Shown: piece by piece, positions 1-64,000 of the stretch | Layout of the letters: each line of letters opens with the position of its first letter | Numbering within the stretch: position 1 is the first letter of the stretch | Assembly: GCA_009781765.1 (NCBI GenBank) | Contig: WQVC01000001.1 | Coordinates: 14,774-78,773, forward strand | From: Defluviitaleaceae bacterium | Lineage (GTDB): Bacteria > Bacillota > Clostridia > Lachnospirales > WQUN01 | Length of the DNA: 64,000 bases | Direction of reading: 5' to 3' | The notes under the pieces: generated by a model | The model's input: only the letters and a program-made list of their open reading frames with translations | Database searches by the model: none | What the model was told of the DNA's origin: nothing | Made by a program: the position numbers and the translations under genes

Positions 1-22
1 CGGGGACACGTGCGAGTTGCCA

Positions 23-40
23 CACATTCCCTCGAAGCCG
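23..40. repeat. family E short motif copy (CACATTCCCTCGAAGCCG)
   Basis: The same 17-18 nt motif, or its reverse complement, recurs at 6865, 18428, 19450, 19506, 27823, 33873 and 52572. Confidence 0.6.
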
Positions 41-59
41 GAGCAGCTTCCTGTGCAAT

Positions 60-102
60 AAAAAAACAGCCTCCCGCGCCGAAAATACGGTACGGGAGCT
101 GT
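60..102 (-). terminator. rho-independent terminator downstream of xylB
   Basis: Minus-strand hairpin ACAGCTCCCG..CGGGAGGCTGT followed by a T7 run, about 24 nt after the xylB stop. Confidence 0.7.
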
Positions 103-125
103 TAATCTTTTGCAGAAAAGCTCTC

Positions 126-1598
126 TTACAATTCGCAAATTTTGCGGAAATTATCTTTGAGCGCGGTGTAAAGACCCGTGTAAACGGGATAACGCTTGTC
201 GTAGTTTGCGGCAACGGCTTCGTCGGGGGTGAATGTTTCGGTTATTTTTATAAGCGCGGCACAGGCTTCTTCAACATTTTTATAAACGCCCGCACCAACC
301 ATCGCAAGTATTGCCGCGCCGAAAGCCGGCCCTTCTTCCGATTGCATTTTTTCAACTTTGAGCCGCAAAATATCAGCAATCATTTGACACCAAAGCGGTG
401 ATTTCGCGCCGCCGCCAATAATTCGCGCGGTTGTAACATTCGCGCCCAAATCACGCACACGAGTCAAAATATCACGCAACGAAAACGACACGCCCTCCAA
501 AACAGCTTGCGTCATGTCGGCGCGAGTAGTTGTGGCATTCATGCCGACAAACGCGCCTCGCGCAGTCGAATCATTATGCGGCGTACGCTCGCCGGACAAA
601 TACGGCAGAAAAAATACCGGATTCTTGCCGATTTTATCAATATTTTTTTGCTCGGCGGGATAGTCGGTCGTTTTAAGCACTTCTTCGTTCCACCATTTGT
701 TCGACCCGGCCGCCGCAAGCGTCACGCCCATGAAGTGATAACGCCCCGTAGAGTGACAAAATGCATGAATCGCCGCCGGCGACGTGTCAACGGCAAATTT
801 TTCAGCCGCAACAAACAACACGCCCGACGTTCCGAGCGAAACAGAACACATTCCCTCGCTCACAATCCCCGACCCTACCGCTCCGACAGCTTGGTCGCCG
901 CCGCCGGCAACAATTTTTGTGCCGGTCGAAAGACCGGTTTCTTTCGCAGCCGCGTCCGTGACGTTTCCGACTGCTTCATACGAATGAAACAATTTGGGCA
1001 ATTGCGCGCGCGTTACACCAACAATTTCAAGCATTTTGTCCGACCAGTCCTGATTTTTCACGTCAAGAAGCAACATTCCCGACGCATCGGAATAATCCGT
1101 GCAAAAAACGCCCGAAAGTTTGTACGCAATATAATCTTTCGGCAGCATAATTTTTTTCACTTTTGCGAAAATTTCCGGCTCGTTGTCCTTCACCCACAAA
1201 ATTTTCGGCGCGGTAAAGCCCGTAAGCGCGATATTTGCGGCGTTTGCAAGCAGCACATCTCGCCCGATTTCATTATTCAGATAATCGCATTGCGCTTGCG
1301 TGCGTTGGTCGTTCCAAAGAATTGCGCGGCGCAAAACGTTGTCGTTCTCATCCAACAAAACAAGCCCGTGCATCTGCCCGCTGAAACTTACTGCGGCAAC
1401 CTCGCCAAGCCCTGCGGTGATTTCGCGCAAAGCGTCGGCGGTTTGCGTCCACCAATCCTCCGGAGCCTGCTCGCTCCACCCGTTGTTAAACATGTACAGC
1501 GGATAATCGCGTGAAACCGTACGAAGAACCACGCCTTTTTCGTCAACCGCAACCAATTTTACAGCACTTGTTCCCACGTCAACACCAATCGTAATCAT
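126..1598 (-). CDS. xylB: xylulokinase (FGGY carbohydrate kinase family)
   Basis: ORF 126..1646. It has an N-terminal MITIGVDVGTSAVKLV kinase motif and a C-terminal GGGAKSPLWCQMIADIL. I moved the start to the ATG at 1598. Confidence 0.8.
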   Translation of the reverse strand: MITIGVDVGTSAVKLVAVDEKGVVLRTVSRDYPLYMFNNGWSEQAPEDWWTQTADALREITAGLGEVAAVSFSGQMHGLVLLDENDNVLRRAILWNDQRTQAQCDYLNNEIGRDVLLANAANIALTGFTAPKILWVKDNEPEIFAKVKKIMLPKDYIAYKLSGVFCTDYSDASGMLLLDVKNQDWSDKMLEIVGVTRAQLPKLFHSYEAVGNVTDAAAKETGLSTGTKIVAGGGDQAVGAVGSGIVSEGMCSVSLGTSGVLFVAAEKFAVDTSPAAIHAFCHSTGRYHFMGVTLAAAGSNKWWNEEVLKTTDYPAEQKNIDKIGKNPVFFLPYLSGERTPHNDSTARGAFVGMNATTTRADMTQAVLEGVSFSLRDILTRVRDLGANVTTARIIGGGAKSPLWCQMIADILRLKVEKMQSEEGPAFGAAILAMVGAGVYKNVEEACAALIKITETFTPDEAVAANYDKRYPVYTGLYTALKDNFRKICEL

Positions 1599-1674
1599 GT
1601 ACACACACCCTTGTCTTTTTTGAGAAGTATAATGAAAATTTTGCAAAAAAGCAAAGATGTTAATGAATTTTTAA

Positions 1675-1819
1675 GACCTCGGGACTCCGCCCCGAACCCC
1701 CGCGAACTTTTTGGAAAAAGTTCGACAAAAACTTAAAAATCGCGCGTTCGCGCGATTTTATGACAAAGTTTTGATGAAACTTTTTCAAAAGTTTCCGGGG
1801 TGCGGGGCGGAGCCCCGCG
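1675..1819. repeat. family A modular palindromic element, copy A1 (intergenic)
   Basis: Consecutive hairpins: CGAACTTTTTGGAAAAAGTTCG, AATCGCGCGTTCGCGCGATT, GAAACTTTTTCAAAAGTTTC, GCGGGGCGGAGCCCCGC. Near-identical to 5074-5212 and 48114-48258. Confidence 0.9.
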
Positions 1820-1854
1820 ATTTTATGATAAAATTGCGATGAGGAGCGCGAAGC

Positions 1855-2232
1855 ATGAAAAAATTATTTTTGCAATTTATAAAGTTTGGGATTGTCGGCG
1901 TAATAAATACGATTGTTTTTTTGAGTGTTTATTATGTACTTTTGTGGTTGTGTGTGCATTATTTGGCGGCGAATCTTGTTGCGTTTGTGATAAGCGTACT
2001 TAATGCATTTTTTTTGAGCGGAAAATTCGTTTTCAAGGACAGCAAAACATCTGCGGCGTTGCGCTTGGCAAAGGTTTACGCGGCATACGGATTCACGTTT
2101 TTGTTAGGCACGGCGTCGCTGTTCGTGATGGTTGAAATTTTCGGGATTTCGCAATTCATCGCGCCGCTTTTGAACATGCTTGTCACCGTGCCGACAAATT
2201 TTCTTGTGAATAAATTTTGGGCGTTCCGCTGA
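1855..2232 (+). CDS. GtrA family membrane protein
   Basis: 125 aa with four hydrophobic segments. The N-terminus KFGIVGVINTIVFLSVYYVL and C-terminus NFLVNKFWAFR are typical of GtrA-like proteins. Confidence 0.7.
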   Translation: MKKLFLQFIKFGIVGVINTIVFLSVYYVLLWLCVHYLAANLVAFVISVLNAFFLSGKFVFKDSKTSAALRLAKVYAAYGFTFLLGTASLFVMVEIFGISQFIAPLLNMLVTVPTNFLVNKFWAFR

Positions 2233-2836
2233 TTGCGCTGACCGACAAAAGCCCGATTGCCGGCAAATAAAATATCCAAATCAGCATGAACACGCCGGAA
2301 AAATATTGCGGCAAGCCCACGTAATGTGACAAATTGTAAAGCCCGACGCTTATGTCACAAAGCGCGAACAAAACAAGCCCCGTCGTTATAATTCGCCGAC
2401 GGGCTTTTATATTTACATACAAATTGACGGCAAAAAGTGTCGCGTAAAGCCCCGCAAGCACGACGACGGATTCTGCCGCAAATGCGATTACCCACACGAT
2501 AGCGGCAACGCAAAAAAACGCGGCAAGCAACTTATTTCCGGAAAGAAAAGAACGCTCCGCCGTCCCGGCTCCGAGAGCATGTGTCGCAATCGGCTCTTGC
2601 CCCCGGTATTCACAGCACGCTTGACGCGCCCGAATGATGTAAAACACGTGTACAAAACAAAACACAGCCACACCTTCGAGATGCCTGTTGTGCAAAACCA
2701 AAAAATAATCCGCCCAAAGAGTAAAAAAGAGGCCGCATGAAAGCAGCCCCCAATCTTTTACTGAAACGCATCTCGCTCGCGATAACAGCGCGATGATAAA
2801 ACAACACGCGACAAACGCGAATTTGTATTCCGTCAT
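2183..2836 (-). CDS. YhhN-like (lysoplasmalogenase family) membrane protein
   Basis: 217 aa polytopic membrane ORF with WADYFLVL and FALCDISVGL motifs that resemble the two YhhN signature regions. Its start overlaps the stop of the upstream gene (ATGA). Confidence 0.5.
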   Translation of the reverse strand: MTEYKFAFVACCFIIALLSRARCVSVKDWGLLSCGLFFTLWADYFLVLHNRHLEGVAVFCFVHVFYIIRARQACCEYRGQEPIATHALGAGTAERSFLSGNKLLAAFFCVAAIVWVIAFAAESVVVLAGLYATLFAVNLYVNIKARRRIITTGLVLFALCDISVGLYNLSHYVGLPQYFSGVFMLIWIFYLPAIGLLSVSAISGTPKIYSQENLSAR

Positions 2837-4896
2837 TCGAGTCGTTCCGCCTCAACAATTTGCCAAATTAAATCGGTGCTTTGCGCAACAATGCGGAAAG
2901 ACTCGCGGAAATATTGCAAATCCGCGCCTTCGCCCGCCGTCCAAAGAACCTCAACAACGGCAAGATAATAAAATTTGTGGTCTGTTTCGGAGGCTTCCGA
3001 GTCGTAAACCGACACGACTTCCAAATCGCCGGTTGCAATATTAACCGCATACATCGCGCGTCCCTCAAACCGCGCGGGTGCGAAAAAGCTCAGCAATTCG
3101 CTGTCGTTCGAAACCCCTACAAGATTCTCGCGCGAAAGTTCGCCCGATTTGTACTCCAAAAGCGAAAGAAATGTTTCGGTTACGGCACGTTCCGCCTCGT
3201 AACGGCGAAGTCGCGGCATATTGTTGAAGCGTGTAACATTCACCGGCACAACCACCGACGGCAACTCAAAATCCAAAGAATTTACAACAAAATAATACTC
3301 TGAAATATGAACATCGCGCAAACGCATAAGGTAGGGCTGCATGTTAAAAATCACGTCTGTGCCGCGCACATACACATTTGTGCGCCCCGGCATGGAAATC
3401 GACTCGCCGTCTGTGCGTACATTAAGCGAAATATCAAGATTCATCGGAACGCGACGCCCGCCTTCGTTCAAAGCGTGCATTGTCATGTAAACGCGACTGC
3501 CCTGCTGCATCATGCCCTCGAAATTCAGCGTAAAATCGCCGACCGGCACGGGAATCGGGTTCCATTGGTCGTTACCGAAAAGCTGCGACGGCGCGATTTT
3601 TACAACCGGTTCCGACATAAAATACGACAGCCCGCTGAAATGCACTTCAACGTCACTTTCGATGTTCAAAATCGGCCCGAAAGTTACCGAACCCATCAGC
3701 AAATCAAACTCTTCGAAGTAAACAACAGCATTTTCGTTCGTGAGCGGGGTGATGGCATTCACGGAAAAACGCTCGAAAAGTCGCACAAACGGCTCATCCT
3801 CCGGCATGTTAAGGCGTACGCCCGCTTCCGAGCCCGGCGTATAGCTGAAATGGATTGTGCTGCTTCCGCTGTCGAAAACGGCGTGACGAATTTGCAACCC
3901 GCCTTCGCCCATGGCATATATCGGATGATTTACAAACGCCGGCCCTTCGTGAATCGGCGGCGATGTAAAACGATAGTTAAACTGCGCATAATCGTGAGTA
4001 TCGCGGCACTGTATATGAAGCGTCAGAAACAACGTTCCGGCAGTAAGTTGCCCGAACCGCAAAACAGTTCCGCTTCCTTCCGATGCAGCTATGTCAAAAG
4101 ATGTGCGCGAATACAAATGCCGCGCCTGATTGTACAGCAGGATGTAATAATCGTCGGGATTAAAATGTTCATCGAAATAAAAAAACGTGCCGGAATACGC
4201 CGCAACCATCCGCGTAAGCGTAAACTGCGTTTCTTCATTTAAGTGCGTCCGCTCGTTCAAGAAGATGTTGCGGGCGTTATTTGCGGTATCCGCAGGGATT
4301 TCAATCGGCGTAAATCTGTCAAACGCGGCAATTTGCTCGTTTTGCGCATTAACCATGCCCGACGCCACAATCGCCGTTGCCGCCCCGACCACGATTATAA
4401 ATACGCCGACAAAAAACGTCGCCGCTATTTTCCAACCCGCCATGTTAGCAAAAAGTTTTTCCCCGCCTTCATTTTCGAGCGAGAATGAACCCTTCACATA
4501 CCGCACCGCGCCCAACCCGTCAACCTCCGGGTCGTAAACCTGCGTTGCCGGCGACACCGACAAATCCCGTACTTCGAAACCGGCGTCGGCGGATTTATCT
4601 GCCATAAGCAACATTTCAAGCTGCGCGTCCAAGTCCATGTCGTCACTTGACTGCATGGGCGACGGCGCAGACGACGGCGAATCGTCGTCGTCGAAATTAA
4701 AGCTCGCGAACGGGTCGGAATCATCGCTGTCGAAATTGAAGCTCGCGAACGGGTCGGAATCGTCGTCCCCGTCGGAAAAAATCCCGAGGGACGACAACTG
4801 CGCCTCTAAGTCGTCAAGACTGTCCATGCCTTCCAAGTCGCCCGAAGCACCGGTGTCGTCGTCATTTGTATTCAAATTATCCAAATCGTCGTTCAT
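2833..4896 (-). CDS. hypothetical single-pass membrane protein with an acidic repeat N-terminus
   Basis: 687 aa. GGGAGG RBS 7 nt before the ATG. The D/S-rich N-terminal ~110 aa contains a duplicated SDDSDPFASFNFD, followed by one TM (IAATFFVGVFIIVVGAATAIVA) and a ~500 aa domain I do not recognise. Confidence 0.75.
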   Translation of the reverse strand: MNDDLDNLNTNDDDTGASGDLEGMDSLDDLEAQLSSLGIFSDGDDDSDPFASFNFDSDDSDPFASFNFDDDDSPSSAPSPMQSSDDMDLDAQLEMLLMADKSADAGFEVRDLSVSPATQVYDPEVDGLGAVRYVKGSFSLENEGGEKLFANMAGWKIAATFFVGVFIIVVGAATAIVASGMVNAQNEQIAAFDRFTPIEIPADTANNARNIFLNERTHLNEETQFTLTRMVAAYSGTFFYFDEHFNPDDYYILLYNQARHLYSRTSFDIAASEGSGTVLRFGQLTAGTLFLTLHIQCRDTHDYAQFNYRFTSPPIHEGPAFVNHPIYAMGEGGLQIRHAVFDSGSSTIHFSYTPGSEAGVRLNMPEDEPFVRLFERFSVNAITPLTNENAVVYFEEFDLLMGSVTFGPILNIESDVEVHFSGLSYFMSEPVVKIAPSQLFGNDQWNPIPVPVGDFTLNFEGMMQQGSRVYMTMHALNEGGRRVPMNLDISLNVRTDGESISMPGRTNVYVRGTDVIFNMQPYLMRLRDVHISEYYFVVNSLDFELPSVVVPVNVTRFNNMPRLRRYEAERAVTETFLSLLEYKSGELSRENLVGVSNDSELLSFFAPARFEGRAMYAVNIATGDLEVVSVYDSEASETDHKFYYLAVVEVLWTAGEGADLQYFRESFRIVAQSTDLIWQIVEAERLE
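4691..4768. repeat. 2 x 39 nt in-frame tandem repeat within the 687-aa ORF
   Basis: TCGAAATTRAAGCTCGCGAACGGGTCGGAATC.. occurs twice and encodes DDSDPFASFNFD twice. Confidence 0.9.
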
Positions 4897-4911
4897 TTCG
4901 AAGCCTCCCTG

Positions 4912-5028
4912 CTACGAAAGTAATGCCGGCACCACGCCCGCAAGCGAACCTGCTGCCAGAAGAATCACAAGCAAAACAGCCACCACTATGCCTATTTTTT
5001 GCTTATGTTTTCGAAACCATCGACCCAT
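4912..5028 (-). CDS. small membrane protein (38 aa)
   Basis: GGAGG RBS 9 nt upstream of the ATG (MGRWFRKHKQKIGIVVAVLLVILLAAG..). The longer ORF to 5130 runs into repeat A2, so I shortened it. Confidence 0.45.
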   Translation of the reverse strand: MGRWFRKHKQKIGIVVAVLLVILLAAGSLAGVVPALLS

Positions 5029-5073
5029 TTTATCATACCTCCGAAAAAATTTCATCAGATTTAAATGTTTATT

Positions 5074-5212
5074 CGGGGCTTCGCCCCAGACCCCACGAAC
5101 TTTTTGAAAAAAGTTCGACAAAAACTTCATTAAAATCGCGCGACGCGCGATTTTTGATTAAGTTTTGATGAAACTTTTTCAAAAGTTTCCGGGGTGCGGG
5201 GCAGAGCCCCGC
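5074..5212. repeat. family A palindromic element, copy A2 (intergenic)
   Basis: CGGGGCTTCGCCCC, then CGAACTTTTTGAAAAAAGTTCG, AATCGCGCGACGCGCGATT, GAAACTTTTTCAAAAGTTTC and GCGGGGCAGAGCCCCGC. Confidence 0.9.
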
Positions 5213-5229
5213 AGTTTCAATCGAATATT

Positions 5230-7104
5230 TTATAAAAAACGCGACGGTTTAACGGGCTTGTCGTAGCGTGTTTTTATTGCGGACAAATAGAGTTCTTTTT
5301 TGGCGCGGGTTGCGCCGACGTAAAACAGGCGGCGTTCTTCCTCAATTTCGGAATCGGTTTTGCTTCGAATGTAGGGCAAAACGTCCTCGACCGCGCCTGC
5401 AATGAACACGCGCTCAAACTCCAACCCCTTCGCACTGTGAAGGGTTGTAAGTGTGCAACACGGACCGGTTTTATCCCGCGTTTTAGCGGATTCCGCAACG
5501 GTTTTTGCGTGTGCGATAAATTCGCCGGCTGTTGCAAACTCCTTCGCCGCTTCCTGCAATTCGTCGGCGATTTCAAAAAGCCCCGCAGGATTCAGTTTTC
5601 TGTACTCGCATGTGTCGATTATATACCCATTATACCCTATATTTGCGCGAATGTAACGCACTTGTTCATCCGGACTGTGTTTCGCCAGACGAATAAGGTC
5701 GCCGTGAAGCTCCTCGATTGTCGTTTTGGTGGCGAAATGCAGGGCGGGGTCGCTCTTGTACGCCGAAAAAATGTTTTTGTCGTCGCGTCGTGCGGCTTGC
5801 AAAAATACTTTGCTCACAAACCGAAACGGTTTGTTTATTATTCGTGCCGCGTCTGCATCGAAGCCGGTTTTTTGCCGAAGTTCGAGCCGCCGCGCAACTC
5901 GCATGTACGCGAAAAAATCTTCCGCAAGCCAGTGTTCGTAAATTGTCGGGGCTTCGTCGCGGCTTTTGAAGGGGATGTGCAGGTTTAAAAATGCGTCCGT
6001 AAATGCCCGCGCCTGTATGTTCAAACGAAACGCAACCGCGATTTCATCCAAATTCGCGCCGCTTTTCCAAAGGTCGCGAATTTGACGCGCAATTTCTGCG
6101 GCTTCGCGGTTTTGGTCGTCGTAAGTGGTGAACACCGGCGGAGTGCCGCTTTTTTCCGTGCCGCGAATATTTTTATTGTACCGCGATTTGTTGGCGGAAA
6201 TCAAATTATTGGAGTATTTGATGATTTCATCGGTGGAGCGGTAGTTTATGTCCAACGTGATTTTACTCGTTTCGGGAAAATCCTTGGGGAAGTTAAGCAA
6301 AAATTCCGGCCGTGACCCGCGAAAACGGTAAATACTTTGGTCGTCGTCGCCCACCACGAACAGGTTGTTTTCCGGCGCGGCAAGTAACTTCACCGTTTCA
6401 AATTGTACGCGATTTATATCTTGAAACTCGTCTATCATTATAAAGGGATATTTTTCGCGCCAGTAATTCAGCTCGGCATCGTTGCTTTTAAGTAATTCGT
6501 AGGTTTTGCACAACATGTCGTCGAAATCAATTTTATTTTTTGAGGTCTTGTATTTTTCAAACTGTCGGCACACTGCAACAAAATCATCCGCACCGATTGT
6601 TTTCGAATAATAATCTTTCAAATCGTGTAACTCGTTGCGAACAAGAGACATTTCCGACAGCAACGACGACAGTGTATCATCATCCGGTTCGTATCGCAAT
6701 TCCGCCAAAAAACCGCGCACAACGCCGCGCCTTTCACCCTCCGCAAGAATTTGCTCGGTGGTGAAGCCGGTTTTGCGCCGAAGCATTCGAAAAAACGCAG
6801 AGTGAAACGTACCGAAAGCCGGCGGTGGTGCGCCAAGGACGCCGGGGGCAAGAATCGGGGGCGGCACATGCTCTCGAAGCCGGGGGTCGAAAGCGGATTG
6901 TGCGACTCGTTTGTATCGTTTTTCCATTTCCGTTGCGGCGGCCTTCGAATAAGTAATGACCAACACGCCGCGCGGCTGCAACGACGCCAAAAACGCCGCA
7001 CGTGCCGTAATAACAGCGGTTTTTCCGCTTCCCGGTCCTGCGAGCACCATCATTGGCCCTGCAACATGCCGCGCCGCCGCAAGTTGATTATCGTTTAGAT
7101 TCAT
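5230..7104 (-). CDS. UvrD/REP-family ATP-dependent DNA helicase (short, ~625 aa)
   Basis: Walker A AGPGSGKT, DEFQD motif II, VGDDDQSIYRFRG, C-terminal TLHSAKGLEFERVF and YVGATRAKKEL. The ORF-track start at 7131 is TTG, so I prefer the ATG at 7104 (MNLNDNQL). Confidence 0.85.
   Translation of the reverse strand: MNLNDNQLAAARHVAGPMMVLAGPGSGKTAVITARAAFLASLQPRGVLVITYSKAAATEMEKRYKRVAQSAFDPRLREHVPPPILAPGVLGAPPPAFGTFHSAFFRMLRRKTGFTTEQILAEGERRGVVRGFLAELRYEPDDDTLSSLLSEMSLVRNELHDLKDYYSKTIGADDFVAVCRQFEKYKTSKNKIDFDDMLCKTYELLKSNDAELNYWREKYPFIMIDEFQDINRVQFETVKLLAAPENNLFVVGDDDQSIYRFRGSRPEFLLNFPKDFPETSKITLDINYRSTDEIIKYSNNLISANKSRYNKNIRGTEKSGTPPVFTTYDDQNREAAEIARQIRDLWKSGANLDEIAVAFRLNIQARAFTDAFLNLHIPFKSRDEAPTIYEHWLAEDFFAYMRVARRLELRQKTGFDADAARIINKPFRFVSKVFLQAARRDDKNIFSAYKSDPALHFATKTTIEELHGDLIRLAKHSPDEQVRYIRANIGYNGYIIDTCEYRKLNPAGLFEIADELQEAAKEFATAGEFIAHAKTVAESAKTRDKTGPCCTLTTLHSAKGLEFERVFIAGAVEDVLPYIRSKTDSEIEEERRLFYVGATRAKKELYLSAIKTRYDKPVKPSRFL
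6865..6883. repeat. family E motif copy inside the helicase CDS
   Basis: CACATGCTCTCGAAGCCGG, translated on the minus strand as PRLREHV. Confidence 0.55.
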
Positions 7105-7212
7105 GGCGAAATTATACAGGATATCGGACAAAAAGCCAACATGCCGACAGGCGTGCGGAACCCTTCCGTGTTTCTTATCTTGAAAAGATTCCGAACGATT
7201 TCTGAAGTCCGC

Positions 7213-7251
7213 AAAAAAAAGAACCCTTCGATATGAAAGGGTTCTTTTTTT
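7213..7251. terminator. bidirectional terminator hairpin
   Basis: A8-GAACCCTT..AAGGGTTC-T8, immediately 3' of tRNA-Arg. Confidence 0.8.
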
Positions 7252-7324
7252 TGCGTCCGGCAGGAATCGAACCTGCGACCTTTTGCTCCGGAGGCAAACG
7301 CTCTATCCCCTGAGCTACGAACGC
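7252..7324 (-). tRNA. tRNA-Arg (anticodon CCG)
   Basis: The reverse complement folds by hand as a cloverleaf: acceptor GCGTTCG/CGGACGC, D arm GCTC..GAGC, anticodon stem TTTGC/GCAAA with loop CTCCGGA, and T arm GCAGG-TTCGATT-CCTGC. Confidence 0.9.
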
Positions 7325-7353
7325 ATATTTATCTGCATATTATCACGCCGCGT

Positions 7354-8955
7354 TTATTTTTTCAAGCAAGCGGCGACAAATGCCTTAAAAATCGGACCGG
7401 GCCGTGTTATGCGCGACTTAAATTCCGGATGAAATTGCACACCGACAAACCACGGATGCATTTCTTTCGGAAGTTCAATTGCTTCAAGATGCTGTTCGTC
7501 CGGAGAAAGTGCGGCTTCAACAATGCCCGCTGCGGCAAAATCGCCGCGATACCGGTTGTTGACTTTGTACAAATGGCAAAAGCGTTCGTAAATCACGTTT
7601 TCGCCGTACGCCGCGAACGTGAGAGAATCGGGGTTCAATTTGCACGGGAGCGCGCCTTTTCGCTTGGGCAGCGAAGATACCTCCGCGTCGGGTTTTGTGA
7701 TGTGTTCGATTACGGGCATTGCGGTGTCGGGGGAAATTTCGGCGGTGTGGGCATCGGCATGACCCATGACGTTGCGCGCAAATTCAATAAGTGCGCACTG
7801 CATTCCGAGCCCGATGCCGAGGAACGGGACTTTATTTTCCCGCGCATGACGAATCGCGCTGATTAAGCCCGCTGCGCCGCGCTTGCCGTAGCCGCCGGGA
7901 ACGAGCAAGCCCGCTAAATTTTTCAGTTTTGTCGCGGCGTTTGAGTCGGTGATTTCTTTGGCATGAAGCCATTTTATTTTAATTTTCACATCGTTTGCGA
8001 CGCCGGCATGTTCGAGTGCCTCGTTTACGCTCAAATACGAATCGCGAAATTCCGTGTATTTGCCCAAAAGTCCGATTGTAATTTCATTTTTAATCGCGCG
8101 ATTTCTTTCAACAAGTTCGTGCCATTCGGCGAGGTCGGGTGCGGACGGGTCGAGTCTGAGCCGCTTGCACACAATGTCGGCAAATTTTTCTTCCTCCAAA
8201 AGCAACGGAACTTCGTAAATTGACGCTACGTTCATATTTTCGATGACGCACGATTTATCAACATTGCAGAACAACGCGAGCTTTTCGCGCATTTCGTCGG
8301 AAATATGATGCTCGGTGCGGCACACAAGAGCATCGGGTTTTATTCCGAAGGACAGCAAATCCTTTACGGAATTTTGCGACGGTTTTGTTTTCATCTCGTC
8401 GGCGAAATTCAAATAAGGAATCAACGTGACATGAATGTACATAACATTTTCCGCGCCGACATCGCGGCTTGTTTGCCGAATCGCCTCGATGAAAGGCAGA
8501 CTTTCAATATCGCCGACAGTGCCGCCGATTTCGGAAATTATTATATCCGAGCCGGCATTTTGGCTCGCGCGATAAATTTTTTCTTTAATTGCGTCGGTGA
8601 TGTGCGGAATAACCTGTATCGTCGCGCCTTTGTACTTGCCGTTCATCTCGCCGTTAAGCACTTCGCGATAAATTTTTCCGGTTGAAACGCTGTTTGCCGC
8701 GCTCAAATTTTCGTCGATAAACCGTTCGTAATGTCCGAAGTCGAGGTCAACTTCCGCGCCGTCTTCCGTGACAAAAATTTCGCCGTGCTGATACGGACTT
8801 AAAAGACCGGGGTCTTGATTGATGTAGGGGTCGAATTTTTGAATCGTCACCTTGTATCCGCGCGCCTTTAAAAGCCGCCCCAAAGATGCCGCCGTGATTC
8901 CTTTGCCCAACCCCGAACAAACGCCCCCGGTCATAAAAATGTATTTCGCGCTCAT
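7354..8955 (-). CDS. pyrG: CTP synthase
   Basis: 533 aa. N-terminal KYIFMTGGVCSGLGKGI, and a glutaminase domain with GIGLGMQ and HPEF motifs. Confidence 0.95.
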   Translation of the reverse strand: MSAKYIFMTGGVCSGLGKGITAASLGRLLKARGYKVTIQKFDPYINQDPGLLSPYQHGEIFVTEDGAEVDLDFGHYERFIDENLSAANSVSTGKIYREVLNGEMNGKYKGATIQVIPHITDAIKEKIYRASQNAGSDIIISEIGGTVGDIESLPFIEAIRQTSRDVGAENVMYIHVTLIPYLNFADEMKTKPSQNSVKDLLSFGIKPDALVCRTEHHISDEMREKLALFCNVDKSCVIENMNVASIYEVPLLLEEEKFADIVCKRLRLDPSAPDLAEWHELVERNRAIKNEITIGLLGKYTEFRDSYLSVNEALEHAGVANDVKIKIKWLHAKEITDSNAATKLKNLAGLLVPGGYGKRGAAGLISAIRHARENKVPFLGIGLGMQCALIEFARNVMGHADAHTAEISPDTAMPVIEHITKPDAEVSSLPKRKGALPCKLNPDSLTFAAYGENVIYERFCHLYKVNNRYRGDFAAAGIVEAALSPDEQHLEAIELPKEMHPWFVGVQFHPEFKSRITRPGPIFKAFVAACLKK

Positions 8956-9033
8956 TTAACATGTCCCTTTCGAGATATAGCAGTTTTTATAAGATGTTCG
9001 GAAAATTTCCGTACCGAAGCAAAAACTGCTGCA

Positions 9034-9756
9034 TCAAACTTCTTTCAGTTTCTCATACATTTCAATTGTGCCGATGTCGTGGCACTCGCCGTTCATTTTA
9101 TATACGTACACATCGCGGATGCGATACAGCCATTGCGGAAACGAGCCGATTAAATCGGCGTTACCGCCCTCATCCAGATATTTTTTAACCAACGGAACGG
9201 TGTCGCGGCGAAAAAAATATGTTGCGTAAATTGCTAAATTCGATTTGGGCTGCGCGGGTTTTTCTTCGAGGTCGAGAACTTTGCCGTTTTCGTCCGACAG
9301 CGCGACAGCGAATGCTTTTATTTTTTCCGAGTCATCCATGACTTTTCCGCAAAGAGTGTCGCAACCGGTTTTGCGGAAAACGTCGTATTGTTCGCGCAAA
9401 TCGTATGTGAAAAAATTATCGCCGGCAACAACGACGATTTCGTCGTCGATTTTTTTTTCGTCAATCACGAACTGAACATCTCCGACCGCGCCGCGTCGAT
9501 TTTCGTTTGAAGTTGTACCGTCGTCGAGAACGTGCAGAGATGCGTTGTTTTTTTTCGCCGCCCACTCGCAAAAATGCGGATAAAATTTGCTGTTCGTTAC
9601 AACAAAAATTTCGTCCGCGCCCGGAATCGCGTTAATCCGGTCGATAATGCGGTCGATGACCGTCGAGCCGCGAAAGGGCAGCAGCGGTTTGGGTGTGTTT
9701 TCGGTAAGCGGATACATGCGCGTTGCGTAGCCCGCGGCGAGGATTATTGCTTTCAT
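9034..9756 (-). CDS. sugar-phosphate nucleotidyltransferase family protein
   Basis: MKAIILAAGYATRMYPLTENTPKPLLP signature. I moved the start to the ATG at 9756, which overlaps the upstream stop (ATGA). Confidence 0.75.
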   Translation of the reverse strand: MKAIILAAGYATRMYPLTENTPKPLLPFRGSTVIDRIIDRINAIPGADEIFVVTNSKFYPHFCEWAAKKNNASLHVLDDGTTSNENRRGAVGDVQFVIDEKKIDDEIVVVAGDNFFTYDLREQYDVFRKTGCDTLCGKVMDDSEKIKAFAVALSDENGKVLDLEEKPAQPKSNLAIYATYFFRRDTVPLVKKYLDEGGNADLIGSFPQWLYRIRDVYVYKMNGECHDIGTIEMYEKLKEV

Positions 9757-10862
9757 AAAAAACCTCCTGCTTTCGGGAAAATTTTTTTTATTATTTCGGA
9801 AAAATTTTGCGGCAACGGTGCTTCCCATGCCGTGCCGACGGGATACATTGATTCGGCGGCAATTTCAAGACGGCGGCAATGCAAAAGCTGCCCTGAGCAT
9901 TGAAGACTGTTCGCGGCGTCGGGAGAATGCGTAGCCATACGTCCCCGGCGTTCATTGCGCGCTCGGCGCGTATATTTTTTGTCGCCGACAAGCGGATGCC
10001 CGATTGAGGCCAAATGTGCGCGAATTTGATGCGAACGCCCGGTTATCGGAAAAACGGAAAGCAGTGAATATTCGCCGGAAACGGCAAGAACGGTAAAAGA
10101 TGTAACGACGACCGCAGGCGGCGCGTTATCCGATTCCGAATTTATTTCCGGCTTGATTTCCTGATTCATTTCAGATTTCATTTCCGGTTTTGAGCGAACG
10201 CCTGATTTTGAAGTTTCGGGCGTTACGATTCGGGCGACGTTTCGCTTTTCATCTTTTTCGTAAAAATCCTCCAACAGACGCCGTTCCCCTACCCTGCCCG
10301 CGACGCCGTGCGCCAACGCGATATATTCTTTTTTCATGCCGCGATTCGCGAACAAAAAATTTATCGCTTGAAGCGCGTGTAAAGTTTTTCCGCAAATTAC
10401 AAGCCCGGATGTATTTACGTCCAAACGATTGCAAATGCCCGGCGTGAAATCGGCGTTTTCGCCGTTATACGCGCCGCTTTCCTGGAGGTAAAACAAAATT
10501 TGCGGAAGCAACAGTTTTTTCGAATTCAACCGGTCGTGATTTTTGAGATTTCCGGCTTGCGAAAAAACGCCGACATGCTTATTTACAACAAGCAAATTCT
10601 CGTCCTCGAAAATAATTCCTTCAAGCGGCGCGGCTTTTTCAAAAACACGAGCCTTGCGACAAGTTTCAAGCGTTTCCTCCGAAAGAAAAAATCGCAACTC
10701 GTCGCCCTCGCGCAAAATTTCGCTTCCTGCGGCTCGCGCGCCGTTGAGTTTGATTCGTTTTTTGCGCAGCATTTTATAAATGAAAGAATGCGGCGCATTG
10801 TTTAAGTACGCAAAAAGGAACTTGTCCAAGCGGCGACCGGCATTTTCGGAAGAAATAGTCAC
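9753..10862 (-). CDS. RluA-family pseudouridine synthase (RluD-like, S4 domain) with internal low-complexity insert
   Basis: S4-like N-terminus (RLDKFL..KMLRKKRIKLNG), catalytic NRLDVNTSGLVI, and HQIRAHLA motif. Confidence 0.85.
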   Translation of the reverse strand: MTISSENAGRRLDKFLFAYLNNAPHSFIYKMLRKKRIKLNGARAAGSEILREGDELRFFLSEETLETCRKARVFEKAAPLEGIIFEDENLLVVNKHVGVFSQAGNLKNHDRLNSKKLLLPQILFYLQESGAYNGENADFTPGICNRLDVNTSGLVICGKTLHALQAINFLFANRGMKKEYIALAHGVAGRVGERRLLEDFYEKDEKRNVARIVTPETSKSGVRSKPEMKSEMNQEIKPEINSESDNAPPAVVVTSFTVLAVSGEYSLLSVFPITGRSHQIRAHLASIGHPLVGDKKYTRRARNERRGRMATHSPDAANSLQCSGQLLHCRRLEIAAESMYPVGTAWEAPLPQNFSEIIKKIFPKAGGFL

Positions 10863-10942
10863 AGCAAAAACCTTTCCTTTACTTTGCCCGCAACAATTTC
10901 AGGCGCAAGGTCGGGAGTGTCAATTTTCATGCAACCCATCCT

Positions 10943-12053
10943 CTACCCGTTTTTGTGCATCCAAATCAAATATGCGTTCATAAAATTATCAATCGCGCCG
11001 TCCATTACGGCTTGAACGTTGCCGGTTTCTTCGTCGGTGCGGTGGTCTTTGACGAGAGTGTACGGGCAAAAAACGTACGAGCGAATTTGACTGCCCCAAG
11101 CGTTGTCCTTGGTTTCGCCGCGAATGCCGCTGAGTTTTTCCAAATGCTCTTCTTTTTGGCGCAGGAATAATTTCGATTGCAACATTTTCATGGCGCGGTC
11201 GCGATTTTGAATTTGACTGCGCTCGTTTTGACATTGCACGACAATGCCGGACGGCAGGTGCGTTATGCGCACGGCGGATTCCGTTTTGTTTACATGCTGA
11301 CCGCCCGCGCCGCCGGAACGATACGTGTCGATTTTCAAATCTTCCGATGCGATTTCAATGCCGGATGCTTCGTCAAGTTCGGGCATAACGTCGCAGGACG
11401 CAAACGACGTGTGCCGTCGTCCGCCGGAATCAAACGGCGAAATGCGCACAAGCCTGTGAATCCCCTTCTCGCTTCGGAAATAACCAAAAGCGTTTTCGCC
11501 GGAAACCTGAAACGTTACGGATTTTACACCCGCTTCGTCGCCGTCGAGCAAATCCAAAATTTCGAATTTGAAGCCGCGCTTTTCCGCCCATTTATTGTAC
11601 ATTCGCAAAAGCATCGCTGCCCAGTCGCAGGATTCTGTGCCGCCCGCGCCGGGATGAATCGTGACAATTGCGTTGTTAATATCGTATTCGCCGGAAAGCA
11701 GCGTTTCCGTGCGAAGCCGTTCATATGCTTCAACAAATGCCGCTGCCTGTTCCTTTGCTTCCGGAATCAAATCGGCATCCTGTTCCTCAATGCCCATTTC
11801 CGCAAGCGTGAAGGCATCGTCAAACAAGCCCTGCACACGTTCGAACGAGCCGACTTTGTTCTTTAATATTTTGAGTTCCTTGAAAATTCGCCCGGAATTT
11901 TCGCGGTCGTTCCAAAAGTTCAGTTTTTGCGTTTCCGATTCAAGCGATTCAATTTGAGCCTTCGCATTAGCGAGGTCAAAGTGAGTTCCCCATTTCAATT
12001 AACTTCGCTTTGTACGGCGCAAGCGTGCGCTTTAATTCTTCAAGCTCAATCAT
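10943..12053 (-). CDS. prfB: peptide chain release factor 2 (requires +1 programmed frameshift)
   Basis: The main ORF has SPFDSGGRRHTSF and RSGGAGGQHVNKTESAVRITH (GGQ). The short upstream frame MIELEELKRTLAPYKAKLIEMGNSL ends at CTT TGA C. Confidence 0.92.
11975..11981 (-). promoter_or_regulatory. prfB: prfB +1 frameshift site CTTTGAC
   Basis: The minus strand reads ..GGGGAACTCA CTT TGA CCT... Shifting +1 joins the frame to DLANAKAQIESLE... Confidence 0.85.
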
Positions 12054-12188
12054 TTTTTTCACCCTATCAATGAGCAAAAGTCGCGATGCTCAAATTTTGT
12101 AACACAAGTGTAACATGGAATTAGACAAAGGCGCAAACATGCTGTAAAATTTGTTTCGCGAGAAAAAATTTTTTTTGGAGTGATTTTC

Positions 12189-12689
12189 ATGTTGTTACAA
12201 GACGCTTGGAAACGCATTGCATTTGACACGCAAAATCAACCGGTGAAACACGTTTGGGACGAGTTTCACAACAAAGAAAAAGCCGCTTACGTCGGCATTT
12301 TAAAAGAAAAAAAGACGCGCATAGAAGGCACTGTTACGGAGCTTGCCGAGGGCTTCCGCATGACAAACGTGCAGGTATGCGCGTTTTTGGATGGAATTCA
12401 CGAGTGCGTTGACGGTCTGCCGGAAATCGGCACAATCGAGGACAGCACCGCGATTGCCTTCGACATCGAATTTGACCGGCTTTACAAGCAAATGGTCGAA
12501 TACAAAGCCGATAATTTGTACAACTTGCCGGAATGGGACAATGTTTTCCCGCCCGAAAAGCAAAAAGAGCTTTATCGCGAACAAAAAAGTTCGCACACTG
12601 TTGTTCGCAACGAAGCAAAAATCGGTCGCAACGAACCCTGCACTTGCGGAAGCGGAAAGAAGCATAAAAAATGCTGCGGAGCGGCATAG
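12189..12689 (+). CDS. SEC-C metal-binding motif protein
   Basis: C-terminal [23 protein letters not shown] upstream of the ATG at 12189. Confidence 0.7.
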
Positions 12690-13783
12690 ATTCCGCCGGA
12701 GATTTTATTCGCAACGGCGGACTTGTTGTGTTTCCGACGGAAACGGTTTACGGACTCGGCGCGGACGCTTTTAATCCTGACGCTGTTGCGAAAATTTACG
12801 CCGCGAAGGGTCGCCCCGGCGACAACCCGCTTATTTTGCATATCGCAAATGCGGGCGATTTTTCGCGCCTTGCGCACGAACCGCCGGATTACGCCTTTGC
12901 ACTTATCGAAAATTTTTGGCCGGGGCCGCTCACGCTTGTTGTGCGCAAAAATCCGACATTGCCGGCATGGCTCGGCGGGCATCCGAGCGGCACGACCGAA
13001 ACCGTCGGTATACGAATGCCGGCGCATCCCGTTGCGAGGGCGTTAATCGAAGCGTCGGGTTGTGCGATTGCCGCGCCGAGCGCAAACAAAGCCGGCAAAC
13101 CGAGCCCGACGAGCCTCGCGCACGTACTCGAAGATTATAATGAAGCCGAACGCAACGGCATTTTTTTTCTTGATGACTCCGAGCGAAACGACGAATTTAT
13201 CGGGCTTGAATCGACAGTCATTGATGCTACGGGCGACAAGCCCGTTATTTTGCGTCACGGCGGCATTACGGCAGAAGAAATTCTATCGGTAACCAACCGG
13301 CTGCCAACAGAAACAGCGAACGCTTCCCGTTGCGCAATAGCAACAGTGAGCGAAGCGAACGCTTCCCGTTGCGCAACAGAATTTGAACCGGCGCGAAAAT
13401 CCCCGGAAAATCCCCGTTCCCCCGGAATGAAATACAAACACTACGCACCGCGCGCGGAAATGACGATACTTTCGGGTCGGCCGGAAAAAATCGCGGAGTA
13501 TATCTCAAACGTCGGGGCGGGAAAAATCGGCGCGTTGGTAAGCGCGGAAACAGCGACGCATCTCCCCTGCCCTGCTCCGCCGAATTTGAAAATTCTCCCG
13601 CTCGGCGACGACGCGAGCGGCGATAAAAAAATCATAGCGCGAAACCTTTTCGCTAATTTGCGAAAATTTGACAGCCTCGGTGTTGATATAATTTTCGCCG
13701 AAGCCGTTTGCGAAAGCGGAATCGGCGCGGCAATAACGGACAGAATGCGCAAAGCCGCAGAGGGGCGCGCAGTAAGCGTCTGA
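12671..13783 (+). CDS. tsaC: L-threonylcarbamoyladenylate synthase (Sua5/YwlC type)
   Basis: YrdC-domain motif [40 protein letters not shown], and a C-terminal Sua5 domain. Confidence 0.88.
13283..13377. repeat. family B element, copy B1 (in frame inside tsaC, partly duplicated)
   Basis: CTATCGGTAACCAACCGGCTGCCAACAGAAACAG..CGAACGCTTCCCGTTGCGCAA occurs twice. It is the reverse complement of 29490-29559. Confidence 0.85.
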
Positions 13784-13792
13784 TTTTGCAAT

Positions 13793-14263
13793 GTGAGGGA
13801 CGTGTTAAAAGTGTCTGAAATAATTTTTGTATGCACGGGAAATACCTGTCGTTCGCCTATGGCGGCCGCGCTTGCTGCTGCCATTTTCGAGCGCGAGGGC
13901 ATAGAAATTGCGGTATCGTCGGCGGGAGTTTTCGCCTCATCCGGTGCCGGCGCAAGCAAAAATGCCGTTCTTGCGATGGAGCATGAAAATCTCAATTTGC
14001 GCGAGCATAAATCCCGCGTGACGGCGACTGAAATTCTCGAAAACGCCGTACTTGTTCTCACAATGACGCGCTCGCATCTTTCGCATGTTAAAGCCGCCGG
14101 CCCCGCCGCAAACGCATTCACATTGGGCGAATATGCCGGCGACTGCGCCGACGTTGCCGACCCTTTCGGCGGCGATTTGGAAGAATACAAAGCCTGCGCC
14201 GCTCAAATAAAAAAACTTCTCGAAGCGTGCGTCGAGAAGTTTCGCGCAGAGCAACACCGATAA
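13793..14263 (+). CDS. low-molecular-weight protein phosphatase (YwlE-like arginine/tyrosine phosphatase)
   Basis: CTGNTCRSPMA P-loop and a DP motif (VADPFGG). It follows tsaC, as ywlE follows ywlC in B. subtilis. The true start may be the GTG at 13811. Confidence 0.8.
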   Translation: MRDVLKVSEIIFVCTGNTCRSPMAAALAAAIFEREGIEIAVSSAGVFASSGAGASKNAVLAMEHENLNLREHKSRVTATEILENAVLVLTMTRSHLSHVKAAGPAANAFTLGEYAGDCADVADPFGGDLEEYKACAAQIKKLLEACVEKFRAEQHR

Positions 14264-14282
14264 TGCGAACCCGCAGTTAAAG

Positions 14283-14394
14283 ATAACAGCCCGCCGAAAA
14301 TGCCTTGTGGCAAGCGACCGGTCTTTTTTTCGGATGTTTTTCCCGAAAAAAAGACATCGAGCGAGCCGTTCACAATGCATCGGCGGGCTGTTAT
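14283..14394. repeat. family D long palindromic element, copy D1
   Basis: Outer arms ATAACAGCCCGCCGA / TCGGCGGGCTGTTAT. The core TTTTCCCGAAAAAAAGACATCGAGCG is shared with 52322-52427. Confidence 0.75.
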
Positions 14395-14426
14395 TTCAAC
14401 CACGGATTCGCATCTATGGTATCGGC

Positions 14427-14993
14427 TTAAAAAAAACTCTGCGGGCGAACGTGTGAAACAATTGTTAAAAACGGAGTCGGATTGCTTCTGACAGTACCGA
14501 CCGTTGCGGCAAGCGAATTAACAAAGCCGGAATTATTGACAATGCGGCTGATGTCTCCCCGCTCGGCGGCGGCGCGCACGCGGCTGTGGTTCATGCGCAC
14601 AGAACCGTCACGATTTACCGTTATGCCCATCTGCCTGAGTTCATCGGGATTATCGCGAACAATGCTCGCAAGTTCCCGCTCCAGCCTTGTAACGCTTCGC
14701 CCGCCGTACTCTCGCGCCGACGACAACATGTCATTAAACGAATTCACAACTCTGCGCACAGCTTGCAATTGTTCGTCGGCGTTGTTTGTGTTGCCGCTTA
14801 CATCCTGCAAATTGTTAAGCGTTCCGCGAACTCTGTCGGCCTCTCGGGTAAATTGGCGCGAAACCGCATCGGGAATATTCCTGCGCCATGAGCCGTCGAA
14901 ACTTCTGCTTGTTGACGAGCCGCCGCGATTTCTGTTCAAAATATCCGTTGCGTTTCGATTTTGACTCATAATTACTTGGTCACGAATTGTCAT
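14427..14993 (-). CDS. hypothetical protein (188 aa)
   Basis: GAGGGGG RBS 6 nt upstream of the ATG at 14993. I recognise no family. Confidence 0.55.
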   Translation of the reverse strand: MTIRDQVIMSQNRNATDILNRNRGGSSTSRSFDGSWRRNIPDAVSRQFTREADRVRGTLNNLQDVSGNTNNADEQLQAVRRVVNSFNDMLSSAREYGGRSVTRLERELASIVRDNPDELRQMGITVNRDGSVRMNHSRVRAAAERGDISRIVNNSGFVNSLAATVGTVRSNPTPFLTIVSHVRPQSFF

Positions 14994-15009
14994 AGTTTTC
15001 CCCCTCAAT

Positions 15010-15040
15010 AAAAAAGATGCTTTCTCAGGAGAATAGCATC
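15010..15040 (-). terminator. rho-independent terminator
   Basis: Minus strand GATGCT..AGCATC followed by TTTTTT. Confidence 0.6.
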
Positions 15041-15111
15041 CGAAAAACTGCGACTCAATGAATTTACATATTCAACACAAATCCTGCATAAACAACCGGT
15101 CGCTCAACACG

Positions 15112-15219
15112 CAGAGAGTGTCGAAAAATTACGCTTTCGCATATGCCGCATCTCGGCAACCGGTCTGAATCCGCCGGTTTCCTGCGATGCCGACACAGCT
15201 TATTTTTCAACACTCTCTG
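15112..15219. repeat. family C TIR element, copy C1 (overlaps the histidine kinase stop)
   Basis: Terminal inverted repeats CAGAGAGTGTCGAAAAATT / TATTTTTCAACACTCTCTG. The core TTTCGCATATGCCGCATCTCGG..CCGCCGGTTTCCTGCGATGC is shared with the other copies. Confidence 0.85.
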
Positions 15220-16480
15220 TCTCTATATACATCTGCAATTCAAATTGCACGTCATCGTATTCAAAACAAAGCTCGCCTCCGAGCTTGTCGCAAGTTTGCG
15301 CCATACTTCTGAGGCCTATGCCGTGATTTGCCTTGTCGGCTTTGGATGTTGCCAAAAATTTTCCGTCGGAACGCGGCTTTGTGCCGATTGTGTTTACTAT
15401 GCGACACAAAAATTGCGCACCGGCAGCCCGGATTTCCACTTTAATGAATTTGCATTTTTCCGACGAACGACCGCAAGCCTCGATTGCGTTATCCAAAGCG
15501 TTGCTCAAAAGCGTACATATTTCAACCGATATATCCGGCAGTCCTTGCGGAATGTCCATTTTCAATGTGAAATCAATATTGTTGCCGACCGCCTCTGCTT
15601 TTTTTGAAGTCAACACAGCATCAAGCATTACATTTCCCGTATCAAGTGTGAGAGTCAGCGGCTTTTTGCCCGATAACTCCGAAATATATGCCCTGAGTTC
15701 GTTTTCTTTTCCCAATAAAGCATGAATCATATCAATACTGTGCCTGAAATCATGTGACATCAGCCGTTTTTCCGCCAAATTATCAGCCAACCCCGTTATA
15801 TAGTTTTGCTGCGTTTCATTTTGAAATTTTTGCAAAATCAAGAGTCGTGATTTTTCATTTTGCCGGATTAAATTTTCAATGAGAACAAGAACAAGCACGT
15901 TTGCCACAACTACACTGTTCCTGATTAAAGGGCCGATTGCAAAAACACCGTCTTCCGCAACGGTATGAATAAATTGGTGCGTAACAAAGGAAGTAACCAT
16001 CATAAGCAAGCAAAAAATTATACCGAGCCTCGTTGTAACAAAATCCATCAGTCCCGGTTTTAACCGCCTGACCGCAAAAACAAACAGCAGCATCAGCAAA
16101 CAGGAAATCTTGAGAAAAACAATCGGATATGCCGCAGTCGGGAAGAAATGCACTACTATGCTGACTGATATTATATCCGAGGTTACCCATGTTAAATGAT
16201 GCAGCCCTGCAACCGCAGCTATAATTACAGGCTTTCTTCGGAAAAAAACCCAACCGATAATTGCAGTCCTTGTTACCGAAATAAAAGCCCCTGCCCAATG
16301 GCCGACAACCTCCGTCGCGGGAAGAAATACAACCGCTGTCGCAAAAACAAAAGTGAGAATTTTCCACACGACATGAATATTTCGCTTGTCCTGCAAAAAT
16401 GATTGCATGAATAAATATGTCAGCCCTGTCACTATAATCGACACGGATATATAAGCAAAATTAACGTAAGCGATACTCAT
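15200..16480 (-). CDS. GHKL-domain sensor histidine kinase (AgrC/LytS-like, multi-TM)
   Basis: ~6 N-terminal TM segments, SHDFRHS H-box, NALDNAIEA N-box, and HGIGLRSM G-box. Confidence 0.8.
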   Translation of the reverse strand: MSIAYVNFAYISVSIIVTGLTYLFMQSFLQDKRNIHVVWKILTFVFATAVVFLPATEVVGHWAGAFISVTRTAIIGWVFFRRKPVIIAAVAGLHHLTWVTSDIISVSIVVHFFPTAAYPIVFLKISCLLMLLFVFAVRRLKPGLMDFVTTRLGIIFCLLMMVTSFVTHQFIHTVAEDGVFAIGPLIRNSVVVANVLVLVLIENLIRQNEKSRLLILQKFQNETQQNYITGLADNLAEKRLMSHDFRHSIDMIHALLGKENELRAYISELSGKKPLTLTLDTGNVMLDAVLTSKKAEAVGNNIDFTLKMDIPQGLPDISVEICTLLSNALDNAIEACGRSSEKCKFIKVEIRAAGAQFLCRIVNTIGTKPRSDGKFLATSKADKANHGIGLRSMAQTCDKLGGELCFEYDDVQFELQMYIETESVEK

Positions 16481-17168
16481 TAAAAATCACCTTCGCCGAT
16501 TCTTTGTATTTTCTGCCGACGGGTATTTTTAAAAAATCGCCCCGGAGCACGACCTGATTATTAACCAACGCAAAAATATATTTCATATTAACCAAATATG
16601 ATTGATGCACTCGAACAAAACCCGGCAAATCAAATTGCGACAGCCGACCGTAAAAAATAAATGTATCGTCCTTCGTCACGGCCGTTACATAATGAAGTTT
16701 GCTTTCGAAATAAATTACCGCCGACAGGTTCAACTCTGCTTCCGCGCCGCTGCCTTTAAGTTTAACAATAAAACTGCCGATATCGCTCTTGCGGCGACGC
16801 TCTTCAAATAACCTGTTCATTAAACCGCTCACGGCCTGCACTGTTACCGGCTTAGACAAATATGCTCGCGCATTGTATCTGTACCCCTGCGCTATTTCTT
16901 CGCTCATTTTCGTGACAAATATTATGTCCGTATCCAAGTCAACTTTTCTGATTTGCTCCGCCGTGTCAAATCCGTCCGGGCTCGGCATATCTACGTCCAA
17001 GAAAATAAAATCAAATTTTTCGGGCAGATATTCCCGCAACAAGGATTTGCCGTTGGTGTAGGCTTGAATTTTACAGTCATTTTTTTCGATGCTGTGCATG
17101 TATTCCGCAATTATTCCGCAAAGATGACCTCGGCATTTGTCGTGGTCGTCACAAACGGCGATATTCAT
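16461..17168 (-). CDS. LytTR-family response regulator
   Basis: Receiver domain (MNIAVCDD.., FLDVDMP) plus a C-terminal LytTR domain (VRVHQSYLVN). I moved the start to the ATG at 17168. Confidence 0.85.
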   Translation of the reverse strand: MNIAVCDDHDKCRGHLCGIIAEYMHSIEKNDCKIQAYTNGKSLLREYLPEKFDFIFLDVDMPSPDGFDTAEQIRKVDLDTDIIFVTKMSEEIAQGYRYNARAYLSKPVTVQAVSGLMNRLFEERRRKSDIGSFIVKLKGSGAEAELNLSAVIYFESKLHYVTAVTKDDTFIFYGRLSQFDLPGFVRVHQSYLVNMKYIFALVNNQVVLRGDFLKIPVGRKYKESAKVIFNEYRLR

Positions 17169-17307
17169 GGTATCCCTCGCTTTCCGGTATGATTTTTCAG
17201 GCCGAATTATAGCAGTTTTTGCATCGGAACAAAAAATTTGCCGCACGTTCGCGCCCTTTGAAACCGAATCAAAATCATGTTAAACTGTCTCGGAAGGACG
17301 TGATTTT

Positions 17308-18285
17308 ATGATTCAGGTAGCAATCAACGGTTACGGAAATCTCGGGCGCGGAGTGGAAACATCGTTGGCGAATTTTCCCGATATGGAACTTGCGGCGGTT
17401 TTTACGCGGCGCAAACCCGCCGACGCGCTTAAAATTTCATCTCGTGTGCCGGTGGTGAACGTAAATGACGCAGCTAAATGGACAGACAAAATAGACGTAA
17501 TGCTTTTGTGCGGCGGTTCGGCAATGGATTTGCCCGAGCAAGGGCCGGAATTTGCCGGCATGTTCAACACGGTTGACAGCTTCGATACACATGCGAAAAT
17601 TCCCGAATACTTGGCGAAAATTGATGCCGCCGCAAACAAAAGCGGCAAGCTCTCAGTTGTTTCCATAGGATGGGACCCCGGACTTTTCTCATTGATGCGC
17701 ATGTACATGGGCGCGATTATGCCGAACGGACTGACCTATTCGTTTTGGGGCGACGGCGTAAGCCAAGGTCACTCCGACGCAATTCGCCGCGTTGAGGGCG
17801 TAATCGGAGCGGTGCAGTACACGCGCCCGGTTGCCGACGCAATGCAACGTGTTCGAAACGGCGAGTTACCCTCGCTCAAACTCAGCGAAAAACACACCCG
17901 CGAATGTTTTGTTGTTGCCGCAGAAAACGCCGACAAAGAGCGCATCGCCAATGAAATCCAAACCATGAAACATTATTTTGACGGATACGACACAACGGTT
18001 CATTTCATTACATTGGAAGAATTGCACGAGAACCACTCCACGCTGCCTCACGGCGGCAATGTAATTCACTCGGCAAAAACCGGCGCGAGCAATGCTCATG
18101 CGCTGGAATTTTCCTTGAAACTCGGCTCGAATCCGGAATTTACCGCATCGGTTATGCTTGCGTATGCACGGGCAGCGTATCGGCTCAACTCCGCCGGAGA
18201 AACAGGCGGGCGCACCGCTTTTGACATCGCACCGAAATTTCTTGCCGCCGGAACGCCCGACGAAATTGTGCGAGGATTACTGTGA
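17308..18285 (+). CDS. ddh: meso-diaminopimelate D-dehydrogenase
   Basis: MIQVAINGYGNLGRGVE N-terminus and WDPGLFS. Length 325 aa. Confidence 0.85.
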   Translation: MIQVAINGYGNLGRGVETSLANFPDMELAAVFTRRKPADALKISSRVPVVNVNDAAKWTDKIDVMLLCGGSAMDLPEQGPEFAGMFNTVDSFDTHAKIPEYLAKIDAAANKSGKLSVVSIGWDPGLFSLMRMYMGAIMPNGLTYSFWGDGVSQGHSDAIRRVEGVIGAVQYTRPVADAMQRVRNGELPSLKLSEKHTRECFVVAAENADKERIANEIQTMKHYFDGYDTTVHFITLEELHENHSTLPHGGNVIHSAKTGASNAHALEFSLKLGSNPEFTASVMLAYARAAYRLNSAGETGGRTAFDIAPKFLAAGTPDEIVRGLL

Positions 18286-19424
18286 AAATATTAACAGCCA
18301 TGAGCGGCGGAGTAGATTCATCGGTGGCGGCGCATTTGCTCAAAGCGGACGGACACGAACTCATCGGCGCAATGATGCGTTTTTTTGATGCCGGGGACAT
18401 AGCCGGGAACACATATGAGGCTTTTCAACATTCTCTCGAAGCCGTGACAGGTGCATCTGCCGGGCAAAAATTACACGTGTCGGGTGTTGCGCCGCGTTCC
18501 TGCTGCACGCTTTCCGATGCCGAAGACGCGCGCGCCGTCGCAAATGCATTGGATATTCCGTTTTACGTGTTCAATTTTTCGGAAAATTTCGCCGAAGCCG
18601 TTATGAACAAATTTGTTCGCGCATATCTCGCAGGTACAACGCCGAACCCATGCATCGACTGCAATCGCTTTTTAAAGTTCGAAAAATTTCTGCATCGCGC
18701 AACAGAGCTTGATTGCGACAAAATCGCGACCGGGCATTATGCGCGAATTTCTGCCGACGCGAACGGTCGATTTCTTCTGCGTACCGGCGCGGACACAACA
18801 AAAGACCAAAGCTATGTTCTGTACGCAATGACGCAAGCCCAACTTTCACGCACGATTTTCCCCCTCGGCGAATTAAAAAAGGAAGAGGCTCGCGAAATCG
18901 CGCAAAAAATGGGCTTCGTCAACGCGCAAAAACGTGACAGCCAAGACATATGTTTCGCTCCGGACGGCGATTACGCCGGGTTTATTCGGCAGCGAACCGG
19001 CGCAACAAAAAAAGGCCGCTTCATCGACAGAAGCGGCAAAATTTTGGGCGAACATAAAGGCATCGTACATTACACAATCGGGCAACGCAAAGGCTTGGGC
19101 ATATCCGCGCCCGAGCCGCTTTTCGTGCTTGCGGTAAATGCCGACGATAACACCGTCACCCTCGGCGCAAACGAAGACCTTTTTACAAGAAAGCTCACCG
19201 CCCGCGACGTAAATTTTATTCCTTTCGACAGGCTCGACAGCCCGCTTCGCGCGACGGCGAAAATTCGTTATGCCCACGCACCCCAACCCGCAACAATTTT
19301 TCAAACCGCTCCCGACGAAATTGTTTGCGAATTCGAGCAACCGCAACGCGCAATCACGCCGGGGCAGGCCGTTGTTTTTTACGACGGCGACATTGTTATC
19401 GGCGGCGCAACCATACTCGGATAG
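18282..19424 (+). CDS. mnmA: tRNA 2-thiouridine(34) synthase
   Basis: AMSGGVDSSVAA PP-loop, NPCIDCNRFLKF, GHYAR, and KDQSYVLY. The GTG start overlaps the ddh stop. Confidence 0.92.
   Translation: MKILTAMSGGVDSSVAAHLLKADGHELIGAMMRFFDAGDIAGNTYEAFQHSLEAVTGASAGQKLHVSGVAPRSCCTLSDAEDARAVANALDIPFYVFNFSENFAEAVMNKFVRAYLAGTTPNPCIDCNRFLKFEKFLHRATELDCDKIATGHYARISADANGRFLLRTGADTTKDQSYVLYAMTQAQLSRTIFPLGELKKEEAREIAQKMGFVNAQKRDSQDICFAPDGDYAGFIRQRTGATKKGRFIDRSGKILGEHKGIVHYTIGQRKGLGISAPEPLFVLAVNADDNTVTLGANEDLFTRKLTARDVNFIPFDRLDSPLRATAKIRYAHAPQPATIFQTAPDEIVCEFEQPQRAITPGQAVVFYDGDIVIGGATILG
18428..18444. repeat. family E motif copy inside mnmA
   Basis: ACATTCTCTCGAAGCCG, translated as QHSLEAV. It lies within an apparent ~25-30 aa extra segment. 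Confidence 0.55.
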
Positions 19425-19449
19425 CCGGGGACAAATTTCGACAGCCGAG

Positions 19450-19464
19450 CCTTCCCTCGAAGCC
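19450..19464. repeat. family E motif copy (intergenic)
   Basis: CCTTCCCTCGAAGCC. Confidence 0.45.
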
Positions 19465-19494
19465 AAAAACTCTTTCGGCGGCAGTCCGGTTATT

Positions 19495-20295
19495 TTAGCT
19501 GCCGAGCACTCCCTCGAAGTCGAAAACGCTGTTCGTATCGACGCCGGCCAAATGATTCAAATCCTCAAAGCGGTAGCCCATATCCTTGTATTTTACAATC
19601 AGGTCGCCCAAAATTTCGGCGTTGGTTTTCGAAACATTGTGCAACAGTATTATCGCGCCCGGATACGTGCGCGGAAGCAACTTCGCAAAGGCTTCTTCGT
19701 GAGACGGTTGATTGTCAACCTCCCAATCCTTGTACGCCGTTGACCAAAAAACCGTTTTGTATCCTAACTCCTGCGCGTGTTTTAAATTTGTTTCGTTGAA
19801 CGTACCCGACGGCGGACGATAAAATTTCGGCAACTCTTCGCCGGTAACTTCTTTGTAAACATCCTCTACTTTCGCAAGCTCTTTTGCAAAAGCATCTTTA
19901 CATAAAACTTTGCTCATATCGGGGTGCGTCATCGTGTGATTTGCCACGATATGCCCCTCTTGCACCATGCGCAAAATAAGCTCCCGCTCGTCACGAATAT
20001 ACGTTCCGACAAGAAAAAACGCCGCCGGAACTTCGTGCTCCGCAAGTGTGTCTAAAATTCCGGCGGTTAAACCGTTTTCATACCCCGCGTCAAAGGTCAA
20101 ATATAAAACCTTATCGTTCTCGTTCCCCATAAAAAACGCATCGAATTGCGCCAAATGTTCCGCGCTTGCGTTGGCCTCGGGTCTTCCTCCGTCTTTGGGA
20201 AAATGAATCCCCCAACTCTCGGCAAGGACGGTGCTTGCAAAAAAAATTACAGCGGCAATCGAAATACATATTCCGAAACATTTCGAAATTTTCAT
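19495..20295 (-). CDS. polysaccharide deacetylase family protein (PdaA-like), secreted
   Basis: Signal peptide, LTFDAGYENG, and HTMTHP motifs. Confidence 0.85.
   Translation of the reverse strand: MKISKCFGICISIAAVIFFASTVLAESWGIHFPKDGGRPEANASAEHLAQFDAFFMGNENDKVLYLTFDAGYENGLTAGILDTLAEHEVPAAFFLVGTYIRDERELILRMVQEGHIVANHTMTHPDMSKVLCKDAFAKELAKVEDVYKEVTGEELPKFYRPPSGTFNETNLKHAQELGYKTVFWSTAYKDWEVDNQPSHEEAFAKLLPRTYPGAIILLHNVSKTNAEILGDLIVKYKDMGYRFEDLNHLAGVDTNSVFDFEGVLGS
19506..19522. repeat. family E motif copy encoding the C-terminus of the deacetylase
   Basis: GCACTCCCTCGAAGTCG is the reverse complement of the sequence coding DFEGVL at the C-terminus. Confidence 0.4.
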
Positions 20296-20377
20296 AAAAA
20301 TTCACCTCGGACAATATTTTGCATTTCCGAGTGATTTTTTATTACGGCAAAATTTGCAAATATGATGAATAAAATTT

Positions 20378-20630
20378 GGGGGGCGTCGCCCCCTCTCACG
20401 CGCTGCGCGCGTTGGCCGGGCGGCCTCGCTGACGCGACCCGACTTCGCCGGGGGACAGCCCAAGCCCCCACCCGCTTTTTAAAGGGTGGCGCGGGAAACG
20501 TTCGCTTCGCTCACTGCGCCCTCTAAAAGCGGGGCAAAAATTATTAAAAAATCGCGCAAAGCGCGATTTTAATAAAGTTTTTGTCGAACTTTTTTCAAAA
20601 AGTTCGTGGGGTGCGGGGCGAAGCCCTGCG
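20378..20630. repeat. composite palindromic element A3 (family A modules plus family B core)
   Basis: GGGGGGCGTCGCCCCC, ACGCGCTGCGCGCGT, GGGAAACGTTCGCTTCGCTCACTG (B core), AATCGCGCAAAGCGCGATT, CGAACTTTTTTCAAAAAGTTCG. Confidence 0.85.
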
Positions 20631-20696
20631 GTTTTGATGTTCATTCGCGATATGATATACTTAGGGAGTGTGGATTATTTTTATGAGGTGGGGCTT

Positions 20697-23600
20697 ATGT
20701 CTAACATGATTGCTGTCGGTGTTTATTATTTTGTGGTGCTGCTTTTAATTGCAATTTTGATTGCGGTGCGGGCAAATTCGAACACACGTAAAAATAAAAT
20801 GCTGTTGTTTCTGTGTTTTAACATGATTGTTTGGACTCTGCTGAATATTGCCGAGCAACTCGTGGTGCATCCGGATTTAAATATTTTTGTTTGGAATCTC
20901 GGTTTAATACCGCCGGGGTTTGCAGCGGCAATTCTCTTCGTGCTTACGTATAATTTTCTCGTGCCCGAACGCAAACTGCCGAAATTCGCATATGTTTTGG
21001 TGTTTGCGATTCCTGTGATGACAGCGTTTGTCGCACTTACGGCAAATTTTCATCCGTTTTTGAGAAACATGCAAAACATTACCGTATGGCCTCGTTACAT
21101 AGAATATTCGAGGGGCTTGTGGTTTTATGTACACACGGCCGGCGCAGTAATGAACACAATCGCAGGTATTGTCGTGTTAATCGGAGCATTTAATAAAAAC
21201 AAGCGACCCGCCGGTTTATTTTTGGCGGGTATTTTTATAATGCTCGTCGGCGTGGCATTAACTACGCCGGGCGTTTATATGCTCAACATAAATCCGGCAT
21301 CCGTAACCGGCGGATTCGCGATGATTTTTTTATACACGGCGTTTACGGACGGCCGCCAAAGCGTACATTTTCGTTTGCTTAATACGCTGAAAAGCCGCAT
21401 AACCTTTCCGGTTGCAATGGTAGTGTGCGCACTTGTTATAACTTCTGTTTTGTATGCGGCAAGAAGCACGAGATTAACCGTTGAAAGCATGGAAGCCGAA
21501 CGAGCGGAGGCAGTGGCTTCTGCGGTAAGCGCGCATATTGATACGCTTGAACAGCAAACCGTTACTGCGGCGGCCGCATTGTCCGGAAGCGCGGAATTGA
21601 TTCGGCTTATGAACGCCGGCAACAGGGAAGACATTTGGCAATACACTGCCGACAGGCTCGAAATTTTGGGAGTGGATTCCATTATTGTTACCGACGCTCA
21701 AGGCATAGCGGTTGCGCGTTCATTGTTGCCCGAACGCTACGGCGATGATGTAAGCGGCGGGCCTTCAATTTCCGCAGGCATTCGCGGCGACGAAATTACC
21801 GTTTTTATGCCGACGCCCACAGCCCCTATCGTTCTCACAACGGCCATGCCGATTTTCGACGACGGCAGAATAATCGGTGTGGTTGCGGTTAATTTTGATG
21901 TGGGCATGAATCATTTTTTGGATAATTTGAAAGATATTTTCGGCGTTGAATTTATGGTTTTCGTACCCGACGGATACGGCGGTGCTGTTTCGGTTCCGTC
22001 TACCGTTATAAACCCCGAAACAAACGAACGCATCGAAGGCTTGGCGGCAGAAAGCCATATTGTTTCCGCCGTTTTCGGCGACCGCCGGCAGATATCCTGC
22101 ACGCCGGATTTATTCGGCGTACCGTATCTTGCTAATTTTTTTCCGCTTAACGGTGCCGTTGAGCCGGCGGGTATGCTTTTTGTGGGGCATTCATTGGAAT
22201 ACAGCCTGAATACTGTAAGCGATTTGCAGCGCAACATGATGTTAATCAATCTTTTAGGGCTTGTCGTTACCGCTGTGTTTATGTACGCAATGATACGCAA
22301 ATCCTTAAAGCCGCTTGACGAACTGCGTTCCGTTGTAACAAACGTTGCAGCGGGCAAAATCAACGTAAACACCGCGCAAATCACCGACGATGAAATCGGC
22401 GTTCTGACATCCGATGTAATAAACCTCACCGACGTAATCAAAAATATTATCTCAGACCTGACCCGCATCGACCGCGAATTTAACGTAATCGGAGATATTG
22501 AGTACAGGGCGGATTCCGGCAAATATGAAAATTCTTTCAGGGAAGTCGTGGAAAGTGTAAATAATATTGTGGCGCGCCAAGCAGATGATGTCGCAGCTAC
22601 ACTCGAGGTAATTAACCGCATCGCCGAAGGCGATTTTAACGCACCGATTAAAGATTTGCCCGGCAAGAGAAATTTATTGCCGCAAACTCTTCGCGCTGTA
22701 ACCGCAAACCTCAAAGAGCTTTACGAATCGGCGGTTTATCTGGCGGAAAACGCCGCCGAGGGTAATCTTGAGGCAAAAATTGATGCCGAAAAATTCAGCG
22801 GCAGTTGGGCGGAGCTTGTGCGCACGTTGAATAATTTAATGGAATCGGTTGAAGCACCCCTTACCCAAATCGAACACAACATGGAGTTAATGGCAAAAGG
22901 CGATTTTTCGCGAATCGAAGGAGACTTCAAGGGAGTTTTTCAAAAAGTAAAGCAGGCCTGCAATTTCAACAACAAAACAACTTTATCGTATATCAACGAC
23001 ATAGCGGATGTACTGGACAAAATGGCGCACGGCGATTTAACCGTTTCAATCAGCAAGGATTACATCGGCGCATACGCATCCATCAAAGCCGCGTTATCCA
23101 CGATTTTGGAGTCGCTCAACCAAACAGTGGCAAGTATTCAATCCGCAACGAGTCAAGTGGTTGCCGGCGCAGAGCAAATAAATAACGGAGCCTTGCAACT
23201 TGCCGACGGCTCTTCGAGGCAAAATGCCGCAATACAGGAATTAACCGCGTCGATGCAAATTATCGACCAAAAGGCGAAAGAAAGTGCCGAAAATGCCGAA
23301 AATGCAAACGAACGCGCTGAAAAATCCACAACATATGCCAAACAGGGCGACGAAGTTGTTAAGTCCATGCTCGCTTCAATAGACAACGTAAAGGCATCCG
23401 GCGACGAAATTTCAAAAATTATCAAAGTAATATCCGACATTGCGTTTCAAACAAACCTGCTTGCATTAAATGCGGCGGTTGAAGCGGCGCGGGCCGGCGA
23501 ACACGGCAGAGGTTTTTCCGTAGTGGCAGAGGAAGTCAGAAATTTAGCGGGCAGAAGCAAGCAATCCACGGACGAAACCTCAGTAATCATAGACGCCAAC

Positions 23601-23885
23601 GGGAAAAACACCGACAACGTTCAGGGCGCGGCAAAAAATGTTGTCGAGTCCTTCTCTACAATTGCGGACAATATTTCTGCAATGTCCGGCATCATTGCGG
23701 ATATTGCAGAAATGTCGCGGGAACAGGCGGATTCAATTTCTGTTATAAACAGCAACATAGCCGAAATATCCAAAGTTGTGCTTGAAAATTCGTCAACCGC
23801 AGAAGAATCTGCCGCCGCTTCCGAAGAGCTTAATTCCCAAGCGGAAATGTTGCAAACACTGGTTTCATTCTTCAGGCTGAAATAA
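20697..23885 (+). CDS. methyl-accepting chemotaxis protein with N-terminal multi-TM module, Cache-like domain and HAMP repeats
   Basis: GAGGTGG RBS before the ATG at 20697. ~7 TM segments, then a periplasmic-like domain and a further TM. C-terminal signalling domain with [34 protein letters not shown]. Confidence 0.88.
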
Positions 23886-23903
23886 TCAATACGTGTACTC
23901 CTT

Positions 23904-24039
23904 GAGGGCTCCGCCCTCAAACTCCCGCAAGGGGACTATGTCCCCTTGACCCCGTCAAAGAATCGCGCGAATGCGCGATTCTTGTTAAATTTTACTTTTT
24001 TTAAAAAGTTCGCCGGGTACGGGGCTGAGTCCCGCGAAC
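23904..24039. repeat. family A variant element, copy A4 (intergenic)
   Basis: GAGGGCTCCGCCCTC, GGGGACTATGTCCCC, AATCGCGCGAATGCGCGATT, ACTTTTTTTTAAAAAGT. Confidence 0.8.
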
Positions 24040-24058
24040 TTGAAAGGAAGTTGCAATC

Positions 24059-27000
24059 GTGCAAATTCAATTTATTCTCGGCGGTCCCGGAACGGGAAAA
24101 TCTACATATGTTTTGCAGGAAATGTGTCGCGCGGTGCAATCGGATTTCGCCGCGCCGTTGTATTATCTTGTTCCCGAGCAGTTTTCGTTGCAGTCGGAAC
24201 GGCTTTTGCTCGAAGCGGAAAACGGTCGTGCGGCAACAACTCGCGTGCAGGTGCTGAGCTTTAATCGGCTCGCGCATCGGCTTTTTTCCGTACTCGGCGG
24301 TTTGCCGGGAAAACACGCCGACGATTTGGGCAAACAAATGCTTCTTCGCAAAGTTATTTTCGAGGTGGCGGGCGAAACGGAATTTTACAAAAGCGCGACG
24401 GACAAGCAGGGTTTTGTTTCGGAACTCGGCAGAACAATCACGGAGCTGAACCATTATCGCGTGAGCGCGGCGGATTTGCGCGACCGCGCGGCGGACTCGA
24501 CTCCGGCGTTTGCGGCAAAATTACGCGATATTGCCACGATTTTACAAAAATATCGCGAGGCCGTTACCGGGCGGCACATTCTCACCGACGACATGCCGGA
24601 AATCCTTTGCAACAGGCTTGCCGAGCTGCCCCCCGGCGAAAGTTTTCCGCTTTTGGACGGCGCGATGTTTTGGATTGACGGATTTTCCGGCTTCACCCCG
24701 CAAGAGCGACACGTTTTGCAACACATTTTAAAACGCGCCGAAAAAATCACTCTGACGCTCACCCTCAAAGATGAAATCTCCCGCGCACCGCGCGACACAA
24801 TCGAAAAAATCGAGACATTCGCACATTCCCTCCGCGCGCAAATTCTCCCGCACATACACATGAAGGAAAATTTTCGCCACGTAAACGCGCCGGGGCTTCG
24901 ATATTTTGTTAATAATTTTGGGCTTCGCCCCCCGCACCCCAATATCCCCTTGACCCCTACAGAGAAACCGCGCGAAGCGCGGTTTCTCAATAAAAGTTTT
25001 TTTGAAGGGGGCTTGGGGGAAACTTTTTTTTCAAAAAAAGTTTCCCCCAAAGAAAACATAGAAATCATATCATCAGCGGATAAATACGGCGGAGTTTATG
25101 CGGCCGCGCACAGTGTTTTGCGGCTGCGGGAGAAAGGTTATCGTTTCAGAGACATTGCGATTTTGTGCGGCGACCGCGAGCAATATGAAAAAATTTTGCA
25201 AACTGTTTTCGACCGCGAAAAAATTCCCGTTTTCGTTGATACGGAAATTGATATTTTGTCGCATCCGCTTACCGAATTGATTCGTGCCGCGCTGGATATT
25301 TTTGTGAAAAATTGGAGCATCGAAAGCGTGTTTCGCTTTTTAAAAACGGGGCTTGCCGGCGCAGACAGGGATACCATTGATATTTTAGAAAATTACGCGC
25401 TTGCAAACGGCATAAACTCGTATCGGTGGCGATACGAATTCCACGACGAAATTGCCGAAGCCGGGCGCGAAATACTGCTTCGCGGGCTTGCGCCGCTTAC
25501 ATCGAAAAAACCAAATCAATCGGTAGAGCAGTTACCAATTGAAAGCGATTCCCGCAGCGCGATTGGTTTTTGCAAATCTTCCGACACGGTTAAAAATTAC
25601 TCGAAACGTGTTTTTGATATGCTGTTCGGGCTGAATGTTCCCGAAACTTTGCAAAGTTGGTTCGACACGCACATGCTTTCCGGCGACCCGCAAACAGCGC
25701 GTATTCACGGGCAAATTTGGCCGAAAATTTGCGAGGTCTTTGATAAATTGGTCGAAATTTTGGGCGACGAAAAAGTCGAGCTGAAAACTTTTGCGGCAAC
25801 CCTCGACGCAGGATTTGTACAAGTCGGGTTGGGGCGTATTCCGCCGACCCTTGACCAAGTTGTTTTAGGCGATATTGCGCGTTCGCGTTATCCGCAAATC
25901 AAGGCGATGATTGTGCTTGGCGCGAACGACGGCGTTTTGCTGCCCACGCCGACACAATCCGGATTGTTCACCGACCACGAACGCAAATTGCTGAACAATT
26001 CCGGGATAAATGCTAAACCCGGTCGATTTGAAGTCGCGCCGGAAAACGCCGTTCGAATCAGCGAGCAAACATATAATTTGTTCTGCGCGCTTTCGCAACC
26101 GAGCGAAAAACTCATCTTGATTTACTCGGCGGGCGAAGCCGGAAAACCGTTGCGCCCGTCGCCGATTGTAAAGAAAATTCAAGCGTTGTTCCCGGGGCTT
26201 GAAACAACGCCCGCTCCCCTCCCCTCCGAGGACGCGGCCGATATGAGCGTGTTTTTCGCGCCGGTGAGGCTGTCGTCGCCTAACACCGCCGGAAGCACAA
26301 TTTTCACCGCCGCAACGCGCCTCGAAGCCTTTGCGCGTTGTCCGTTTGCGTACTATATGGATTATCTTTTGCGCGTTCGTCCGCGAAAATATTTTGAAGT
26401 TTTGCCGGCCGACCTCGGCAAACTCTTTCACGAGGTCATTGCAGATTTCACGAAACGTGGAAATTTCGACGCAACGCGGGACGAAATTAACGCCGAAGTT
26501 AATGCTCTTGTTGACGCGCTCGACCTCGAAAATTCGATTTTTTACAGCTCGGCGCGAAACAAATATGTATTGGATAAAGTGCGGCGCGTTGCGGCAGCGT
26601 CGTGTCACGCGCTTTGTCGCCAAATAAAAAACGGGCAGTATCGCCCGGGAATGACAGAACAGGAAATTTTGCACAACATCGCCCTCAACGACGGACGAAT
26701 GCTGTCGCTTTCCGGCCGCGTTGACCGCGTGGATTTTTCCGACACAAATCAAATTCGCATAGTGGATTACAAATCCGGCGCGACGAAATTTTCCCCCGAC
26801 GAAGCGTTAAAAGGCGTACAATTGCAGCTCGTTTTGTACATGAACGCGCTTTTAAAATCGCGCCCGAACAGCACGCCCGGCGGAATTTTTTATTTCCCGG
26901 TCGGCGACCCGATTATCGACACGAACGAAATTCTGCCCGACGTAATGCGCGAGGATGCCATTTTCAAAGCGTTTAAAATGTCCGGCATGGAAGCCGACGA

Positions 27001-27163
27001 CCCCGTCGCGTTCACAAATTTCGGCGCAGAGGTTGAAAACAGCGTGAAAGAACTCGGCATACGCATGTTCGACGGCGACATTTCCGCCCGTCCGTGGAGT
27101 ACAAAAAAAAGCCCCTGCGACTATTGCAATTTCGACGGGGTTTGCGGCGGATGCACCGGCTGA
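24059..27163 (+). CDS. addB: helicase-exonuclease AddAB, subunit AddB
   Basis: GTG start after an AAAGGAAG RBS. GGPGTGKST Walker A. C-terminal nuclease/Fe-S region (RLEAFARCPFAYY, DYKSG, CDYCNFDGVCG). Confidence 0.88.
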   Translation: MQIQFILGGPGTGKSTYVLQEMCRAVQSDFAAPLYYLVPEQFSLQSERLLLEAENGRAATTRVQVLSFNRLAHRLFSVLGGLPGKHADDLGKQMLLRKVIFEVAGETEFYKSATDKQGFVSELGRTITELNHYRVSAADLRDRAADSTPAFAAKLRDIATILQKYREAVTGRHILTDDMPEILCNRLAELPPGESFPLLDGAMFWIDGFSGFTPQERHVLQHILKRAEKITLTLTLKDEISRAPRDTIEKIETFAHSLRAQILPHIHMKENFRHVNAPGLRYFVNNFGLRPPHPNIPLTPTEKPREARFLNKSFFEGGLGETFFSKKVSPKENIEIISSADKYGGVYAAAHSVLRLREKGYRFRDIAILCGDREQYEKILQTVFDREKIPVFVDTEIDILSHPLTELIRAALDIFVKNWSIESVFRFLKTGLAGADRDTIDILENYALANGINSYRWRYEFHDEIAEAGREILLRGLAPLTSKKPNQSVEQLPIESDSRSAIGFCKSSDTVKNYSKRVFDMLFGLNVPETLQSWFDTHMLSGDPQTARIHGQIWPKICEVFDKLVEILGDEKVELKTFAATLDAGFVQVGLGRIPPTLDQVVLGDIARSRYPQIKAMIVLGANDGVLLPTPTQSGLFTDHERKLLNNSGINAKPGRFEVAPENAVRISEQTYNLFCALSQPSEKLILIYSAGEAGKPLRPSPIVKKIQALFPGLETTPAPLPSEDAADMSVFFAPVRLSSPNTAGSTIFTAATRLEAFARCPFAYYMDYLLRVRPRKYFEVLPADLGKLFHEVIADFTKRGNFDATRDEINAEVNALVDALDLENSIFYSSARNKYVLDKVRRVAAASCHALCRQIKNGQYRPGMTEQEILHNIALNDGRMLSLSGRVDRVDFSDTNQIRIVDYKSGATKFSPDEALKGVQLQLVLYMNALLKSRPNSTPGGIFYFPVGDPIIDTNEILPDVMREDAIFKAFKMSGMEADDPVAFTNFGAEVENSVKELGIRMFDGDISARPWSTKKSPCDYCNFDGVCGGCTG
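24920..25048. repeat. family A element, copy A5, in frame inside addB
   Basis: GGGCTTCGCCCC, AAACCGCGCGAAGCGCGGTTT, GGGGGAAACTTTTTTTTCAAAAAAAGTTTCCCCC. Translated as GLRPPHPNIPLTPTEKPREARFLNKSFFEGGLGETFFSKKVSP. Confidence 0.85.
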
Positions 27164-27184
27164 TTATTTTTCGGATTTTTGAAG

Positions 27185-28432
27185 CTACAAAGCCGACGCA
27201 TTAACGTTTCGACGTGCGCGTTCGATGATTTCGTTAAGAACAAACGCCGCGATAACAAGCGCGATAATTGCCGGGAAAAATGCGTCGAGCGAGATATTTT
27301 CTAAAATTTGACCGATTGCAAGCGAGCCGAGTGCCGCACCTGCGCCGGCAGCCGCGACCTGCATTCCGACTAACTTTGACAGCATGGCGGGGTCGAAGCG
27401 ACGCTTTGTTTCGTTCATAAGGCAGGGAAAAATCGGCGCGAATCCGAATCCCACAAGCGCGATGCCGATAATATTGCTTGTAAAAATCAGCGCGACCAAA
27501 CCGACGCCGGCAATAAAAAATCCCGTGCGAATCACGGTTATGCCCGAAAATTTCTCAGTTATGTATCCGAAAATAAATCGCCCCGCCATTAACGCGCCGA
27601 GATACACCGCAGGAAAAAGCCCCGCCGTTTCAAACACAACGTCGCGTCGTGCGCTGTTTAACAAAACGTCAACCGTCCAAATTGTCACGGACGATTCAAA
27701 CGCTACATAGACAAAAAAGACCAAAAATTGCAAATACTGAAACCGACGCGCGGTAATAAACGAGACTTCGCCGCCGGCCGAATTTTGTTCGGCTTCCGGG
27801 GGATGCGCTTCCGAATTTTGTTCGGCTTCGAGGGAATGTGCCGCTTTCGACTCTTGCCCCCGGCTATCACCGCGCGCTTGGCGCGCATCCCAGAGTCCGC
27901 GCAAAATACTTATCAAGAGGATGAGCAAAATCAAAAACTGCACCGCGAAAATCGCTGCGTAGCCCGTTCGCCAGTCATAGTAAATTATCATTTGACGCAT
28001 AATGAGCGGGCTTATTGCGCCGCCCATTGCCCAAAAACAATGCAGATGATTCATGTGTCGTGCGGAAAATCGGCTCACAACAAGAGCGTTCGCGCCCGCG
28101 TCAACAAGGCTTGCGCCCGCGCCGAGCAGCGAGGTGGATACAAGCATTCCCGCCAAATTCGGCGAAATTATATAGCCCGCAATGCCCGCCATCAGCATGA
28201 AAAAACCGCCGCCGGTAACCCATTTCAGCCGCAAAAACTTTTCAAGCCGCCCCGCTTGCGACGCCGCAAGCGCGTAACTCAAAGAGTTTACAATCATTAT
28301 CGCCGACGCTTGTCCGCGCGAAAGTCCCATATCAAAACGAATGCCGGGTAACGCAACGCCAAACGCCTCGGGCATACCGATTGCGAAAAACGCCGCGTAC
28401 GCGGCAAGCAGCAAAAACCAAGATTTTTTCAT
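27185..28432 (-). CDS. MFS transporter
   Basis: 415 aa, 12 predicted hydrophobic segments in two halves separated by a charged central loop. Confidence 0.8.
   Translation of the reverse strand: MKKSWFLLLAAYAAFFAIGMPEAFGVALPGIRFDMGLSRGQASAIMIVNSLSYALAASQAGRLEKFLRLKWVTGGGFFMLMAGIAGYIISPNLAGMLVSTSLLGAGASLVDAGANALVVSRFSARHMNHLHCFWAMGGAISPLIMRQMIIYYDWRTGYAAIFAVQFLILLILLISILRGLWDARQARGDSRGQESKAAHSLEAEQNSEAHPPEAEQNSAGGEVSFITARRFQYLQFLVFFVYVAFESSVTIWTVDVLLNSARRDVVFETAGLFPAVYLGALMAGRFIFGYITEKFSGITVIRTGFFIAGVGLVALIFTSNIIGIALVGFGFAPIFPCLMNETKRRFDPAMLSKLVGMQVAAAGAGAALGSLAIGQILENISLDAFFPAIIALVIAAFVLNEIIERARRNVNASAL
27778..27840. repeat. 33-nt tandem duplication plus family E motif in the MFS central loop
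   Basis: CCGAATTTTGTTCGGCTTC occurs twice, and the second copy runs into CGGCTTCGAGGGAATGTG. The peptide is HSLEAEQNSEAHPPEAEQNS. Confidence 0.8.
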
Positions 28433-28511
28433 CAGAATTATCCTGTGTCCCTCTATAGCTTCAAATTTTCAGGGATTCGCAACGCGACCGACCGCGCAGC
28501 GAAGTTCTTAC

Positions 28512-28622
28512 GGCGACCTCTGAAAACCCATCTTTTCGCATATTTCGCTTCTCGGAAAATGGCTTGAAGCCGCCGGTTTTCTGCGATGCGACACAGCTCA
28601 AAGTGGGTTTTCGGAGGTCGCC
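28512..28622. repeat. family C TIR element, copy C2 (abuts the divIVA-like stop)
   Basis: TIRs GGCGACCTCTGAAAACCCA / TGGGTTTTCGGAGGTCGCC. The core matches C1 (TTTTCGCATAT..CTCGGAAAA..CCGCCGGTTTTCTGCGATGCGACACAGCT). Confidence 0.85.
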
Positions 28623-29411
28623 TTACGTACTCGGTACGTAGTTGTCGTCCTCGTTGATACGGGCGGTAGCCTGCGGAGCGTATGTCGTCTTGTCGGAATG
28701 CTTGTTGAGGCTGGGGCTGGACATCGGGCCGAGGCTCAAGGGCTGCGGAACTGCTCCTTTGGGCGGCGGCATATACGACATCGGCGGCGGAGCGTGAGCC
28801 GCAAGCGGGGGCGCGGGCTGCTTGGGACGCGGCGAAACAGAGGGCGGCGGCAAGGCGGGGGCAACCGGAGCCGCTTCCGGAATGACGTCGTAATGCGACG
28901 CTTCATAATATGATGCGTCGGAATACACCGGCTCAGTATTTGCGCTTGCGTCGGGGGTTTCGTCGGGTTCGGGGGTTGCGGCGTCGTCGGCCGCGCCGGC
29001 CGGAACAATATCCATATCCTTGAGGCGCAAGATGAATTTATCTACATCGTCGAGCCTGTGATGCAATTCGTTTACATCGTTGCTGTCGAGTTCGGTTAAG
29101 TATTTGCGTACCATTCCCGCATAAACATCCTGAAATGCCTTGATTTTCATGCGTTGACGGTCTACTTCACCGGTAAGTTTATCCAACTCTTTGGCTATTT
29201 GCCCCTTATATTCTTCGGCTTGTGCGCGGGCGTTTTTAATCATGTTATCCGCCGCGATTTGCGCCGAAATAATCGCATTTTTAATGGCGTTATCCTTCTC
29301 TTTGTAGCTTCTTACAACTTGCTCTAATGTAGCGATATATCTGTCGACCTCTTCCGGGTCGTAGCCGCGTTTTACGTAGGTGAACTGTTCCACTGCGAAT
29401 GCTCCTTCCAT
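28623..29411 (-). CDS. DivIVA domain protein with Pro-rich C-terminus
   Basis: N-terminal FTYVKRGYDPEEVDRYI DivIVA motif, a coiled-coil region, and a P-rich tail. Confidence 0.8.
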   Translation of the reverse strand: MEGAFAVEQFTYVKRGYDPEEVDRYIATLEQVVRSYKEKDNAIKNAIISAQIAADNMIKNARAQAEEYKGQIAKELDKLTGEVDRQRMKIKAFQDVYAGMVRKYLTELDSNDVNELHHRLDDVDKFILRLKDMDIVPAGAADDAATPEPDETPDASANTEPVYSDASYYEASHYDVIPEAAPVAPALPPPSVSPRPKQPAPPLAAHAPPPMSYMPPPKGAVPQPLSLGPMSSPSLNKHSDKTTYAPQATARINEDDNYVPST

Positions 29412-29489
29412 CTAAAGGGAAATTTTCAAAAATGATAACACACCGGGCAAGCACACGCAAGGCACGACGGCAAGTCGAAAAAAAACCTG

Positions 29490-29559
29490 TTGCGTTACAT
29501 AACGGGAAGCGTTCGCTTCGCTCACTGTTTCTGTTGGCAGCCGGTTGGTTACCGATAGG
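29490..29559. repeat. family B element, copy B3 (intergenic)
   Basis: AACGGGAAGCGTTCGCTTCGCTCACTGTTTCTGTTGGCAGCCGGTTGGTTACCGATAGG. Confidence 0.85.
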
Positions 29560-29691
29560 TTTTTCGCGCGACAAATTTTTCGCACATTTTGCAGGAAGCC
29601 ACACAAAATGCGTCAAATGTTCAACACGAATACAAAAAAATTTCGCCGTATGACAATTGCTTCCGAATATAAATACACAACCTCGCCGCAT

Positions 29692-29720
29692 TTGACATTT
29701 TTCCTTTGTTGGAGTATAGT
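29692..29720 (+). promoter_or_regulatory. sigma-70-type promoter upstream of hppA
   Basis: TTGACA, 17 nt spacer, TATAGT, about 110 nt upstream of the hppA ATG. Confidence 0.6.
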
Positions 29721-29831
29721 ACCAATTTGCAATCTGTCTGCGTCGGCAAACTTGTGTTGCAGTAAAAAACTGAGTTTTTCGGCGTTATCCGGAATGCAAA
29801 GTAAATAATTTAGAATCGGAGTGAAGGAAAA

Positions 29832-32066
29832 ATGCTCATCGACAATCTGTTTTGGGTCGGCTTTTTGGGTGCGGCGGCAGGTATCGGTTTCGCCGTGTTC
29901 CAAATTTTAAAGGTGTTTAAGTACCCCGAGGGCAACCCGCGAATGATTGAAATCGCCCAAGCTATTCGCGACGGCGCAAACGCTTTTATGAAGCGGCAGT
30001 ACCTTACCGTTACGATTTTTTTGGCGGTAATGTTTGTAATTTTGGCTGCTCTTGCGTACATCCCGCCGCTTTTCGACGCATCCCCGCTGATTAACCAGTA
30101 CACGCCCTTTGCGTTCCTTACGGGCGGCGGCTTAACCGCACTTTGCGGCTTTATCGGCATGAAAATTTCTACAAACGCAAACGCTCGCACTGCGCAAGCC
30201 GCAAGCGAAAGCCTTAACAAAGCGTTGCGCGTTTCCTTCTCGTCCGGCTCGGTTATGGGCTTTGTTGTAAACGGGCTTGCAATCCTTGAAATCACGGTTT
30301 GGTACATGCTTCTCACGATGGTTTTCCAAGAGCCGCCCGATGTTGTTTCCGAAACAATGCTTACCTTCGGAATGGGCGTTGCGGTTGTTGCTGTTTTCGC
30401 CCGCGTGGGCGGCGGTATTTTCACAAAAGCCGCCGACGTAGGCGCAGACTTGGTTGGTAAAGTTGAAGCCGGCATCCCCGAAGATGACCCGCGTAACCCC
30501 GCCGTTATCGCCGACAATGTTGGCGACAACGTGGGCGACGTTGCGGGCATGGGCGCAGACCTGCACGAATCCAACTCAAACGCACTTGTTGCCTGTATCG
30601 CGCTCAGTTTTGCCGCTCAGTACAATATCGGCGGATTTATTCTTCCTATTATAATTTCGGTAATCGGCGTTCTTTGCTCGATTGTGGGAACGTTCTTCGT
30701 TCGCGCAAAAGAGAACACGAGCCAAAAAGCACTTCTCAAAACCCTGCATCGCGGCGTTTATATTGCCGGTGCGCTTGCGGCACTTTTAACGCTTCCCCTG
30801 ATTCACTTTATCGCACATCACAACCTCGAAGGTGCGCTTGATGCTTATGCTCGCGGCGCGGTCGGCGCAGCAGAATGGGTTGCCGGCGCGGAGTCCATGG
30901 TTAATAACGCATGGGGAATGTTCGCGGCGGTTCTCATCGGTATCGTGGCAGGGTTTATCGTGAGCTACTTCACCGAACACTATACCTCCGACGCAAGCAA
31001 GCCCACCCGCGAACTTGCCGAATCCAGTAAATCAGGCTCTGCTCCGCTTGTTATCGGCGGGCTTGCCTTGGGAATGCGCTCTGTTGCCGGCCCGCTTATT
31101 ACAATCGGCGCGGCGGCTATCGGCAGCTTCATCGTTTCCGGCGGACTTGCGTTTATTCAAGCCGGCAGCCCTGCCGACGCACTCGACCTTAACTTCAGCG
31201 CGGGGCTTTACGGCATTGCTCTCGCCGCGGTTTCCATGCTTGCAACAAACGCAATAATTCTCGCAACCGACGCATTCGGCCCCGTTGCGGATAACGCCGG
31301 CGGAATTGCGGAAATGGCGGGTCTTCCCCCCGAAGTTCGTCAACGCACCGACGCCCTCGACGCGCTCGGAAACACAACCGCCGCAACCGGCAAAGGCTTT
31401 GCAATCGCATCCAACTCCTTCACTGGTCTTGCGCTTCTCGTTTCGTATGTAACCCTCGCGGAACGCGCGCTTCCCTACGGCGAATCACTTAACCTCGCAA
31501 TCGTAAACCCGCCCGTTTTGGTCGGATTCTTCTCAGGCGTAGCCGTTGTATTCCTCTTCGCGGCGATGTGTATGTCAGCCGTTCAACGTGCGGCGCAAAG
31601 CATTGTACACGAAGTACGCCGCCAGTTCCGCGAAATTGTCGGGCTTAAAGAAGGTAAACCCGGCGCGAAAGCCGACTACGCAACCTGCGTTGACATTTGC
31701 ACCCGCGGTGCACTCAAAGAAATGATACCTCCCGCGCTTTTGACAATTGCCGGTCCGATTATTGTGGGCATTTTGCTCGGTGCGCCCGGAGTTGTCGGTT
31801 ATCTTGCGGGAATAATCGGCTCAGGCTTTGCAATGGCCGTGTTTATGCTCAATTCGGGCGGCGCATGGGATAACGCCAAAAAATTCATCGAAGCCGGAAA
31901 CCTCGACGGCAAAGGCAGCGATAACCACAAAGCCGCCGTTATCGGCGACACCGTCGGCGACCCCCTCAAAGACACCGCCGGTCCTTCGTTCAACAACGTA
32001 ATAACTGTATCCTGCGCCGTTGCAATCGTGTTTATCGGCGTAACCAATGCATTTGCTCTGTTATAA
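29832..32066 (+). CDS. hppA: membrane-bound ion-translocating pyrophosphatase
   Basis: 744 aa, polytopic. It has GGGIFTKAADVGADLVGKVE, DNVGDNVGD and GNTTAATGKGFAI motifs. Ala rather than Lys in GNTTAA suggests the K+-dependent type. Confidence 0.93.
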   Translation: MLIDNLFWVGFLGAAAGIGFAVFQILKVFKYPEGNPRMIEIAQAIRDGANAFMKRQYLTVTIFLAVMFVILAALAYIPPLFDASPLINQYTPFAFLTGGGLTALCGFIGMKISTNANARTAQAASESLNKALRVSFSSGSVMGFVVNGLAILEITVWYMLLTMVFQEPPDVVSETMLTFGMGVAVVAVFARVGGGIFTKAADVGADLVGKVEAGIPEDDPRNPAVIADNVGDNVGDVAGMGADLHESNSNALVACIALSFAAQYNIGGFILPIIISVIGVLCSIVGTFFVRAKENTSQKALLKTLHRGVYIAGALAALLTLPLIHFIAHHNLEGALDAYARGAVGAAEWVAGAESMVNNAWGMFAAVLIGIVAGFIVSYFTEHYTSDASKPTRELAESSKSGSAPLVIGGLALGMRSVAGPLITIGAAAIGSFIVSGGLAFIQAGSPADALDLNFSAGLYGIALAAVSMLATNAIILATDAFGPVADNAGGIAEMAGLPPEVRQRTDALDALGNTTAATGKGFAIASNSFTGLALLVSYVTLAERALPYGESLNLAIVNPPVLVGFFSGVAVVFLFAAMCMSAVQRAAQSIVHEVRRQFREIVGLKEGKPGAKADYATCVDICTRGALKEMIPPALLTIAGPIIVGILLGAPGVVGYLAGIIGSGFAMAVFMLNSGGAWDNAKKFIEAGNLDGKGSDNHKAAVIGDTVGDPLKDTAGPSFNNVITVSCAVAIVFIGVTNAFALL

Positions 32067-32074
32067 TTGACCTT

Positions 32075-32155
32075 GGGGGAGAAACTTTTTTGTAAAAAAA
32101 GTTTCTCCCTCTCTTTTTCAAAAAATTTTAAAAAGCCGCGCTTTGCGCGGTTTTT
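32075..32155. repeat. family A element, short copy A6 (intergenic)
   Basis: GGGGGAGAAACTTTTTTGTAAAAAAAGTTTCTCCC and AAAAGCCGCGCTTTGCGCGGTTTTT. Confidence 0.8.
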
Positions 32156-32171
32156 CTGTAGGGATGGAAAC

Positions 32172-33005
32172 ATGGCGATTGATGCGAAATATTCGGGTGA
32201 CGTTGATATAATCATGTCGCATCGGTATGATTTGGGCGCGGATTATTGGACGACGCCGGATAAACGGTTAGCCAAGGGTTCGCCGTTTTCGTGCATGTGC
32301 AGTGCGTATATGTTATCGGAATTGGGCATGGAGTCGTCCGACCCTGTTTTGTCGGCGGTTGCGGAATTGTTTTTCACCACGTGGCAGAATGACGGTCGCT
32401 TCAAGTTGTATCCGAGCGGCGGAATTTTGCCGTGTCACACGGCGTATGCCGCCGATTTAATGTGTCGCATGGGTTACGTTGACGACGAACGCATTCAAAC
32501 AACTTTGCGACATTTTCTCGACACGCCCTATGCGGACGGCGGATGGCGGTGCAATAAATTTTCGTTCGGCAGAGGTCCGGAAACAGATTACTCAAACCCA
32601 CTCCCTACGCTGAACGCGCTTGACGCTTTTCGGCACAGCCGGTACTTGAACAACGAGCCTAAATTGGACAAAGCCGTTGAATTTTTGCTTGCTCATTGGA
32701 CGATTCGGACGCCGATAGGCCCGTGTCAATACGGCATGGGAACGCGATTTATGCAGGTGGAATATCCGTTGTGGAGTTATAATTTGTTTCAATATGTCTA
32801 TGTTCTGTCGTTTTACAATCGCGCCAAACGCGACGAACGATTTTTGGAGGCTCTTAGTGCGTTGCAATCCAAACTCATCGACGGGATGATTGTCGTTGAG
32901 CGAATTGTGCCGAAACTTTCGAAATTGAGCTTTTGCAAAAAAGGTCGGCCGAGCGAGCTTGCGACCGAGCGATACCGTGAAATTTCGGAGAATATAAAGC
33001 ATTGA
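32172..33005 (+). CDS. hypothetical protein, possibly prenyltransferase/terpene-cyclase-like alpha-alpha toroid repeat
   Basis: I moved the start to the ATG at 32172 because the upstream part of the ORF is repeat A6. The DGGWRC and WQNDGRF motifs give only weak family evidence. Confidence 0.4.
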   Translation: MAIDAKYSGDVDIIMSHRYDLGADYWTTPDKRLAKGSPFSCMCSAYMLSELGMESSDPVLSAVAELFFTTWQNDGRFKLYPSGGILPCHTAYAADLMCRMGYVDDERIQTTLRHFLDTPYADGGWRCNKFSFGRGPETDYSNPLPTLNALDAFRHSRYLNNEPKLDKAVEFLLAHWTIRTPIGPCQYGMGTRFMQVEYPLWSYNLFQYVYVLSFYNRAKRDERFLEALSALQSKLIDGMIVVERIVPKLSKLSFCKKGRPSELATERYREISENIKH

Positions 33006-34396
33006 GTGCGGTAAACATCCCCGACTATGCGGCAAAAATTATCGCTGCCCTGACCGCCGCCGGACACGAGGCGTTTATCGTAGGCGGGTGTGTGCGCGAT
33101 ATGATTCGCGGCGCAACCCCCGGCGACTGGGACATTGCAACATCAGCCCGACCCGACGAGGTTAAGGGCTTGTTTTCGCGTACATTTGACACCGGAATCA
33201 AGCACGGCACAGTATCGGTGTTGTGCGGCTCGAACGTTTGCGAAGTTACAACGTATCGCATTGACGGCGAATATTCCGACAATCGGCGTCCGGCAACGGT
33301 GACTTTCGCCGGAAAAATCGAGGAAGATTTAAGCCGCCGCGACTTTACAATTAACGCAATCGCGTACAATCCGACGCGCGGATTTGTTGACCCCTTCGAC
33401 GGACGCGGCGATATTTCGCGGAAAATTATAAAATGCGTCGGCGACGCGGAAACACGCTTCGGTGAAGACGCGCTGCGAATGCTTCGGGCGATTCGATTCG
33501 CGGCGGTACTGGGGTTTTGCGTGAATTCCGACGCCGTGCGGGCAATTACGAAACTGCGCGACAATCTCGCCGATATAAGCGGGGAGCGTATTCGCGAGGA
33601 ACTGTGCAAGCTCCTTTGCGGCGCACACCCCGATGCGGCGAAATTATTGCGCGAAACCGGTATTATGCGCCAAGTTTTGCGCGGGCGCGATTTCGGCGGA
33701 AATTTGGATGAGGTAGTTTCGCGATTGCAGGTGCTTTCCGGGGGACTCTGTCCCCCGAACCCCCTGCAAGGGGGGATAACACCCCCCCTTGACCCCCGAA
33801 ATGAAAAACCGCGCGAAGCGCGGTTTTTCGAAGGGGCGCGAGAGGCTTTTCCGCAGCCCGGGAAGCGGTATACGGCTTCGAGAGAATGTGTCGCAAGCTG
33901 TACGTGCAGCCGTGCAGCGGGAAGCGTTCGCTTCGCTCACTGCTGCTATCGGTGTTCAGTCTCCCCCAAAGGGACGTTGTCAAAAGCACTTGCGTTATTT
34001 TTTGCGTGGGCGGACGATGAGTGCGAGTATGTTTTGCGCGACTTGCGGTTCGACAATAAAACGATTCGGACAGTTTCACGATTCGTGCAAAATCGCGCGC
34101 TTCCCGGGTCGCGATATGAAATAAAGAAGTTAATGCGAATTTTTCCCCCGGACGAATTTGAGGATTGGTTGCATTTGCAGGAAATTTCTCAAAAGCGTTG
34201 TTTTGAAAAAATTCGCGCGGAAGCGGCGGATATTTTGACGCGGGGCGAGTGTTTTACTTTGCGCGGGCTTGCCGTAAACGGCAACGACCTCGCCGAAGTC
34301 GGCATAACCGGCAAAGCGGCGGGCGAGGCATTGGAGAAATTTTTGGACGCGGTTATGCGCGACCCGCAAATGAACGTGAAGGAGCGGCTGTTATGA
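33002..34396 (+). CDS. cca: CCA-adding tRNA nucleotidyltransferase with ~80 aa repeat-derived insert
   Basis: GGCVRDMIRG, DWDIAT, RRDFTINAIAY, and EDALRMLRAIRF motifs. Confidence 0.88.
   Translation: MSAVNIPDYAAKIIAALTAAGHEAFIVGGCVRDMIRGATPGDWDIATSARPDEVKGLFSRTFDTGIKHGTVSVLCGSNVCEVTTYRIDGEYSDNRRPATVTFAGKIEEDLSRRDFTINAIAYNPTRGFVDPFDGRGDISRKIIKCVGDAETRFGEDALRMLRAIRFAAVLGFCVNSDAVRAITKLRDNLADISGERIREELCKLLCGAHPDAAKLLRETGIMRQVLRGRDFGGNLDEVVSRLQVLSGGLCPPNPLQGGITPPLDPRNEKPREARFFEGAREAFPQPGKRYTASRECVASCTCSRAAGSVRFAHCCYRCSVSPKGTLSKALALFFAWADDECEYVLRDLRFDNKTIRTVSRFVQNRALPGSRYEIKKLMRIFPPDEFEDWLHLQEISQKRCFEKIRAEAADILTRGECFTLRGLAVNGNDLAEVGITGKAAGEALEKFLDAVMRDPQMNVKERLL
33740..33976. repeat. composite element A7 (family A hairpins plus E motif plus B core) in frame inside cca
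   Basis: GGGGGACTCTGTCCCCC, GGGGGGATAACACCCCCC, AAAACCGCGCGAAGCGCGGTTTTT, CGGCTTCGAGAGAATGTG, GGGAAGCGTTCGCTTCGCTCACTG. Confidence 0.85.
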
Positions 34397-34758
34397 GCAA
34401 CGTCGCGGCGGGGATTTTGGGTCAAAATGAGGCGGAAAAATTTCTTCGCGCCAAAGGGCTTGAAATTTTGTGCAGGAATTATCGTGTTCGTTCCGGCGAA
34501 ATTGATTTGATTTGCCGCGACGGCGGTGTAATTATTTTCGCGGAAGTGAAATTTCGCAGAGGCGTGGGGTTCGGGACGCCCGGCGAGGCGGTCGGCTACA
34601 CAAAGCAGCAAAAAATCATTCGCACCGCGATGCATTACATCGCCGCGACAGGTTCGGACGAAAACGATTTTCGCTTCGACGTAATCGAGGTGCGCGAGGA
34701 GCGAGGTCGAATGCACGTCAATCAAATCGAAAACGCATTTTGGGGGGAGTTACGATGA
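34393..34758 (+). CDS. yraN: YraN family (UPF0102) endonuclease-like protein
   Basis: GEIDLICRDGGVIIFAEVKFRR motif. The start ATG overlaps the cca stop (ATGA). Confidence 0.8.
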   Translation: MSNVAAGILGQNEAEKFLRAKGLEILCRNYRVRSGEIDLICRDGGVIIFAEVKFRRGVGFGTPGEAVGYTKQQKIIRTAMHYIAATGSDENDFRFDVIEVREERGRMHVNQIENAFWGELR

Positions 34759-36101
34759 AAAAAAATTCGCGGCATATAATTGAAATCACCGGCGTGACGG
34801 AAAAGGGCTTCGGAGTGGGCGGTGACGGTTTTGTCGTTTTTGTTGATGGCGCATTGCCCGGTGAAAAGGTCGATACGCTGATTGTAAAAGTGAAAAAAAA
34901 TTACGCTTACGGAAAAGTTATGCAAATTGTAAAACCTTCCCCGTTTCGTGTAAAAAATGCATGTTTTGCCGCAGAAAAATGCGGCGGCTGTCAATTTCAA
35001 CACTGCGAATATTCCGCGCAGCTCGGGTTCAAGAAGCAGTTTGTTGTCAACGCGCTTGAAAAAATCGGAGGGTTTCATGCGCCGCCGGTTGCGGATGTAA
35101 TCGGCATGGAAAATCCCGTGCGGTATCGAAACAAGGCGGTTTTTCCGGTTGTTCCGACGAAGGGCGATATCGAAATCGGCATGTACGCGCCGCGCAGCCA
35201 TCGGCTTGTTGCCGTTTCCGACTGCATGATTCAGCATGAGGCGCACGTGGGCGTTCTTGCCGCCGTGAAGAAGCACATGCGTCGCCGAAAAATTTCGGCA
35301 TACGACGAAACCTCGCACAAAGGGCTTGTGCGACATATTGTTGTGAGGACAAGCCTCGCCACGGGCGAAATTATGGTCGTGCTTGTAATCAACGGGCGAA
35401 ACATTCCCAAAGGTGCGGAGCTTGTCGAAAACTTGGTCGATGTCGGCGCAACTACGGTTCTTTTGAACAAAAATACCTCGAAAAGCAATACGATTTTTGA
35501 TTCTTCCGAGGACTCCTTCGAAATATTACACGGAACGGGCTTTATTCGCGAGAAAATCGGCGACATCGAATTTGAACTTTCCGCGCCGTCGTTTTTTCAA
35601 ATCAATCCCGTTCAGACGAAAATTTTGTACGAAACCGCAATCGCCATGGCGAAACTTGACGGCACGCAAGCCGTCGCAGACGCACATTGCGGCGTAGGCA
35701 CGGTCGCGCTTTTTGCGGCGAAGCATTCGCGCACGGTGATTGGCGTTGACATCGCGCCGTCGGCGATTCGCGATGCAAAAAAAAATGCCGCACATAACGG
35801 CATTTCGAACGCAGAATTTATTTGCGGCGCGGCAGAGGACGTAATCCCCGAGCTGATACCGGGCAAAATTCCGGATGTTATTTTTCTCGACCCGCCGCGA
35901 AAGGGCTGCGACCGCGTTCTTTTGGACGCGCTCATTGCCGCAAAGATATCACGTATCGTGTATATATCGTGCGACCCGGCAACATTCGCCCGCGATGCGA
36001 AAATTCTTGCCGCCGGCGGATACACTCTTGACGCCGTGCAACCCGTTGACATGTTTCCCTTTACCGGCAAGGTTGAAATTTGCGCGAAATTCAGCATCTA
36101 A
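34755..36101 (+). CDS. rlmD: 23S rRNA (uracil-C5)-methyltransferase, RlmD/RumA family
   Basis: TRAM-like N-terminus, Cys cluster CGGCQFQHC, DAHCGVGT SAM motif, and DPPRKGC. The start overlaps the yraN stop. Confidence 0.88.
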   Translation: MKKNSRHIIEITGVTEKGFGVGGDGFVVFVDGALPGEKVDTLIVKVKKNYAYGKVMQIVKPSPFRVKNACFAAEKCGGCQFQHCEYSAQLGFKKQFVVNALEKIGGFHAPPVADVIGMENPVRYRNKAVFPVVPTKGDIEIGMYAPRSHRLVAVSDCMIQHEAHVGVLAAVKKHMRRRKISAYDETSHKGLVRHIVVRTSLATGEIMVVLVINGRNIPKGAELVENLVDVGATTVLLNKNTSKSNTIFDSSEDSFEILHGTGFIREKIGDIEFELSAPSFFQINPVQTKILYETAIAMAKLDGTQAVADAHCGVGTVALFAAKHSRTVIGVDIAPSAIRDAKKNAAHNGISNAEFICGAAEDVIPELIPGKIPDVIFLDPPRKGCDRVLLDALIAAKISRIVYISCDPATFARDAKILAAGGYTLDAVQPVDMFPFTGKVEICAKFSI

Positions 36102-36118
36102 AAAGCCGCGCCAAGGTA

Positions 36119-37159
36119 TTACGACGGCGTTGTTCCGGTGTATGCTTTGTCGAGAATCATTTTTACATTTTTTGCTATCGCCTTAATTACAGGCACGGAA
36201 ACCGAATTTCCGAATTGCTTGTATAAGTGAACATCGGCAACGGTAAACGCAAAATTATCGGGGTAGCCTTGCAATCTTGCCCATTCGCGCGGGGTCATTT
36301 TTCGTATGCCCTCTGTGTTCACTTTACCTTTTATTTTTGTGACAGGGGTTAAATCGGTTTGGCGTTTGTCAATCAGCAAATTACGCTCCCGGCCCATGCC
36401 GCCGCATACAATTGCACCGGCGATGTCTTCCCAATCACGAATTTCAAAACCAAAGCCGTTGCCTTTTGATTCGTGCCTCGCACGATGACGGCGGAGCGTT
36501 TCTACATACACATCACTCAAATAATACTTTGCCGAAACGGGTTGAGCCTCAATTATGTCTTTGATTCGCTTGCTTGAATCTGTGGGGAGCGGGAACTCAA
36601 AGTCTGAACTGTCAATATCATTTCGGAACGCAACTATGTAAATACGCTCCCGATTTTGCGGTACGCCGTAATCCTTGCTGTTAAGTACGCTTTCGTGAAC
36701 CGTATATCCGATTTCTGTCAAAGTGCCTTTAATTATGTCAAAAGTACGCCCTTTGTCGTGTATGGTCAGCCCTTTTACGTTTTCGCAAAAAATTACTTTA
36801 GGCTTATGATGAGCGCAAATACGAGCAACATCAAAAAATAATGTTCCTCGTGACAATCCTTTGTAGTCGTCCGAAAAGCCTTTTTTTGCTCCGGCAAGAC
36901 TAAACGCTTGACACGGAAAACCTGCCAAACAAATATCAAACGGAGGAATATCAATCTCGTCAATTTGAGTTATATCACCCGAAATTTCAACCGAATCGGG
37001 ATAATTAGCACGATAGGTCTGCTGCGCTTTTTCGTCCGATTCACTGATAAAAACTGTTTCAATATTTCCATAAAACGCTTGGTCGAAGCCACGACGAATA
37101 CCGCCAATGCCGGCGAACAAATCTATTGATTTCAGTTTACCCACTTTGTTCACCGCCAA
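36119..37159 (-). CDS. dcm: DNA (cytosine-5)-methyltransferase
   Basis: Motifs DLFAGIGG (I), GFPCQAFS (IV), ENVKGL (VI), QNRERIYIV (VIII), GNSVSVPV (X). The start is uncertain (TTG at 37159, or GTG 15 nt downstream). Confidence 0.9.
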   Translation of the reverse strand: MAVNKVGKLKSIDLFAGIGGIRRGFDQAFYGNIETVFISESDEKAQQTYRANYPDSVEISGDITQIDEIDIPPFDICLAGFPCQAFSLAGAKKGFSDDYKGLSRGTLFFDVARICAHHKPKVIFCENVKGLTIHDKGRTFDIIKGTLTEIGYTVHESVLNSKDYGVPQNRERIYIVAFRNDIDSSDFEFPLPTDSSKRIKDIIEAQPVSAKYYLSDVYVETLRRHRARHESKGNGFGFEIRDWEDIAGAIVCGGMGRERNLLIDKRQTDLTPVTKIKGKVNTEGIRKMTPREWARLQGYPDNFAFTVADVHLYKQFGNSVSVPVIKAIAKNVKMILDKAYTGTTPS

Positions 37160-37200
37160 TCAACGATTTCCATAATTTGTTGCAGCTCATTGCCGTTGCC

Positions 37201-37220
37201 GTTTTTCAACACTCTCACAG
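37201..37220. repeat. solo family C terminal repeat
   Basis: GTTTTTCAACACTCTCACAG matches the right TIR of C1/C3. There is no partner TIR or core. Confidence 0.6.
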
Positions 37221-37230
37221 TATAGCAAAG

Positions 37231-37293
37231 AAAAAAAACCACGACAAACAGAATCCCGGATACGGCCCTCCGGAGTGATTCTGCCTGTCGTGG
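37231..37293 (-). terminator. strong rho-independent terminator
   Basis: Minus strand CCACGACAGGCAGAATC..GATTCTGTTTGTCGTGG followed by T8. Confidence 0.8.
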
Positions 37294-37317
37294 CTTGATT
37301 TTTTGTTTTTGAGCATT

Positions 37318-37438
37318 AAAAATTCGGACGTCCGAATCGGAACTTTGCCTCCGGCACCATCGCGCGGTTGTATACATGGTGCAGGAAAGCGGGCATTGTC
37401 CCGTTATGTGTAAGCGTCAAGACATTGCCCCTTCGCTC
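37318..37438 (-). ncRNA. candidate small RNA or structured leader (unclassified)
   Basis: Lies downstream of a consensus promoter. It contains hairpins GGGCAATGTC..GACAATGCCC and GCACCAT..ATGGTGC, and ends in ATTCGG-ACGT-CCGAAT plus T4. Confidence 0.35.
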
Positions 37439-37444
37439 GGACAC

Positions 37445-37473
37445 AATATAGACGAACAATACTCTTCTGTCAA
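37445..37473 (-). promoter_or_regulatory. sigma-70-type promoter (minus strand)
   Basis: TTGACA (37473-37468), 17 nt spacer, TATATT (37450-37445). Confidence 0.55.
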
Positions 37474-37540
37474 GAGTTTTTCGAAAATATTTTCGCATAA
37501 TTTTGCTTCTCAATTCATCGTCTCGCTCACAACGTGTAAT

Positions 37541-39952
37541 TCACGCTCTCACAAGCCGCGCTAAACCCGACATAAACTTTTTTTGCCCCGCGCCCGGAAA
37601 CTGCACGGTTACTTCATAATCCGCGCCGGCCGGCGTGATTTCAAGAACTTTGCCCACGCCGTATTTAATATGCTTCACATTGTCGCCGGCGGAAAAATCG
37701 GGCGGCGCGACTTTTGTTGAAAATGTTTTTTTTGCCGGGGGAACTTTTGAAAAAGTTCCCCCGGCGCCCCCCTCAAAACTTTTCTTGAAAGACCGCGCTT
37801 CGCGCGGTTTTTCTGCCGAAGCCGACCCGGCCGCTCCGCGATGCCCGGATTCACGGGGGGCAATGCTCCAACTTTTACCGGAAACCTCGCGAAGCGAGGT
37901 TTCCCTGAAGGGGTCAAGGGGACGAGTCCCCTTGTGGGGGTTCGGGGGCTGGTCGTCCGCCTGTCGGCGGACTGCTCGCCCATGCATCCCGGGCGAAGCC
38001 CCTGAGGCCTTAACGTTGCGAGCCTCGCCGTACATATTAACGGAAGTGATGCAAGTCGCCGGTACGTCGTCGAGAAAGCGGCTTGTTTTGTTGCGGGCGA
38101 TGTGGTCGAAGCGGCGACGCGAAATCGCGTGGGTGAGATAGAGGATTCGGCGGGCGCGAGTGAAGCCGACGTAGCATAATCGGCGTTCTTCCTCCATTTC
38201 CGAGGGAGTTTGGGCGTCGATTGAACGGGATGTGGGGAAAATATATTCCTCAAAGCCCACCATGAACACCACGTTAAATTCAAGCCCCTTCGCGCTGTGA
38301 AGGGTCATTAACGCTGCGGCGTCGGCGTTTTCGTCATAATTGTCCACGTCGGCAACGAGGGCAACATCTTCGAGAAATTTGCCCAAAGATGTGTCGTCGG
38401 ATTCGTTTTCGAAGGCGCGAGCTTTGGCGAGAAGCTCCTTGAGATTCTGCTCGCGCTCCGCGCCCTCGGGCGTACCGTCCTGAATTGTGCGGATGTAGTC
38501 GGTGTCGTGCAGAATTTTTTCGATAAGCGCGAGAACGCTGTTTTCGGCGGAAAATGCGGCGCATTCGTCCAGATATTCGGCGAATTGTTTGGCGGGCGCG
38601 GCTTTTTTGCCCAAATCGTGTATTTCGGAGGCGCGGGCAAGCGCCTGCGAGAAGGTGAGTTCGTTTTCTGCCGCGAACGCCTGAATTTTTGCGATTGACG
38701 CGCTGCCGATTCCGCGCTTCGGTACGTTTATTACGCGAAGGTGGGAAATATCGTCGGCGGGATTGTTGATTGCCTTGAGATACGCCAGCATGTCCTTGAT
38801 TTCCATGTGTTCATAGAAGCGTACACCGCTGAAAATGCGGTACGGAATGCCGCCGGTTACGAATTGGTCTTCGACGGCGCGCGACTGTGCGTTTGTTCGA
38901 TAAAGCACGGCGAAATCGCTGTAACGCGCCCCTTCGCGAATGCCGCGCGCAATCATTTGCGCAACAAAGTAGCCCTCGTCGCGCTCGTCGCGGGCGGTGT
39001 AAATGCGAATCGGGCCGCCGCGAGCATTTTCCGTCCACAAACGCTTTGCGGTTCGTTCTTCGTTATGAATAATTACGGCGTTCGCCGCGTCGAGAATTGT
39101 TGAGGTTGAACGATAATTTTGCTCCAATTTGATTACTTTCGCGCCGGGATAATCCTTTTCGAATCGCAAAATATTTTTTATATCCGCGCCGCGCCAACCG
39201 TAAATACTTTGGTCGTCGTCGCCCACAACGCACAAATTTTGCGCGTAACCCGAAAGATGCCGCACAAGTTCGTATTGCGCGTGGTTTGTGTCCTGATATT
39301 CGTCAACCATTACGTAACGAAAGCGATTTTGATATTTTTCGCGTATGTGTTCGTGTTGGGCGAAGAGTTCGGCAGTTTTGAAAATAATGTCGTCGAAGTC
39401 GAGGGCATTGCTGTTTTTCAGGCGTTTTTGATAAAGCGCGTAAACGTCGGCGATATTGCTTTCGCGAAAACTTCCCGCGACCATGCGTTCGTATTCCGCC
39501 GGCGAAATCAGCTCGTTTTTCTGCGCCGAAATTACTTGCGCAACATATCGCGGCGGATAATTTGTATCGCTCAAATTTTGCTCTTTGATGCATTCTTTTA
39601 TGAGACGCAGAGTGTCGGCTGTGTCATAAATCGAAAAGCCCGTTTTGTAGCCCAAATATTCAATTTCGCGCCGCAAAATTCGCGTACACGCCGCGTGAAA
39701 CGTGCTTACCCACACCTGCTCGCCGAGCGACGTTTTCGCGCTGATTCGCTCGCGCATTTCCCGCGCCGCCTTGTTCGTAAAGGTAATCGCAATAATATGA
39801 TACGGGTCAACCCCCGTTTCAATCAGCCGCGCAACACGATATGTAAGCACGCGCGTTTTTCCGCTGCCCGCCCCCGCGAAAATTAACAGCGGCCCTTCAA
39901 GATGCATTGCCGCCTCACGTTGGGCGGGATTAAGCTCGTCCAAATAATTCAT
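37541..39952 (-). CDS. pcrA: ATP-dependent DNA helicase PcrA with ~80-95 aa repeat-derived insert before the C-terminal domain
   Basis: LNPAQREAA, AGAGSGKT, DEYQDTN, VGDDDQSIYGWRGA, TLHSAKGLEF, and YVGFTRAR. I moved the start to the ATG at 39952. Confidence 0.92.
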   Translation of the reverse strand: MNYLDELNPAQREAAMHLEGPLLIFAGAGSGKTRVLTYRVARLIETGVDPYHIIAITFTNKAAREMRERISAKTSLGEQVWVSTFHAACTRILRREIEYLGYKTGFSIYDTADTLRLIKECIKEQNLSDTNYPPRYVAQVISAQKNELISPAEYERMVAGSFRESNIADVYALYQKRLKNSNALDFDDIIFKTAELFAQHEHIREKYQNRFRYVMVDEYQDTNHAQYELVRHLSGYAQNLCVVGDDDQSIYGWRGADIKNILRFEKDYPGAKVIKLEQNYRSTSTILDAANAVIIHNEERTAKRLWTENARGGPIRIYTARDERDEGYFVAQMIARGIREGARYSDFAVLYRTNAQSRAVEDQFVTGGIPYRIFSGVRFYEHMEIKDMLAYLKAINNPADDISHLRVINVPKRGIGSASIAKIQAFAAENELTFSQALARASEIHDLGKKAAPAKQFAEYLDECAAFSAENSVLALIEKILHDTDYIRTIQDGTPEGAEREQNLKELLAKARAFENESDDTSLGKFLEDVALVADVDNYDENADAAALMTLHSAKGLEFNVVFMVGFEEYIFPTSRSIDAQTPSEMEEERRLCYVGFTRARRILYLTHAISRRRFDHIARNKTSRFLDDVPATCITSVNMYGEARNVKASGASPGMHGRAVRRQADDQPPNPHKGTRPLDPFRETSLREVSGKSWSIAPRESGHRGAAGSASAEKPREARSFKKSFEGGAGGTFSKVPPAKKTFSTKVAPPDFSAGDNVKHIKYGVGKVLEITPAGADYEVTVQFPGAGQKKFMSGLARLVRA
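37733..37971. repeat. family A composite element A8, in frame inside pcrA
   Basis: GGGGGAACTTTTGAAAAAGTTCCCCC, GACCGCGCTTCGCGCGGTT, GGAAACCTCGCGAAGCGAGGTTTCC, GGGGACGAGTCCCC, GTCCGCCTGTCGGCGGAC. Confidence 0.85.
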
Positions 39953-40153
39953 AAGGGTCAACTCCTTTGCGCAGAATATTATACCGGGTTTCGCGAAAAA
40001 TTTGCGGCGAAAAATTTTTTCAAAAGTTTCCAAGGGTTCGAGGTAACGCCCCCGAGAACTTAAAAAATTAACTCCCACAAATCTGCACTTGCTAAATCGC
40101 GCATAATATGTTGTAATTCTTTCCGGTACGTTATAAAAGAAGGTGCGGATTTC

Positions 40154-41113
40154 ATGGACATTACGTTTGATGAGGGCGTTAAACTTACAGACAGTGTTAT
40201 TAACGAAAAATTAACCGGGTTTACAAACGGCTTACAAACTGTAACGTCGTATCTTACCGGGTCGAAAGGCAAGGGAGTTCGCACGGCTCTGTTGCTTCTT
40301 TCGGCGACGCAAAAAAACGGTTTGATTAGTTCGAAAGCGGCGCGAGCGGCGGCGTCAATTGAGATTCTACATATGGCAACGCTTATTCACGACGACGTCA
40401 TTGATAATGCGCCGTTGCGTCGCGGCGTTCAAACTGTTCACGAAAAATTCGGCACGAAACAAGCCGTAATTTGCGGCGACTATTTGCTTTGCATGTCCAT
40501 GAACCTGATTTTTGAGCTGCTTGAAAAAGATGAGAACACGCGCTATGCAAATTTGTTGCGAGTGTTGACCAAGGCGATTTCGCGGATTTGCATCGGCGAA
40601 TACGAACAAATGCTTCAAAACGGCAATGTTGACATCGACGTGACTAAGTATTTGAAAATAATTCACGGCAAAACGGCGGCACTTTTTTATGCGGCGTCGC
40701 ATTTCGGAGCAGTTTTCAGCGACGACACTAACGAAGATATTCGGCGCGTGTCGGCGTTCGGCCGGTATTTGGGCGTAATTTTCCAGGTAATGGACGACTG
40801 CAAAGACTTCATGTTCACGGAAGAAGAGGCGTTAAAGCCGGTAAAAAGCGACACTTCGTCCGGCGTGATAACCCTGCCGTTGATTTTCGCGATGCAAAAA
40901 AATGCGGAACTCCGAAATCTCGCGAAGCAGGTTATGCTTAACAAATTCGACAGCCTCGTTTTAGCCAAGGAAGTCATCGAAATCGGCGGCGTAACGGACG
41001 CGAAAGCCCTCGCGCTGCGCTATAAAAACAAGGCCGCAAGAACAATCGCCGATATTTCAAACACGCAAAAAAAAGACGCCCTTCTGAGCGTTTTGAACGA
41101 TATCGAAATATGA
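40154..41113 (+). CDS. polyprenyl diphosphate synthase family protein
   Basis: First DDxxD motif LIHDDVIDN and second FQVMDDCKD. Confidence 0.85.
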   Translation: MDITFDEGVKLTDSVINEKLTGFTNGLQTVTSYLTGSKGKGVRTALLLLSATQKNGLISSKAARAAASIEILHMATLIHDDVIDNAPLRRGVQTVHEKFGTKQAVICGDYLLCMSMNLIFELLEKDENTRYANLLRVLTKAISRICIGEYEQMLQNGNVDIDVTKYLKIIHGKTAALFYAASHFGAVFSDDTNEDIRRVSAFGRYLGVIFQVMDDCKDFMFTEEEALKPVKSDTSSGVITLPLIFAMQKNAELRNLAKQVMLNKFDSLVLAKEVIEIGGVTDAKALALRYKNKAARTIADISNTQKKDALLSVLNDIEI

Positions 41114-41979
41114 CGGGTCTGATGAAAAAGCTCAAATACTACGCAAATCACACGCTTTTTTTAACAAGCCTTACCATTGTGTTTCCCGCAGGGGTCGCGA
41201 TTGTTTTTGCCGCAGAAGGGTTGCCGGGCGTTCGGACAATGGTCTGGATTTTTGTCGCGCTGATTGCGACGCGACTGGGCGGAAATTCGTTTAATCGCAT
41301 CGCCGACCGAAAAATTGATGCGGCAAACCCCCGCACTGAAAACCGCGACATGGTTTCCGGGCGCATAAAACTTGCGGAAGCATGGGTGCTTACCGTTATT
41401 TTTTTTGGCGTTTTGGTGTTCACCGCATGGAATTTAAATTTCTTGTGCTTCATACTTTCGCCGGTTGCAATCGCGCTCGCAATCGGCTATTCCTACACGA
41501 AGCGATTCACATGGCTTTGTCATTACATATTGGGCTTTATTTTCGGCGGCGCGATTGTCGCGGTTTGGATAGCGATTCGCGGCACGGTAGAATTTTTTCC
41601 GTTTTGGTTCGGCGCGGGAATGATGTTTTGGGTTGCCGGACGCGACCTCGTTCTCTCGACGCTTGACGAGGACTTCGACTCCGGTGCCGGGCTGCATTCG
41701 ATTCCCGCTCGTTTCGGCGTAAAAACCGCGCTCGCTGCCGCAACCCTGTCGAAGCTCGCTTTTTTGGCGATTTTGGCGTCGTTTCCGCTGTTTATCCCGC
41801 AACTCGGTGTGCTTTATCTTGTCGGTATCGGCGTGATTTTCGCGTTGCAAGTCGTCGAGTTTGCGTTGATTAACCCGCAAAAGCGCAAACGAATGCTGAT
41901 TACATCGTTTGCTGTCAACAATGTGATTATCGTGGTGTTTTTCGCGGTTGCACTCACAGACTATTTTTTGTACAATTGA
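41110..41979 (+). CDS. UbiA-family aromatic prenyltransferase
   Basis: NSFNRIADRKIDAANPRT motif and 8-9 TM segments. The start overlaps the upstream stop. Confidence 0.8.
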   Translation: MTGLMKKLKYYANHTLFLTSLTIVFPAGVAIVFAAEGLPGVRTMVWIFVALIATRLGGNSFNRIADRKIDAANPRTENRDMVSGRIKLAEAWVLTVIFFGVLVFTAWNLNFLCFILSPVAIALAIGYSYTKRFTWLCHYILGFIFGGAIVAVWIAIRGTVEFFPFWFGAGMMFWVAGRDLVLSTLDEDFDSGAGLHSIPARFGVKTALAAATLSKLAFLAILASFPLFIPQLGVLYLVGIGVIFALQVVEFALINPQKRKRMLITSFAVNNVIIVVFFAVALTDYFLYN

Positions 41980-42035
41980 AGAGAGTTTTGAAAAATGCAG
42001 CGAGCTGCGAACGGGCAATTTTTCAACACTTTCTT
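41980..42035. repeat. miniature family C hairpin (TIRs with a short core)
   Basis: AGAGAGTTTTGAAAAAT..ATTTTTCAACACTTTCT, directly after the ubiA-family stop. Confidence 0.6.
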
Positions 42036-42064
42036 GAGGGCAAAAAATTTTTGAGGAGGGACAT

Positions 42065-42445
42065 ATGAAACGAGTAATTAAAGCAGCAACCTTTGCTTGC
42101 ATGATGGTTTTCGCGCTTGCGATTTTTGCGGGTTGCGGCGGAACAGGTCACGGCGAAGGCGACAGCCACACCGCCGCGCTTGTGGGCGAGTGGGACTTAC
42201 AGGGAAGCCTGTACTACACATTCAACGCCGACGGCACCGGACGTATGCTCGGCGCGGGCAATATTCGTTGGGCAACAAGCGGCGGCACATTGTCGATTTG
42301 CGTAACGCCGGGGTTTTGCGGCAGCGTAAACAATTGCAGCGGCCCGACAACTTGGGACTACACTCTTTCGGGCAACAATTTGACCATGGCCGGTCACGGC
42401 AGAGGTCCGGTTATGGGCGCGACTTATCAATTAACCAGACGGTAG
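42065..42445 (+). CDS. putative lipoprotein
   Basis: Signal peptide with lipobox IFAGC. 126 aa. Confidence 0.65.
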   Translation: MKRVIKAATFACMMVFALAIFAGCGGTGHGEGDSHTAALVGEWDLQGSLYYTFNADGTGRMLGAGNIRWATSGGTLSICVTPGFCGSVNNCSGPTTWDYTLSGNNLTMAGHGRGPVMGATYQLTRR

Positions 42446-42549
42446 CAGAGAGTGTTGAAAAATAGCTTGACCGGCATCTCGGAAGATGGCGGTTTCAGGT
42501 CATTTTCCGAGATGCGGCATATGCGAAAGCGTAATTTTTCAACACTCTC
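42446..42549. repeat. family C TIR element, copy C3
   Basis: CAGAGAGTGTTGAAAAAT..AATTTTTCAACACTCTC. The core is the reverse complement of the C1 core. It abuts the lipoprotein stop. Confidence 0.9.
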
Positions 42550-42561
42550 CGGTAATATTCC

Positions 42562-42733
42562 GAGACCTCGGACTCCGCCCAAACCCTCTCGCGTACTGCG
42601 TACGCCGGGCGGACGGGAAGTTGGGTTGGGTCGGAAACTTTTGAAAGAGTTTCATCAAAAAAACCGCGCGAATGCGCGGTTTTTTTGTGCTTCGGGGCTG
42701 CACGATTCCGGGAAAAATCCCCGTCACGGGGGC
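42562..42733. repeat. family A variant element, copy A9
   Basis: GAGACCTCGGACTCCGCCC (as in A1), GAAACTTTTGAAAGAGTTTC, AAACCGCGCGAATGCGCGGTTT. Confidence 0.75.
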
Positions 42734-42863
42734 AAGAACAAAGGGCTAAAACCTTCGACGGTGCGACAAAGGGAGACATTTTATTTAGACGCGCTTGTAC
42801 ATATGTTCCAAGGTATATTTCTGTTTTTTTCCTGTTTCGCATACTATCCGTTTTTGCGCGACA

Positions 42864-43165
42864 CTAGCAATCTACCGCAAATACGAATTGTGAACAAGCA
42901 ACGCTCGGTGGTCTGATACTATGCACGTATTGCCCCGGAGATTGAACTCCGAATCCTTTGCATATATCATAAGTTCCGCTGTCGAATATTGGAGCAATGC
43001 CGAGCCATTCAAGAGTAATGGCGTTGCGAATTGCTCCAATATTACAAAAATGCCTGTCTTCGTTAAGTATCAGATAGTCGAAGACAATCATTTTGTCAAT
43101 GCCCTCTTTTGCGCTTGGTATGCCGTAAGTTTTGCAACAATCTGAAAAATGTTGATGGAAACTCT
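42864..43165 (-). pseudogene. hipA-like kinase fragment (C-terminal part only)
   Basis: ..IDKMIVFDYLILNEDRHFCNIGAIRNAITLEWLGIAPIFDSGT aligns by eye to residues of the full copy at 44980-46245. There is a stop upstream and the sequence diverges after FDSGT. Confidence 0.75.
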
Positions 43166-43206
43166 ATTTCGTCTGCTTTGTATAGTTCCTATACTTAAAG
43201 CATTAG

Positions 43207-43482
43207 GGCGTCGTTTTCATCAACGACAACGAAAGCGGCTTGCACAGCAACTTCGAAAAGTGGTTGGAAAAACTCGCGCCCGAAAAGCCTCACAGTCAAT
43301 ACGCCCACAACGGCTACGAGGATAACGCGGATGCCCATTTGAAGCGCACCGTCATGGGACGTGAGGTGGTTGTCGCTGTCACCGAAAGCAAGTTGGACTT
43401 CGGAACATTGGAGCAAATCTTTTACGGAGAATTTGACGGCATGAGGGACAAGTGTGTTCTGATAAAAATAATCGGCGAATGA
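43207..43482 (+). pseudogene. YjbQ/UPF0047 family gene, 5'-truncated
   Basis: [52 protein letters not shown] matches the C-terminal two-thirds of YjbQ. It is preceded by an in-frame TAG. Confidence 0.65.
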
Positions 43483-43635
43483 CAAGTTTTCATAGATGCC
43501 GGCGGTTGCCCCGTGGTGGATATAACCGTGAAATTATGCACAAAAGCAGGCGCAGAGTGCGTAATTATTTGCGACACCGCCCACCGGTTTGCAAGGCTCG
43601 CCGAAGCGCACAGCGGAACAAAATATAGCGTTTGA
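43483..43635 (+). pseudogene. YaiI/YqxD (UPF0178) fragment
   Basis: QVFIDAGGCPVVDITVKLC.. resembles the N-terminal IxxDADACPV motif. There is no start codon and only ~50 codons. Confidence 0.5.
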
Positions 43636-43677
43636 AAATTCACTGCGAAAACTTTTGCATGAAGGGATTTGATTCTG

Positions 43678-44026
43678 ATGAACACACTGATAGCAGTATC
43701 AATCGCGCCATTTGGCGTGGGCGATGAACTTTCACAGTATGTAGCGGAAGTTGTGAAAGTTATCGAAGCGTCCGGAGTCATGCCGCACGACCTCCATGTT
43801 TACGGAAATCGAAGGCGATTGGGACGAAGTTACGCAGGTTGTGAAAGACGCAACATTCGTGCTTGCAAGCAAGGGCATCCGCACAAATGTCGTGACGAAA
43901 GCAGATATTCGCCCCGGTCGCACAAATCGTCTGACCGGCAAAGTCGAAAAACTCGACAGTATTTTGGGCGAGAAAAGAGGGCGGATTCAGGCTGGTTTCC
44001 GAGATGCGGCATATGCGAAAGCGTAA
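43678..44026 (+). pseudogene. MTH1187/YkoF-type thiamine-binding protein gene, frameshifted
   Basis: Frame 1 reads MNTLIAVSIAPFGVGDELSQYVAEVVKVIEASGV. Frame 2 reads MFTEIEGDWDEVTQVVKDATFVLASKGIRTNVVTKADIRPGR. The 3' end runs into repeat C4. Confidence 0.65.
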
Positions 44027-44043
44027 TTTTTCAACACTCTCTC
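43978..44043. repeat. family C element, 5'-truncated copy C4
   Basis: GGCGGATTCAGGCTGGTTTCCGAGATGCGGCATATGCGAAAGCGTAATTTTTCAACACTCTC. The left TIR is missing. Confidence 0.8.
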
Positions 44044-44201
44044 AGACGACTTTGGCAACCAATTAGATTGTATAAATGTGGGTTGCTTGCGTATTTTTCA
44101 TCTGCGATACATGTAGGAATACCGATTGATACATTTTTCACTCATTCTTGGGAATGCTACGGTAAGACAGCAAAAACTTTAGAAAAATCGGAGTGAACAA
44201 T

Positions 44202-44495
44202 ATGGAAAATCAAAATTCATCCGCATTGCCGATGATGTCTGTGAAAGAAATTCCCCAAGCAAGCAACACCGCCGCACAAATTACCGCACTCGTAAAAGAA
44301 AGCGGAAAAGTGGTAGGTTATCAGCTTTCAACCGGTCAAACGTTGGGTAAAGATGAAGCCGTAGCGTTAGCGCGTCAAGGCGGAATCCAAGGCGTCGGCA
44401 TTTCCGAACGCGACGGAAATGAATACTTGAAATCCATTCCTGACGGCACGGAAAGCAATAATTTGAACAATTTGCCGGCTGTATCTTTTACGTAA
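44202..44495 (+). CDS. DUF3892-like small protein
   Basis: ITALVKESGKVVGYQLSTGQTLGKDEAVALARQGGIQGVGISERDGNEYLKSIPDGTESNNLNNLP fits my recollection of the DUF3892 pattern. Confidence 0.5.
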   Translation: MENQNSSALPMMSVKEIPQASNTAAQITALVKESGKVVGYQLSTGQTLGKDEAVALARQGGIQGVGISERDGNEYLKSIPDGTESNNLNNLPAVSFT

Positions 44496-44534
44496 ATTTT
44501 TGCTCGGGAACACACGCGCAAAGGAGAGATTGAC

Positions 44535-44657
44535 GTGGCGAAGAAAAAGAAAAACGTGTTTAACGATGGCGTTAAAAATGCCGAGGATAATGAAAATATC
44601 GGTGAACGGCTTAATATGCCGGTAGGCAGCAAACGCCCCCGAAAAACCGCAAAATGA
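44535..44657 (+). CDS. possible 40-aa basic protein
   Basis: AAGGAGAG RBS 6 nt before a GTG. Not in the ORF track (<60 aa). Confidence 0.25.
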   Translation: MAKKKKNVFNDGVKNAEDNENIGERLNMPVGSKRPRKTAK

Positions 44658-44848
44658 TTTTATGGTGAGTCAAAATAATTTTGCTCGCGCTTGCGCGATA
44701 GCGAAATTATTTTAGACGAACGCCCCTCACCGACGAAGCGAAGCGTAGGGGGTGGGGAAAATTTTTCGAAGCAAAATATAGTCGGTCAATATTAAATTGA
44801 CCGACTGTATACCGTTCCTCAAGCCCGATGTTTAACATACTGTATTTA

Positions 44849-44958
44849 GGCGACCTCTAAAAACCCTAATTTTCGCATACCTCGCTCCTCAGAAAATGGC
44901 TTGAAACCACCTTTTCTTGCGGAGCTTCGGAGCTCAAAAAGGGTTTTTGGAGGTCGCC
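44849..44958. repeat. family C TIR element, copy C5
   Basis: GGCGACCTCTAAAAACCC..GGGTTTTTGGAGGTCGCC. The core is related to C2. It lies 21 nt downstream of the hipA-like stop. Confidence 0.85.
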
Positions 44959-44979
44959 TGTGTTGTCACAGCCACAGAT

Positions 44980-46245
44980 TTATAAATCCGGTTCATCGTT
45001 CCCCACAGTTTTCTTTTTTTGCGAAGGCTGTTTGACAATATTTTTGTGAGCTTTGATTTTTTGTGTAACAGATGGAATTTCCAAGTCAATACGCATTTGC
45101 TCCACAATTCCGGCACGGCGCACAACAGCGTTTCCGATAGCCTTGGCACGTTCGAGTGCTACCGTGCTTGACCTTGCAAATATTTCGGCACAATCAGACT
45201 CGATGCTTTTTAGCGCGTCGTAGTCAAACCAATTCAAACTTTGCACAAGTTTAAGTTGTTCGTCGTGGTTTTTCCTGAACGGCTTGGATTCAACCGCAGA
45301 GCCAACTCTTTGCGTGTTATACCAAAGCGATGTCCCGCTGTCATAAACAGGAGCGAAGCCAATCCATTCCAAGGTTTCGGCATTTCGCAAAAAACCGAAA
45401 TTATTGTAATGCCTATCCTCGTTGGCGATTATATAATCAAGTGTCAACATTTTATCAATGGCTGAGATGATGCCGGTCATTTCCATCCCAAGCCCTTCGC
45501 AACAACGCAACAGATGAGTCAGCTCCGACTCGTTGTTGAGCCGCTTCATAGTTTGAACGACCCTCCACGCGGGCACAAGCTCTGTATGGGAAGTAATGAA
45601 ATTTTCGCATACGCTGTATGCTTTTTCCCCTTCAGAAGCAGGCTCAAAAAGCAAGTCATAGGCGATGTGTGGAATTTGCAACCGCTTCATAACAGCGGTG
45701 GCAACAACTTCGTTAAAAGGCTCTTGCTCAAAAACTCCGCTTCCGCCTTTGATTAAAACTCGCTTGCCATCTGCTATGCTCCATTTTTTTCTGAGCCAAC
45801 CGTCCGAGGTGCAGTCCGGCGAAAGCATATTTATCGTGCCTTTGGGGATATTGCCAAATAATATCTCGCCAATATCCCCCGAAAAATCGTTGTCGAAGAA
45901 ATTTACAGCACTCCAATTAAGCCCTGAATCTTTGGGCTTTATCCAATATTGGTCAGACAGGCTCAGACCGTAGCATTTGACGATAAGGGCGGCGGGTGTC
46001 CGTAAATCCAAAGCGCAAAGAGCCGCCTCTATTTTATCTCGGCTTGCGGGAATAGAGCGACCAAGCCACCAATCGTTGAGGGCGGCTCGGTTTGGCTTGT
46101 TTTTATCTGCGCGCCTTAACCCTGTCGTGCCTATGGGTAAATGTTCGGGAGCATAAATTGTACCGATTTTATCAATATAACCGTTGTCAGGGTCAATTTC
46201 CACGTCCGCAATAGATATGTTTTTATGCATAAGTGTGCAAGTCAC
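44980..46245 (-). CDS. HipA-like serine/threonine kinase (type II toxin family)
   Basis: 421 aa. Catalytic-loop region LDYIIANEDRHYNNFGFL and APVYDSGTS. GGAGGG RBS 6 nt before a GTG. Confidence 0.75.
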   Translation of the reverse strand: MTCTLMHKNISIADVEIDPDNGYIDKIGTIYAPEHLPIGTTGLRRADKNKPNRAALNDWWLGRSIPASRDKIEAALCALDLRTPAALIVKCYGLSLSDQYWIKPKDSGLNWSAVNFFDNDFSGDIGEILFGNIPKGTINMLSPDCTSDGWLRKKWSIADGKRVLIKGGSGVFEQEPFNEVVATAVMKRLQIPHIAYDLLFEPASEGEKAYSVCENFITSHTELVPAWRVVQTMKRLNNESELTHLLRCCEGLGMEMTGIISAIDKMLTLDYIIANEDRHYNNFGFLRNAETLEWIGFAPVYDSGTSLWYNTQRVGSAVESKPFRKNHDEQLKLVQSLNWFDYDALKSIESDCAEIFARSSTVALERAKAIGNAVVRRAGIVEQMRIDLEIPSVTQKIKAHKNIVKQPSQKKKTVGNDEPDL

Positions 46246-46454
46246 AAGTCACCCTCCTTTACGCAAGGCTGTCATTGTAAAATGAATTCGAGCGAACCAA
46301 TTTTTAACTGATTCTAACACGGCAAAGCCTTGAAAACAAGGATAAACGCTGAATTTGCCTATATTTCCTCACCTTTGTTTTTCGCCTTTTTATGCTCACC
46401 GCGCTCTATTTGACACTTGCATTTCCGCACAACTTCGTTGACCAGATATTTTAT

Positions 46455-47041
46455 TCAATCATCAAATTTGCCAACATATAGCTTGTGAATTGCAACCACG
46501 TTTTTAGGATAAATATTGATGCCATCCGGAATATCAACTTCAAAAATGCATTGCAAGCTATCTGCCGAAAGCACTTTCAAGTTCATATTTATTATGGCCG
46601 AAGCTGCAATAACAAAAAGATTTTGAAGCGGTTTTATCTGTCAGAACAGACTGCCTTGCCCACGGGCAGTGACACGCATAATACCGTTTCATATTCCTTC
46701 ATTGCAACATCGTCGATTTTTTGATTAAAGAAAAGTTCACCGGACTTGTGACATTCTCTGGGTGCATTAAGGAGTTTGGCATTCAACTCATTGATTAACA
46801 AATCTACATCGTTAAGGGTTAAATTTTTCTTGTCGCTTTCCTTAAATGTTCAGGTGAACGGGTTTCCTTTTTTCCGGGCGCATTCGTAATTTTCCTTTGT
46901 CGTGGCGGACAGATGCTTTTGCTCGATTTTATATGTAAAATCGCTCATATCATCTGCCATCCAGCCCACTTCCGGCATTTGCACGTCTTTGAATATATTT
47001 TCCCATACATAACGCAGGGATGGCATTTTTGTTTGGGGCAA
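46455..47041 (-). pseudogene. disrupted ORF of unknown function (in-frame TGA plus frameshift)
   Basis: The 63-aa ORF ends at a TGA (46850-46852). The same frame continues TFKESDKKNLTLNDVDLLINELNAKLL.. for 71 more codons. A third piece follows in another frame. Confidence 0.5.
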
Positions 47042-47165
47042 AGGTTTGTTTCGCTCTTTGGAATGGGAAAGACAACGATGGAATTCAACGAGCCTAAACC
47101 ATTGTACCTGCCGGAAGCAATGAGAGTTCCTCCGTCACGTCGTAGTTATATGTAGCCCCAAAAAA

Positions 47166-48086
47166 TCAGGGCGTCTTCAAATTTGCCAAATCATACGGCG
47201 TTTCCTGATATACATAGTAGTTGAGCCAGTTTGCGAAAAGCAAATGTGCATGAGCGCGCCACCGCATTTCGGGAGGATTGTTCGGGTCGTCGTCGCGATA
47301 GTAGTTGATTGGCGGGCGAACATCCAATCCCTTTTCCGTATCGCGGCGATATTCCGCATCAAGCGTGTTAATGTCGTATTCCGCATGGCCGACGATAAAA
47401 ACTTGGCGACGGTCTTTGCTTGCGGCAATGTACAATCCGGCGTGCGACGACGTTGAAAGCGACGAAAGCCCCGCCGCGATAATATCTTTTTCGCGCACAC
47501 CGGTGTATCGCGAGTGCGGCGCGAAAAAAGGATTATCAAAGCCTCGAGTCAGGCGGCTTGTGGGAATAAGTACATTGTGGCGATAAACGCCGGACAACTT
47601 TTCCGGCAGAACATATTTATCCACTCCGTAATGATAAAAAAGCCCCGCCTGCGCCCCCCAACAAATATGAAAAGTGCTGTAAACATGCGTTTTCGACCAC
47701 TCCATAACGCGGCAAAGTTCGTCCCAATAGTCAACCTCTTTGAAGTCCAACAGCTCGACCGGCGCACCCGTTATAATAAGTCCGTCGAGAACGGTTTCCC
47801 GGATGTCGTCGAAAGTATGGTAAAACTCCTCAAGATGCTCACGCGACGTATTTTTCGAAACATGCGACGACATTTGAATCAACACCGGTTCAACCTGAAG
47901 CGGCGTGTTTGAAAGCATTCGCAAAAGCTGCGTTTCCGTTTCGATTTTTTTCGGCATAAGATTAACGATACCGATTTTCAGCGGACGAATATCCTGTTCT
48001 TTTGCGCGCTGCTCCGTCATCACAAAAATATTTTCAGAACCCAACGTTCGCGTGGCGGGCAAACTCGCCGGCATTTTTACAGGCAT
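47166..48086 (-). CDS. metA: homoserine O-acyltransferase (MetA family)
   Basis: MPVKMPASLPA N-terminus, RPLKIGIVNLMPKK, and FHICWGAQA. Confidence 0.92.
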   Translation of the reverse strand: MPVKMPASLPATRTLGSENIFVMTEQRAKEQDIRPLKIGIVNLMPKKIETETQLLRMLSNTPLQVEPVLIQMSSHVSKNTSREHLEEFYHTFDDIRETVLDGLIITGAPVELLDFKEVDYWDELCRVMEWSKTHVYSTFHICWGAQAGLFYHYGVDKYVLPEKLSGVYRHNVLIPTSRLTRGFDNPFFAPHSRYTGVREKDIIAAGLSSLSTSSHAGLYIAASKDRRQVFIVGHAEYDINTLDAEYRRDTEKGLDVRPPINYYRDDDPNNPPEMRWRAHAHLLFANWLNYYVYQETPYDLANLKTP

Positions 48087-48113
48087 AATTATTTTCCTTT
48101 CTCGTTATACTGT

Positions 48114-48258
48114 TGGGGGGGCTTCGCCCCCAAACCCCCACGAACTTTTTGAAAAAAGTTCGACAAAAACTTTATTAAAAAACGCGCTTTGCGCGTTTTT
48201 TATTTAAGTTTTGATGAAACTTTTTCAAAAGTTTCCGGGGTGCGGGGCGGAGCCCCGC
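48114..48258. repeat. family A palindromic element, copy A10 (intergenic)
   Basis: GGGGGGGCTTCGCCCCC, CGAACTTTTTGAAAAAAGTTCG, AACGCGCTTTGCGCGTT, GAAACTTTTTCAAAAGTTTC, GCGGGGCGGAGCCCCGC. Confidence 0.9.
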
Positions 48259-48279
48259 GATTTTTATTTTATCTGAACA

Positions 48280-50748
48280 TTAACTCCACTTTGTTTTGAA
48301 CGAAACCTTGCCGTCAATTATGTCACCGCGAACCTTATCGCCCTCGCGGAAGCGACCTTCGAGAATTGCTTCGGCGAGTTCATCTTCGACTTTCGTTTGA
48401 ATCGCGCGACGAAGCGGGCGCGCGCCGTAGCTTTGGTCATAACCTTCGCGTGCGATAAATTCGACAAGTTCGTCGGTGTAAATGAGGTCGATGTCCATGT
48501 TTTTGCGAATGCGCTCGGCGGTTTCCGTGAGCATGAGGCGTGTGATTTGCTGTACGTCTTCGTCGGAAAGCGGGTGGAACACGATTATGTCGTCGATGCG
48601 GTTGATAAACTCCGGGCGGAAAATATTTTTGACTTCCTCCATGACGAGCTTTTTCATGTCGTCATAATCGCGTTCTTTGTCGTCGTTGCCGACGAAGCCG
48701 AGTTTTTTCGGGTTGACGATGGAACGCGCACCGGCGTTCGATGTCATAATTATTACGGAATTTTTGAAACTGATTTTGCGCCCCTGCGAGTCGGTGACGT
48801 GGCCGTCGTCGAGAACTTGCAGGAGAATGTTAAATACGTCGGGGTGGGCTTTTTCGATTTCGTCGAAAAGGATGACAGAGTACGGCTTGCGACGAACGCG
48901 CTCGGAAAGTTGACCGCCTTCGTCGTAGCCGACATATCCGGGAGGCGAGCCGATGAGTTTTGAAGCGTTGTGTTTTTCCATGTACTCGGACATGTCTACG
49001 CGGATGATTGCATTTTCGTCGCCGAATAAAATTTCCGCAAGGGCGCGGCAAAGATGCGTTTTTCCGACACCGGTAGGCCCGAGAAACAAAAACGAGCCGA
49101 TGGGACGATTGGGGCTTTTAAGCCCTACGCGCCCGCGCCGGATTGCTTTCGAAACGGTTTTGACCGCGGCATCCTGCCCGATAACGCGCTTGTGAATCGT
49201 GTCTTCCATTTTCATAAGGCGCGCGGATTCTTCCTGCTGCATTTTTTTTACGGGAATGCCCGTTGTTGCCGCCAAAACGTCAGCGATTTCGTCGCCGTTT
49301 ACAATGTGGTGCGATTTTGTGTGGGTATCTTTCCAGTCTTTTTCTTCTTTTTCGAGGCGTTCCTTGAGGGCGGATTGACGCTGTTTTAAAATTCCCGCCA
49401 TTTCAAACGCTTCGGATTTGATGGCTTCTTCTTTTTCGGCTTCAAGCTCGTTAATTTGTTCGTTGAGATGTTTGATATTCGGCGGGGCGGTGTACGAACG
49501 CAGGCGCACTTTCGAGGCGGTTTCGTCCAGAAGGTCGATTGCTTTGTCGGGCAAAAATCGGTCGGAGATGTAGCGCGAACTTAATTGCACCGCCGCAATA
49601 ACGGCATCGTCGGTGATTTGTACGTTGTGGTGCGCTTCGTATTTATCGCGAATGCCCTTGAGAATTTCGATGGCTTCTTCCTCGGTGGGTTCGTCGATTA
49701 AAACGGGTTGGAAGCGGCGTTCGAGGGCGGCGTCTTTTTCGATGTGCTTGCGGTATTCGTCAAGCGTCGTCGCGCCGATTACCTGCATTTCTCCGCGAGC
49801 AAGAGCGGGCTTGAGAATATTCGCCGCGTCAAGCGCACCCTCCGCGCCGCCCGCGCCGATAAGCGTGTGAAGCTCGTCGATGAAGAGAATCACGTTTGTG
49901 TTTGTTCGGACTTCCTGCATGACTTTTTTGATGCGCTCTTCGAACTCGCCGCGATATTTCGTGCCGGCAACCATGCCGGATAAATCAAGCCCGATTACGC
50001 GCTTATCCTTGACGGGCTCGGGGACGTCGCCGGATACAATGCGCTGTGCAAGCCCTTCGGCGATTGCAGTTTTTCCGACGCCGGGGTCGCCGACGAGGCA
50101 GGGATTATTTTTTGTGCGGCGGGATAAAATTTGTATGACGCGCTCGGTTTCTTTTGCGCGACCGACAATCGGGTCGAAGTGACTTTCTTTTGCCATTTTG
50201 GTAAAGTCGCGCGAAAACTTGTCCAGCACAGGCGTGGTTGATTTTGCGTTTTTCGTGCCGCTGCCGGGGCTGATTGGAAACGGAAACGGCGGCATTCCGT
50301 GTTGATTCGCCTCGCCGAGCATTTGCATAATATCATCGAACATTTTTTGCGGATTTGCATTCAACGCCGTTAAAATTGTGTGCGAAAGCGAGTCGGTTTC
50401 TTTTAACAGCGCGATTAAGAGATGTTCCGTGCCGACATAATTTGTTTTCATGCGCAGAGCTTCCTGATGGCTGTTTGCGATTACGCGCTTTAAACGCGGC
50501 GTAAGGTCAACAAGTCCGCTTCCCACCGTCGGCGGTGAACCCGTGTTTCCGACACGCTCAAGTTCTTTCATTATATCTTCCGCCGTTACGCCCTGCATTT
50601 CAAGTGCTTTTGACGCAACGCTGTTTTCCACACGAGCAAGCCCCAGTAATAAATGTTCTGTTCCGCCGTGGGAAACGCCTGTTTCTTTCGCCGCGTTTTG
50701 CGCGTGTTGAATTGCAAGTTTGGCTTTTTCAGTAAAAGGCCCCTTCAT
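48280..50748 (-). CDS. clpC: ATP-dependent Clp protease ATP-binding subunit ClpC
   Basis: 822 aa. Clp N-domain repeats, two AAA+ modules ([16 protein letters not shown]), and a UVR-like linker. Confidence 0.93.
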
Positions 50749-50849
50749 TTTTTTCGCCCCTCTTTATATAAGTATGCATAGATTCTTACCGGATTTTATG
50801 TGATGTAAAACAGTTTATGAGTTTGATATGTTAATGTCAAACAACAGCA

Positions 50850-50986
50850 GGGCTTTGCCCCGCACCCCACGAACTTTTTTGGAAAAAAGTTCGACAAAAA
50901 ACTCAAAAATCGCGCATTGCGCGATTTTAATTAAAGTTTTTGCCCCGCTTTTTTCAAAAAGCGGGTGGGGTTTGGGGCGAAGCCCC
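50850..50986. repeat. family A palindromic element, copy A11 (intergenic)
   Basis: GGGCTTTGCCCC, CGAACTTTTTTGGAAAAAAGTTCG, AATCGCGCATTGCGCGATT, CCCGCTTTTTTCAAAAAGCGGG, GGGGCGAAGCCCC. Confidence 0.9.
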
Positions 50987-51056
50987 GAAAGTTGTAGTGT
51001 AATGAAATCGCCGGTCGTACGTATACCCTTATGAAAACCTTTGCAAGGGGAAGAAA

Positions 51057-51557
51057 ATGAGTGCTGAAATTCTCGACGCGCTGTATCGTGCGCATTATAA
51101 AAACGTGTACAACTACATTTGCTTTCGCATAAATAACCATTTCGATGCGGAAGATTTGGCGTGTACGGTTTTTGAAAAAGCAATGCGTTCGCGGTACGAT
51201 GCGGCGCGACCCGGCGAAGCGTGGCTGATTGCGATTGCAAAAAACGCAGTAAACGATTACTTACGTGCGCGCGGTCGGCGGAGCTTTGTTGGGCTTGATG
51301 CGATTTTCAGCCTTGTTTCCGAAAAAAAACAACCTGACGAGGTTGTTGTGCAAAACGAACAAAATCATGCGTTAATCGCCGCAATGTCGCGCCTCAAAGA
51401 CCGCGAGCGGCAAATTCTTTCCCTAAAATTCGCAACCGACCTTAAACATGACGAAATCGCAAAAATTATGCACATAAGTTCGTCGAATGTCGGCGCGATT
51501 GTTCACAGGGCGTTGAAGAAATTAAAAAATTTTTTGGAGGATGACGATGGACGATAA
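51057..51557 (+). CDS. ECF-type RNA polymerase sigma factor
   Basis: 166 aa. Region 2 (YNYICFRI..DAEDLACTVFEKA) and region 4 (ERQILSLKF..HDEIAKIMHISSSNVGAIVHRALKKL). Confidence 0.85.
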   Translation: MSAEILDALYRAHYKNVYNYICFRINNHFDAEDLACTVFEKAMRSRYDAARPGEAWLIAIAKNAVNDYLRARGRRSFVGLDAIFSLVSEKKQPDEVVVQNEQNHALIAAMSRLKDRERQILSLKFATDLKHDEIAKIMHISSSNVGAIVHRALKKLKNFLEDDDGR

Positions 51558-52299
51558 GAATTTGCTGATTAAGTATCGAAGCATCGACTTTTCGGCGGAA
51601 AGCAAAAACCGCGAAAAAAATTTGGAGCTTTTAAAATCAAAACTTGAGAATGGAGAAACCAAAATGAAAAATTTTAAAAAACCCGTCGCGATTATCGCGG
51701 CAGTTGTTGCAATTTTATTGCTGTCGGTGGGTGCGCTTGCCGCCGGGCCTGCTGTTTGGCGGCAGATTGAAACCCGCGTTATTGAAGGAAACGGCGATTT
51801 CGGCATGTGGGTGCTTGAAAACGGCGACGCATCAACGGCAATTTCGGTTTCGGTATTTGAAATGGGCGACGAATGTTTGGTTGTTGAAATCGACGGCGAA
51901 GAGCATCGGATTTCCGACATCGAAAACCGTACATTTGAGAACCTCGACGAAGCCTTGGCTCATTTTGCCGCGCCGGTGCTTCTTCCGGCAGACCTCGAAT
52001 TTGTCAATGCGTCCGTAAGCCTCAGCCCGCTTGTTAATCCCGACGGCGACCGTGCGCACGTTATGCATTTTCTGTTTAATGGCGACGCCGGCTTGATTTC
52101 GCTTCAACTCAGCTATATACCGCCGAGACACGCAATGCCCGGCGAAACGAGTTTCGAAGAAACAAAAATTTTCGGCGACTCTACCGTTACCGTAAGCGGA
52201 CTTTCGCGCAATATCGGCAGGGTTATGTACTTTTTCTCGTCCTCCGATGCTGATTATGCCGCATTGGAACGAATCGCGGAGTCGCTCACCGCGAACTGA
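51541..52299 (+). CDS. putative anti-sigma factor (single-pass membrane protein)
   Basis: Overlaps the sigma gene by 17 nt. One TM (VAIIAAVVAILLLSVGALAAG) and an extracytoplasmic domain. Confidence 0.6.
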   Translation: MTMDDKNLLIKYRSIDFSAESKNREKNLELLKSKLENGETKMKNFKKPVAIIAAVVAILLLSVGALAAGPAVWRQIETRVIEGNGDFGMWVLENGDASTAISVSVFEMGDECLVVEIDGEEHRISDIENRTFENLDEALAHFAAPVLLPADLEFVNASVSLSPLVNPDGDRAHVMHFLFNGDAGLISLQLSYIPPRHAMPGETSFEETKIFGDSTVTVSGLSRNIGRVMYFFSSSDADYAALERIAESLTAN

Positions 52300-52321
52300 T
52301 ATTGCCGTTTTATAAACTGTG

Positions 52322-52427
52322 CGGAAAATTTGCGTACATGCATTGTAGTGCGCGGCCGGTTGTTTTCGGGCGATTTTCCCGAAAACGACATCGAGCGCAC
52401 TGCTTACAATGCATAGCAAATTTTCCG
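52322..52427. repeat. family D long palindromic element, copy D2
   Basis: CGGAAAATTTGCGTACATGCATTGTAGTGCGC..GCGCACTGCTTACAATGCATAGCAAATTTTCCG. The core is shared with D1. Confidence 0.75.
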
Positions 52428-52571
52428 TACCGAATTAAAAACTGCTATATTGCGAATCCGCAGGTTTACTCGGCAATCGGCGCAGTCAAAAAATGCCACG
52501 CCTTTGCTGCAACAAAAAAACCCTATCGGTAGCCAACCGATAGGGTTTTTTATTCTACCGAAAATTCAATC

Positions 52572-52589
52572 CGGCTTCGAGGGAGTGCG
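52572..52589. repeat. family E motif copy (intergenic)
   Basis: CGGCTTCGAGGGAGTGCG. Confidence 0.5.
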
Positions 52590-52629
52590 TCGCCGCCGAT
52601 ATGCGTCCCCGGCGTCCGTCCCCGGCGCC

Positions 52630-53976
52630 CTAAGGGGCGTTCACCGCGCCGGTGAATAAAACCTGCCGTCCGCCGTCGGCGGTGTGGCTGTGCAGAACAA
52701 AAACAAACGGGCGGTTACATATCATTTCGAAAGTAATTTCCGGCGGAACGGGCATCGCACTGCCGCCCACCGCAAGCATTGTAACAGCGGCGGCGGTAAC
52801 GCCTTCTTCGTCAACTTCAATTGTGGCGATTTGCACAGCATCAAAAAGCCACAGCGGCACATCTTCTTCGATAATTCCGCCGGTCAACGGCGCGGAATCG
52901 CTGTCGAACAGCGGAACGCCCAAAGAAACAAGCGCGTCGGTGAGGTCGATGGTTGTTTCTTCGACGGTAAAACGCGGCAGTAAAAGTCTGCCTTCGGCAA
53001 GAACGGCGTCGTCGTGCATACGGTTGAAATATTCGTGCGTCATGGATGCGAGCAACCCTACGGCATCGCCGTCTTTAGGCAGAATAATTGTCATGCCGCT
53101 TCCGCCGTCGAAGGGAAGAGTCAACGCCTGTACACGTTCATCCTCGAAATAATTTGTGGGGCGACCGCGCCATTCTGTTTCCATAAAATACGCGAAGCGT
53201 TCGCCGGAAGGGGAATAAAAAATATCTCGCCGAGTTCTCGCCGGGTTAAATTGTTGCGACCATCTGCCGGAAAAAAATATTGCGTTCGCAATAGCGACCT
53301 CTGTGTCGGGGTGAAAATCCTGAACGATTTCGGGGATTAACCCCTGTGTGTTATTGCTTGCCCACCGATTTATTTCGTTTACGGCGGAAGGATTTTGAAA
53401 ATCCACTCGCAACATCTCGCCGCGAAAATAATCCGCAAAAGTTTGGGCAAAATCCGGGCGAATGGTGCTGTTGCGATTAACGAAAACCGCATTTGCGATA
53501 TGTACGGGCGCGCGGCGGTCTTCCGTCTCATGGGTCAAATTAAAAAGCATTCGCGACGCGGCGCGGTTTACGTCTTCGGGGGAAATTCCGCTTGCGCCCA
53601 ATGCGTCGGAAAGCGCGGATTGATGCGCTTCGTCGGTGGCGTTCAGCAACGCCGCAAGGGGCATCCAAACAGAATACGGCGACACAATGAAATTATTGAT
53701 TTCCGGCGCGATTTCCTGCACAAGAGCCGCACTTAACCGGAACGCAAAATCGTTTGCGCCGTGAGCCGCTTGATGCGCGGCAATATCCGGCTCATCCCAA
53801 CGGGGTGCGATGAGGGGCGCAACGGCGTTCGTTTGATGTACGGAAATTGCGGTAAACGACGGCGCACACGCGACGAGAAAAAGCAAAAAAAACGCCGTCA
53901 ACAGGCTTATTCGGCAAGCCGCTGACCGCGCTTCGAAAATTCCTGAACAATGCAGAAATTTCAGTAATTTTTTCAT
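52630..53976 (-). CDS. serpin family protein, probable lipoprotein
   Basis: Hinge/RCL region EEGVTAAAVTMLAVGGSAMP followed by NRPFVFVL. N-terminal lipobox LVAC. I moved the start to the ATG at 53976, which overlaps the mcsB stop. Confidence 0.8.
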   Translation of the reverse strand: MKKLLKFLHCSGIFEARSAACRISLLTAFFLLFLVACAPSFTAISVHQTNAVAPLIAPRWDEPDIAAHQAAHGANDFAFRLSAALVQEIAPEINNFIVSPYSVWMPLAALLNATDEAHQSALSDALGASGISPEDVNRAASRMLFNLTHETEDRRAPVHIANAVFVNRNSTIRPDFAQTFADYFRGEMLRVDFQNPSAVNEINRWASNNTQGLIPEIVQDFHPDTEVAIANAIFFSGRWSQQFNPARTRRDIFYSPSGERFAYFMETEWRGRPTNYFEDERVQALTLPFDGGSGMTIILPKDGDAVGLLASMTHEYFNRMHDDAVLAEGRLLLPRFTVEETTIDLTDALVSLGVPLFDSDSAPLTGGIIEEDVPLWLFDAVQIATIEVDEEGVTAAAVTMLAVGGSAMPVPPEITFEMICNRPFVFVLHSHTADGGRQVLFTGAVNAP

Positions 53977-55001
53977 GCAAAAATCCCCCTTAAATAATCT
54001 GCACGAATCATGTCGCGTTGCATTTCGTTCAAATTCTCGCCGTGCGTGCGTTGCAGATGCGCGGGCTGAATTTCCATCATAATTTGATAAATTTGTTTTT
54101 GCAGGCGGGGCATGTCCGACAAGGCGGATATGCAGCCGAGGCGGATGTCGGAGAGCAGATTCATCGCTTCGGAGGCGGAAATAAGGCGGCAATTTGCCAA
54201 AATTCCATAGGCGCGATATACGATGTCTTCGAGGTGGCGACGGTTCGCGCTCAATAATTTTTGTCGTTCGCAGCGTTCTTGCGAAATTACGTTTTGCGTA
54301 ACGCTTTTTAACCCGGCGATTATATCCGACTCGGATTTACCCAACGTATTTTGATTCGAAATTTGATAAATGCTGCCCATCGGAGCAGTACCCTCGCCGT
54401 AAATTCCCCTGATTGCCACGCCGAATTTTCCGAAATTCGAAAACGAGTGGCTTGATATATTCGCGCCGACGCGGCTCAAACAAGGCAGATGTACCATGTA
54501 CGATGCCCGCAAGCCGGTACCCGTGTTTGTAAGGCAGGCGGTTAAATAGCCGTATTCCGTGTCGAACGCAAATTCGACGCGCTCCTCGATTAAGTCGTCG
54601 ATTTGCGACGCCGTTTCAAACGCGCGGTTCAGGTCGTCGCCCGGTTTTACGGACTGGATTCGCACATGGTCTTCTTCATTTAACATGACGCTGATGTTTT
54701 GGTCGTCGCTGATTAACAAGCCCTTGGGCAGGTTGCCGCCCAAAAATTCGGGGCTTACGATATGCTTTTCCATAAAAACCTTCTGCTCGGTTTCGCTGAA
54801 ATTGCCGATGTCAACGCGGCGAAAATATTTTCCGCCGGGGGTTACGGATTCGGCGGCTTCTTCGACCATTGCCGCCGCGTCTTGTTGGGTAAGTTTAAGG
54901 CGAAACGGATATTTTTTTATATTTCGCGCAAGACGAACCCTCGACGAAAGAATTTCTCCTTCGTCGGTGACCGGCTCTTGATACCAGGGCGTGTTATTCA
55001 T
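53973..55001 (-). CDS. mcsB: protein arginine kinase
   Basis: ATP:guanido phosphotransferase motifs (LNEEDHVRIQ, TNTGTGLRAS). Confidence 0.88.
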   Translation of the reverse strand: MNNTPWYQEPVTDEGEILSSRVRLARNIKKYPFRLKLTQQDAAAMVEEAAESVTPGGKYFRRVDIGNFSETEQKVFMEKHIVSPEFLGGNLPKGLLISDDQNISVMLNEEDHVRIQSVKPGDDLNRAFETASQIDDLIEERVEFAFDTEYGYLTACLTNTGTGLRASYMVHLPCLSRVGANISSHSFSNFGKFGVAIRGIYGEGTAPMGSIYQISNQNTLGKSESDIIAGLKSVTQNVISQERCERQKLLSANRRHLEDIVYRAYGILANCRLISASEAMNLLSDIRLGCISALSDMPRLQKQIYQIMMEIQPAHLQRTHGENLNEMQRDMIRADYLRGIFA

Positions 55002-55534
55002 GGCTGAACCTCCGTGCTTTTATCGAGTGCGCGAATTTCGTCGCGAAGACGCGCCGCTTCTTCGAAGTCTTCGAGTTCGACGGCGTTTTTCAGCTTTCCG
55101 CGCAGGTCGGATACCTGACGCCGGCTTAAAATTCCCGCGCCCGTACGACGCGGATATTTGCCTTCGTGGCGCGTACTGCCCTGCATTGTTCGCAGCAACA
55201 CCTCGACCTCAACCGCAAATGATTTGTAACATGCATCGCAACCGAGCCGCCCGCCGCCGGTTTTAAATTTTCGAAACGTCATGCCGCACCGCGAACAGGC
55301 TTTTACCGGCAGGCTTGACGGGCGTTGCTTGTTTACCGCGCCGCCGGGCGGAAGATATTGCGGATTAACATGGTCCATAAGACTCTTAAATATATTTTCG
55401 AGCGAGAAAAGTATGTCCGAACTTTCGGCTTTAAACGCGCAATCCTGACATAAGTGCAGCTCAACCTTTTGACCGTTCATAAACTGTTGCATATGCACCG
55501 ATGCGGCATTCGTGTTGCATTTTTGACAAAGCAT
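54998..55534 (-). CDS. mcsA: McsA (zinc-finger/UVR-motif activator of McsB)
   Basis: CQKC..CQDC and CSRC..CDAC cysteine pairs, plus a C-terminal UVR motif EDFEEAARLRDEIRAL. Its stop overlaps the mcsB start. Confidence 0.85.
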   Translation of the reverse strand: MLCQKCNTNAASVHMQQFMNGQKVELHLCQDCAFKAESSDILFSLENIFKSLMDHVNPQYLPPGGAVNKQRPSSLPVKACSRCGMTFRKFKTGGGRLGCDACYKSFAVEVEVLLRTMQGSTRHEGKYPRRTGAGILSRRQVSDLRGKLKNAVELEDFEEAARLRDEIRALDKSTEVQP

Positions 55535-55732
55535 AAGAAAATTCCCTTCTGATACGGAATCAAGTTGCTTAGCGATTATTCGCGTTAGGATACCACAATT
55601 GCGTTTCGAAAATCAATTTTCAATAATCGCCGCAGCGCAGTTTCAAAAAAGCAAACGTGAAAAGATTCTGAAATGTCCGCTTGAAATTCACGGCGGGGAA
55701 GGTTAAAATTTTCAAAAAAAAGGGAGGATAAA

Positions 55733-56269
55733 ATGGATATTTTTAAGGCTTTTGAAGAGAGATATTCGCACAAGGAAGGTTTTTTGCCCGCACCTGTACC
55801 GATTGAGGATTTGGAAAAAATTGCGCGCGCGGGTCTTGCTGCGCCGAGCGGGGTGAATCGGCAAAGCGTGCGGCTTATAATTTTGCCGAACCGCGAGGCA
55901 ATTGCACCGGTTTGTGCTGTTTCGTCGGCAATCGGGCTTGAAACCGCGCCGGCGGCAATCGCCGTATTAACCGACAAAACAGTTACGCCGTCGGGTGAGT
56001 TTAATTTTGAAAAAGAGGACTATGCCGCCGCCGTCGGAAACATGTTGCTTGCGGCAACCGCGATGGGGTATTCGTCGCTTTGGCTCGACAGCCCGTATTT
56101 CGACGCAAAAAAAGAAGCCGCCGCCCGCGCCGTACTCGGAGCATCGGAAACAATGAAATTATGGGCTGTGTTGCCGGTAGGCAAGCCGGACGGAACCGGT
56201 TCGCGGCGCGAAAAATTGCCGTTTGACGCGCGGGTTTCTTATGTAAAATTCGGGGCGGCGAAGGAATAA
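55733..56269 (+). CDS. nitroreductase family protein
   Basis: RYSHKEGF.., APSGVNRQ motif. 178 aa. Confidence 0.75.
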   Translation: MDIFKAFEERYSHKEGFLPAPVPIEDLEKIARAGLAAPSGVNRQSVRLIILPNREAIAPVCAVSSAIGLETAPAAIAVLTDKTVTPSGEFNFEKEDYAAAVGNMLLAATAMGYSSLWLDSPYFDAKKEAAARAVLGASETMKLWAVLPVGKPDGTGSRREKLPFDARVSYVKFGAAKE

Positions 56270-56295
56270 CGAAAAAAAACCCCGCAGACTTTAAT

Positions 56296-57267
56296 TTATA
56301 CACATCTCGCCGCGTCGTAAATTCCGTTAATCAGCCTCTGAGTGCGAAGCCACTCCGCGCCGTCGGGTTGCGGAGCGATTCCCGCCGTAATGGCGTCGTA
56401 AAACGCCTGAATCTGCTTAACGTGCGACACGCCCCAATACGATTTCATGCCGAACCGCCGTTGCGCATCAACATCCGCGCCGGCGGTTATTTTTTGTCCG
56501 TCGGAGAAAAAAATCGTCGCGTCTTCGCCGATAATTTGCGCTCGTCCGTTTTCGCAAATGAGTTCGATGGTTGCGGGGGCGTCGTAGGGGTGATATGTGT
56601 TTACGAAAAACGAAATTTTCGCGCCGTTTTTATAGGTAATAATCCCTTCGGCGACGTCCTCGACTTCGATTTTCGGATGCGCGCGATTTGCAATTGCCGC
56701 GCTTATTTCGCAAAAATCGCCGAGAAAAAAATTTACCAAATCGAATGTATGAATGGATTGATTTATTAAAACACCACCGCCTTCGGTAGCGAGTTTGCCG
56801 CGCCAATCGCCGGATGAGTAATAATCGTCGCCGCGATTCCAGTTCACCCGAAGGAAACCGCTTTTTACCGCACCGAGCGCGTGTAAATTTTTTTTAATCA
56901 AAATCGCGCCCGGCGAAAAACGATTTTGAAACACGACGGATAAAAATGCGTCGTGTTTTTTTGCTGCTTCATGCATTTTTTCCGCGTCGGCAACGGTGGT
57001 TGCGGGCGGTTTTTCGCACAAAACATGAATCCCGCGTTCAAGTGCGGCTACGGCAACTTCCGCGTGCAAAAAATGCGGCAAGCAGATATGAAGCACATCA
57101 AATCCGCCTGCCGCAAGCATTTTTTTATAGTCCGAAAAAACGGGGCAATCAAACCCCGTCAAAATATTTTTGTCGCAAACCGCCGCGAGTTTAACTCCGG
57201 TCGCCTCCAGTGATTTCAAATGCATGGGAGCAACAGCCCCGAGTCCGATAACAGCTGCTTTAAACAT
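56296..57267 (-). CDS. Gfo/Idh/MocA family oxidoreductase
   Basis: N-terminal Rossmann AVIGLGAVAPMH, and CEKP motif. Confidence 0.85.
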   Translation of the reverse strand: MFKAAVIGLGAVAPMHLKSLEATGVKLAAVCDKNILTGFDCPVFSDYKKMLAAGGFDVLHICLPHFLHAEVAVAALERGIHVLCEKPPATTVADAEKMHEAAKKHDAFLSVVFQNRFSPGAILIKKNLHALGAVKSGFLRVNWNRGDDYYSSGDWRGKLATEGGGVLINQSIHTFDLVNFFLGDFCEISAAIANRAHPKIEVEDVAEGIITYKNGAKISFFVNTYHPYDAPATIELICENGRAQIIGEDATIFFSDGQKITAGADVDAQRRFGMKSYWGVSHVKQIQAFYDAITAGIAPQPDGAEWLRTQRLINGIYDAARCV

Positions 57268-57323
57268 GACAACCGCCTTTCACCCCTTGAAAACCGCCCT
57301 GAGTATACGGCGAAAAAAGTAAT

Positions 57324-57353
57324 TTGACAAACCCCTCGGGTAGAATGTAGAAT
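57324..57353 (+). promoter_or_regulatory. sigma-70-type promoter for the small ORF and tRNA-Thr
   Basis: TTGACA, 18 nt spacer, TAGAAT. Confidence 0.5.
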
Positions 57354-57396
57354 AGCTCTCGCACGTTTAAATCTGAAAAAGCAAGGAGAAACGACA

Positions 57397-57549
57397 ATGC
57401 CGAAACCGAAACGCGGAAAACTTGCGCGTACAGTAAAAGGTTGGCGCGGAAACTGCCCTGCCTGCACCCGTACCGGCGTAAAGCTCCTCTGGGAGAAAAC
57501 CGAAGGCGAAAAAACCATGAAAGTCTGCAAGCAATGCGGTGAGGTCTAA
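57397..57549 (+). CDS. 50-aa zinc-ribbon-like protein
   Basis: AAGGAGA RBS. MPKPKRGKLARTVKGWRGNCPACTRTGVKLLWEKTEGEKTMKVCKQCGEV has CxxC..CxxC. Not in the ORF track (<60 aa). Confidence 0.55.
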   Translation: MPKPKRGKLARTVKGWRGNCPACTRTGVKLLWEKTEGEKTMKVCKQCGEV

Positions 57550-57567
57550 CAAGCCGTCACCCTCCCC

Positions 57568-57640
57568 GCCGACATAGCTCAGTTGGTAGAGCAGCTGATT
57601 TGTAATCAGCAGGTCATCGGTTCGAGTCCGATTGTCGGCT
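57568..57640 (+). tRNA. tRNA-Thr (anticodon UGU)
   Basis: Hand-folded cloverleaf: acceptor GCCGACA/TGTCGGC, D arm GCTC..GAGC, anticodon stem GCTGA/TCAGC with loop TTTGTAA, and T arm ATCGG-TTCGAGT-CCGAT. Confidence 0.9.
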
Positions 57641-57644
57641 CGTG

Positions 57645-57684
57645 AAAAACCCTCGTAATCACTGCGTTTACGAGGGTTTTTGCT
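57645..57684 (+). terminator. rho-independent terminator after tRNA-Thr
   Basis: AAAACCCTCGTAA..TTACGAGGGTTTTT. Confidence 0.8.
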
Positions 57685-57897
57685 TTAGTGCGGTAACGGG
57701 TCAACATGTCGTCGGTGTGGTAACAGTGTGGTAATTATGTATTGTGCCGCATTCTGTATTCGTGATAAAATAAAAAAAGAAGCAGTCGCCACCCTACCAC
57801 AGATTAGCAACTGCCTCCAAACAACGAATCGGCAAGACGCCGCTCCATGTCCATTATATGTGAGCGGCTTCCTTGTTTCAAGAGGCGGGCGTCGAAA

Positions 57898-58101
57898 ATG
57901 GCATTGGAAAATATCAAAAACACGGTGCATCAAAATATTTCGGAGCTGTTCGCATCCGCCGCCGTGGATGCGTTGACCGGGGACACGGAGGCGCACCGCA
58001 CGAAGTTGGAAATAATCGCGCAAATCGCCGAACTGCTTGGCATTGAAACAGAGATAACGACGGTGACGATTAACCTCAAAGCCGAAATGGCGCAAAAATA
58101 G
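57898..58101 (+). CDS. hypothetical 67-aa protein
   Basis: The ATG at 57898 follows GAGGCGGG. Predicted helical. No family recognised. Confidence 0.35.
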   Translation: MALENIKNTVHQNISELFASAAVDALTGDTEAHRTKLEIIAQIAELLGIETEITTVTINLKAEMAQK

Positions 58102-58141
58102 CCACAATCAAAGACCTCTTGTGTAAACGGAACTTTTGCGA

Positions 58142-58801
58142 CTATGATTTTTCGTAAAATGCTTTCAAGTCCTTTAACATTTGAACAAGATAATCTCCGT
58201 CCACATCATTTTCATCGGGGTCGAGATACCTCTTGCCAAATTCCACGAAGCCGTTTTCCGAGTAAAAATCTATCAACTTGGGCTTGTCCTCACATTCAAG
58301 GTAGACAACTCTGCCGCTGAAAAGTCGTTGAAATTCCCAAACCTTATCACATGCGATTTTTAAAAGTTCGTCCCCTGTTATCAGCCTGCCGCCATTGACG
58401 GCATAGTTTTTACCCAATTGCCCTATCAATGGAGCAGGGATTGTATGTATGCCGAGCTTTTTATCGTGAGTGCCGAATTTTGCGATTTTTTTCAGCAACG
58501 CTTTGCTTAAACCTTGTGTTTTTCCGGTTTTCGATTTTGCCCTTACAGACTTATCGGCAATTGTGAATTGTTTTTGGGCAAGCGAAAAATATCCGGCCAA
58601 TTCCGGATTTTGCTTGTATGAAGCGTATACAAGGTATGTTGTTGCATATCCTCGTCGTTCAAACTCAATCGCCTTGAAATGTAAAAAATTCTCAACATCG
58701 GGATTCATTGGACACAAAAAAGAGGACACGATATTCTTTGTCGAATCCTCCCCAAGCTCTTTAAGCATATCTTTCAATAAAAATAAGCTATACCCTGACA
58801 T
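58142..58801 (-). CDS. GNAT-fold acetyltransferase resembling TacT/AtaT-type toxins, with insert
   Basis: SSFLCPMNPDVENFLHFKAIEFERRGYATTYLV, PLIGQLGKN, and RVVYLECEDKPKLIDFYSENGFVEF follow the pattern of GNAT toxins. Confidence 0.55.
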   Translation of the reverse strand: MSGYSLFLLKDMLKELGEDSTKNIVSSFLCPMNPDVENFLHFKAIEFERRGYATTYLVYASYKQNPELAGYFSLAQKQFTIADKSVRAKSKTGKTQGLSKALLKKIAKFGTHDKKLGIHTIPAPLIGQLGKNYAVNGGRLITGDELLKIACDKVWEFQRLFSGRVVYLECEDKPKLIDFYSENGFVEFGKRYLDPDENDVDGDYLVQMLKDLKAFYEKS

Positions 58802-58975
58802 TTATTGCACCCCAAAGTATCGCTTAATATTTTCACCTTTAACTTCATCAAGACGCCTTTGAAGCACAACTTCCTTAGAGCTTTTCTTTTCCGCATTTTC
58901 CAATGCGGAAACAAGCCCCTCAGCAAGACGCTTGTTCTTGATATTTACGCTTTTAATCATGCTCTTGGTTGCCAT
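58802..58975 (-). CDS. 57-aa protein directly upstream of the GNAT gene (candidate antitoxin)
   Basis: GGGGAG RBS. Its stop TAA is immediately followed by the GNAT ATG. Not in the ORF track (<60 aa). Confidence 0.45.
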   Translation of the reverse strand: MATKSMIKSVNIKNKRLAEGLVSALENAEKKSSKEVVLQRRLDEVKGENIKRYFGVQ

Positions 58976-59170
58976 GCAAATCGCTCCCCGAAAATAATAT
59001 TTGAAACGCCCTCAAGTGGGATAAGAGCATTGCATTAGTATTAACACAGGACACATAAAATACCCTCGCCGGAAAACACAAATCAGACCTGACTATGGTT
59101 GACTTGTTTTCATTATATTCATTCAACCGATGATTCGTCAATGAATGTGCGTAATATATTACCTCCCAAC

Positions 59171-59214
59171 AAAAAAAGCGGCATCCCTCCGAAACCGGAA
59201 GGATGCCGCTTTTG
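59171..59214. terminator. bidirectional terminator
   Basis: A7-GCGGCATCC..GGATGCCGC-TTTT. Confidence 0.75.
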
Positions 59215-59246
59215 AATTGCAGGAAATTTGAAGCACAGGAATCAGC

Positions 59247-60470
59247 CTACAGAAAAAACGAATGTCTGCCGATGTCGTGCGAGTGCGTGCGATTCTGCCG
59301 CGCCCAACTGTTGGGAGCGGAATCAAAAAATAACGCCCCCTTCGAGTGGTCAAAACCGGAGAGGGCTTGCCGGGCTGCTTCTTTTTGCGCGGATGTCGGT
59401 TCGGCTCGTTCATACGCGCCGTTTCGCGTCGGCTCGAACTGATTTTCCTGAAAGATGACATTGTAAATTCCGTCGGGGAATTTAGGGCTGCTGTGTCGGT
59501 TTATTACCACGTTTGCCACGGCGGTCTGTCCGATTAAATCTTCGCTGCGGGCTTCCGCCCAAATTATGCGATGCAGAGGGTCAAGACAACGATTGGCGAT
59601 GTTGATTAAAAGCTGCCCCAAAAATAAAATGTTGCTGTTTTTGACCTGCTCGCGCCAATAATCGGGGCTGCTCATAACGCCGGACATCTCCAAAACTTTC
59701 AGCGCGGTTTCAATGTCGGTTATGCCGTTGTCGATTCCGGCGTGAAGCACGTCTTCGCCCCGACCGAAACGCTCCAAAAGCTCATCCAACCACTGAACAC
59801 AGTCCACTCCCTGCCAAAATTCGGGGGTGGTGATTACGCCGAGTTCAGCCATGCGCCGGATATTGGCCTCGTCAATGGGAAATGACTGCAAGGACGAAGG
59901 TTCGGCCGGAGGCATTTCCATCGCTCTTCCGAGCAGACTTTCGGCGACAGCATGACATATCGCTTCGAAGTTTTCGCGGTATAATCGCACGTCCGTATGC
60001 GAGTTGACGAAACAAACCTCAATAAGTATCGACGGCGTTTTGATAAGCCGCAAAAATCCCAAAGTTGACGACATAGTGCCGTCACCGCGCCGAAGCGTTA
60101 ACCCGGAGACCGCCGCAACAGCTTGTGATACTGCCGAGGCTGTCGCTTTGCACTCGGGATGTCCCGCATGGTAAAGCGTTTCGACGCCGATACCTCGCTC
60201 GACCGTGTTGTCGGGAGTGCCGGCGTCAAAGGAATTAAAATGTACCGATACGTCCAAGTCGCGTTGCAGACGATTATGCTCACGCACGATAGCATTTACG
60301 TTGTCGTTTGCGGTACGAGCATTGTTTTCGTGAAAAACGTGAACCTGCGTGTGTCGCCGCAAAATTTCCGCCACTCGGTCGGTTACTTTGCGAGCTTCCG
60401 TAACCTCATCAATGAGATTACTCGCACCGCGAACATACTTCCCGTGGCCTGATGACATTGCAATAACCAT
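59247..60470 (-). CDS. two-domain phage endolysin (N-acetylmuramoyl-L-alanine amidase plus SleB-like cell wall hydrolase)
   Basis: The N-terminus SSGHGKYVRGA..VSVHFNS is amidase_3-like. The C-terminus IIWAEARSE..VANVVINR..QFEP is SleB/hydrolase_2-like. AAGGAGG RBS. Confidence 0.8.
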   Translation of the reverse strand: MVIAMSSGHGKYVRGASNLIDEVTEARKVTDRVAEILRRHTQVHVFHENNARTANDNVNAIVREHNRLQRDLDVSVHFNSFDAGTPDNTVERGIGVETLYHAGHPECKATASAVSQAVAAVSGLTLRRGDGTMSSTLGFLRLIKTPSILIEVCFVNSHTDVRLYRENFEAICHAVAESLLGRAMEMPPAEPSSLQSFPIDEANIRRMAELGVITTPEFWQGVDCVQWLDELLERFGRGEDVLHAGIDNGITDIETALKVLEMSGVMSSPDYWREQVKNSNILFLGQLLINIANRCLDPLHRIIWAEARSEDLIGQTAVANVVINRHSSPKFPDGIYNVIFQENQFEPTRNGAYERAEPTSAQKEAARQALSGFDHSKGALFFDSAPNSWARQNRTHSHDIGRHSFFL

Positions 60471-60511
60471 TGTAACTACCTCCTTTTTGATTGCAAAAAA
60501 AACCGGGTATC

Positions 60512-61057
60512 CTATTCGGAATGCCCGGCTTTGATTTCGGCTTTACGCCATGCTCTTAAATCTTCGTCATACCCGTCAACCGCACCGTTTCCGCCGTACT
60601 TTTTATACAAGGCATGTGTTTCGGTAAAACTTTTGTACATACTGCCGTTAAATCGTTCTTTTGCTCTCATGTCGTAGTAAATCCGCGTCAATGAGTTGTA
60701 CAGCGTGATTCGGGCAAGTTCGCGTTTGTCTGATTCGATTCCGTTTATTTTTTTCTCAAAGTTTTCCTCAATGCAGTTGAGCTTATCCTGCATTTCGGCG
60801 ATTCCGGTTGCGGCCTCTTGCACGGTTGCCGCAAGTTCCGTCATTGCATCGGCGGCGTTTTTCAACGGCGCGAGGGCTTCGTGGTCTGCGACCTTCTCGG
60901 CAAGTTTATTCACCGCTTTTTTTCCGCCGTAAATCAAGCGTTTTGCTATCTGATAAACGCTTGTAAACACGAACGCTCCCCATCCGAATATCGCAAGAAT
61001 ACTTTGCCAAAAACCCGGCGCGTTCTGAGCAACATCAATAATCTCGTAAGGACTCAT
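60512..61057 (-). CDS. phage membrane protein upstream of the lysin (holin-like position)
   Basis: One N-terminal TM (ILAIFGWGAFVFTSVYQIA) followed by a coiled-coil region. Confidence 0.4.
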   Translation of the reverse strand: MSPYEIIDVAQNAPGFWQSILAIFGWGAFVFTSVYQIAKRLIYGGKKAVNKLAEKVADHEALAPLKNAADAMTELAATVQEAATGIAEMQDKLNCIEENFEKKINGIESDKRELARITLYNSLTRIYYDMRAKERFNGSMYKSFTETHALYKKYGGNGAVDGYDEDLRAWRKAEIKAGHSE

Positions 61058-61072
61058 ATTTTCACCTCCGTT

Positions 61073-61840
61073 TCAATGTCGCGAAACATGGTCGCCAATG
61101 TCCGTCAAGCGTGAATCCCACACGATGCCGTGTTCGTATTGGTCGCGGGAGCGGTTTAAAATTCGATGAACGAGATGCTTTTGCCCGTGATTGTGGGAAG
61201 TCATCAGGCAAATATCTCCCGCTTTCAAGCCTTGCCATATGATTCCCTCGATTGCGGTGGTTTGGTTTTGTTGCGGTTTGTCCGGTTCGGGCGTATTGCC
61301 GGCAGCTTCGGTAAATTCGATGCGGAACGCAACATCGCCCGACATGGTTGTCGTTTTGCGTAATTCGCTGAAAACCTCGCTTGCGGTAAGCGCGGGCATA
61401 TCCAAAATAATGCCGCCGTCTTTCATTGTAAGCCAACGCGAAAACTCGTCGCCGCTGATTCCGTAGCTGCCCGGCGGCGACACGACGCTTCCGCCGCTCG
61501 TTCCTTCGGGGGCGAAAAACTGCAAATTAAAATCGCTCGCGCTTGCCATGCGATTATAAAATGCTGCGGCTAATCCGTCCGAAACATCGTCGGCTTGACC
61601 TTGAAACGTAACGATTTCAGGTCTGCCGTACATGCGATGCACGATGAGTCGCACTTTTTTCACGATTACATTGTCGGTAAGATAAAAAAATTTTGACGGC
61701 AGAATATCGCCCGATTGCATTTCAATTTCCAACGGGTCAACGTTTCGCACCGTACCGAAAATGATATGCGAATCATACTTTGCGGCACATTTTTCGGCGT
61801 ATTCCTGTTGTTCCTTTGCGTATTTTTGAAAATAATTCAT
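61073..61840 (-). CDS. phage baseplate-region protein, XkdR/DUF2577-like with a long internal insert
   Basis: N-terminal GTVRNVDPLEIEM and C-terminal LKAGDICLMTSHNHGQKHLVHRIL resemble the two ends of DUF2577. Confidence 0.4.
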   Translation of the reverse strand: MNYFQKYAKEQQEYAEKCAAKYDSHIIFGTVRNVDPLEIEMQSGDILPSKFFYLTDNVIVKKVRLIVHRMYGRPEIVTFQGQADDVSDGLAAAFYNRMASASDFNLQFFAPEGTSGGSVVSPPGSYGISGDEFSRWLTMKDGGIILDMPALTASEVFSELRKTTTMSGDVAFRIEFTEAAGNTPEPDKPQQNQTTAIEGIIWQGLKAGDICLMTSHNHGQKHLVHRILNRSRDQYEHGIVWDSRLTDIGDHVSRH

Positions 61841-61851
61841 CCCGTCACCAC

Positions 61852-62880
61852 CTACACATAAAACTCAACGTCCATTTCGTGCCGTTCCGCCGTTAAGGTG
61901 TGCGTCACTTGTTCGCACCAATGCCCGGCGTCGATATTCGCACGGTCGAGCCGCAACTGCACACCGGTGCCGGCTTGAATGCGAAAATCGCCGATGCCTG
62001 TTCCGCGCAGATGCCGCGTTACGCGATTATGCGCACGCAATTTCAAATGATTCACTTCCATGATTTCGGATTCGGTCATGTGTTCCGACGCTTCCCACGT
62101 AAGCTGTCTGAACCACCATTTGCCCTGCGTTTCGCTGTTTTCGACAATCCAAGCGTCACGCATTCCGATTTCCTCGTTGTCGCGGACGGCTTTGATTGCG
62201 TTATAAGTTTGCGAAAGACTTTGCTTGTAGTTGTACGACGTGATGAACGATTCATCGCCGAGAACAATCGGCCGGCGCAATGCCTTTAATTCGCGCCACT
62301 CGATAACGCCCGCATTATCGCGCAGCATGTACAGGCTGTCGGGAGCTTCCGCAACATGAGCGGAGGTCATTGTGTCAGCTATCATGCTGTAAAGCGTTTG
62401 CGTCAAAAAATAATAATCCTCCAACGGCGCGACGGCGGGTTCTTTTACGGCGAAGGTCACGCCGGCGCGAGCAAAGCGTTCCGCAAATTTATTGCCGAGA
62501 TGCAGAAAAAAATCGCTTCCGGTAAACCCGACGGGACGATACGCGCTTTCGACACCGGCAAGAAGTTTCAAATGGTCAACCGCTCGAAGCGTGTTTGTTT
62601 TTAAGCCGATGCCTTCTTTGTTTAATTCCGGCTCTTCGATTAAGCCAAAAAATAATTCCTCTCCGTTCACGCCGAATCGAATGCGTGAGCCGGGAGGAAT
62701 TACGATGTTGCTGTCCTTGCGTTTTTGCAGCGTGACTTCAAGCGTACCGGGGAAGCCCATGTTTCGGGACGTTTGCCATTGTATGCTTTCCGCGCTCGGG
62801 GTCAAATTGACGGGACGCCCTTTGTACGGGTACGCGGTTAAGTTGACCCTGTATTTCGAATGCGAAAGTGTACTCGGCAT
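61852..62880 (-). CDS. XkdQ/YqbQ-like phage tail/baseplate hub protein
   Basis: 342 aa. The N-terminal ..SIQWQTSRNMGFPGTLEVTLQK.. pattern and its position after a LysM protein match PBSX. Confidence 0.55.
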   Translation of the reverse strand: MPSTLSHSKYRVNLTAYPYKGRPVNLTPSAESIQWQTSRNMGFPGTLEVTLQKRKDSNIVIPPGSRIRFGVNGEELFFGLIEEPELNKEGIGLKTNTLRAVDHLKLLAGVESAYRPVGFTGSDFFLHLGNKFAERFARAGVTFAVKEPAVAPLEDYYFLTQTLYSMIADTMTSAHVAEAPDSLYMLRDNAGVIEWRELKALRRPIVLGDESFITSYNYKQSLSQTYNAIKAVRDNEEIGMRDAWIVENSETQGKWWFRQLTWEASEHMTESEIMEVNHLKLRAHNRVTRHLRGTGIGDFRIQAGTGVQLRLDRANIDAGHWCEQVTHTLTAERHEMDVEFYV

Positions 62881-62916
62881 AAATCACCTTCCAAATAAAA
62901 AAGTCGCCATAGGCGA

Positions 62917-63318
62917 CTAATTAGCGGTTTGCAAATATTCTTTTAATCCCTGCTGAAGAATTTGCGAAAAATTTACACCGGCACGTTCAGCCTCGGCATT
63001 TAACCAACTCGGAATTGACAAAGTTTTCTTTACAAATCTGTTGGCTTGACGCTCCCTTGTCGGGGGCATAAATACTTCCACCAACAGCGGAATTTGCCCG
63101 CTTTCGATGATAAGCTCCGTTATATCTGTCGGGGCAGGGATTTCATCGTTATCTTTTTCCATGCTCCACAAATGAAGCCTTAAAGCCTCATTTGCGCTCT
63201 TCGCGGCTTCCTCCGTTGTTTCGGCGCAGGATAAACAACCCGGCAAATCCGGAAACTCAATTGAAATTCCATCGGGGTCAACAGACAGTACCGCAGGATA
63301 TATATATGTGTCTTTCAT
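62917..63318 (-). CDS. hicB: HicB family antitoxin
   Basis: YPAVLSVDPDGISIEFPDLPGCLSCAETTEEA N-terminal HicB fold motif, and a C-terminal RHH-like region. Confidence 0.85.
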   Translation of the reverse strand: MKDTYIYPAVLSVDPDGISIEFPDLPGCLSCAETTEEAAKSANEALRLHLWSMEKDNDEIPAPTDITELIIESGQIPLLVEVFMPPTRERQANRFVKKTLSIPSWLNAEAERAGVNFSQILQQGLKEYLQTAN

Positions 63319-63359
63319 AGAAAAAGCTCCTTTCGTCGTTCGGGCAGGGGAAGCAGGGC

Positions 63360-63557
63360 TTAAAAATTCACCCCGGTTTGTCGCGCTATGCTTTGCAGTG
63401 TTCTTATCGGTATGTGATTTTTTGGGTGAGGTATCGTGGCTTTACCGATTTTTACGGGGTGCTTGTAGTGCCTGTGACTACCCTCTTGCCCTACAAAATA
63501 CCATCCGTCTTTCAAAAGCATTTTTATTACTTCCCTTGATGAATAGCTCTTCATCAT
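63360..63557 (-). CDS. hicA: HicA family mRNA interferase toxin
   Basis: 65 aa. LLKDGWYFVGQEGSHRHYKHP motif. GAGGGGG RBS. I moved the start to the ATG at 63557. Confidence 0.85.
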   Translation of the reverse strand: MMKSYSSREVIKMLLKDGWYFVGQEGSHRHYKHPVKIGKATIPHPKNHIPIRTLQSIARQTGVNF

Positions 63558-63631
63558 CGTGCCCCCTCTTGATACTACCGTACCACGTATTATATTACGT
63601 GTCAAAAGAAATGTGCTGTGACAGAGTTTTA

Positions 63632-64000
63632 CTACAGCCAATTTTCCGGAACAATAAACTCCTGCCCGGGAAAAATCAAATTTTGATTTCCGCGTGCGTG
63701 GATGATTTCTTTGTTCAAAGTGTAAAGCTCGCGCCATGCCGCGTCGGGTTGCCCGAACTGCCTCGCAATGCGCGTAAGATTATCGCCGCTTACAACGACA
63801 TGCGTTCGCGGATGCGGCGGTCGTTCGTCGATGCGCGGCGACTCCGGCTCACGAACGACAACTTCGCCGCCGCTGATTTCAACGTCCAATTCTTTCATCG
63901 CATGTTCTTCAAACTTGAAAATATCAAGCGCGTAATGAATATCGTGTTCTTCGCCGTTTACGATGCTGTACTGCCGCAGGTTAATCAGTGCCGGAAAATT
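63632..64000 (-). CDS. LysM-domain phage tail protein (XkdP-like), 5' end outside the window
   Basis: The frame is open to the window edge. C-terminal LysM: HVVVSGDNLTRIARQFG..LIFPGQEFIVP. Confidence 0.65.
   Translation of the reverse strand, partial: NFPALINLRQYSIVNGEEHDIHYALDIFKFEEHAMKELDVEISGGEVVVREPESPRIDERPPHPRTHVVVSGDNLTRIARQFGQPDAAWRELYTLNKEIIHARGNQNLIFPGQEFIVPENWL

Follow-up and report, generated by a model that had tools for sequence, protein, structure and literature searches.

In-frame palindromic repeats within genes have been described in Rickettsia as the Rickettsia palindromic elements (RPEs; Ogata et al. 2000/2002, summarised in PMC10969869), and MITEs are also known to form in-frame fusions (PMC10969869). 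The locus described here, found in a 64,000-nt window (the whole stretch of DNA that was analysed) from a member of the Defluviitaleaceae (Bacillota), provides a well-resolved case in the Bacillota of something known chiefly from Rickettsia. Its host gene is tsaC, which encodes a Sua5-type L-threonylcarbamoyladenylate synthase, an essential enzyme that supplies the precursor of the universal tRNA modification t6A. The linker between the two Sua5 domains acts as the lid of the active site, and in Pyrococcus abyssi Sua5 the PGM and HY motifs of this lid are indispensable (PMC6004061).

Results

The genome (G000) is a draft metagenome-assembled genome (MAG) from termite gut, 2.94 Mb in 154 contigs, and contains a single tsaC match, an ORF of 370 aa at 12671-13783 (+). 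The domain pair of Sua5/TsaC is complete, with the YrdC-like domain matching PF01300 (Sua5_yciO_yrdC) at aa 12-197 (E=1.8e-52) and the C-terminal domain matching PF03481 (Sua5_C) at aa 233-363 (E=8.5e-29), and the best solved-structure matches were the Sua5 structures 6f87 and 2eqa. In an alignment of 120 homologues, all 52 of the 52 invariant columns were kept by the query, including the KxR/SxN tetrad (K46/R48, S137/N139), P251, G252 and H257; Y258 falls in a nearly invariant column and M253 was read directly from PGMKYKHY. The conserved lid hairpin lies at approximately aa 246-260, with the insert upstream of it at the hinge; the element sits in the N-terminal, variable part of the Sua5 lid and not in a passive tether.

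A sequence-only reading of this DNA had placed a partly duplicated repeat element at 13283-13377, in frame in the tsaC interdomain linker, and the sequence, the ORF and the Pfam domains agree with that placement: the stretch is translated in frame as aa 205-236, between the YrdC-like and Sua5_C domains. The partial duplication is equally clear, as there are two exact occurrences of the 21-mer CGAACGCTTCCCGTTGCGCAA, one at 13317-13337 and the other at 13356-13376, 39 nt (13 codons) apart. A third copy at 29495-29515 (-) carries 3 mismatches, where 0.01 such copies were expected in shuffles. With no more than 24 of its 39 nt repeated, the partial duplication was passed over by Tandem Repeats Finder, which gave instead an 11-nt x 2 exact repeat farther along the tsaC linker, immediately upstream of the conserved lid motif PRSPGMKY (Table 1). 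That 22-mer is unique in the genome, and a single 11-nt duplication there would by itself shift the frame.

Table 1. Repeat-derived and related features in the window
Feature	Position	Strand	Description
Repeat-derived segment of tsaC	13283-13375	+	93 nt, 31 codons, L205-A235
M1 module	13283-13310	+	Left arm and loop CTATCGGTAACCAACCGG, then degenerate right arm CTGCCAACAG
First M2 unit, truncated	13317-13337	+	Without 5' TGAGCGAAG of the loop
Second M2 unit, complete hairpin	13340-13372	+	Zero-mismatch M2 at 13347-13368; stem covariation
11-nt x 2 exact tandem repeat GAAAATCCCCG	13395-13416	+	Tandem Repeats Finder
M2 core at tip of type-A intergenic hairpin	20492-20513	-	..AAAGGGTGGCG-M2-CGCCCTCT..
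Sister composite, fuller form	29486-29565	-	34 nt + 29 nt identical to the tsaC copy
M2 core inside composite insert of cca	33918-33939	-	Translated on opposite strand

Whole-genome BLAST and a fuzzy pattern search were used to define the repeat modules, and showed that two independent modules, M1 and M2, are joined in the element that had been called "family B". Dozens of copies of each were found, so those noticed in the window are not the only ones. The family label held for the modules, both of which are multi-copy, and failed for the composite, since the M1-M2 junction GGCTGCCAACAGAAACAG occurs at two genomic sites only, in tsaC and at 29486-29565, and the composite thus has only two copies.

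M1 is present in 38 genomic copies at <=2 mismatches, and normally forms the left arm and loop of a hairpin, AAAAACCTATCGGTAACCAACCGGCTACCGATAGGTTTTT, flanked by an A-run and a T-run in the manner of a bidirectional terminator. The DNA of the tsaC copy matches the M1 consensus at 18/18 positions, and has neither the proper right arm of a normal M1 nor its flanking A-run and T-run.

M2, TGAGCGAAGCGAACGYTTCCCG, has 39-42 copies in its own genome, each at the tip of a hairpin, and was found on at least 4 different host hairpins. Its 23-nt loop, AGTGAGCGAAGCGAACGYTTCCC, is conserved, and the 5-bp closing stem varies with host context (GGCGC/GCGCC, GCAGC/GCTGC, GCAAC/GTTGC, GCGGC/GCCGC). When 36 distinct copies, drawn from G000 and from a sister MAG, were compared, 94.7% of stem cells were paired, against 33-54% when the partner was slid, and two positions split ~17:12 and 19:12 between compensatory pair types. 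Because the copies fall into few lineages, this covariation is support for the M2 hairpin and not proof of it. Within the inner helix, alignment columns 23/30 pair as G-T in 22 copies and as G-C in 12, so that the hairpin stays paired only on the TGAGCG... strand. This may point to a structure that forms on one strand, as RNA or as single-stranded DNA.

The first M2 unit in tsaC retains CGAACGCTTCCC and the 3' stem half GTTGC, followed by GCAA, and the second has the stem GCAAC (13340-13344)/GTTGC (13368-13372) around the conserved loop AGTGAGCGAAGCGAACGCTTCCC. The segment ends without terminal inverted repeats; CAACAG occurs three times within the element and could be the remnant of a target-site duplication. 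Stop codons are absent from four of the element's six reading frames and from five of M2's six, so the open frame in tsaC is unremarkable. The region around the element folded more stably than shuffles (z -3.4 to -3.95), and an Rfam scan of the 64-kb window at the gathering threshold returned two tRNAs only and no structured-RNA match to the element.

Both modules are mostly intergenic. With a crude home-made ORF-scoring gene finder that called 80% of the genome coding, 34/38 M1 copies and 34/42 M2 copies were intergenic, and 1/38 and 3/42, respectively, were deep-genic; this scarcity at a coding density of ~80% supports selection against genic insertion. The three genic M2 copies lie in tsaC, cca and a gene for an FGGY sugar kinase, are read in three different frames (VSEANASRC in tsaC), and all fall at Pfam domain boundaries, which in cca are split at aa 227 and 331. 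The sequence-only reading had also recognised the core of the element inside cca and in a composite repeat near 20490-20516, and an M2 was found at each place (Table 1). The FGGY-family sugar kinase (G000:C7:25546-27405, minus strand) carries a ~60-aa composite repeat after FGGY_C, made of M2 and two CATTCCCTCGAAGCC units.

By the same crude gene calls, 13/34 intergenic M1 copies lie between divergent genes and only 2 between convergent genes, and in tandem gene contexts 14/17 are co-oriented with the upstream gene. M2 copies showed no clear preference for either orientation towards their neighbouring genes (9:7). Repeats are abundant in this genome as a whole: 14-mers occurring at least 6 times cover ~230 kb. 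A strict genic test, which demanded coding signal over at least 60 codons on either side of the repeat and an intergenic position for at least 40% of its other copies, placed ~102 repeat regions of all families deep inside ~77 genes. The commonest genic resident is the CATTCCCTCGAAGCCGG family (14-mers with up to 171 copies). Separately, a predicted 574-aa gene (C9:40827-42548, minus strand) has, close to its 5' end, a tract of ~14 TTGCC pentanucleotides (G000:C9:42425-42493) that is possibly slippage-prone and phase-variable.

The reverse-complement copy that had been reported as intergenic near 29490-29559 proved to be the fuller of the two composites (Table 1). It lies between divergent genes at 28623-29411 (-) and 29832-32066 (+), 16 kb from the tsaC copy and in opposite orientation. 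Read in order, it has an A-run and the left arm and loop of M1, followed by CTGCCAACAG, AAACAG and an M2 whose stem is degenerate, and then GCAACAGG and a T-run; CAACAG flanks its M2 part, and a degenerate right-arm end (CAACAGG) is retained. A terminator scan of 29486-29565 gave no match, and the fold of this copy was no better than shuffles (z -0.5 to -0.9). This copy is a degraded M1 hairpin, and likely represents the donor type, resembling an M1 hairpin invaded by M2. The 3' parts of the two composites differ (TTGCG vs TTATGTAACG), so neither present-day copy is a simple copy of the other, and we infer the direction of transfer solely from which copy retains its M1 context.

Comparison with Sua5 orthologues showed that the linker of this TsaC is not common to them. 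In the two closest orthologues, from the sister genome G002 and the database entry P0002 (L046), the conserved GAGGAAATT (EEI) is followed by TTC GAR RTY GCG WCK WTT TTG CAA AAT, encoding FE[VI]A[ST][IF]LQN. In G000, EEI is followed by CTATCGG..., and the native FE[VI]A[ST][IF]LQN stretch is untraceable. DNA identity between G000 and G002 is 51/66 in the left flank and 32/36 in the right flank (77-89%), with no similarity in between. The right flank resumes as ACA GAA TTT GAA in G000 and ACT CAA TTT GAA in G002; since the last CAACAG of the element overlaps this native sequence (ACn-SAA), the right junction lies within 13374-13379. Microhomology at the right junction amounts to ~4-6 nt (ACAG/CAACAG), and none is clean at the left junction. 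Judged from these alignments, the event is best described as a replacement, with 31 repeat-derived codons where G002 has ~17 native ones, and not as a pure insertion. P0002 is also annotated with an N-terminal extension (L046:1501-1650) that bears a duplicated motif, RS.RAKRGL.SDDM, and may be repeat-derived or a mis-called start.

The M1-coded peptide SVTNRLPTE was considered as native sequence, because it resembles SVTKLNTE, LVTKLPTH and the consensus xVTGL of homologues. This was rejected because the closest orthologues have FE[VI]A[ST][IF]LQN at that place and the DNA is an 18/18 match to the M1 consensus. The likeness reflects either chance or selection for a helix-compatible insert.

The insert was absent from all 120 close TsaC homologues, and a collection of 5.8 billion proteins held no near-identical allele with or without it, the best non-self match being 67% identical. 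M1 was absent from 30/30 relatives examined, nine congeners among them. M2 is restricted to the genus, with 39 copies in its own genome, 55 in G002, 9 in G008, 4 in G003 and 3 in G006, and none in the relatives examined outside the genus; the congeners G001, G004, G005, G007 and G009 have no copy. Among 185,579 species genomes, exact M2 was found in two MAGs only, Defluviitaleaceae bacterium Nt197P1bin19 and a Clostridiales MAG. As the insert is species-specific, the event is younger than the split from the sister species.

Other repeats occupy the same linker in other species of the genus. The G002 tsaC linker contains a 23-nt perfect palindrome, GTCGGCGAGTG-T-CACTCGCCGAC (= GTCGGCGAGTGTCACTCGCCGAC), in frame as SVGECHSPT; the 2.2-Mb genome of G002 harbours ~330 copies of this palindrome, which is absent from G000, G003 and G005. 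The tsaC linker of another congener, G005 (L003, 1858-1974), contains 59 nt of the GGGGACTCCGTCCCC...CCCTTGACCC family, translated as KTLGTPSPTPPQGISSLDP, and this family is represented by at least 40 copies in G005 and by at least 40 in G000. Three unrelated repeats in three congeners within the same ~20 codons point to a permissive site and not to a sequence-specific function. Farther into the G002 gene (L002, 2362-2505; G002:C165:6284-6388), a ~100-nt hairpin MITE lies in frame in Sua5_C and adds ~40 aa (..LTNRNFFQKSSEVSVREQ..); elsewhere in G002 it recurs as eight near-full-length copies, which are 90-99% identical, and as a single 44-nt fragment.

M2 itself forms a tandem array of 5 x 39 nt in G002 (L036:1104-1298, WRGX01000211.1; 95% identity), in apparently non-coding DNA that is open in several frames. 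Since the 39-nt spacing in tsaC equals the period of this array, the additional, truncated M2 unit in tsaC probably reflects a tendency of M2 towards tandem amplification.

Alignment with P. abyssi Sua5 (6f87) covered aa 9-210 and 243-368, leaving ~23 extra residues in the TsaC described here. The stretch from LRxG to GMKYK spans 32-70 aa (median 38) in the 120 homologues and 63 in the query. An AlphaFold2 model built from the 120-sequence alignment had a mean pLDDT of 87.7, with both domains above 90 and residues 211-250 at 38-59, and the insert was modelled as a disordered loop. A confident helix at residues 201-208 takes in the first four element-coded residues (LSVT).

Discussion

The best explanation overall, and in our view a probable one, is that the Sua5 lid/linker received a copied fragment of a composite hairpin repeat whose normal place is between genes. 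The donor would have been of the type seen at 29486-29565, a terminator-like M1 hairpin already bearing an M2 hairpin, and the copied fragment would have overwritten the native codons in the variable N-terminal half of the lid/linker. A second, truncated M2 unit would stem from the tandem amplification of M2. Because the fragment is stop-free in the tsaC frame and its length is a multiple of three, it would simply be translated, with LSVT finishing the last helix of the YrdC-like domain and the remainder forming a disordered loop of ~25-30 residues. As the catalytic PGM/HY lid motif is untouched and the loop lies upstream of it, TsaC with the insert is most likely still active. We infer that the insert is a passenger, on the assumption that it is neutral; by analogy with the lid of P. 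abyssi Sua5, ~23 extra residues at the hinge could alter kinetics.

On how the fragment was copied, we lean modestly towards templated repair or template switching and away from a transposase. The ragged ends, the lost native codons, the truncated inner unit and the inverted, donor-like copy 16 kb away favour this mechanism. Weak microhomology and the differing 3' parts of the two composites weigh against it. In addition, a PF01797 search of G000 for a Y1/RAYT transposase gave no match, with controls matched in 6/14 genomes; at 94% genome completeness this absence is probable and not certain.

The main competitor is a MITE-type transposition of the M1-M2 composite, or of M2 alone, by a transposase acting in trans, with adjacent native codons deleted later. 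Such an event would fit families that are multi-copy with near-identical copies, the CAACAG that recurs in tsaC and flanks M2 at 29486-29565 like a target-site duplication, the placement of M2 at hairpin tips as if it inserted into loops, and the presence of a true MITE in the tsaC of G002. Yet terminal inverted repeats and the outer ends of M1 are both lacking from the tsaC copy, one of its M2 units is 5'-truncated, the composite exists only twice, and PF01797, the one transposase family searched, gave no match in the genome; the loss of native codons also argues against a simple insertion. We consider this origin improbable.

Adaptive co-option of the insert is less probable still. A longer tether might tune opening and closing of the lid, or an mRNA hairpin might slow ribosomes between the domains or regulate expression, and these ideas draw on the function of the linker as a lid (PMC6004061), the stable folding of the region relative to shuffles, the repeats in the same linker of three congeners, and the element-coded LSVT, which is close to the family consensus xVTGL and finishes helix 201-208 in the model. 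However, the repeats of the three congeners are unrelated, which favours tolerance over specific function, linker length in the family varies without pattern, and the insert is young, species-specific and predicted to be disordered; genic M2 copies are moreover read in three different frames. A chimeric assembly caused by a repeat, or mere chance similarity, might be suspected in a repeat-rich metagenome-assembled draft of 154 contigs, but can be dismissed almost completely, as both flanks are the same gene, in frame and with orthologous sequence on each side, the matches are exact over 34 nt and 29 nt, with 18/18 positions of the M1 consensus and 0.01 expected for the 3-mismatch 21-mer, and a de Bruijn path through tsaC would require the repeat k-mers in tsaC itself.

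Copying of a hairpin-repeat fragment into the lid hinge thus remains our preferred reading, and this case shows how much repeat-derived sequence the Sua5 lid hinge can absorb. Together with the tsaC genes of the sister species, it offers a natural series of linker variants for work on lid dynamics. A fragmentary, replacing copy is also a small hint that repeats of this sort can reach genes without any transposase. Extended to the whole genus, hairpin repeats might enter genes by templated repair or template switching from ectopic hairpins and not by transposition, with the Sua5 lid hinge as a recurrent landing pad and repeats as a main source of linker-length evolution; we regard this wider picture as speculative and rather doubtful. 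If it is true, templated repair would yield fragments and replacements in genes.

Comparison with known systems

Templated insertions and quasipalindrome template-switch mutations are established mutation classes. The tsaC event is like them in that a short segment identical to an inverted, ectopic hairpin-former replaces local sequence, with short homology at one junction; it is unlike them in that the donor is 16 kb off and the microhomology at the left junction is weak.

Like SPRITEs and Rho-independent-terminator-like repeats, M1 is a GC-rich hairpin between an A-run and a T-run, and it forms a family of 38 copies. Unlike SPRITEs and MITEs, the tsaC copy has no terminal inverted repeats, no clear target-site duplication and no A/T runs, and unlike terminators, M1 lies between divergent genes more often than expected, as judged from crude gene calls.

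M2 recalls REP/BIME elements in being an imperfect hairpin of ~33 nt with a conserved core and tens of copies per genome, mostly extragenic, in both orientations, and in clusters and tandem arrays. It differs from them in that the loop is conserved and the stem covaries, that no GTAG-type 5' motif is present, and that no RAYT (TnpA-REP)/PF01797 gene was found in the 94%-complete genome.

The closest analogue is the RPEs. Both systems consist of short, palindromic, multi-copy repeats that are mostly non-coding, and in both a minority of copies lies in frame in unrelated housekeeping genes and adds a peptide compatible with the fold. The inserts are lineage-specific in both. M1 and M2 are likewise palindromic families with many, mostly intergenic copies elsewhere; the tsaC segment is in frame in an otherwise intact gene and missing from its orthologues, and AlphaFold2 predicts it to be a disordered loop between two confident domains, a site where the fold would tolerate it. 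In contrast to RPEs, the host belongs to the Bacillota, the units are mosaic modules of 18-33 nt and not ~100-150 bp, and the tsaC copy is a fragment that replaces native codons. Each RPE family also keeps a conserved frame, whereas M2 is read in three. M1 and M2 are set apart from RPE-1 to RPE-10 by these frames and by their restriction to one species and one genus of Defluviitaleaceae. On this comparison, the tsaC case is one more instance of the known RPE-like in-frame repeats.

Follow-up and report, generated by a model that had tools for sequence, protein, structure and literature searches.

Introduction

Type II MITEs are short, non-autonomous derivatives of cut-and-paste transposons. 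The Correia elements (CREE) of Neisseria are hairpin MITEs of ~100–155 nt, bounded by terminal inverted repeats (TIRs), which lie by genes and affect neighbouring transcripts; they are flanked by a TA duplication and contain outward promoters as well as a site for IHF. Type II MITEs measure less than 300 bp, possess TIRs and target-site duplications, lack a transposase gene and fold into a stable hairpin (PMC10969869, PMC3184786). They occur in tens to hundreds of copies that are mostly intergenic, and deletion derivatives, nesting and occasional in-frame fusions to ORFs belong to their known repertoire (PMC10969869, PMC3184786). The Rickettsia palindromic elements (RPEs) are palindromic repeats of ~100–150 nt that form in-frame inserts in housekeeping genes (PMC10969869).

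In the present study, we describe a repeat family, termed family C, from an uncultured termite-gut Defluviitaleaceae bacterium with an assembly of 2.94 Mb (154 contigs, 49.5% GC, 94% complete). All the type II MITE traits listed above are common to family C, but its core is better conserved than its TIRs, which is the reverse of the usual pattern. Furthermore, its combination of a T-N-N-N-A target and a duplication of 5 bp is one that we can assign to no described MITE. Like the Correia elements, family C combines several TIR variants with one core and displays size classes that reflect internal deletions. However, it produces a 5-bp duplication, its sequence is unrelated, and its TIR types differ at 21/34 positions rather than at a few. 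With the RPEs it shares the retention of palindromic copies in frame within functional genes, a likeness of behaviour for which no homology is claimed. Unlike the RPEs, family C displays clear TIRs together with target-site duplications, most of its copies are intergenic (about 8% are intragenic), and its host is a free-living gut Firmicute rather than an obligate intracellular alphaproteobacterium. Finally, family C shares with the pneumococcal BOX, RUP and SPRITE repeats a modular make-up, with small repeats that cluster and become inserted into each other; SPRITE is terminator-like, whereas family C has no terminator-like U-tract and is bounded by TIRs and target-site duplications. No report of a MITE in the Defluviitaleaceae was found in the literature searched.

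Anatomy and genomic census of family C

Family C elements consist of TIRs of 16–18 nt that flank a conserved, imperfectly palindromic core of ~67 nt. The 16-nt TIR-A (GAGAGTGTTGAAAAAT) was detected at 157 genomic sites with at most one mismatch, distributed evenly over both strands, and the 18-nt TIR-C (GGCGACCTCTGAAAACCC) at about 30 sites. Pairing of facing repeats delimited 73 TIR-bounded copies of 25–248 nt, with a modal length of 109 nt for TIR-A and 111 nt for TIR-C copies, and about 67 solo or truncated TIRs were left unpaired genome-wide. In a search with a covariance model built on the 67-nt core, the genome gave 88 matches. None of the 73 bounded copies contained a transposase ORF, and the elements are non-coding. 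Identity within subfamilies ranged from 83 to 99% (means of 91–95%), and with copies at this level of identity the activity of the family need not be current.

Minor size classes were found both below the mode (25–28, 53–56, 79 and 101–106 nt) and above it (130–136 and 163 nt). The central stem is absent from the minis, as would be expected from excision of the hairpin. The smallest class, micro-elements of 25–28 nt, was observed on contig C40 (16545-16569), contig C31 (15431-15455), contig C15 (7682-7706) and contig C4 (11978-12005). These consist either of one TIR-A that is closed by a short GAGAG..CTCTC or of two TIRs that directly adjoin each other, and some of them are flanked by 5-bp repeats (ATTAT/ATTAT). 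If mobile, they would count among the smallest derivatives of MITEs.

Each copy was predicted to fold into one imperfect hairpin running from end to end, with a free energy of −50 to −68 kcal/mol and z-scores of −7 to −11. When 50 copies representing four subfamilies and five genomes were aligned, standard pairs made up 96% of the cells at the 30 consensus pairs, and 23/30 pairs showed compensatory changes on both sides, counts that overstate the number of independent events. When the partners were slid by 1–3 columns as a control, pairing fell to 38–50% and the compensated pairs to 5–12. This covariation does not by itself amount to RNA function, because hairpin-templated repair can keep a DNA palindrome paired. 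The core blocks TTCGCATAYG and CAGCTCA were conserved though partly unpaired. An Rfam scan of the window, i.e. the whole stretch of 64,000 nt that was analysed, returned at gathering thresholds two tRNA matches only and no match to family C.

Family C copies in the window

The original prediction named seven family C loci in the window and a core shared between them. All seven are present, with boundaries redrawn by the TIRs, and the two shared core motifs gave 4 and 2 window matches where 0.01 and 0.00 were expected. The names that had been proposed for the neighbouring genes were borne out by Pfam. The locus was detected in only two DNA metagenome runs and in no RNA run. The contigs of these two runs contained no empty-site variants and gave no sign of insertion polymorphism.

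Copy C1 (15114..15217, plus strand) measures 104 nt, has TIR-A ends (GAGAGTGTCGAAAAAT / ATTTTTCAACACTCTC) and an A1-type core, and is not flanked by a target-site duplication. Copy C2 (28512..28622, plus strand) is a 111-nt element with TIR-C ends (GGCGACCTCTGAAAACCC), the flanks of which, TTAC(G)/TTACG, were read as a target-site duplication, and it directly abuts (0 nt) the TAA stop codon of a DivIVA-domain gene on the minus strand (28623-29411). A group of further copies lies between positions 41981 and 44958. The mini copy at 41981..42033 (plus strand, 53 nt) comprises two TIR-A arms and the outer stubs of the core, the central hairpin being deleted; its flanks are TTGAA/TTGAG, and the TGA stop codon of a UbiA-family gene (41110-41979) lies within the duplicated target. 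Copy C3 (42448..42549) has TIR-A ends and an A1 core in reverse orientation (minus strand, 102 nt), and lies 2 nt past the TAG stop codon of a DUF5640 lipoprotein gene (42065-42445). Copy C4 (43975..44041, minus strand) is 5′-truncated and retains the right half of the core and one TIR-A, and copy C5 (44849..44958, plus strand) is a 110-nt element with TIR-C ends and a diverged core, separated by 21 nt from the stop codon of a HipA_C-domain gene on the minus strand (44980-46245).

The seventh locus is a solo TIR-A at 37201..37216 (minus strand; GTTTTTCAACACTCTC). A minus-strand gene at 36119-37159, judged by eye to encode a putative cytosine methyltransferase, has its start codon 42 nt downstream of this TIR, and the nearest stop codon is 325 nt away. 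The claim that every copy lies at or near a stop codon accordingly stands for six of the seven window copies, which are found within ~21 nt of one, but not for this solo TIR.

Insertion is marked by 5-bp target-site duplications

If family C spread as a mobile element, its copies could be flanked by target-site duplications. Indeed, the 5-mers on either side matched perfectly at 16/61 TIR-A copies, as compared to 0.5 expected, and the largest perfect count reached by permuting the flanks in two runs of 2000 was 3 or 4. There was no excess at k=4 (0/61) and only 2/61 copies matched at k=6, which sets the duplication at exactly 5 bp. For TIR-C the boundary is ambiguous and the duplication may be read as 4 or 5 bp; with the first G of TIR-C counted as flank, 20/73 of all copies were perfect and 39/73 matched at no fewer than four of the five positions. 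The duplicated 5-mers tend to begin with T (or C) and to end with A (or G), which describes a weak T-N-N-N-A target in which TTGAA recurs. A clean target-site duplication was absent from about half of the copies, including the copy at the histidine kinase gene. Together, the 5-bp scars with their sharp peak at k=5, the TIRs and the lack of coding capacity supported the MITE-like nature that had been proposed for these elements.

An empty site was identified in mfd. Six orthologues from the same genus align with the protein on both sides of the insert and lack exactly the 38-residue ESVEKLRFRTCRISKNDLKPSFSCDAGTAQAIFQHSP segment (ESVEK..IFQHSP).

Position of the copies relative to genes

Genes were called with a home-made ORF and codon-usage caller, a crude procedure that yielded 2210 genes at 82% coding. 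Twelve of the 73 copies fell inside called ORFs and five at contig ends, which left 56 intergenic copies. Of these, 26 (46%) were located between tandem genes, 18 (32%) between divergent (5′/5′) genes and 12 (21%) between convergent genes, as compared to 62%, 21% and 16% of the intergenic bases, respectively. Nineteen intergenic copies were found at most 9 nt from a stop codon, while 9.2 were expected when each copy was placed uniformly within its own intergenic region, and none of 5000 simulations reached 19. The same test for start codons showed no excess (11 versus 9.9 expected). In many of these copies the stop codon falls within the duplicated 5-mer or touches it, as in ttgaa/, gtaa/G, tagca/ and taaag/. 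With respect to transcription, one orientation prevailed over the other by 15 to 6 in tandem regions and by 13 to 5 near stop codons, but this was not significant (about p 0.1).

These data bear out in part the idea that the family is enriched at gene 3′ ends throughout the genome. The excess within 9 nt of stop codons is twofold; however, with 18/56 intergenic copies between divergent genes, 12/73 copies within called ORFs and at least six in-frame inserts, family C is not a 3′-end element.

Gene tails written by the element

One gene end provided by family C is that of the GHKL histidine kinase gene (15200-16480, minus strand), whose PF14501 domain stops at residue 419 of the 426 residues of the protein. 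On the minus strand, from position 15217 down to 15200, the gene ends with GAG AGT GTT GAA AAA TAA, which is entirely element sequence. The five ESVEK codons thus lie inside the TIR of copy C1 and the stop codon is also derived from the element, precisely as had been suggested. The orthologue in a sister species (G003), an 81% identical protein with the same gene downstream, does not end in ESVEK but in ..QIYIPIII*, and its locus is devoid of a family C copy and represents the empty state. In that genome, a different palindromic repeat of ~75 nt (tgtagcgatttcgtttgaaattgggc..gcccatttcaaatcgaaacgcctaca; L042:971-1060) directly follows the kinase stop codon. Two unrelated repeats have settled at one and the same kinase 3′ spot, family C in the one species and the other palindrome in G003.

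A second case concerns the Thiamine_BP gene (MTH1187-like, PF01910; window positions 43669-44026), the coding sequence of which switches from one frame to another near 43790-43830. The frameshift seems to be real rather than an assembly slip, since the metagenome contigs contained no indel variant there. In the second ORF the domain ends at residue 53, and the truncated copy C4 encodes the last ~16 residues, RGRIQAGFRDAAYAKA*, which confirms that this tail is element-derived. Genome-wide, the stop codon overlaps a family C element or fragment in 16 genes, and two proteins have an ESVEK C-terminus. Together with the different end of the kinase orthologue, these counts support the view that the elements are able to donate stop codons.

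In-frame inserts in proteins

A TIR-A element of modal length with its duplication adds 109 + 5 = 114 nt, which equals 38 codons. Real in-frame inserts were found in at least six genes, namely mfd, an MFS transporter gene, azlC, tmk, a methyltransferase gene and a radical-SAM maturase gene. The insert, counted as element plus 5-bp duplication, measures 114 nt in five of these and 108 nt in one, the radical-SAM maturase gene, where the copy is 103 nt long (103 + 5 = 108). The peptide ESVEK..IFQHS recurs among the inserts. Of the six reading frames, one is open in the A1 core and three in the B core as read by hand, in agreement with the insert peptides. The remaining copies called inside ORFs probably lie upstream of the true starts.

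We also considered whether the length classes were selected as multiples of three. A multiple-of-three length is found for 42/61 TIR-A copies, but for only 9/22 distinct lengths, which makes the case for such selection weak. The signal can be traced to a small number of master copies and gives no strong indication of adaptation.

Separately, the Mfd protein (contig C37) was seen to carry a second variable insert after ..FPAIGKYS, at residues ~228–280. It is partly common to the genomes G005 and G002 and is absent from four other species. This second insert is probably another repeat-derived segment.

Ends and core have discordant histories

The presence of two TIR types around one core had been taken as a sign of modular evolution, and the comparison of subfamilies substantiated this. 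Between the A1 and C types the cores agree at 59/67 positions and the TIRs at only 13/34, whereas between the A1 and B types the TIRs agree at 31/31 positions and the cores at only 48/67; these contrasts were all significant by Fisher tests. The histories of TIRs and core are thus discordant. A third TIR type (TAGGAAACACAGGTTAACCA..) surrounds the same core in G021, a genome of a different genus, so that one conserved core is found with three TIR types in three genera. Under the three TIR sets the identity of the core is 76–88%, whereas the TIR sets agree with each other at only about a third of their positions.

TIR-A is nearly private to the genome under study, with 157 sites as compared to 0–1 in each of 39 other genomes of the family; one TIR-A-like copy is present in G050, which represents a third genus. 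Core copies were detected in 7/40 genomes of the family, numbering 88, 16, 13, 3, 2, 1 and 1, with the 13 copies belonging to G021. This patchy distribution is compatible with horizontal spread among co-residents of the gut. Among public species representatives, genuine copies of the core pattern were confined to three termite-gut Defluviitaleaceae genomes. All further public matches were dismissed as chance or as an unrelated repeat in one genome.

The longer size classes are due to nesting. A hairpin repeat of 27 nt inserted once into family C gives the 136-nt class and inserted twice the 163-nt class. Examples outside the window are found in the studied genome (G000) on contig C53 (19138-19273) and contig C40 (16736-16898). 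The genome contains 51 occurrences of GCGGGCGTTCTTTGCCCG, the heart of the 27-nt repeat, whose length is likewise divisible by three. The 248-nt copy on contig C64 (14790-15037) of the same genome carries a nested element of ~140 nt with inverted repeats of its own (CTATAGTGAATCAA..TTGATTCACTATA), which represents another MITE-like family. In addition, a 43-nt repeat (AAATCATTTCGCCCTTCGCCGAAAACCGGCCTGAAGCCGCCGGTTTTCGCCTC) with at least 13 copies has the central stem-loop in common with the B-type core and is devoid of TIRs. It was observed, for instance, on contigs C55 (30-72), C101 (49-91), C80 (747-789) and C93 (749-791), at fixed distances from several contig ends and within ~1-kb repeats that are 85–90% identical.

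Search for a partner transposase

No autonomous element with family C ends was found in the genome, in its relatives or among the metagenome matches listed. A domain search of the genome detected no PF01609 (IS4/IS5), PF13546 (IS701), PF00872 (IS256), PF01526 (Tn3) or PF01797 (Y1). The sole rve (PF00665) match is a frameshifted IS3 orfB on contig C43 (120-960), the ends of which are unrelated to family C. Likewise, the sole strict pair of TIRs more than 300 nt apart, on contig C4 (4418-8191), encloses a gene for a copper-amine-oxidase/CAP-domain-like surface protein and no transposase gene. Among relaxed TIR pairs at 0.5–4.5 kb from each other, none combined a target-site duplication with a transposase, and the genes beside solo TIRs have housekeeping functions and include no transposase gene. 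The TIR-A 16-mer had only chance matches among the metagenome contig matches listed.

Candidates from related genomes were rejected as well. The IS5-type and IS256-type elements of sister genomes have ends unrelated to those of family C. Genes for a PD-(D/E)XK "transposase" (PF12784) are present in 32/40 genomes, with eleven in the studied genome (contig C21, 44-868; contig C60, 14010-14860; and nine more), but their distribution is unrelated to that of family C, as G021 contains 13 cores and no such gene. With a genome that is 94% complete in 154 contigs, the parent IS could be among the unassembled sequences.

Discussion

We conclude that family C is most probably a type II MITE family, and that its effects on gene ends are by-products of insertion and selection. 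As judged from the scars, a transposase acting in trans would bind the TIRs and insert the element by a 5-bp staggered cut. The cut would be made at a weakly palindromic T-N-N-N-A, with TTGAA as the best target, and would give rise to the 5-bp target-site duplication. Such targets may often contain or adjoin TAA or TGA and lie in AT-rich surroundings. Copies just past stop codons would survive preferentially, because they would leave both the upstream protein and the downstream promoter unharmed. We infer that target preference and selection explain the adjacency to stop codons.

Where insertion takes place within the last codons of a gene, the in-frame TIR would read ESVEK followed by TAA, TAG or TGA, and so replace the native tail. 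The 38-residue inserts may persist in linker regions, as in Mfd, owing to the length of 114 nt and the one to three open frames. Deletions of the central hairpin would generate the minis of 25–79 nt, while nested small hairpin repeats would generate the 136- and 163-nt forms. The mosaics of three TIR types and two core types could stem either from recombination at conserved blocks within the core or from capture by another transposase.

Conceivably, the family could instead consist of 3′-end modules selected at the RNA level, either terminators or hairpins that protect mRNA, for which mobility served only as the means of delivery. This idea would be in line with the observation that copies are twice as frequent as expected within 9 nt of stop codons but not at start codons, with the very stable hairpins and with the mild excess of one orientation near stop codons (13 versus 5). 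Moreover, in the B type the central stem is laid out as an A-tract, a GC stem and a T-tract (GAAAACCGGC..GCCGGTTTTC). However, the full hairpin is followed by ordinary flank rather than by a run of T residues, a terminator scan of window positions 41500-45500 called 0/5 of the copies located there, and the orientation bias was not significant (about p 0.1). The 18/56 intergenic copies between divergent genes and the at least six copies in frame inside genes are also difficult to reconcile with a role at 3′ ends. As for the compensatory changes that keep the structure across subfamilies and genera, these can result from hairpin-templated repair without any selection on RNA. We therefore see no support for a terminator or stabiliser role and regard selected 3′-end modules as unlikely.

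The long hairpin formed by each element, the nesting of other small hairpin repeats into family C and the fact that no DDE partner was found are features that would also suit palindromes of the REP/BIME or IS200/IS605 type, spread by Y1/RAYT proteins acting on single-stranded hairpins rather than by a DDE enzyme acting on TIRs. Yet, a target-site duplication with a sharp peak at k=5 is not a known product of Y1 transposases, PF01797 is absent from the genome, and the ends are true inverted repeats of 16–18 nt instead of subterminal hairpins with a conserved tetranucleotide, which renders such an origin very improbable. An origin as Tn3-derived miniature elements (TIMEs) is an equally faint prospect. 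The 5-bp duplication at AT-leaning targets would fit, as would the GG at the start of the TIR and the GAAAAC within it; TIR-C (GGCGACCTCTGAAAACCC) bears what we take to be a loose resemblance to the outer part of the Tn21-type 38-bp repeats. Nevertheless, PF01526 was detected in 0/40 genomes of the family, and the TIRs measure 16–18 nt instead of about 38 nt and have no GGGG start.

Within the interpretation of family C as a type II MITE family, the conservation of the core deserves separate consideration. It is possible, though rather doubtful, that the 67-nt core hairpin is the selected unit and has repeatedly been re-armed with new ends by different transposases, in which case transposition may require it as a DNA hairpin or the host may benefit from it as an RNA structure. 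The alternative is that the core is a passive filler between the TIRs.

Family C opens no new class of system. It adds a well-documented MITE family of the Defluviitaleaceae, with 5-bp duplications, a near-complete series of deletion and nesting forms, and discordant histories of TIRs and core. The TIRs together with the 5-bp target provide a search image for the missing transposase in closed termite-gut genomes. Several housekeeping proteins of this bacterium carry a 38-residue loop derived from the repeat, and the annotation of gene ends and extra protein segments, here and in related genomes, should take the repeat into account.

Follow-up and report, generated by a model that had tools for sequence, protein, structure and literature searches.

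Modular palindromic repeats inserted in frame in addB, cca, pcrA and other genes of a termite-gut Defluviitaleaceae bacterium

Palindromic elements in bacterial coding sequences

The Rickettsia palindromic elements RPE-1 to RPE-10 are palindromes of about 100-150 bp that belong to several families and are read as selfish DNA (Ogata et al. 2000, 2002, via PMC10969869). Some copies are intergenic, and some lie in frame in unrelated housekeeping genes, where they encode hydrophilic peptides at sites that the protein fold can accommodate (PMC10969869). Intragenic REPs carrying GTAG or CGTC tags were described by Di Nocera et al. 2013 (PMC3733652) in several Proteobacteria and in Opitutus terrae; they are a minority of all REPs, and many of them are located in uvrD/rep, recBCD and tRNA-related genes. 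Neither Firmicutes nor Clostridia are mentioned in that survey. In-frame fusions of MITEs are 'not unusual' according to a 2024 review (PMC10969869), the examples being ERIC, pneumococcal BOX, QMITE1/2 of Coxiella and the MITEs of Anabaena (PMC10969869, PMC5896051, PMC3049150).

The original prediction for the locus studied here was that addB, cca and pcrA carry one palindromic repeat in the same orientation and reading frame, in the manner of Rickettsia, and that nothing similar was known to have been described for Clostridia-like Firmicutes. The likeness to the Rickettsia elements was borne out, as dispersed palindromes occur in frame in unrelated housekeeping genes. Regarding novelty, no report for Clostridia was found in the literature searched, but Rickettsia is not the only group with this behaviour, which is known in Proteobacteria and Opitutus as well (PMC3733652, PMC10969869).

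The window, i.e., the whole 64-kb stretch of DNA that was analysed, contains three families of such repeats (A, B and C). We consider it quite likely that they are selfish, REP/MITE-like modular palindromes, and that selection has left within genes those stop-free copies, with a length that is a multiple of three, which entered permissive loops or linkers. The repeat census covers these 64 kb plus a few loci of relatives.

The family A repeat and its copy in addB

Family A is a nested-palindromic repeat of ~150 nt with about nine intergenic copies in the window. It is built as a chain in which four or five small hairpins with GC-rich stems and AT loops follow one another. In the full-length intergenic copies, this chain is itself one long palindrome with two complementary halves; because the whole element is a palindrome, the terminal modules H1 and H5 are complementary and terminal inverted repeats are present. 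The full-length copy at 5072-5224 (forward strand) folds as a single long hairpin (z = -9.1). Further copies are located at 1669-1842, 48112-48270 and 50837-51000 (all on the forward strand) and at 20449-20641 (reverse strand), the last being fused to a family C module (20486-20526). The forward-strand copy located between an MCP gene and addB (23913-24050) gives the best module-for-module match to the intragenic copies, and its H3 hairpin has a terminator-like score. The reverse-strand copy at 32073-32163 belongs to the same subfamily as the intragenic ones. A degenerate copy is found at 42560-42700 (forward strand, H3 at 42656-42687), and a partial copy at 40012-40052 (reverse strand), directly 5' of the likely start codon of pcrA. 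No Rfam family matches any of the repeats A, B and C, and the family A consensus and the modules examined do not carry a conserved GTAG/CTAC or CGTC/GACG tag.

The addB gene (24059-27163, forward strand) is an uninterrupted ORF of 1034 aa. Its product was identified by TIGR02773 (2.5e-191, which is under the curated cut-off), the Pfam domains ADDB_N and PDDEXK_1, and PDB 3U44_B (7e-105). As predicted, the segment 24920-25048 (forward strand) consists of the modules of intergenic family A, with the three quoted motifs each in its expected place, and intragenic and intergenic copies can be aligned module by module. The in-frame insert comprises H1 (GGGCTTCGCCCC, 24920-24931), half of the H2' hairpin (CCCCTTGACCCC, 24946-24957), H3 (24962-24988, with a 12-bp stem) and H4 (25013-25050, with a perfect 17-bp stem). 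H3 contains AAACCGCGCGAAGCGCGGTTT at 24965-24985, a motif found 10 times in the window (0.01 expected) when up to three mismatches are allowed, and GGGGGAAACTTTTTTTTCAAAAAAAGTTTCCCCC, for which the expected count is 0, occurs at 25015-25048. Folding of the insert gave z = -5.5. The H3 stems are conserved by compensatory changes: across copies, an intragenic one included, 94% of positions are paired, 5 of 12 pairs are compensated, and none of 500 shuffles reached the observed covariation score.

The ORF translation continues through the insert as ...GLRPPHPNIPLTPTEKPREARFLNKSFFEGGLGETFFSKKVSPKE.... The insert is missing in all 31 aligned orthologues, and the nearest of them (71% identical) shows a deletion at this site. 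AddB residues 292-327 have an AlphaFold pLDDT below 50, are flanked by confident elements and are modelled as a disordered surface loop. The Walker A motif and the C-terminal Fe-S cysteines, which are invariant columns of the orthologue alignment, are kept. No terminator-like site was predicted in the addB insert, and the idea that it acts as an internal intrinsic terminator was rejected.

Inserts in cca, pcrA and other genes

The original prediction that cca and pcrA also bear the element was confirmed, and both inserts are lineage-specific. The cca insert (33743-33964, forward strand; aa 248-321) is in frame and composite, with parts from family A (33730-33850), family B (33872-33936) and family C (33912-33952). 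The CCA ORF (33002-34396, forward strand) reads ..PLDPRNEKPREARFFEG.. in this region. The insert forms a 74-aa disordered loop with a pLDDT of about 30, is missing in 21 of the 21 orthologues aligned, and leaves the catalytic and invariant residues of the enzyme in place. Segments 292-327 of AddB and 248-321 of CCA are the main low-confidence, unstructured parts of their models.

The PcrA ORF (37541-40078, reverse strand; ..AEKPREARSFKKSFEGGAGGTFSK..) carries two family A copies in the linker that joins the helicase core to the C-terminal domain (37706-38035, reverse strand), which add roughly 90-110 residues; the linker has 111 residues vs about 20 in PcrA of G. stearothermophilus. Copy 1 (37730-37830) is read as EKPREARSFKKSFEGGAGGTFSK and copy 2 (37870-37950) as PPNPHKGTRPLDPFRETSLREVSG. 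Peptides encoded by the inserts include EKPREARFLNK and FEGGLGETFFSK. In the comparison with orthologues and structures proposed at the outset, the insertion is derived in AddB, CCA and PcrA, residues homologous to it are absent from the AddB and CCA orthologues, and it lies in loops of low pLDDT (<50) in AddB and CCA and in the linker before the C-terminal domain in PcrA.

Family B and family C motifs occur in the window in numbers far above the chance expectation. An MFS transporter has family B in frame in its central loop (27821-27886, reverse strand; ARQARGDSRGQESKAAHSLEAE), and an ORF for a membrane protein of 217 aa has it with identical frame and orientation (2564-2629, reverse strand; ARQACCEYRGQEPIATHALGAG). 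In the opposite orientation, family B is found in frame in a UvrD-like helicase (6837-6884, reverse strand), which exceeds PcrA structures by about 20 residues. The interdomain linker of Sua5/TsaC contains family C in frame (13278-13377, forward strand), with about 23 extra residues compared with 6F87. In both the helicase and Sua5, the extra residues coincide exactly with the repeats.

The source is a metagenome contig, and repeats are a classic cause of chimeric joins, so mis-assembly across repeats was weighed together with the possibility of pseudogenes whose frames are open by accident. The same gene in the same frame, however, is present on both flanks of each insert, and the seven host genes remain open across 48-330 nt of inserted DNA. 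Moreover, an identical CCA protein is recorded from a second source (P0123, a contig of 84,846 nt), AddB and CCA keep their catalytic or invariant residues, and similar in-frame copies occur on unrelated contigs (L155 and P0121). An artefact or gene decay is therefore extremely unlikely.

Altogether, about 7 of the roughly 45-50 genes in the window have inserts, from three repeat families. Ten of about 23 modules are intragenic, while 81% of the window is coding sequence, which means that the repeats are depleted in coding DNA (p = 6e-5). For family B, the intragenic share is 4/6. Shares of this size, for all modules and for family B, are far over what is usual for REPs or MITEs, which tells against the explanation given above.

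The common reading frame, claimed originally for the whole element, holds for a core of 21-27 nt. This core hairpin is read as EKPREAR in addB, cca, pcrA copy 1 and a GerAB-like fragment bearing PLTPTEKPREARFLNKSFDGGSGETFSK (P0121). The claim does not extend to the adjacent module 5' of it (CCCCTTGACCCC), translated as PLTP in addB vs PLDP in cca, to pcrA copy 2, whose core has its loop reversed and is read in a different frame (RETSLREVS), or to family B, where frames and orientations also differ. Of the known intragenic H3 copies, 4/5 use one common frame of six (nominal p = 0.016, with copies that are not independent), a little more than expected from a pure filter for any open frame. The intergenic sister copy at 32073-32163 has a stop in the frame equivalent to EKPR.AR that is used within genes. 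As copies occur in other frames and in both orientations, the pattern agrees with a filter that passes any frame free of stops, not with a privileged frame. The recurrence of EKPREAR would reflect a common subfamily sequence in one open frame, not a functional peptide.

The sharing of one frame and loop orientation by addB, cca, pcrA copy 1 and P0121 is what would be expected if the peptide PLxPxEKPREARF..KSFEGGxGxTFSK were a functional module, such as a short linear motif that serves localisation, interaction or regulation, with the DNA repeat being secondary. Against this, about nine copies of the same DNA are intergenic and have no ORF, base pairing is conserved and codons are not, and other copies are in other frames. 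The peptide is predicted to be disordered and has no Pfam or NCBIfam match in its hosts. An exhaustive HMMER profile search with the insert peptides gave only 2 matches among 1.84 billion representative proteins, although this is no census, because short peptides are near the detection limit. A word-indexed protein search with three insert peptides found no matches and no candidate with three common 5-mers. We regard a functional peptide as very improbable and retain the filtered palindrome as the preferred explanation.

Repeats of the same kind are present in relatives, the GerAB-like fragment P0121 being one case. The linker between the TMD and NBD of an ABC exporter on a termite-gut contig (L155) reads KGTRPLDP, and family A copies were found in other termite Defluviitaleaceae MAGs (L079, L105, L190 and L206). 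On the contig of the nearest relative (L233/L234), family B is present, nearly always between genes, and family A is absent. Scanning of the genome collection with AAAYCGCGCNNNGCGCGRTTT gave at least three Defluviitaleaceae loci among the matches listed; the pattern is too generic, and unrelated terminator- or REP-like hairpins dominate (e.g., in Polyangium and Pseudomonas). Likewise, the metagenome scan with CAAGGGG-N(4-12)-CCCCTTGACCCC retrieved mostly human-gut and soil contigs with a similar hairpin in other contexts. Long stop-to-stop 'ORFs' over the metagenome matches were dismissed as spurious antisense frames or 5' leaders, and intragenic status was accepted for L155 only.

Hairpin conservation, mobility and comparison with known systems

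All perfect hairpins with stems of at least 9 bp in coding DNA come from these inserts, save one near a gene end. The intragenic stems are 11-17 bp long and no less perfect than the intergenic ones. This state is not what pure neutral decay would predict; the insertions may be very recent, or some selection may act on the DNA or RNA. If the hairpins were kept for such a role (translational pausing, mRNA stabilisation or processing, protein binding, or replication and recombination signals), perfect stems and their covariation across copies, an intragenic copy included, would be expected. Enrichment of the hosts for DNA-repair helicases and nucleases and for tRNA enzymes would also fit (cf. PMC3733652 on other phyla). 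However, the nearest orthologues have no inserts, so the genes work insert-free; the sites follow protein loops and linkers and share no common mRNA position; and covariation is equally expected if the hairpin serves propagation of the element itself. In addition, the addB insert has no predicted terminator-like site, and the sample consists of 7 host genes only. A DNA- or RNA-level role as the reason for their retention therefore appears rather unlikely.

The preferred explanation, a selfish palindrome filtered by selection, would involve a non-autonomous modular repeat that multiplied in a termite-gut Defluviitaleaceae lineage. Most copies would be intergenic, and those entering coding DNA would normally be lost; survival within a gene would need a permissive surface loop or interdomain linker, an added length that is a multiple of three, and a frame without a stop codon. 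GC-rich stems together with loops of A/T runs would keep several frames open, and these would encode peptides rich in Pro, Gly, Lys, Glu and Arg that stay disordered. With open frames and disordered peptides, the host proteins would carry 20-100 extra residues and most likely be functional. AddB, CCA, PcrA, Sua5, the MFS transporter and the UvrD-like helicase are thus most likely still active despite their inserts, which would be translated and presumably neutral for protein function. Translational bypass or removal of the inserts was rejected, since the preserved frame and length make it unnecessary.

No transposase or RAYT was found among the window ORFs scanned or the genes called on the contig end. 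The search also gave no insertion sequence and no empty-site allele sufficiently similar to define the insert boundaries, and the ends of the copies that were read showed no direct repeat indicating a target-site duplication. For these reasons, we only infer that the element is mobile, presumably through a REP/RAYT-like or MITE-like enzyme.

GC-rich hairpin inserts of yeast mitochondrial genes ('byps') are bypassed in translation. Coding palindromes are also known from the mitochondria of Nematomorpha (PMC6649704), and both resemble the present case in that hairpins lie in protein-coding genes that stay functional. Unlike byps, the inserts described here preserve the frame and contain no stops, which bypass would not need; ordinary translation is therefore the simplest reading.

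The likeness to MITEs lies in small non-autonomous repeats with terminal inverted repeats (family A) and ORF-compatible internal frames that occasionally extend or interrupt a gene in frame; like BOX, the present repeats are also modular and found in a Firmicute. The differences are that neither a target-site duplication nor a parent insertion sequence was identified here, and that the insertions are internal to conserved housekeeping enzymes, whereas those of MITEs are mostly terminal extensions or in hypothetical ORFs. With REPs, BIMEs and REPINs, the repeats share short GC-rich stem-loops with compensatory stem changes, mosaic clusters, inverted pairs that form a larger hairpin, and a location mostly downstream of or between genes. 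Likewise, the hosts PcrA, UvrD-like helicase, AddB, CCA and Sua5 parallel the uvrD/rep, recBCD and tRNA-related hosts of REPs. In contrast to REPs, neither GTAG nor CGTC occurs as a tag in the family A consensus, the window showed no RAYT gene, the units are longer, multi-hairpin arrays, and the intragenic fraction is much higher.

The Rickettsia elements are matched by the dispersed ~150-nt palindromic repeat of family A, by in-frame inserts of families A, B and C in a number of conserved genes that are unrelated to each other and whose orthologues do not have them, and by the location of the AddB, CCA and PcrA inserts at surface loops or linkers compatible with the fold. NCBIfam takes in the TIGRFAM models of RPE domains; when AddB, CCA and PcrA were scanned with NCBIfam and Pfam (E ≤ 0.001), no RPE-type domain and thus no relatedness in sequence to the Rickettsia elements was seen. 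The host differs, being a free-living gut Clostridia-type bacterium and not an obligate intracellular alphaproteobacterium, and so does the element, whose hairpin modules are separable and recombine with those of other families, as in the composite cca insert, and whose intragenic hairpins are still perfect.

The case is notable for these perfect hairpins and for its local density, with three families and about seven genes in 64 kb; the loops concerned are insertion hot spots in orthologues, too. It also warns annotators that repeat inserts can cause length outliers in AddB, CCA and PcrA and sub-threshold equivalog scores. Moreover, it would offer a new system in which to study the movement of such elements, the protein sites that tolerate insertion and the question of whether new disordered linkers generally arise from palindromic repeats. 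Tentatively, it may represent a further 'Rickettsia case', independent of the first and more extreme, with at least three hairpin families colonising coding regions genome-wide and hairpins kept perfect by ongoing activity or by DNA- or RNA-level selection. If this were true, the insertion of repeats would still be supplying a free-living gut bacterium with new disordered linkers on a major scale. About 1-3% of the genes of R. conorii carry such inserts, compared with about 1 gene in 7 in the window.

Insertions in the host proteins

The three motifs of the original prediction were found precisely at their positions, with counts far over chance expectation, the translations of the AddB, CCA and PcrA inserts agree with the quoted peptides, and the addB reading frame runs unbroken across the insert (24920-25048). 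AddB (ORF 24059-27163, + strand) matched TIGR02773 (2.5e-191, with a score under the curated cut-off), Pfam ADDB_N and PDDEXK_1, and B. subtilis AddB (3U44_B, 7e-105). The CCA-adding enzyme is encoded at 33002-34396 on the + strand and PcrA at 37541-40078 on the - strand, with the ATG at 39952 as its likely start. The usual arrangement is an addB-addA operon; addA does not adjoin addB here or in the closest relative (L233, 7373-10390), so the operon is split in the Defluviitaleaceae lineage studied. The gene after addB lies on the opposite strand and encodes an MFS transporter in the window and YibE_F in the relative.

The alignment of AddB with 31 orthologues showed no counterpart of the segment HPNIPLTPTEKPREARFLNKSFFEGGLGETFFSKKVSP; both in the closest (71% identity) and in more distant sequences FVxNF... 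runs almost straight into ...IEIIxAxDxY. GLRPP, which is read from module H1, may be either element-derived or native, because the orthologues carry G/S-M-x-x-P at the same place. The native addB sequence CGGGGCTTCG (24891-24899), 29 nt upstream of the insert, encodes a conserved PGL and resembles the 5' half of H1; the similarity could be coincidental or reflect microhomology that bears on the insertion. For CCA, the 21 aligned orthologues lack some 72 residues (roughly aa 248-320). The PcrA helicase core aligns to residues 9-650 of G. stearothermophilus PcrA and the C-terminal domain to 670-718, and they are separated by 111 residues compared with ~20 in the reference. As proposed, all three inserts are derived and specific to the lineage.

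The expected location in loops or linkers was also recovered. In AlphaFold models computed from the alignments of orthologues, AddB residues 292-327 (pLDDT <50) have no secondary structure and are flanked by helix 278-286 and strand 334-339 (pLDDT ~87-93), while CCA residues 248-321 (pLDDT ~30) lie between helices 235-245 and 323-333; both inserts are therefore predicted to be unstructured segments between confident elements. By alignment, the PcrA site is the linker ahead of the small C-terminal domain. Unrelated insertions occur at the same AddB loop in the orthologues P0019, P0023 and P0057 and at the same CCA loop in P0125, so that both loops look like general, recurrent insertion hot spots. 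Long unrelated inserts at exactly these loops were seen in the AddB and CCA alignments (A2 and A6) for P0019, P0023, P0048, P0051, P0057 and P0125, and some may be other repeat-derived inserts.

Architecture and reading frame of family A

Repeat finding and alignment of the window copies defined family A as an ordered series of modules: H1 (GGGGCTTCGCCCC, then ACCCC), H2 (ACGAACTTTTTGAAAAAAGTTCG) or the alternative H2' (GCAAGGGGAC...GTCCCCTTGACCCC), H3 (AAAAYCGCGC-loop-GCGCGRTTTT), H4 (GAAACTTTTTCAAAAGTTTC, with a GGGG/CCCC extension in some copies) and H5 (GCGGGGCGGAGCCCCGC). Full-length intergenic copies of ~150 nt are located at 1669-1842, 5072-5224, 20449-20641, 23913-24050, 48112-48270 and 50837-51000, and shorter or degenerate copies at 32073-32163, 40012-40052 and 42560-42700. 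No matching family was found in Rfam. A full-length copy folds as a single long palindrome (MFE -71.8 kcal/mol, z = -9.1), and the addB insert as a series of local hairpins (z = -5.5) with a stem of 12 bp in H3 and a perfect one of 17 bp in H4. In a comparison of 12 H3 copies, taken from the window and from three further MAGs, the stems were 94% paired, 5 of the 12 pairs showed compensatory changes, and the covariation score was matched by none of 500 shuffles; therefore, the conserved feature of H3 is the hairpin itself. One intergenic H3 directly 3' of an MCP gene had a terminator-like score, and no terminator was predicted inside the addB insert.

For addB, cca and the first pcrA copy, the H3 core translates to (E)KPREAR(F/S), with the sense-strand loop GAA; the reading is PLTPTEKPREARFLNKSFDGGSGETFSK in the GerAB-like fragment P0121, which is a fourth host. 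In this respect the claim of a common orientation and frame held, but it was overstated: pcrA copy 2 has an H3 with a one-base shift and a reversed loop (RETSLREVS), and the adjacent CCCCTTGACCCC module, which gives PLTP in addB and P0121, is translated as PLDP in cca and pcrA. H3 is stop-free in all six frames and the AT-rich spacers supply the stops; six-frame translations of whole intergenic copies left ~8 of 42 frames open, and the sister copy at 32073-32163 has a stop in precisely the frame used intragenically. One frame is common to four of five H3 copies (nominal p = 0.016, assuming equiprobable frames and independence), which is only suggestive of sharing beyond chance, because the copies all come from a single subfamily and not every frame is equally likely.

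Other repeats in the window and in other genomes

Window self-comparison and motif searches detected two more families. Family B (CCGGCTTCGAGRGAATGTGYCGC...) has six copies, of which four are intragenic and in frame, in a 217-aa membrane-protein ORF (2564-2629), a UvrD-like helicase (6837-6884), the central loop of the MFS transporter (27821-27886) and cca (33872-33936); the intergenic copies are at 19-41 and 52571-52617. The membrane-protein and MFS copies both read ARQAxxxxRGQExxAxHxLxA, and those in the helicase and cca have the opposite orientation and two further frames, giving at least three frame/orientation combinations. Family C (CGGGAAGCGTTCGCTTCGCTCACTG) has four copies: two are intergenic (20486-20526 and 29494-29563) and two are read in frame, one within the Sua5/TsaC interdomain linker (13278-13377), where NASRCA occurs twice through a local duplication, and one in cca (33912-33952). 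The cca insert is a composite of all three families. Against solved structures, Sua5 has ~23 additional residues in its linker and the helicase ~20, in both cases exactly at the repeats. Overall, ~7 of roughly 45-50 genes in the 64-kb window carry a repeat-derived in-frame insert, and ~10 of 23 repeat modules lie inside genes, below the 81% coding fraction (p = 6e-5). All perfect hairpins with stems of at least 9 bp in coding DNA are part of these inserts, with the exception of one in a phosphatase gene, at its 3' end.

Several further features were observed. A fourth repeat of ~65-110 nt (...TTCCGAGATGCGGCATATGCGAAAGCGTAATTTTTCAACACTCTC; 15113-15219, 28512-28623, 42446-42549, 43975-44042 and 44849-44959), mostly in intergenic leaders and without a match in Rfam, may be an element with a regulatory or promoter role. 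In the MFS loop (27780-27830, aa ~200-218), a tandem peptide duplication (EAEQNSEAHPPEAEQNS) comes immediately after the family B insert and suggests additional local slippage where the repeat inserted. A 39-nt tandem duplication (4679-4756) in a 687-aa ORF without a Pfam match repeats DSDPFASFNFD in an acidic low-complexity N-terminal region. A prophage-like block (58142-63737) with a YQBQ-like baseplate protein, DUF2577 and an Amidase_3 lysin is followed, just past the window end, by toxin-antitoxin genes (HicB, RelB and YafQ); the Logan assembly of SRR10512955 (L235) contains the block too, with HicA as an additional gene.

The window lies on a metagenome contig of 84.9 kb (ENA ERZ27257300, k141_1726639), with proteins that carry the NCBI label 'MAG: Defluviitaleaceae bacterium'. 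Contigs related to it come from higher-termite gut MAGs, and copies of family A are also present in further Defluviitaleaceae MAGs and metagenome contigs from termite guts (L079, L105, L190 and L206). In an ABC exporter (L155), H1 and H2' lie in frame (KTLGTLSQIPCKGTRPLDP) in the linker joining the membrane and ATPase domains. The contig of the closest relative (L233/L234) has seven family B copies in 20 kb, almost all intergenic. The hairpin CAAGGGG-loop-CCCCTTGACCCC occurs widely across contigs of human-gut and soil metagenomes (loci L113-L232), inside chains of similar hairpins (GGGGCGTTGCCCC-AAACCCC-ACAAGGGAC...) and intergenic where checked, e.g., 5' of Lon protease and ABC permease genes, which suggests that hairpin-chain repeats are a much broader class in gut Clostridia and other bacteria. 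Many copies of a near-H3 hairpin (~96% identity over 27 nt to GAGAAACCGCGCGAAGCGCGGTTTCTC) in Polyangium species (L014, L018, L039, L042, L050, L058, L064, L078 and L102) probably reflect convergence on a simple GC palindrome.

Origin of the repeats and comparison with known elements

The best-supported reading is that the repeats are selfish, non-autonomous palindromic elements; the intragenic survivors would have passed a filter, having landed at a permissive site with a length divisible by three and without a stop codon. We infer mobility from copy number, absence in orthologues and presence in several genomes. No transposase or RAYT was found among the window ORFs scanned and the genes called at the contig end, nor any target-site duplication or GTAG/CGTC tag in the repeat copies examined. 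The main rival to tolerated selfish DNA is that selection may act on the hairpin inside genes, and it is favoured by the perfection of the intragenic stems, which simple tolerance does not explain; recent insertion of the selfish elements may also account for it.

As originally proposed, the repeats behave as RPEs, and the likeness to RPEs and tagged REP families lies in behaviour and architecture; sequence does not support membership. The interpretation stood largely, apart from the same-frame point and the fact that the phenomenon was already known outside Rickettsia: in-frame MITE fusions are "not unusual", with RPEs as the extreme case (2024 review, PMC10969869), and Di Nocera et al. (2013, PMC3733652) reported intragenic REPs in R. 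conorii, Opitutus terrae, Thauera and other bacteria. Firmicutes and Clostridia are unmentioned in the latter survey and other literature searches gave no such report, in agreement with the suggestion that such insertions may be undescribed in Clostridia. Intragenic REPs often reside in uvrD/rep, recBCD, uvrA/B and tRNA-related genes (Di Nocera et al. 2013, PMC3733652), a striking parallel to the hosts in the window (AddB, PcrA, the UvrD-like helicase, CCA and Sua5). The usual intragenic share of REPs is far lower than the ~10/23 modules found here. This is a known phenomenon in a new phylum-level lineage, distinguished by an unusually high local density, modular composite inserts and intact hairpins.

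Follow-up and report, generated by a model that had tools for sequence, protein, structure and literature searches.

An in-frame insert composed of hairpin-forming interspersed repeats in the cca gene of a termite-gut Defluviitaleaceae bacterium

The cca gene on the 64,000-nt stretch of DNA analysed here (hereafter the window) contains an in-frame insert that is very probably a mosaic of non-coding, hairpin-forming interspersed repeats, which entered the gene at the DNA level and are neutral, or nearly so, for their host. Such an insert would have survived because its length is a multiple of three, because it contains no in-frame stop codon, and because it lies in a surface loop that follows the neck domain of the enzyme; it would be translated as a 79-residue disordered excursion.

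The cca gene and its insert

33002..34396, + strand: cca gene, predicted class II CCA-adding enzyme, an uninterrupted 464-aa ORF that hosts the insert
33740..33976, + strand: whole in-frame cca insert, 237 nt or 79 codons (amino acids 247-325), delimited by protein and DNA alignments

By its sequence and predicted fold, the host protein is a class II CCA-adding enzyme. The Pfam profiles PolyA_pol (residues 24-143, 2e-35) and PolyA_pol_RNAbd (residues 171-227) match its N-terminal part, and a tRNA_NucTran2_2 match at residues 331-463 reaches 22.4 bits, which is under the Pfam cutoff of 27 bits. A sequence search of the PDB returned 1miv (1.5e-59), and the best Foldseek matches of the structural model are full-length bacterial CCA-adding enzymes (TM 0.80-0.83). 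The GGxVRD, DxD, RRD and EDxxR motifs, spotted by eye in the translation, are located in invariant columns of the family alignment.

Homologues were aligned in two sets, first of 19 and then of 117 sequences. P0002, the closest relative (395 aa, 75% identity), has some 12 residues at the position of the insert, and P0004 and P0007 (386 and 385 aa) have none, so that the segment 33740-33976 is to be regarded, on the alignments, as an insertion relative to its homologues. The length of 385 aa that an earlier note on this DNA had calculated for the enzyme after removal of the insert agrees with the 385-386 aa of the relatives that lack it. The status as an insertion derives from homology and not from the junctions, because even the nearest orthologues that lack the insert have diverged too far; neither a target-site duplication nor a clean empty site was definable against them.

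The insert has a G+C content of 62%, compared with 49% in the window, and the RNA folded from it reaches -120 kcal/mol (z = -5.6). A further candidate property, an unusual openness of the insert in each of the six reading frames, was rejected: two of the six are open, about 10% of shuffled sequences do equally well, and the cca flanks are similar. In a BLAST comparison of the insert with the window, almost the whole of 33741-33949 had matches elsewhere; only the final ~27 nt (33950-33976) had none. Together with the alignments, the repeat counts in the window bear out the earlier description of the segment as an in-frame composite of three repeat families, about 79 aa long, between the head and neck and the C-terminal part of the enzyme.

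The modules of the insert

33740..33764, + strand: module H1a, hairpin GGGGGAC-TCT-GTCCCCC with a GAACCCCC tail, peptide GGLCPPNP (DNA fold)
33770..33797, + strand: module H1b, hairpin GGGGGGATAACACCCCCC with CTTGACCCCC, peptide GGITPPLDP (recurring CCCCTTGACCCC)
33803..33829, + strand: module H2, GAAAAACCGCGC-GAA-GCGCGGTTTTTC, a 12-bp hairpin with A-run and T-run, peptide EKPREARFF (copies, covariation and fold)
33835..33912, + strand: E-family unit (diverged), core CGGCTTCGAGAGAATGTG at 33873-33890, peptide YTASRECVAS (repeat match)
33913..33949, + strand: B-family unit, core GGGAAGCGTTCGCTTCGCTCACTG inside an outer stem GCAGC/GCTGC (four copies, stem covariation)

All motifs quoted in the earlier note were found where it had placed them, among them GGGGGACTCTGTCCCCC at 33740-33756, GGGGGGATAACACCCCCC at 33770-33787 and GGGAAGCGTTCGCTTCGCTCACTG at 33919-33942. 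The DNA of 33738-33800 folds with z = -5.1, and the CCCCGAACCCC motif of H1a recurs 11 times. The CCCCTTGACCCC sequence of H1b is also present at 23942, at 24946 (AddB) and at 37910 (PcrA), each time with an H2 hairpin following it. Since the block CCCCTTGACCCC-N6-H2 is repeated as a whole in AddB, in PcrA and at one intergenic site, the two G5...C5 hairpins and the CCGCGC hairpin did not arrive independently of one another.

At 33803-33829, H2 is arranged as A-run/CCGCGC-GAA-GCGCGG/T-run (-14.9 kcal/mol, z = -4.7), and we read this sequence as terminator-like in form. A simple terminator scan left H2 unflagged, probably because its stem absorbs the T-run. The T-runs of the intragenic H2 copies are not clearly weaker than those of the intergenic ones, and we make no claim of selection against termination. 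What had been described as an E motif is present; it forms the 5' arm of a hairpin that belongs to a longer E unit (~33835-33912). The full 90-nt E unit was defined from copies in the related metagenome-assembled genome (MAG) L001; the repeat match covers 33835-33896 and runs along 80-17, minus strand (74% over 65 nt), and the diverged cca unit has a weak fold when taken alone (z = -1.4). The B core, likewise present, sits within a stem of its own (33914-33918 paired with 33942-33946), and the B unit folds with z = -2.2.

The module families are represented in the window by 4 to 12 copies each, compared with 0 to 0.06 from shuffled sequences. The H2 hairpin has 7 matches at three or fewer mismatches (0 expected), the B core 4 (0 expected) and the E core 8 (0.06 expected). 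Across the 12 copies of H2 in the window, four of which lie within genes, 94% of the cells are paired, and compensatory double changes occur in 6 of 12 pairs, a result equalled by none of 500 shuffles. The outer stem of B varies among its copies yet stays complementary, with double changes in three of five pairs (8 of 500 shuffles), a comparison of only four copies. Judged from these copies, the hairpins are kept by compensatory changes. With many dispersed copies and a conserved stem-loop potential, the modules are interspersed palindromic repeats. Both strands of two families are translated, E as ...ASRECV... or ...HSLEA..., and B as ...GSVRFAH... or ...ANASRC...; this speaks for a DNA element rather than a protein module.

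A GTAG/CGTC tag lies within 8 nt of a module end in 1 of 33 copies, against a background of 19%. Pfam searches of about 30 larger ORFs of the window revealed no transposase and no RAYT, Rfam at the gathering threshold reported two tRNAs in the whole window and no family for the insert, and neither the B nor the E core had an exact counterpart in viral contigs, which gave no sign of a phage-borne parent. Intergenic composites of ~145 nt are symmetric (H1-H3-H2-H3'-H1') and resemble terminal inverted repeats (TIRs).

Copies of the modules elsewhere in the window

24945..25059, + strand: PLDP-H2-H3 modules in frame in an AddB-like gene (24059-27163), peptide IPLTPTEKPREARFLNKSFFEGGLGETFFSKKVSPK
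37723..37949, - strand: H1b, two H2-type hairpins and H3, in frame in the PcrA C-terminal linker (gene 37541-39952)
13283..13372, - strand: B-family unit, one full and one partial copy, in frame in Sua5 (gene 12671-13783, +), read on the opposite strand
27821..27886, + strand: in-frame E-family unit, read antisense as ARQARGDSRGQESKAAHSLEAE, central loop of an MFS transporter (gene 27185-28432, -)
2564..2629, + strand: E-family unit in frame in a membrane-protein ORF (2183-2836, -)
6841..6884, - strand: in-frame E-family core, read in the sense direction as PRLREHVPP, UvrD-like helicase gene (5230-7131, -)
18427..18444, - strand: E-family core in frame, QHSLEAV, in MnmA (18282-19424, +)
20470..20535, + strand: B unit between genes, nested in an H3-type hairpin loop (CCCGCTTTTT...AAAAGCGGG)

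Of the 44 genes called in the window, 7 carry modules in frame; these lie in linkers or loops, and both orientations occur. Those of the AddB-like protein lie just past the ADDB_N domain (5-281), those of PcrA between UvrD_C and the Tudor domain, and the Sua5 unit, which is missing in the closest Sua5 relatives (P0122 and P0123), in the linker from YrdC to Sua5_C. The PcrA linker is ~45 aa longer than that of the orthologue in the related MAG L003, where only an H1-type segment stands. In MnmA, the HUP domain match comprises 226 residues against a profile stretch of 200 positions. Among 240 homologues checked, the module peptides were found only in the window's own cca and Sua5 proteins. The intergenic segment 20470-20535 folds as a single long hairpin with B at its apex (z = -2.95), and the uninterrupted form of its H3-type hairpin is present at 50944-50965.

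Growth of the mosaic in related genomes

The module families are common to related termite-gut Defluviitaleaceae MAGs and missing in more distant ones. L003 carries a partial insert, with GGGGGCGCTGCCCCCAATCCCTC at the same nucleotide position of cca as H1a. The gene next to cca, which encodes a methyltransferase, contains a 116-aa mosaic in the related MAG L001/L002, and the two assemblies differ in it by one versus three E units, a difference that could reflect an assembly collapse of the 90-nt tandem units. At the methyltransferase sites the unit is bounded at both ends by a hairpin copy, and no target duplication was definable there. A length difference in the SMC gene of L001 and L002 had also been considered as a repeat indel and was rejected; the alignment is gapless across the gene, and the difference appears to stem from the start-codon call.

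We infer that the cca mosaic grew stepwise. This is supported by the partial insert of L003 and by the nesting of B in an H3 loop, and also by the 116-aa mosaic and the one-versus-three difference in the methyltransferase gene. The ancestor shared with the L003 and L001 lineages probably already had an H1-type hairpin, since the cca inserts of the window, L003 and L001 all begin with GGGGG... at the same position. The lineage of the window would later have gained the H1b-H2 block, the E unit and the B unit, possibly because existing hairpins attract more modules, which nest into loops, abut and amplify in tandem. Alternatively, the mosaic may have been pre-assembled elsewhere in the genome, 64 kb of whose sequence was examined here, and inserted into cca once. 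The nested or serial insertion that had been proposed from the sequence thus remains probable, given the partial version in L003 and the module nesting elsewhere in the window. The same proposal had called such an event unusual; this applies in general and not within the lineage, in which 7 of 44 genes in one window have modules and a related MAG contains the 116-aa mosaic, and published precedents exist as well (see below).

The insert as part of the protein

In the AlphaFold model, residues 249-320 have pLDDT values of 29-43, below 50 throughout, and the 79-residue insert is thus predicted to be a disordered loop, the kind of excursion that had been anticipated. An exhaustive HMMER search with the insert peptide produced no match in 1.84 billion (1.84e9) protein representatives, and a word-index protein search yielded no candidates, although the parent protein was likewise missed by it. 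On the HMMER result the identification of the insert as a protein domain was rejected, its peptide matching no known protein among these representatives.

The insert might nevertheless be an acquired or exapted functional module, such as a Cys-rich metal-binding or regulatory loop that alters tRNA handling. The Cys-rich run noted earlier is indeed present in the uninterrupted ORF, with seven Cys within 25 residues, the insert is located in the half of the enzyme that binds tRNA, and four relatives (P0003, P0036, P0046 and P0008) have inserts at the same site. These inserts share no peptide similarity, however, and the Cys codons derive from repeat DNA that is also intergenic and that is read on the other strand in Sua5. 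In conjunction with the low pLDDT and the lack of homologues among the searched representatives, this makes a functional module very unlikely.

Function of the host gene and integrity of the assembly

Under the preferred reading of the insert as a repeat mosaic, the cca mRNA would gain strong local structure, including a terminator-shaped hairpin, and this may cost some expression. One could go further and consider the gene a decaying or non-functional copy, with the true enzyme encoded elsewhere: the hairpin could truncate transcripts, and a paralogue is possible in a genome of which 64 kb has been seen. We consider this highly unlikely, since the 464-codon ORF is intact, the catalytic motifs and all 55 columns that are invariant across 118 homologues are retained on both sides of the insert, the synteny with the UPF0102 and methyltransferase genes is conserved, and several other single-copy housekeeping genes carry similar inserts. 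A gene for an H+-PPase is a further neighbour of cca on the contig. Outside residues 249-320 the enzyme is modelled with pLDDT values of 96-98, and it presumably still works with its 79-residue insert.

The contig derives from a metagenome, and the modules are short repeats of the type that confuses assemblers; the assemblies L001 and L002 illustrate that such repeats can be assembled differently. A chimeric or expanded join inside cca is nonetheless extremely unlikely, as the same gene continues on both flanks, in frame and with all family-invariant residues, as every module is shorter than a typical read, and as repeat-derived inserts occupy this site, and also neighbouring genes, in related MAGs that come from other assemblies. 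In addition, a second deposited assembly (ENA ERZ27257300, an 84,860-nt contig) shows 100% identity across 22,235 nt that include the insert, although the two assemblies may derive from the same reads. When the cca protein was scanned against genome and metagenome contigs, the contig of P0003 alone was returned, and no closer strains.

Removal of the segment after transcription or translation, as an intron, an intein or by ribosomal bypass, is hardly credible despite its strong RNA structure, because Rfam reports no intron or other family at threshold, because 79 aa are too short for an intein and have no intein-like homologues, and because a segment that is removed need not be in frame and stop-free. 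An identity as a known structured RNA or intron was rejected for want of any match at the Rfam gathering score, a search of 32000-36000 by E-value having given weak sub-threshold matches only.

Comparison with known interspersed repeats

Among known systems, the Rickettsia palindromic elements and the intragenic REP clusters come closest. The Rickettsia palindromic elements (RPEs; Ogata et al. 2000, 2002), according to PMC10969869 and PMC3733652, are palindromic repeats of ~150 bp that occur in intergenic regions and in frame in unrelated housekeeping genes, where they encode recurring peptides at fold-compatible positions, and they are regarded there as selfish DNA filtered by selection. The modules of the window are likened to RPEs here in behaviour only, being both intergenic and in frame in unrelated genes at fold-compatible sites. 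Their hosts are termite-gut Defluviitaleaceae (Firmicutes) instead of obligate intracellular alpha-proteobacteria, their sequence families are presumably unrelated, the modules are smaller (20-90 nt), several families are combined into mosaics at one site, and many modules have A-run and T-run flanks like those of intrinsic terminators. Their density also appears to be higher, with 7 of 44 genes in a single 64-kb window versus the 44 integrations into genes that PMC10969869 cites for R. conorii.

Intragenic GTAG/CGTC REPs were surveyed by Di Nocera et al. (2013, PMC3733652). They are stem-loops of 20-40 bp, rich in G+C and often present as dimers or groups, which lie within ORFs in flexible linkers; many reside in replication and repair genes, and their clusters encode up to 43-82 aa. 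Firmicutes are absent from that survey. The modules described here share with these REPs the grouping of G+C-rich stem-loops, the position in linkers and a presence in repair and replication genes (AddB, PcrA, UvrD-like), and the 79-aa cca insert falls inside their known size range. They differ in the missing GTAG/CGTC tag, in the lack of a RAYT among the ~30 ORFs scanned, and in the mixing of several unrelated hairpin families within one insert.

Enterobacterial BIMEs are mosaics of short palindromic units and linkers whose order varies at one locus; they are built from REPs, linked to RAYTs and by definition extragenic. The mosaic architecture found here is like theirs, but it extends into coding sequence.

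SPRITE of Streptococcus pneumoniae, listed in PMC10969869 along with other terminator-like repeats of that species, is described as an intergenic element. It shares with H2 and H3 the Firmicute host and the shape of a Rho-independent terminator (a G+C stem with a T-run after it); neither in-frame insertion into coding sequence nor a mosaic of several families features in the description given there.

Significance

The best-documented cases in which selfish palindromic DNA has settled in frame in essential genes come from Rickettsia and a small number of Gram-negative lineages. The case of a gut-symbiotic Firmicute extends this phenomenon to presumably unrelated, untagged hairpin families, to multi-family mosaics and to visible nesting, and possibly also to copy-number polymorphism between near-identical genomes. 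It is conceivable, if rather doubtful, that this Defluviitaleaceae clade harbours an unusually active set of RAYT-independent, terminator-shaped modules that insert, nest and amplify in coding sequences at a density well above that in Rickettsia (about one in six genes in this window), and that would be a major ongoing source of disordered linkers and loops in core proteins. The core proteins named in this connection are the CCA enzyme, AddB, PcrA, Sua5, and rRNA and tRNA modification enzymes.

In annotations of MAGs from this lineage, the inserts make proteins seem longer and give rise to spurious 'novel regions'. The related genomes preserve stages that range from no insert through a short remnant and a partial insert to the full mosaic; hence, the movement and growth of such elements, and the origin of disordered loops from non-coding DNA, become testable.

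An in-frame insertion in the CCA-adding enzyme gene

The cca ORF at 33002-34396 (+) is uninterrupted over its 464 codons, and a PDB sequence search with its product hits the CCA-adding enzyme of Bacillus stearothermophilus (1.5e-59). The following domains were assigned by Pfam:

Residues 24-143: poly(A) polymerase/CCA head domain
Residues 171-227: RNA-binding neck
Residues 331-463: tRNA_NucTran2_2 (weaker; 22.4 bits, under the 27-bit cutoff)

Residues ~245-330 find no match in Pfam or in the PDB sequence search. The earlier note had described positions 33740-33976 as an in-frame insert, and the homologue alignments (20, then 118 sequences) agree, with residues ~247-325 standing opposite gaps rather than opposite conserved CCA-enzyme sequence. 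The homologues P0004 (386 aa) and P0007 (385 aa) have zero residues at this site, P0002 (395 aa, 75% identical to the window protein) has ~12, and P0003 (421 aa) has ~35. To either side of the insert, the window protein retains all 55 columns invariant across the 118 homologues. The G+C content of the insert is 62% vs 49% for the window. The organism has another deposited assembly (ENA ERZ27257300, contig of 84,860 nt), which agrees at every base over a 22,235-nt stretch that includes the insert. The nearest homologues are CCA enzymes from Defluviitaleaceae MAGs, and the related contigs originate in higher-termite gut metagenomes (MAG survey PMC7024585).

AlphaFold2 modelling, proposed in the earlier note and run with 118 sequences, gave a mean pLDDT of 86.9; values are 96-98 throughout except for residues 249-320 (29-43), which lack any secondary structure in the model and are flanked by helices 235-245 and 325-333. 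Foldseek groups the model with class II CCA enzymes of bacteria, compared over their full length (target-normalised TM 0.80-0.83).

Many other Defluviitaleaceae CCA enzymes (P0059, P0052, P0024, P0088, P0100, P0032) carry long lineage-specific inserts or extensions of 20-60 aa elsewhere in the protein, unlike the G+C-rich hairpin peptides of the window. In the 542-aa relative P0037, the CCA enzyme is fused to a downstream UPF0102 (YraN-like) domain (PF02021); in the window, the cca and UPF0102 genes overlap by 4 nt (34393-34396).

Anatomy of the insert

From 5' to 3', the insert consists of these units, every one of which is a hairpin, and a tail:

H1a: GGGGGAC-TCT-GTCCCCC + GAACCCCC
H1b: GGGGGGATAACACCCCCC + CTTGACCCCC
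H2: GAAAAACCGCGC-GAA-GCGCGGTTTTTC
~33835-33912: diverged E unit
33913-33949: B unit
Last 27 nt: tail, without a match elsewhere in the window

For the insert as a whole, the folding energy is -120 kcal/mol (z = -5.6 vs dinucleotide shuffles); folded separately, H1a/H1b reach z = -5.1 and H2 z = -4.7. Nearly all of 33741-33949 has BLAST matches in the window. The five sequences quoted by the earlier note lie where it had placed them, and its three repeat families each recur far above the shuffle expectation: the 64-kb window holds seven matches to the A-run/CCGCGC/T-run hairpin and four to GGGAAGCGTTCGCTTCGCTCACTG (0 expected for each), and eight to CGGCTTCGAGAGAATGTG (0.06 expected). The H2 stem is paired in 94% of cells across 13 copies, with compensatory double changes at 6 of 12 pairs, a level reached by 0/500 shuffles; slid controls collapse. 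Among four copies of B the core is invariant, and the 5-bp outer stem varies while staying complementary (GCAGC/GCTGC, GGCGC/GCGCC, GCAAC/GTTGC). The full E unit, defined on clean copies in a related genome, measures 90 nt: a GCGCGC-TTG-GCGCGC hairpin with T-run, a spacer, and a 13-bp hairpin, the 5' arm of which is the "E motif" of the earlier note.

This anatomy corrects the earlier reading on one point. AddB, PcrA and one intergenic site each contain the block CCCCTTGACCCC-N6-H2 as a whole; hence the "family A" pieces (H1a, H1b and H2) make up a single composite and did not arrive separately. The Cys-rich run of the protein is a by-product of the translation of the E and B units. The observation itself is confirmed, and its interpretation, so corrected, is supported.

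At 33725-33769, native TTGCAGG codons upstream of the insert are complementary to CCTGCAA inside it, so that H1a is enclosed by a larger 7-bp outer stem that is partly host sequence; the complementarity could be fortuitous, or it might point to how targets are chosen.

Order of events

Compared as DNA, the three closest genomes (the window and the related-MAG contigs L003 and L001) share the starting point of the variable cca segment, which follows ...CTT and opens with GGGGG:

Window: GGGGGACTCTGTCCCCCGAACCCCC
L003: GGGGGCGCTGCCCCCAATCCCTC, further on ...CCCCCTTGACCCC
L001: GGGGGCTCCG...

The simplest reading of these sequences is that an old H1-type insertion would have come first, followed by lineage-specific growth in the window and L003 and by decay in L001. 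Modules do insert into each other, as at 20470-20535, where an H3-type hairpin has a B unit in its loop; this hairpin occurs uninterrupted at 50944, and the 20470-20535 region folds into a single long hairpin. Such nesting, together with tandem E units, supports accretion at existing hairpins; alternatively, the mosaic may have been pre-assembled elsewhere in the genome and inserted once.

The same modules in other genes and between genes

When repeat matches were marked on long ORFs, seven further ORFs were found to contain in-frame module-derived peptides:

AddB: ...EKPREARFLNKSFFEGGLGETFF...
PcrA: PPNPHKGTRPLDPFRETSLREVSG...EKPREARSFKKSFEGG...
Sua5: 21 residues
MFS transporter: ARQARGDSRGQESKAAHSLEAE
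Membrane ORF: ARQACCEYRGQEPIATHALGAG
UvrD-like helicase: PRLREHVPP
MnmA: QHSLEAV

These are ordinary housekeeping genes, and Pfam places the module segments in inter-domain linkers or loops. Insert status was checked against orthologues for two of the seven and confirmed for both: PcrA is ~45 aa longer than its L003 counterpart, and the Sua5 segment is missing from P0122 and P0123. For the E and B families, the strand that is read differs from gene to gene, which fits a DNA element and not a protein module. An unbiased self-BLAST of the window found interspersed repeat blocks in 7 of 44 called genes, with repeats covering 2.3% of genic vs 14.8% of non-genic bases.

Six intergenic composites of ~145 nt share the symmetric order H1-H3-H2-H3'-H1' (1669-1824, 5072-5217, 20525-20641, 23913-24045, 48118-48270, 50843-50989). 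They are palindromes built of smaller palindromes, mostly at gene junctions of a kind that would call for a bidirectional terminator. GCGC/CGCG runs make up many repeat stems. A C-5 cytosine DNA methyltransferase gene (36119-37159 (-), Pfam 2.3e-95) lies between the methyltransferase gene and PcrA; the syntenic L003 locus has a Fic gene in its place. The window also encodes a bacterial serpin (52630-54192 (-), Pfam Serpin 2.6e-72) that is extended by ~145 residues at its N-terminus, and an E-family core (52572-52589) lies just downstream.

Related genomes

The P0002 genome contains the E family (seven cores in 11.7 kb) and the P0003 genome the H1/PLDP/H2 family; no module families were found in two more distant relatives. 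In the P0002 genome, represented by the assemblies L001 and L002, the rRNA methyltransferase gene adjoining cca (L001 6065-7885; L002 5950-7950) has two in-frame repeat inserts, and both sites are empty in the window and L003. Site 1 is an in-frame mosaic of 348 nt (116 aa) composed of three E units and two other A-run/stem/T-run hairpins. At site 2, L001 has one E unit (93 nt) vs three (273 nt) in L002; the assemblies are otherwise 99.97% identical, and the difference may be a real polymorphism or an assembly collapse of tandem units. Module peptides were sought in 120 homologues each of cca and Sua5 and occur only in the window's own proteins, which indicates that these insertions are recent and lineage-specific.

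A separate repeat family

A ~110-nt repeat family distinct from the cca-insert modules is represented by five copies:

42446-42549 (+)
43975-44042 (+)
15113-15219 (-)
28512-28623 (-)
44849-44959 (-)

The core (GGCGG.TTCAGGCC.TTTTCCGAGATGCGGCATATGCGAAAG) is conserved, and the terminal arms differ wholly among copies while remaining complementary (GAGAGTGTTGAAAAA/TTTTTCAACACTCTC vs GGCGACCTCCGAAAACCC/GGGTTTTCAGAGGTCGCC). RNAalifold gives 35 pairs, seven with compensatory changes, and no Rfam family was found at threshold. It may represent a structured RNA, or else a MITE divided into TIR subfamilies.

Comparison with known systems

An intein is rejected, as the segment is too short and without homologues; the 80-residue insert peptide has 0 matches among 1.84 billion representative proteins. 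Also rejected were a known RNA family (no Rfam family at gathering score), the notion that the insert is exceptionally open in all six frames, and the GTAG/CGTC-tagged REP superfamilies, the tag being found on 1 of 33 module copies vs a 19% background. There was no transposase among the ~30 larger window ORFs scanned, and viral contigs gave zero exact matches to the B or E core.

The classic example of palindromic repeats that have become in-frame parts of unrelated genes is the Rickettsia palindromic elements (PMC10969869). Di Nocera et al. described intragenic REPs in Opitutus, Rickettsia, Xanthomonas, Thioalkalivibrio and Thauera; such repeats frequently occur in groups, replication and repair genes host many of them, their clusters encode 43-82 aa, and flexible linkers are argued to tolerate them (PMC3733652). 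The cca insert works like these elements without belonging to their families: its host phylum differs, its sequences are unrelated and untagged, its hairpins are terminator-shaped, and it mixes several families at one site. In the literature, as far as our incomplete coverage extends, we found no account of such inserts for Defluviitaleaceae or other Firmicutes. The finding would gain in interest if the density, nesting and polymorphism of the modules hold genome-wide.
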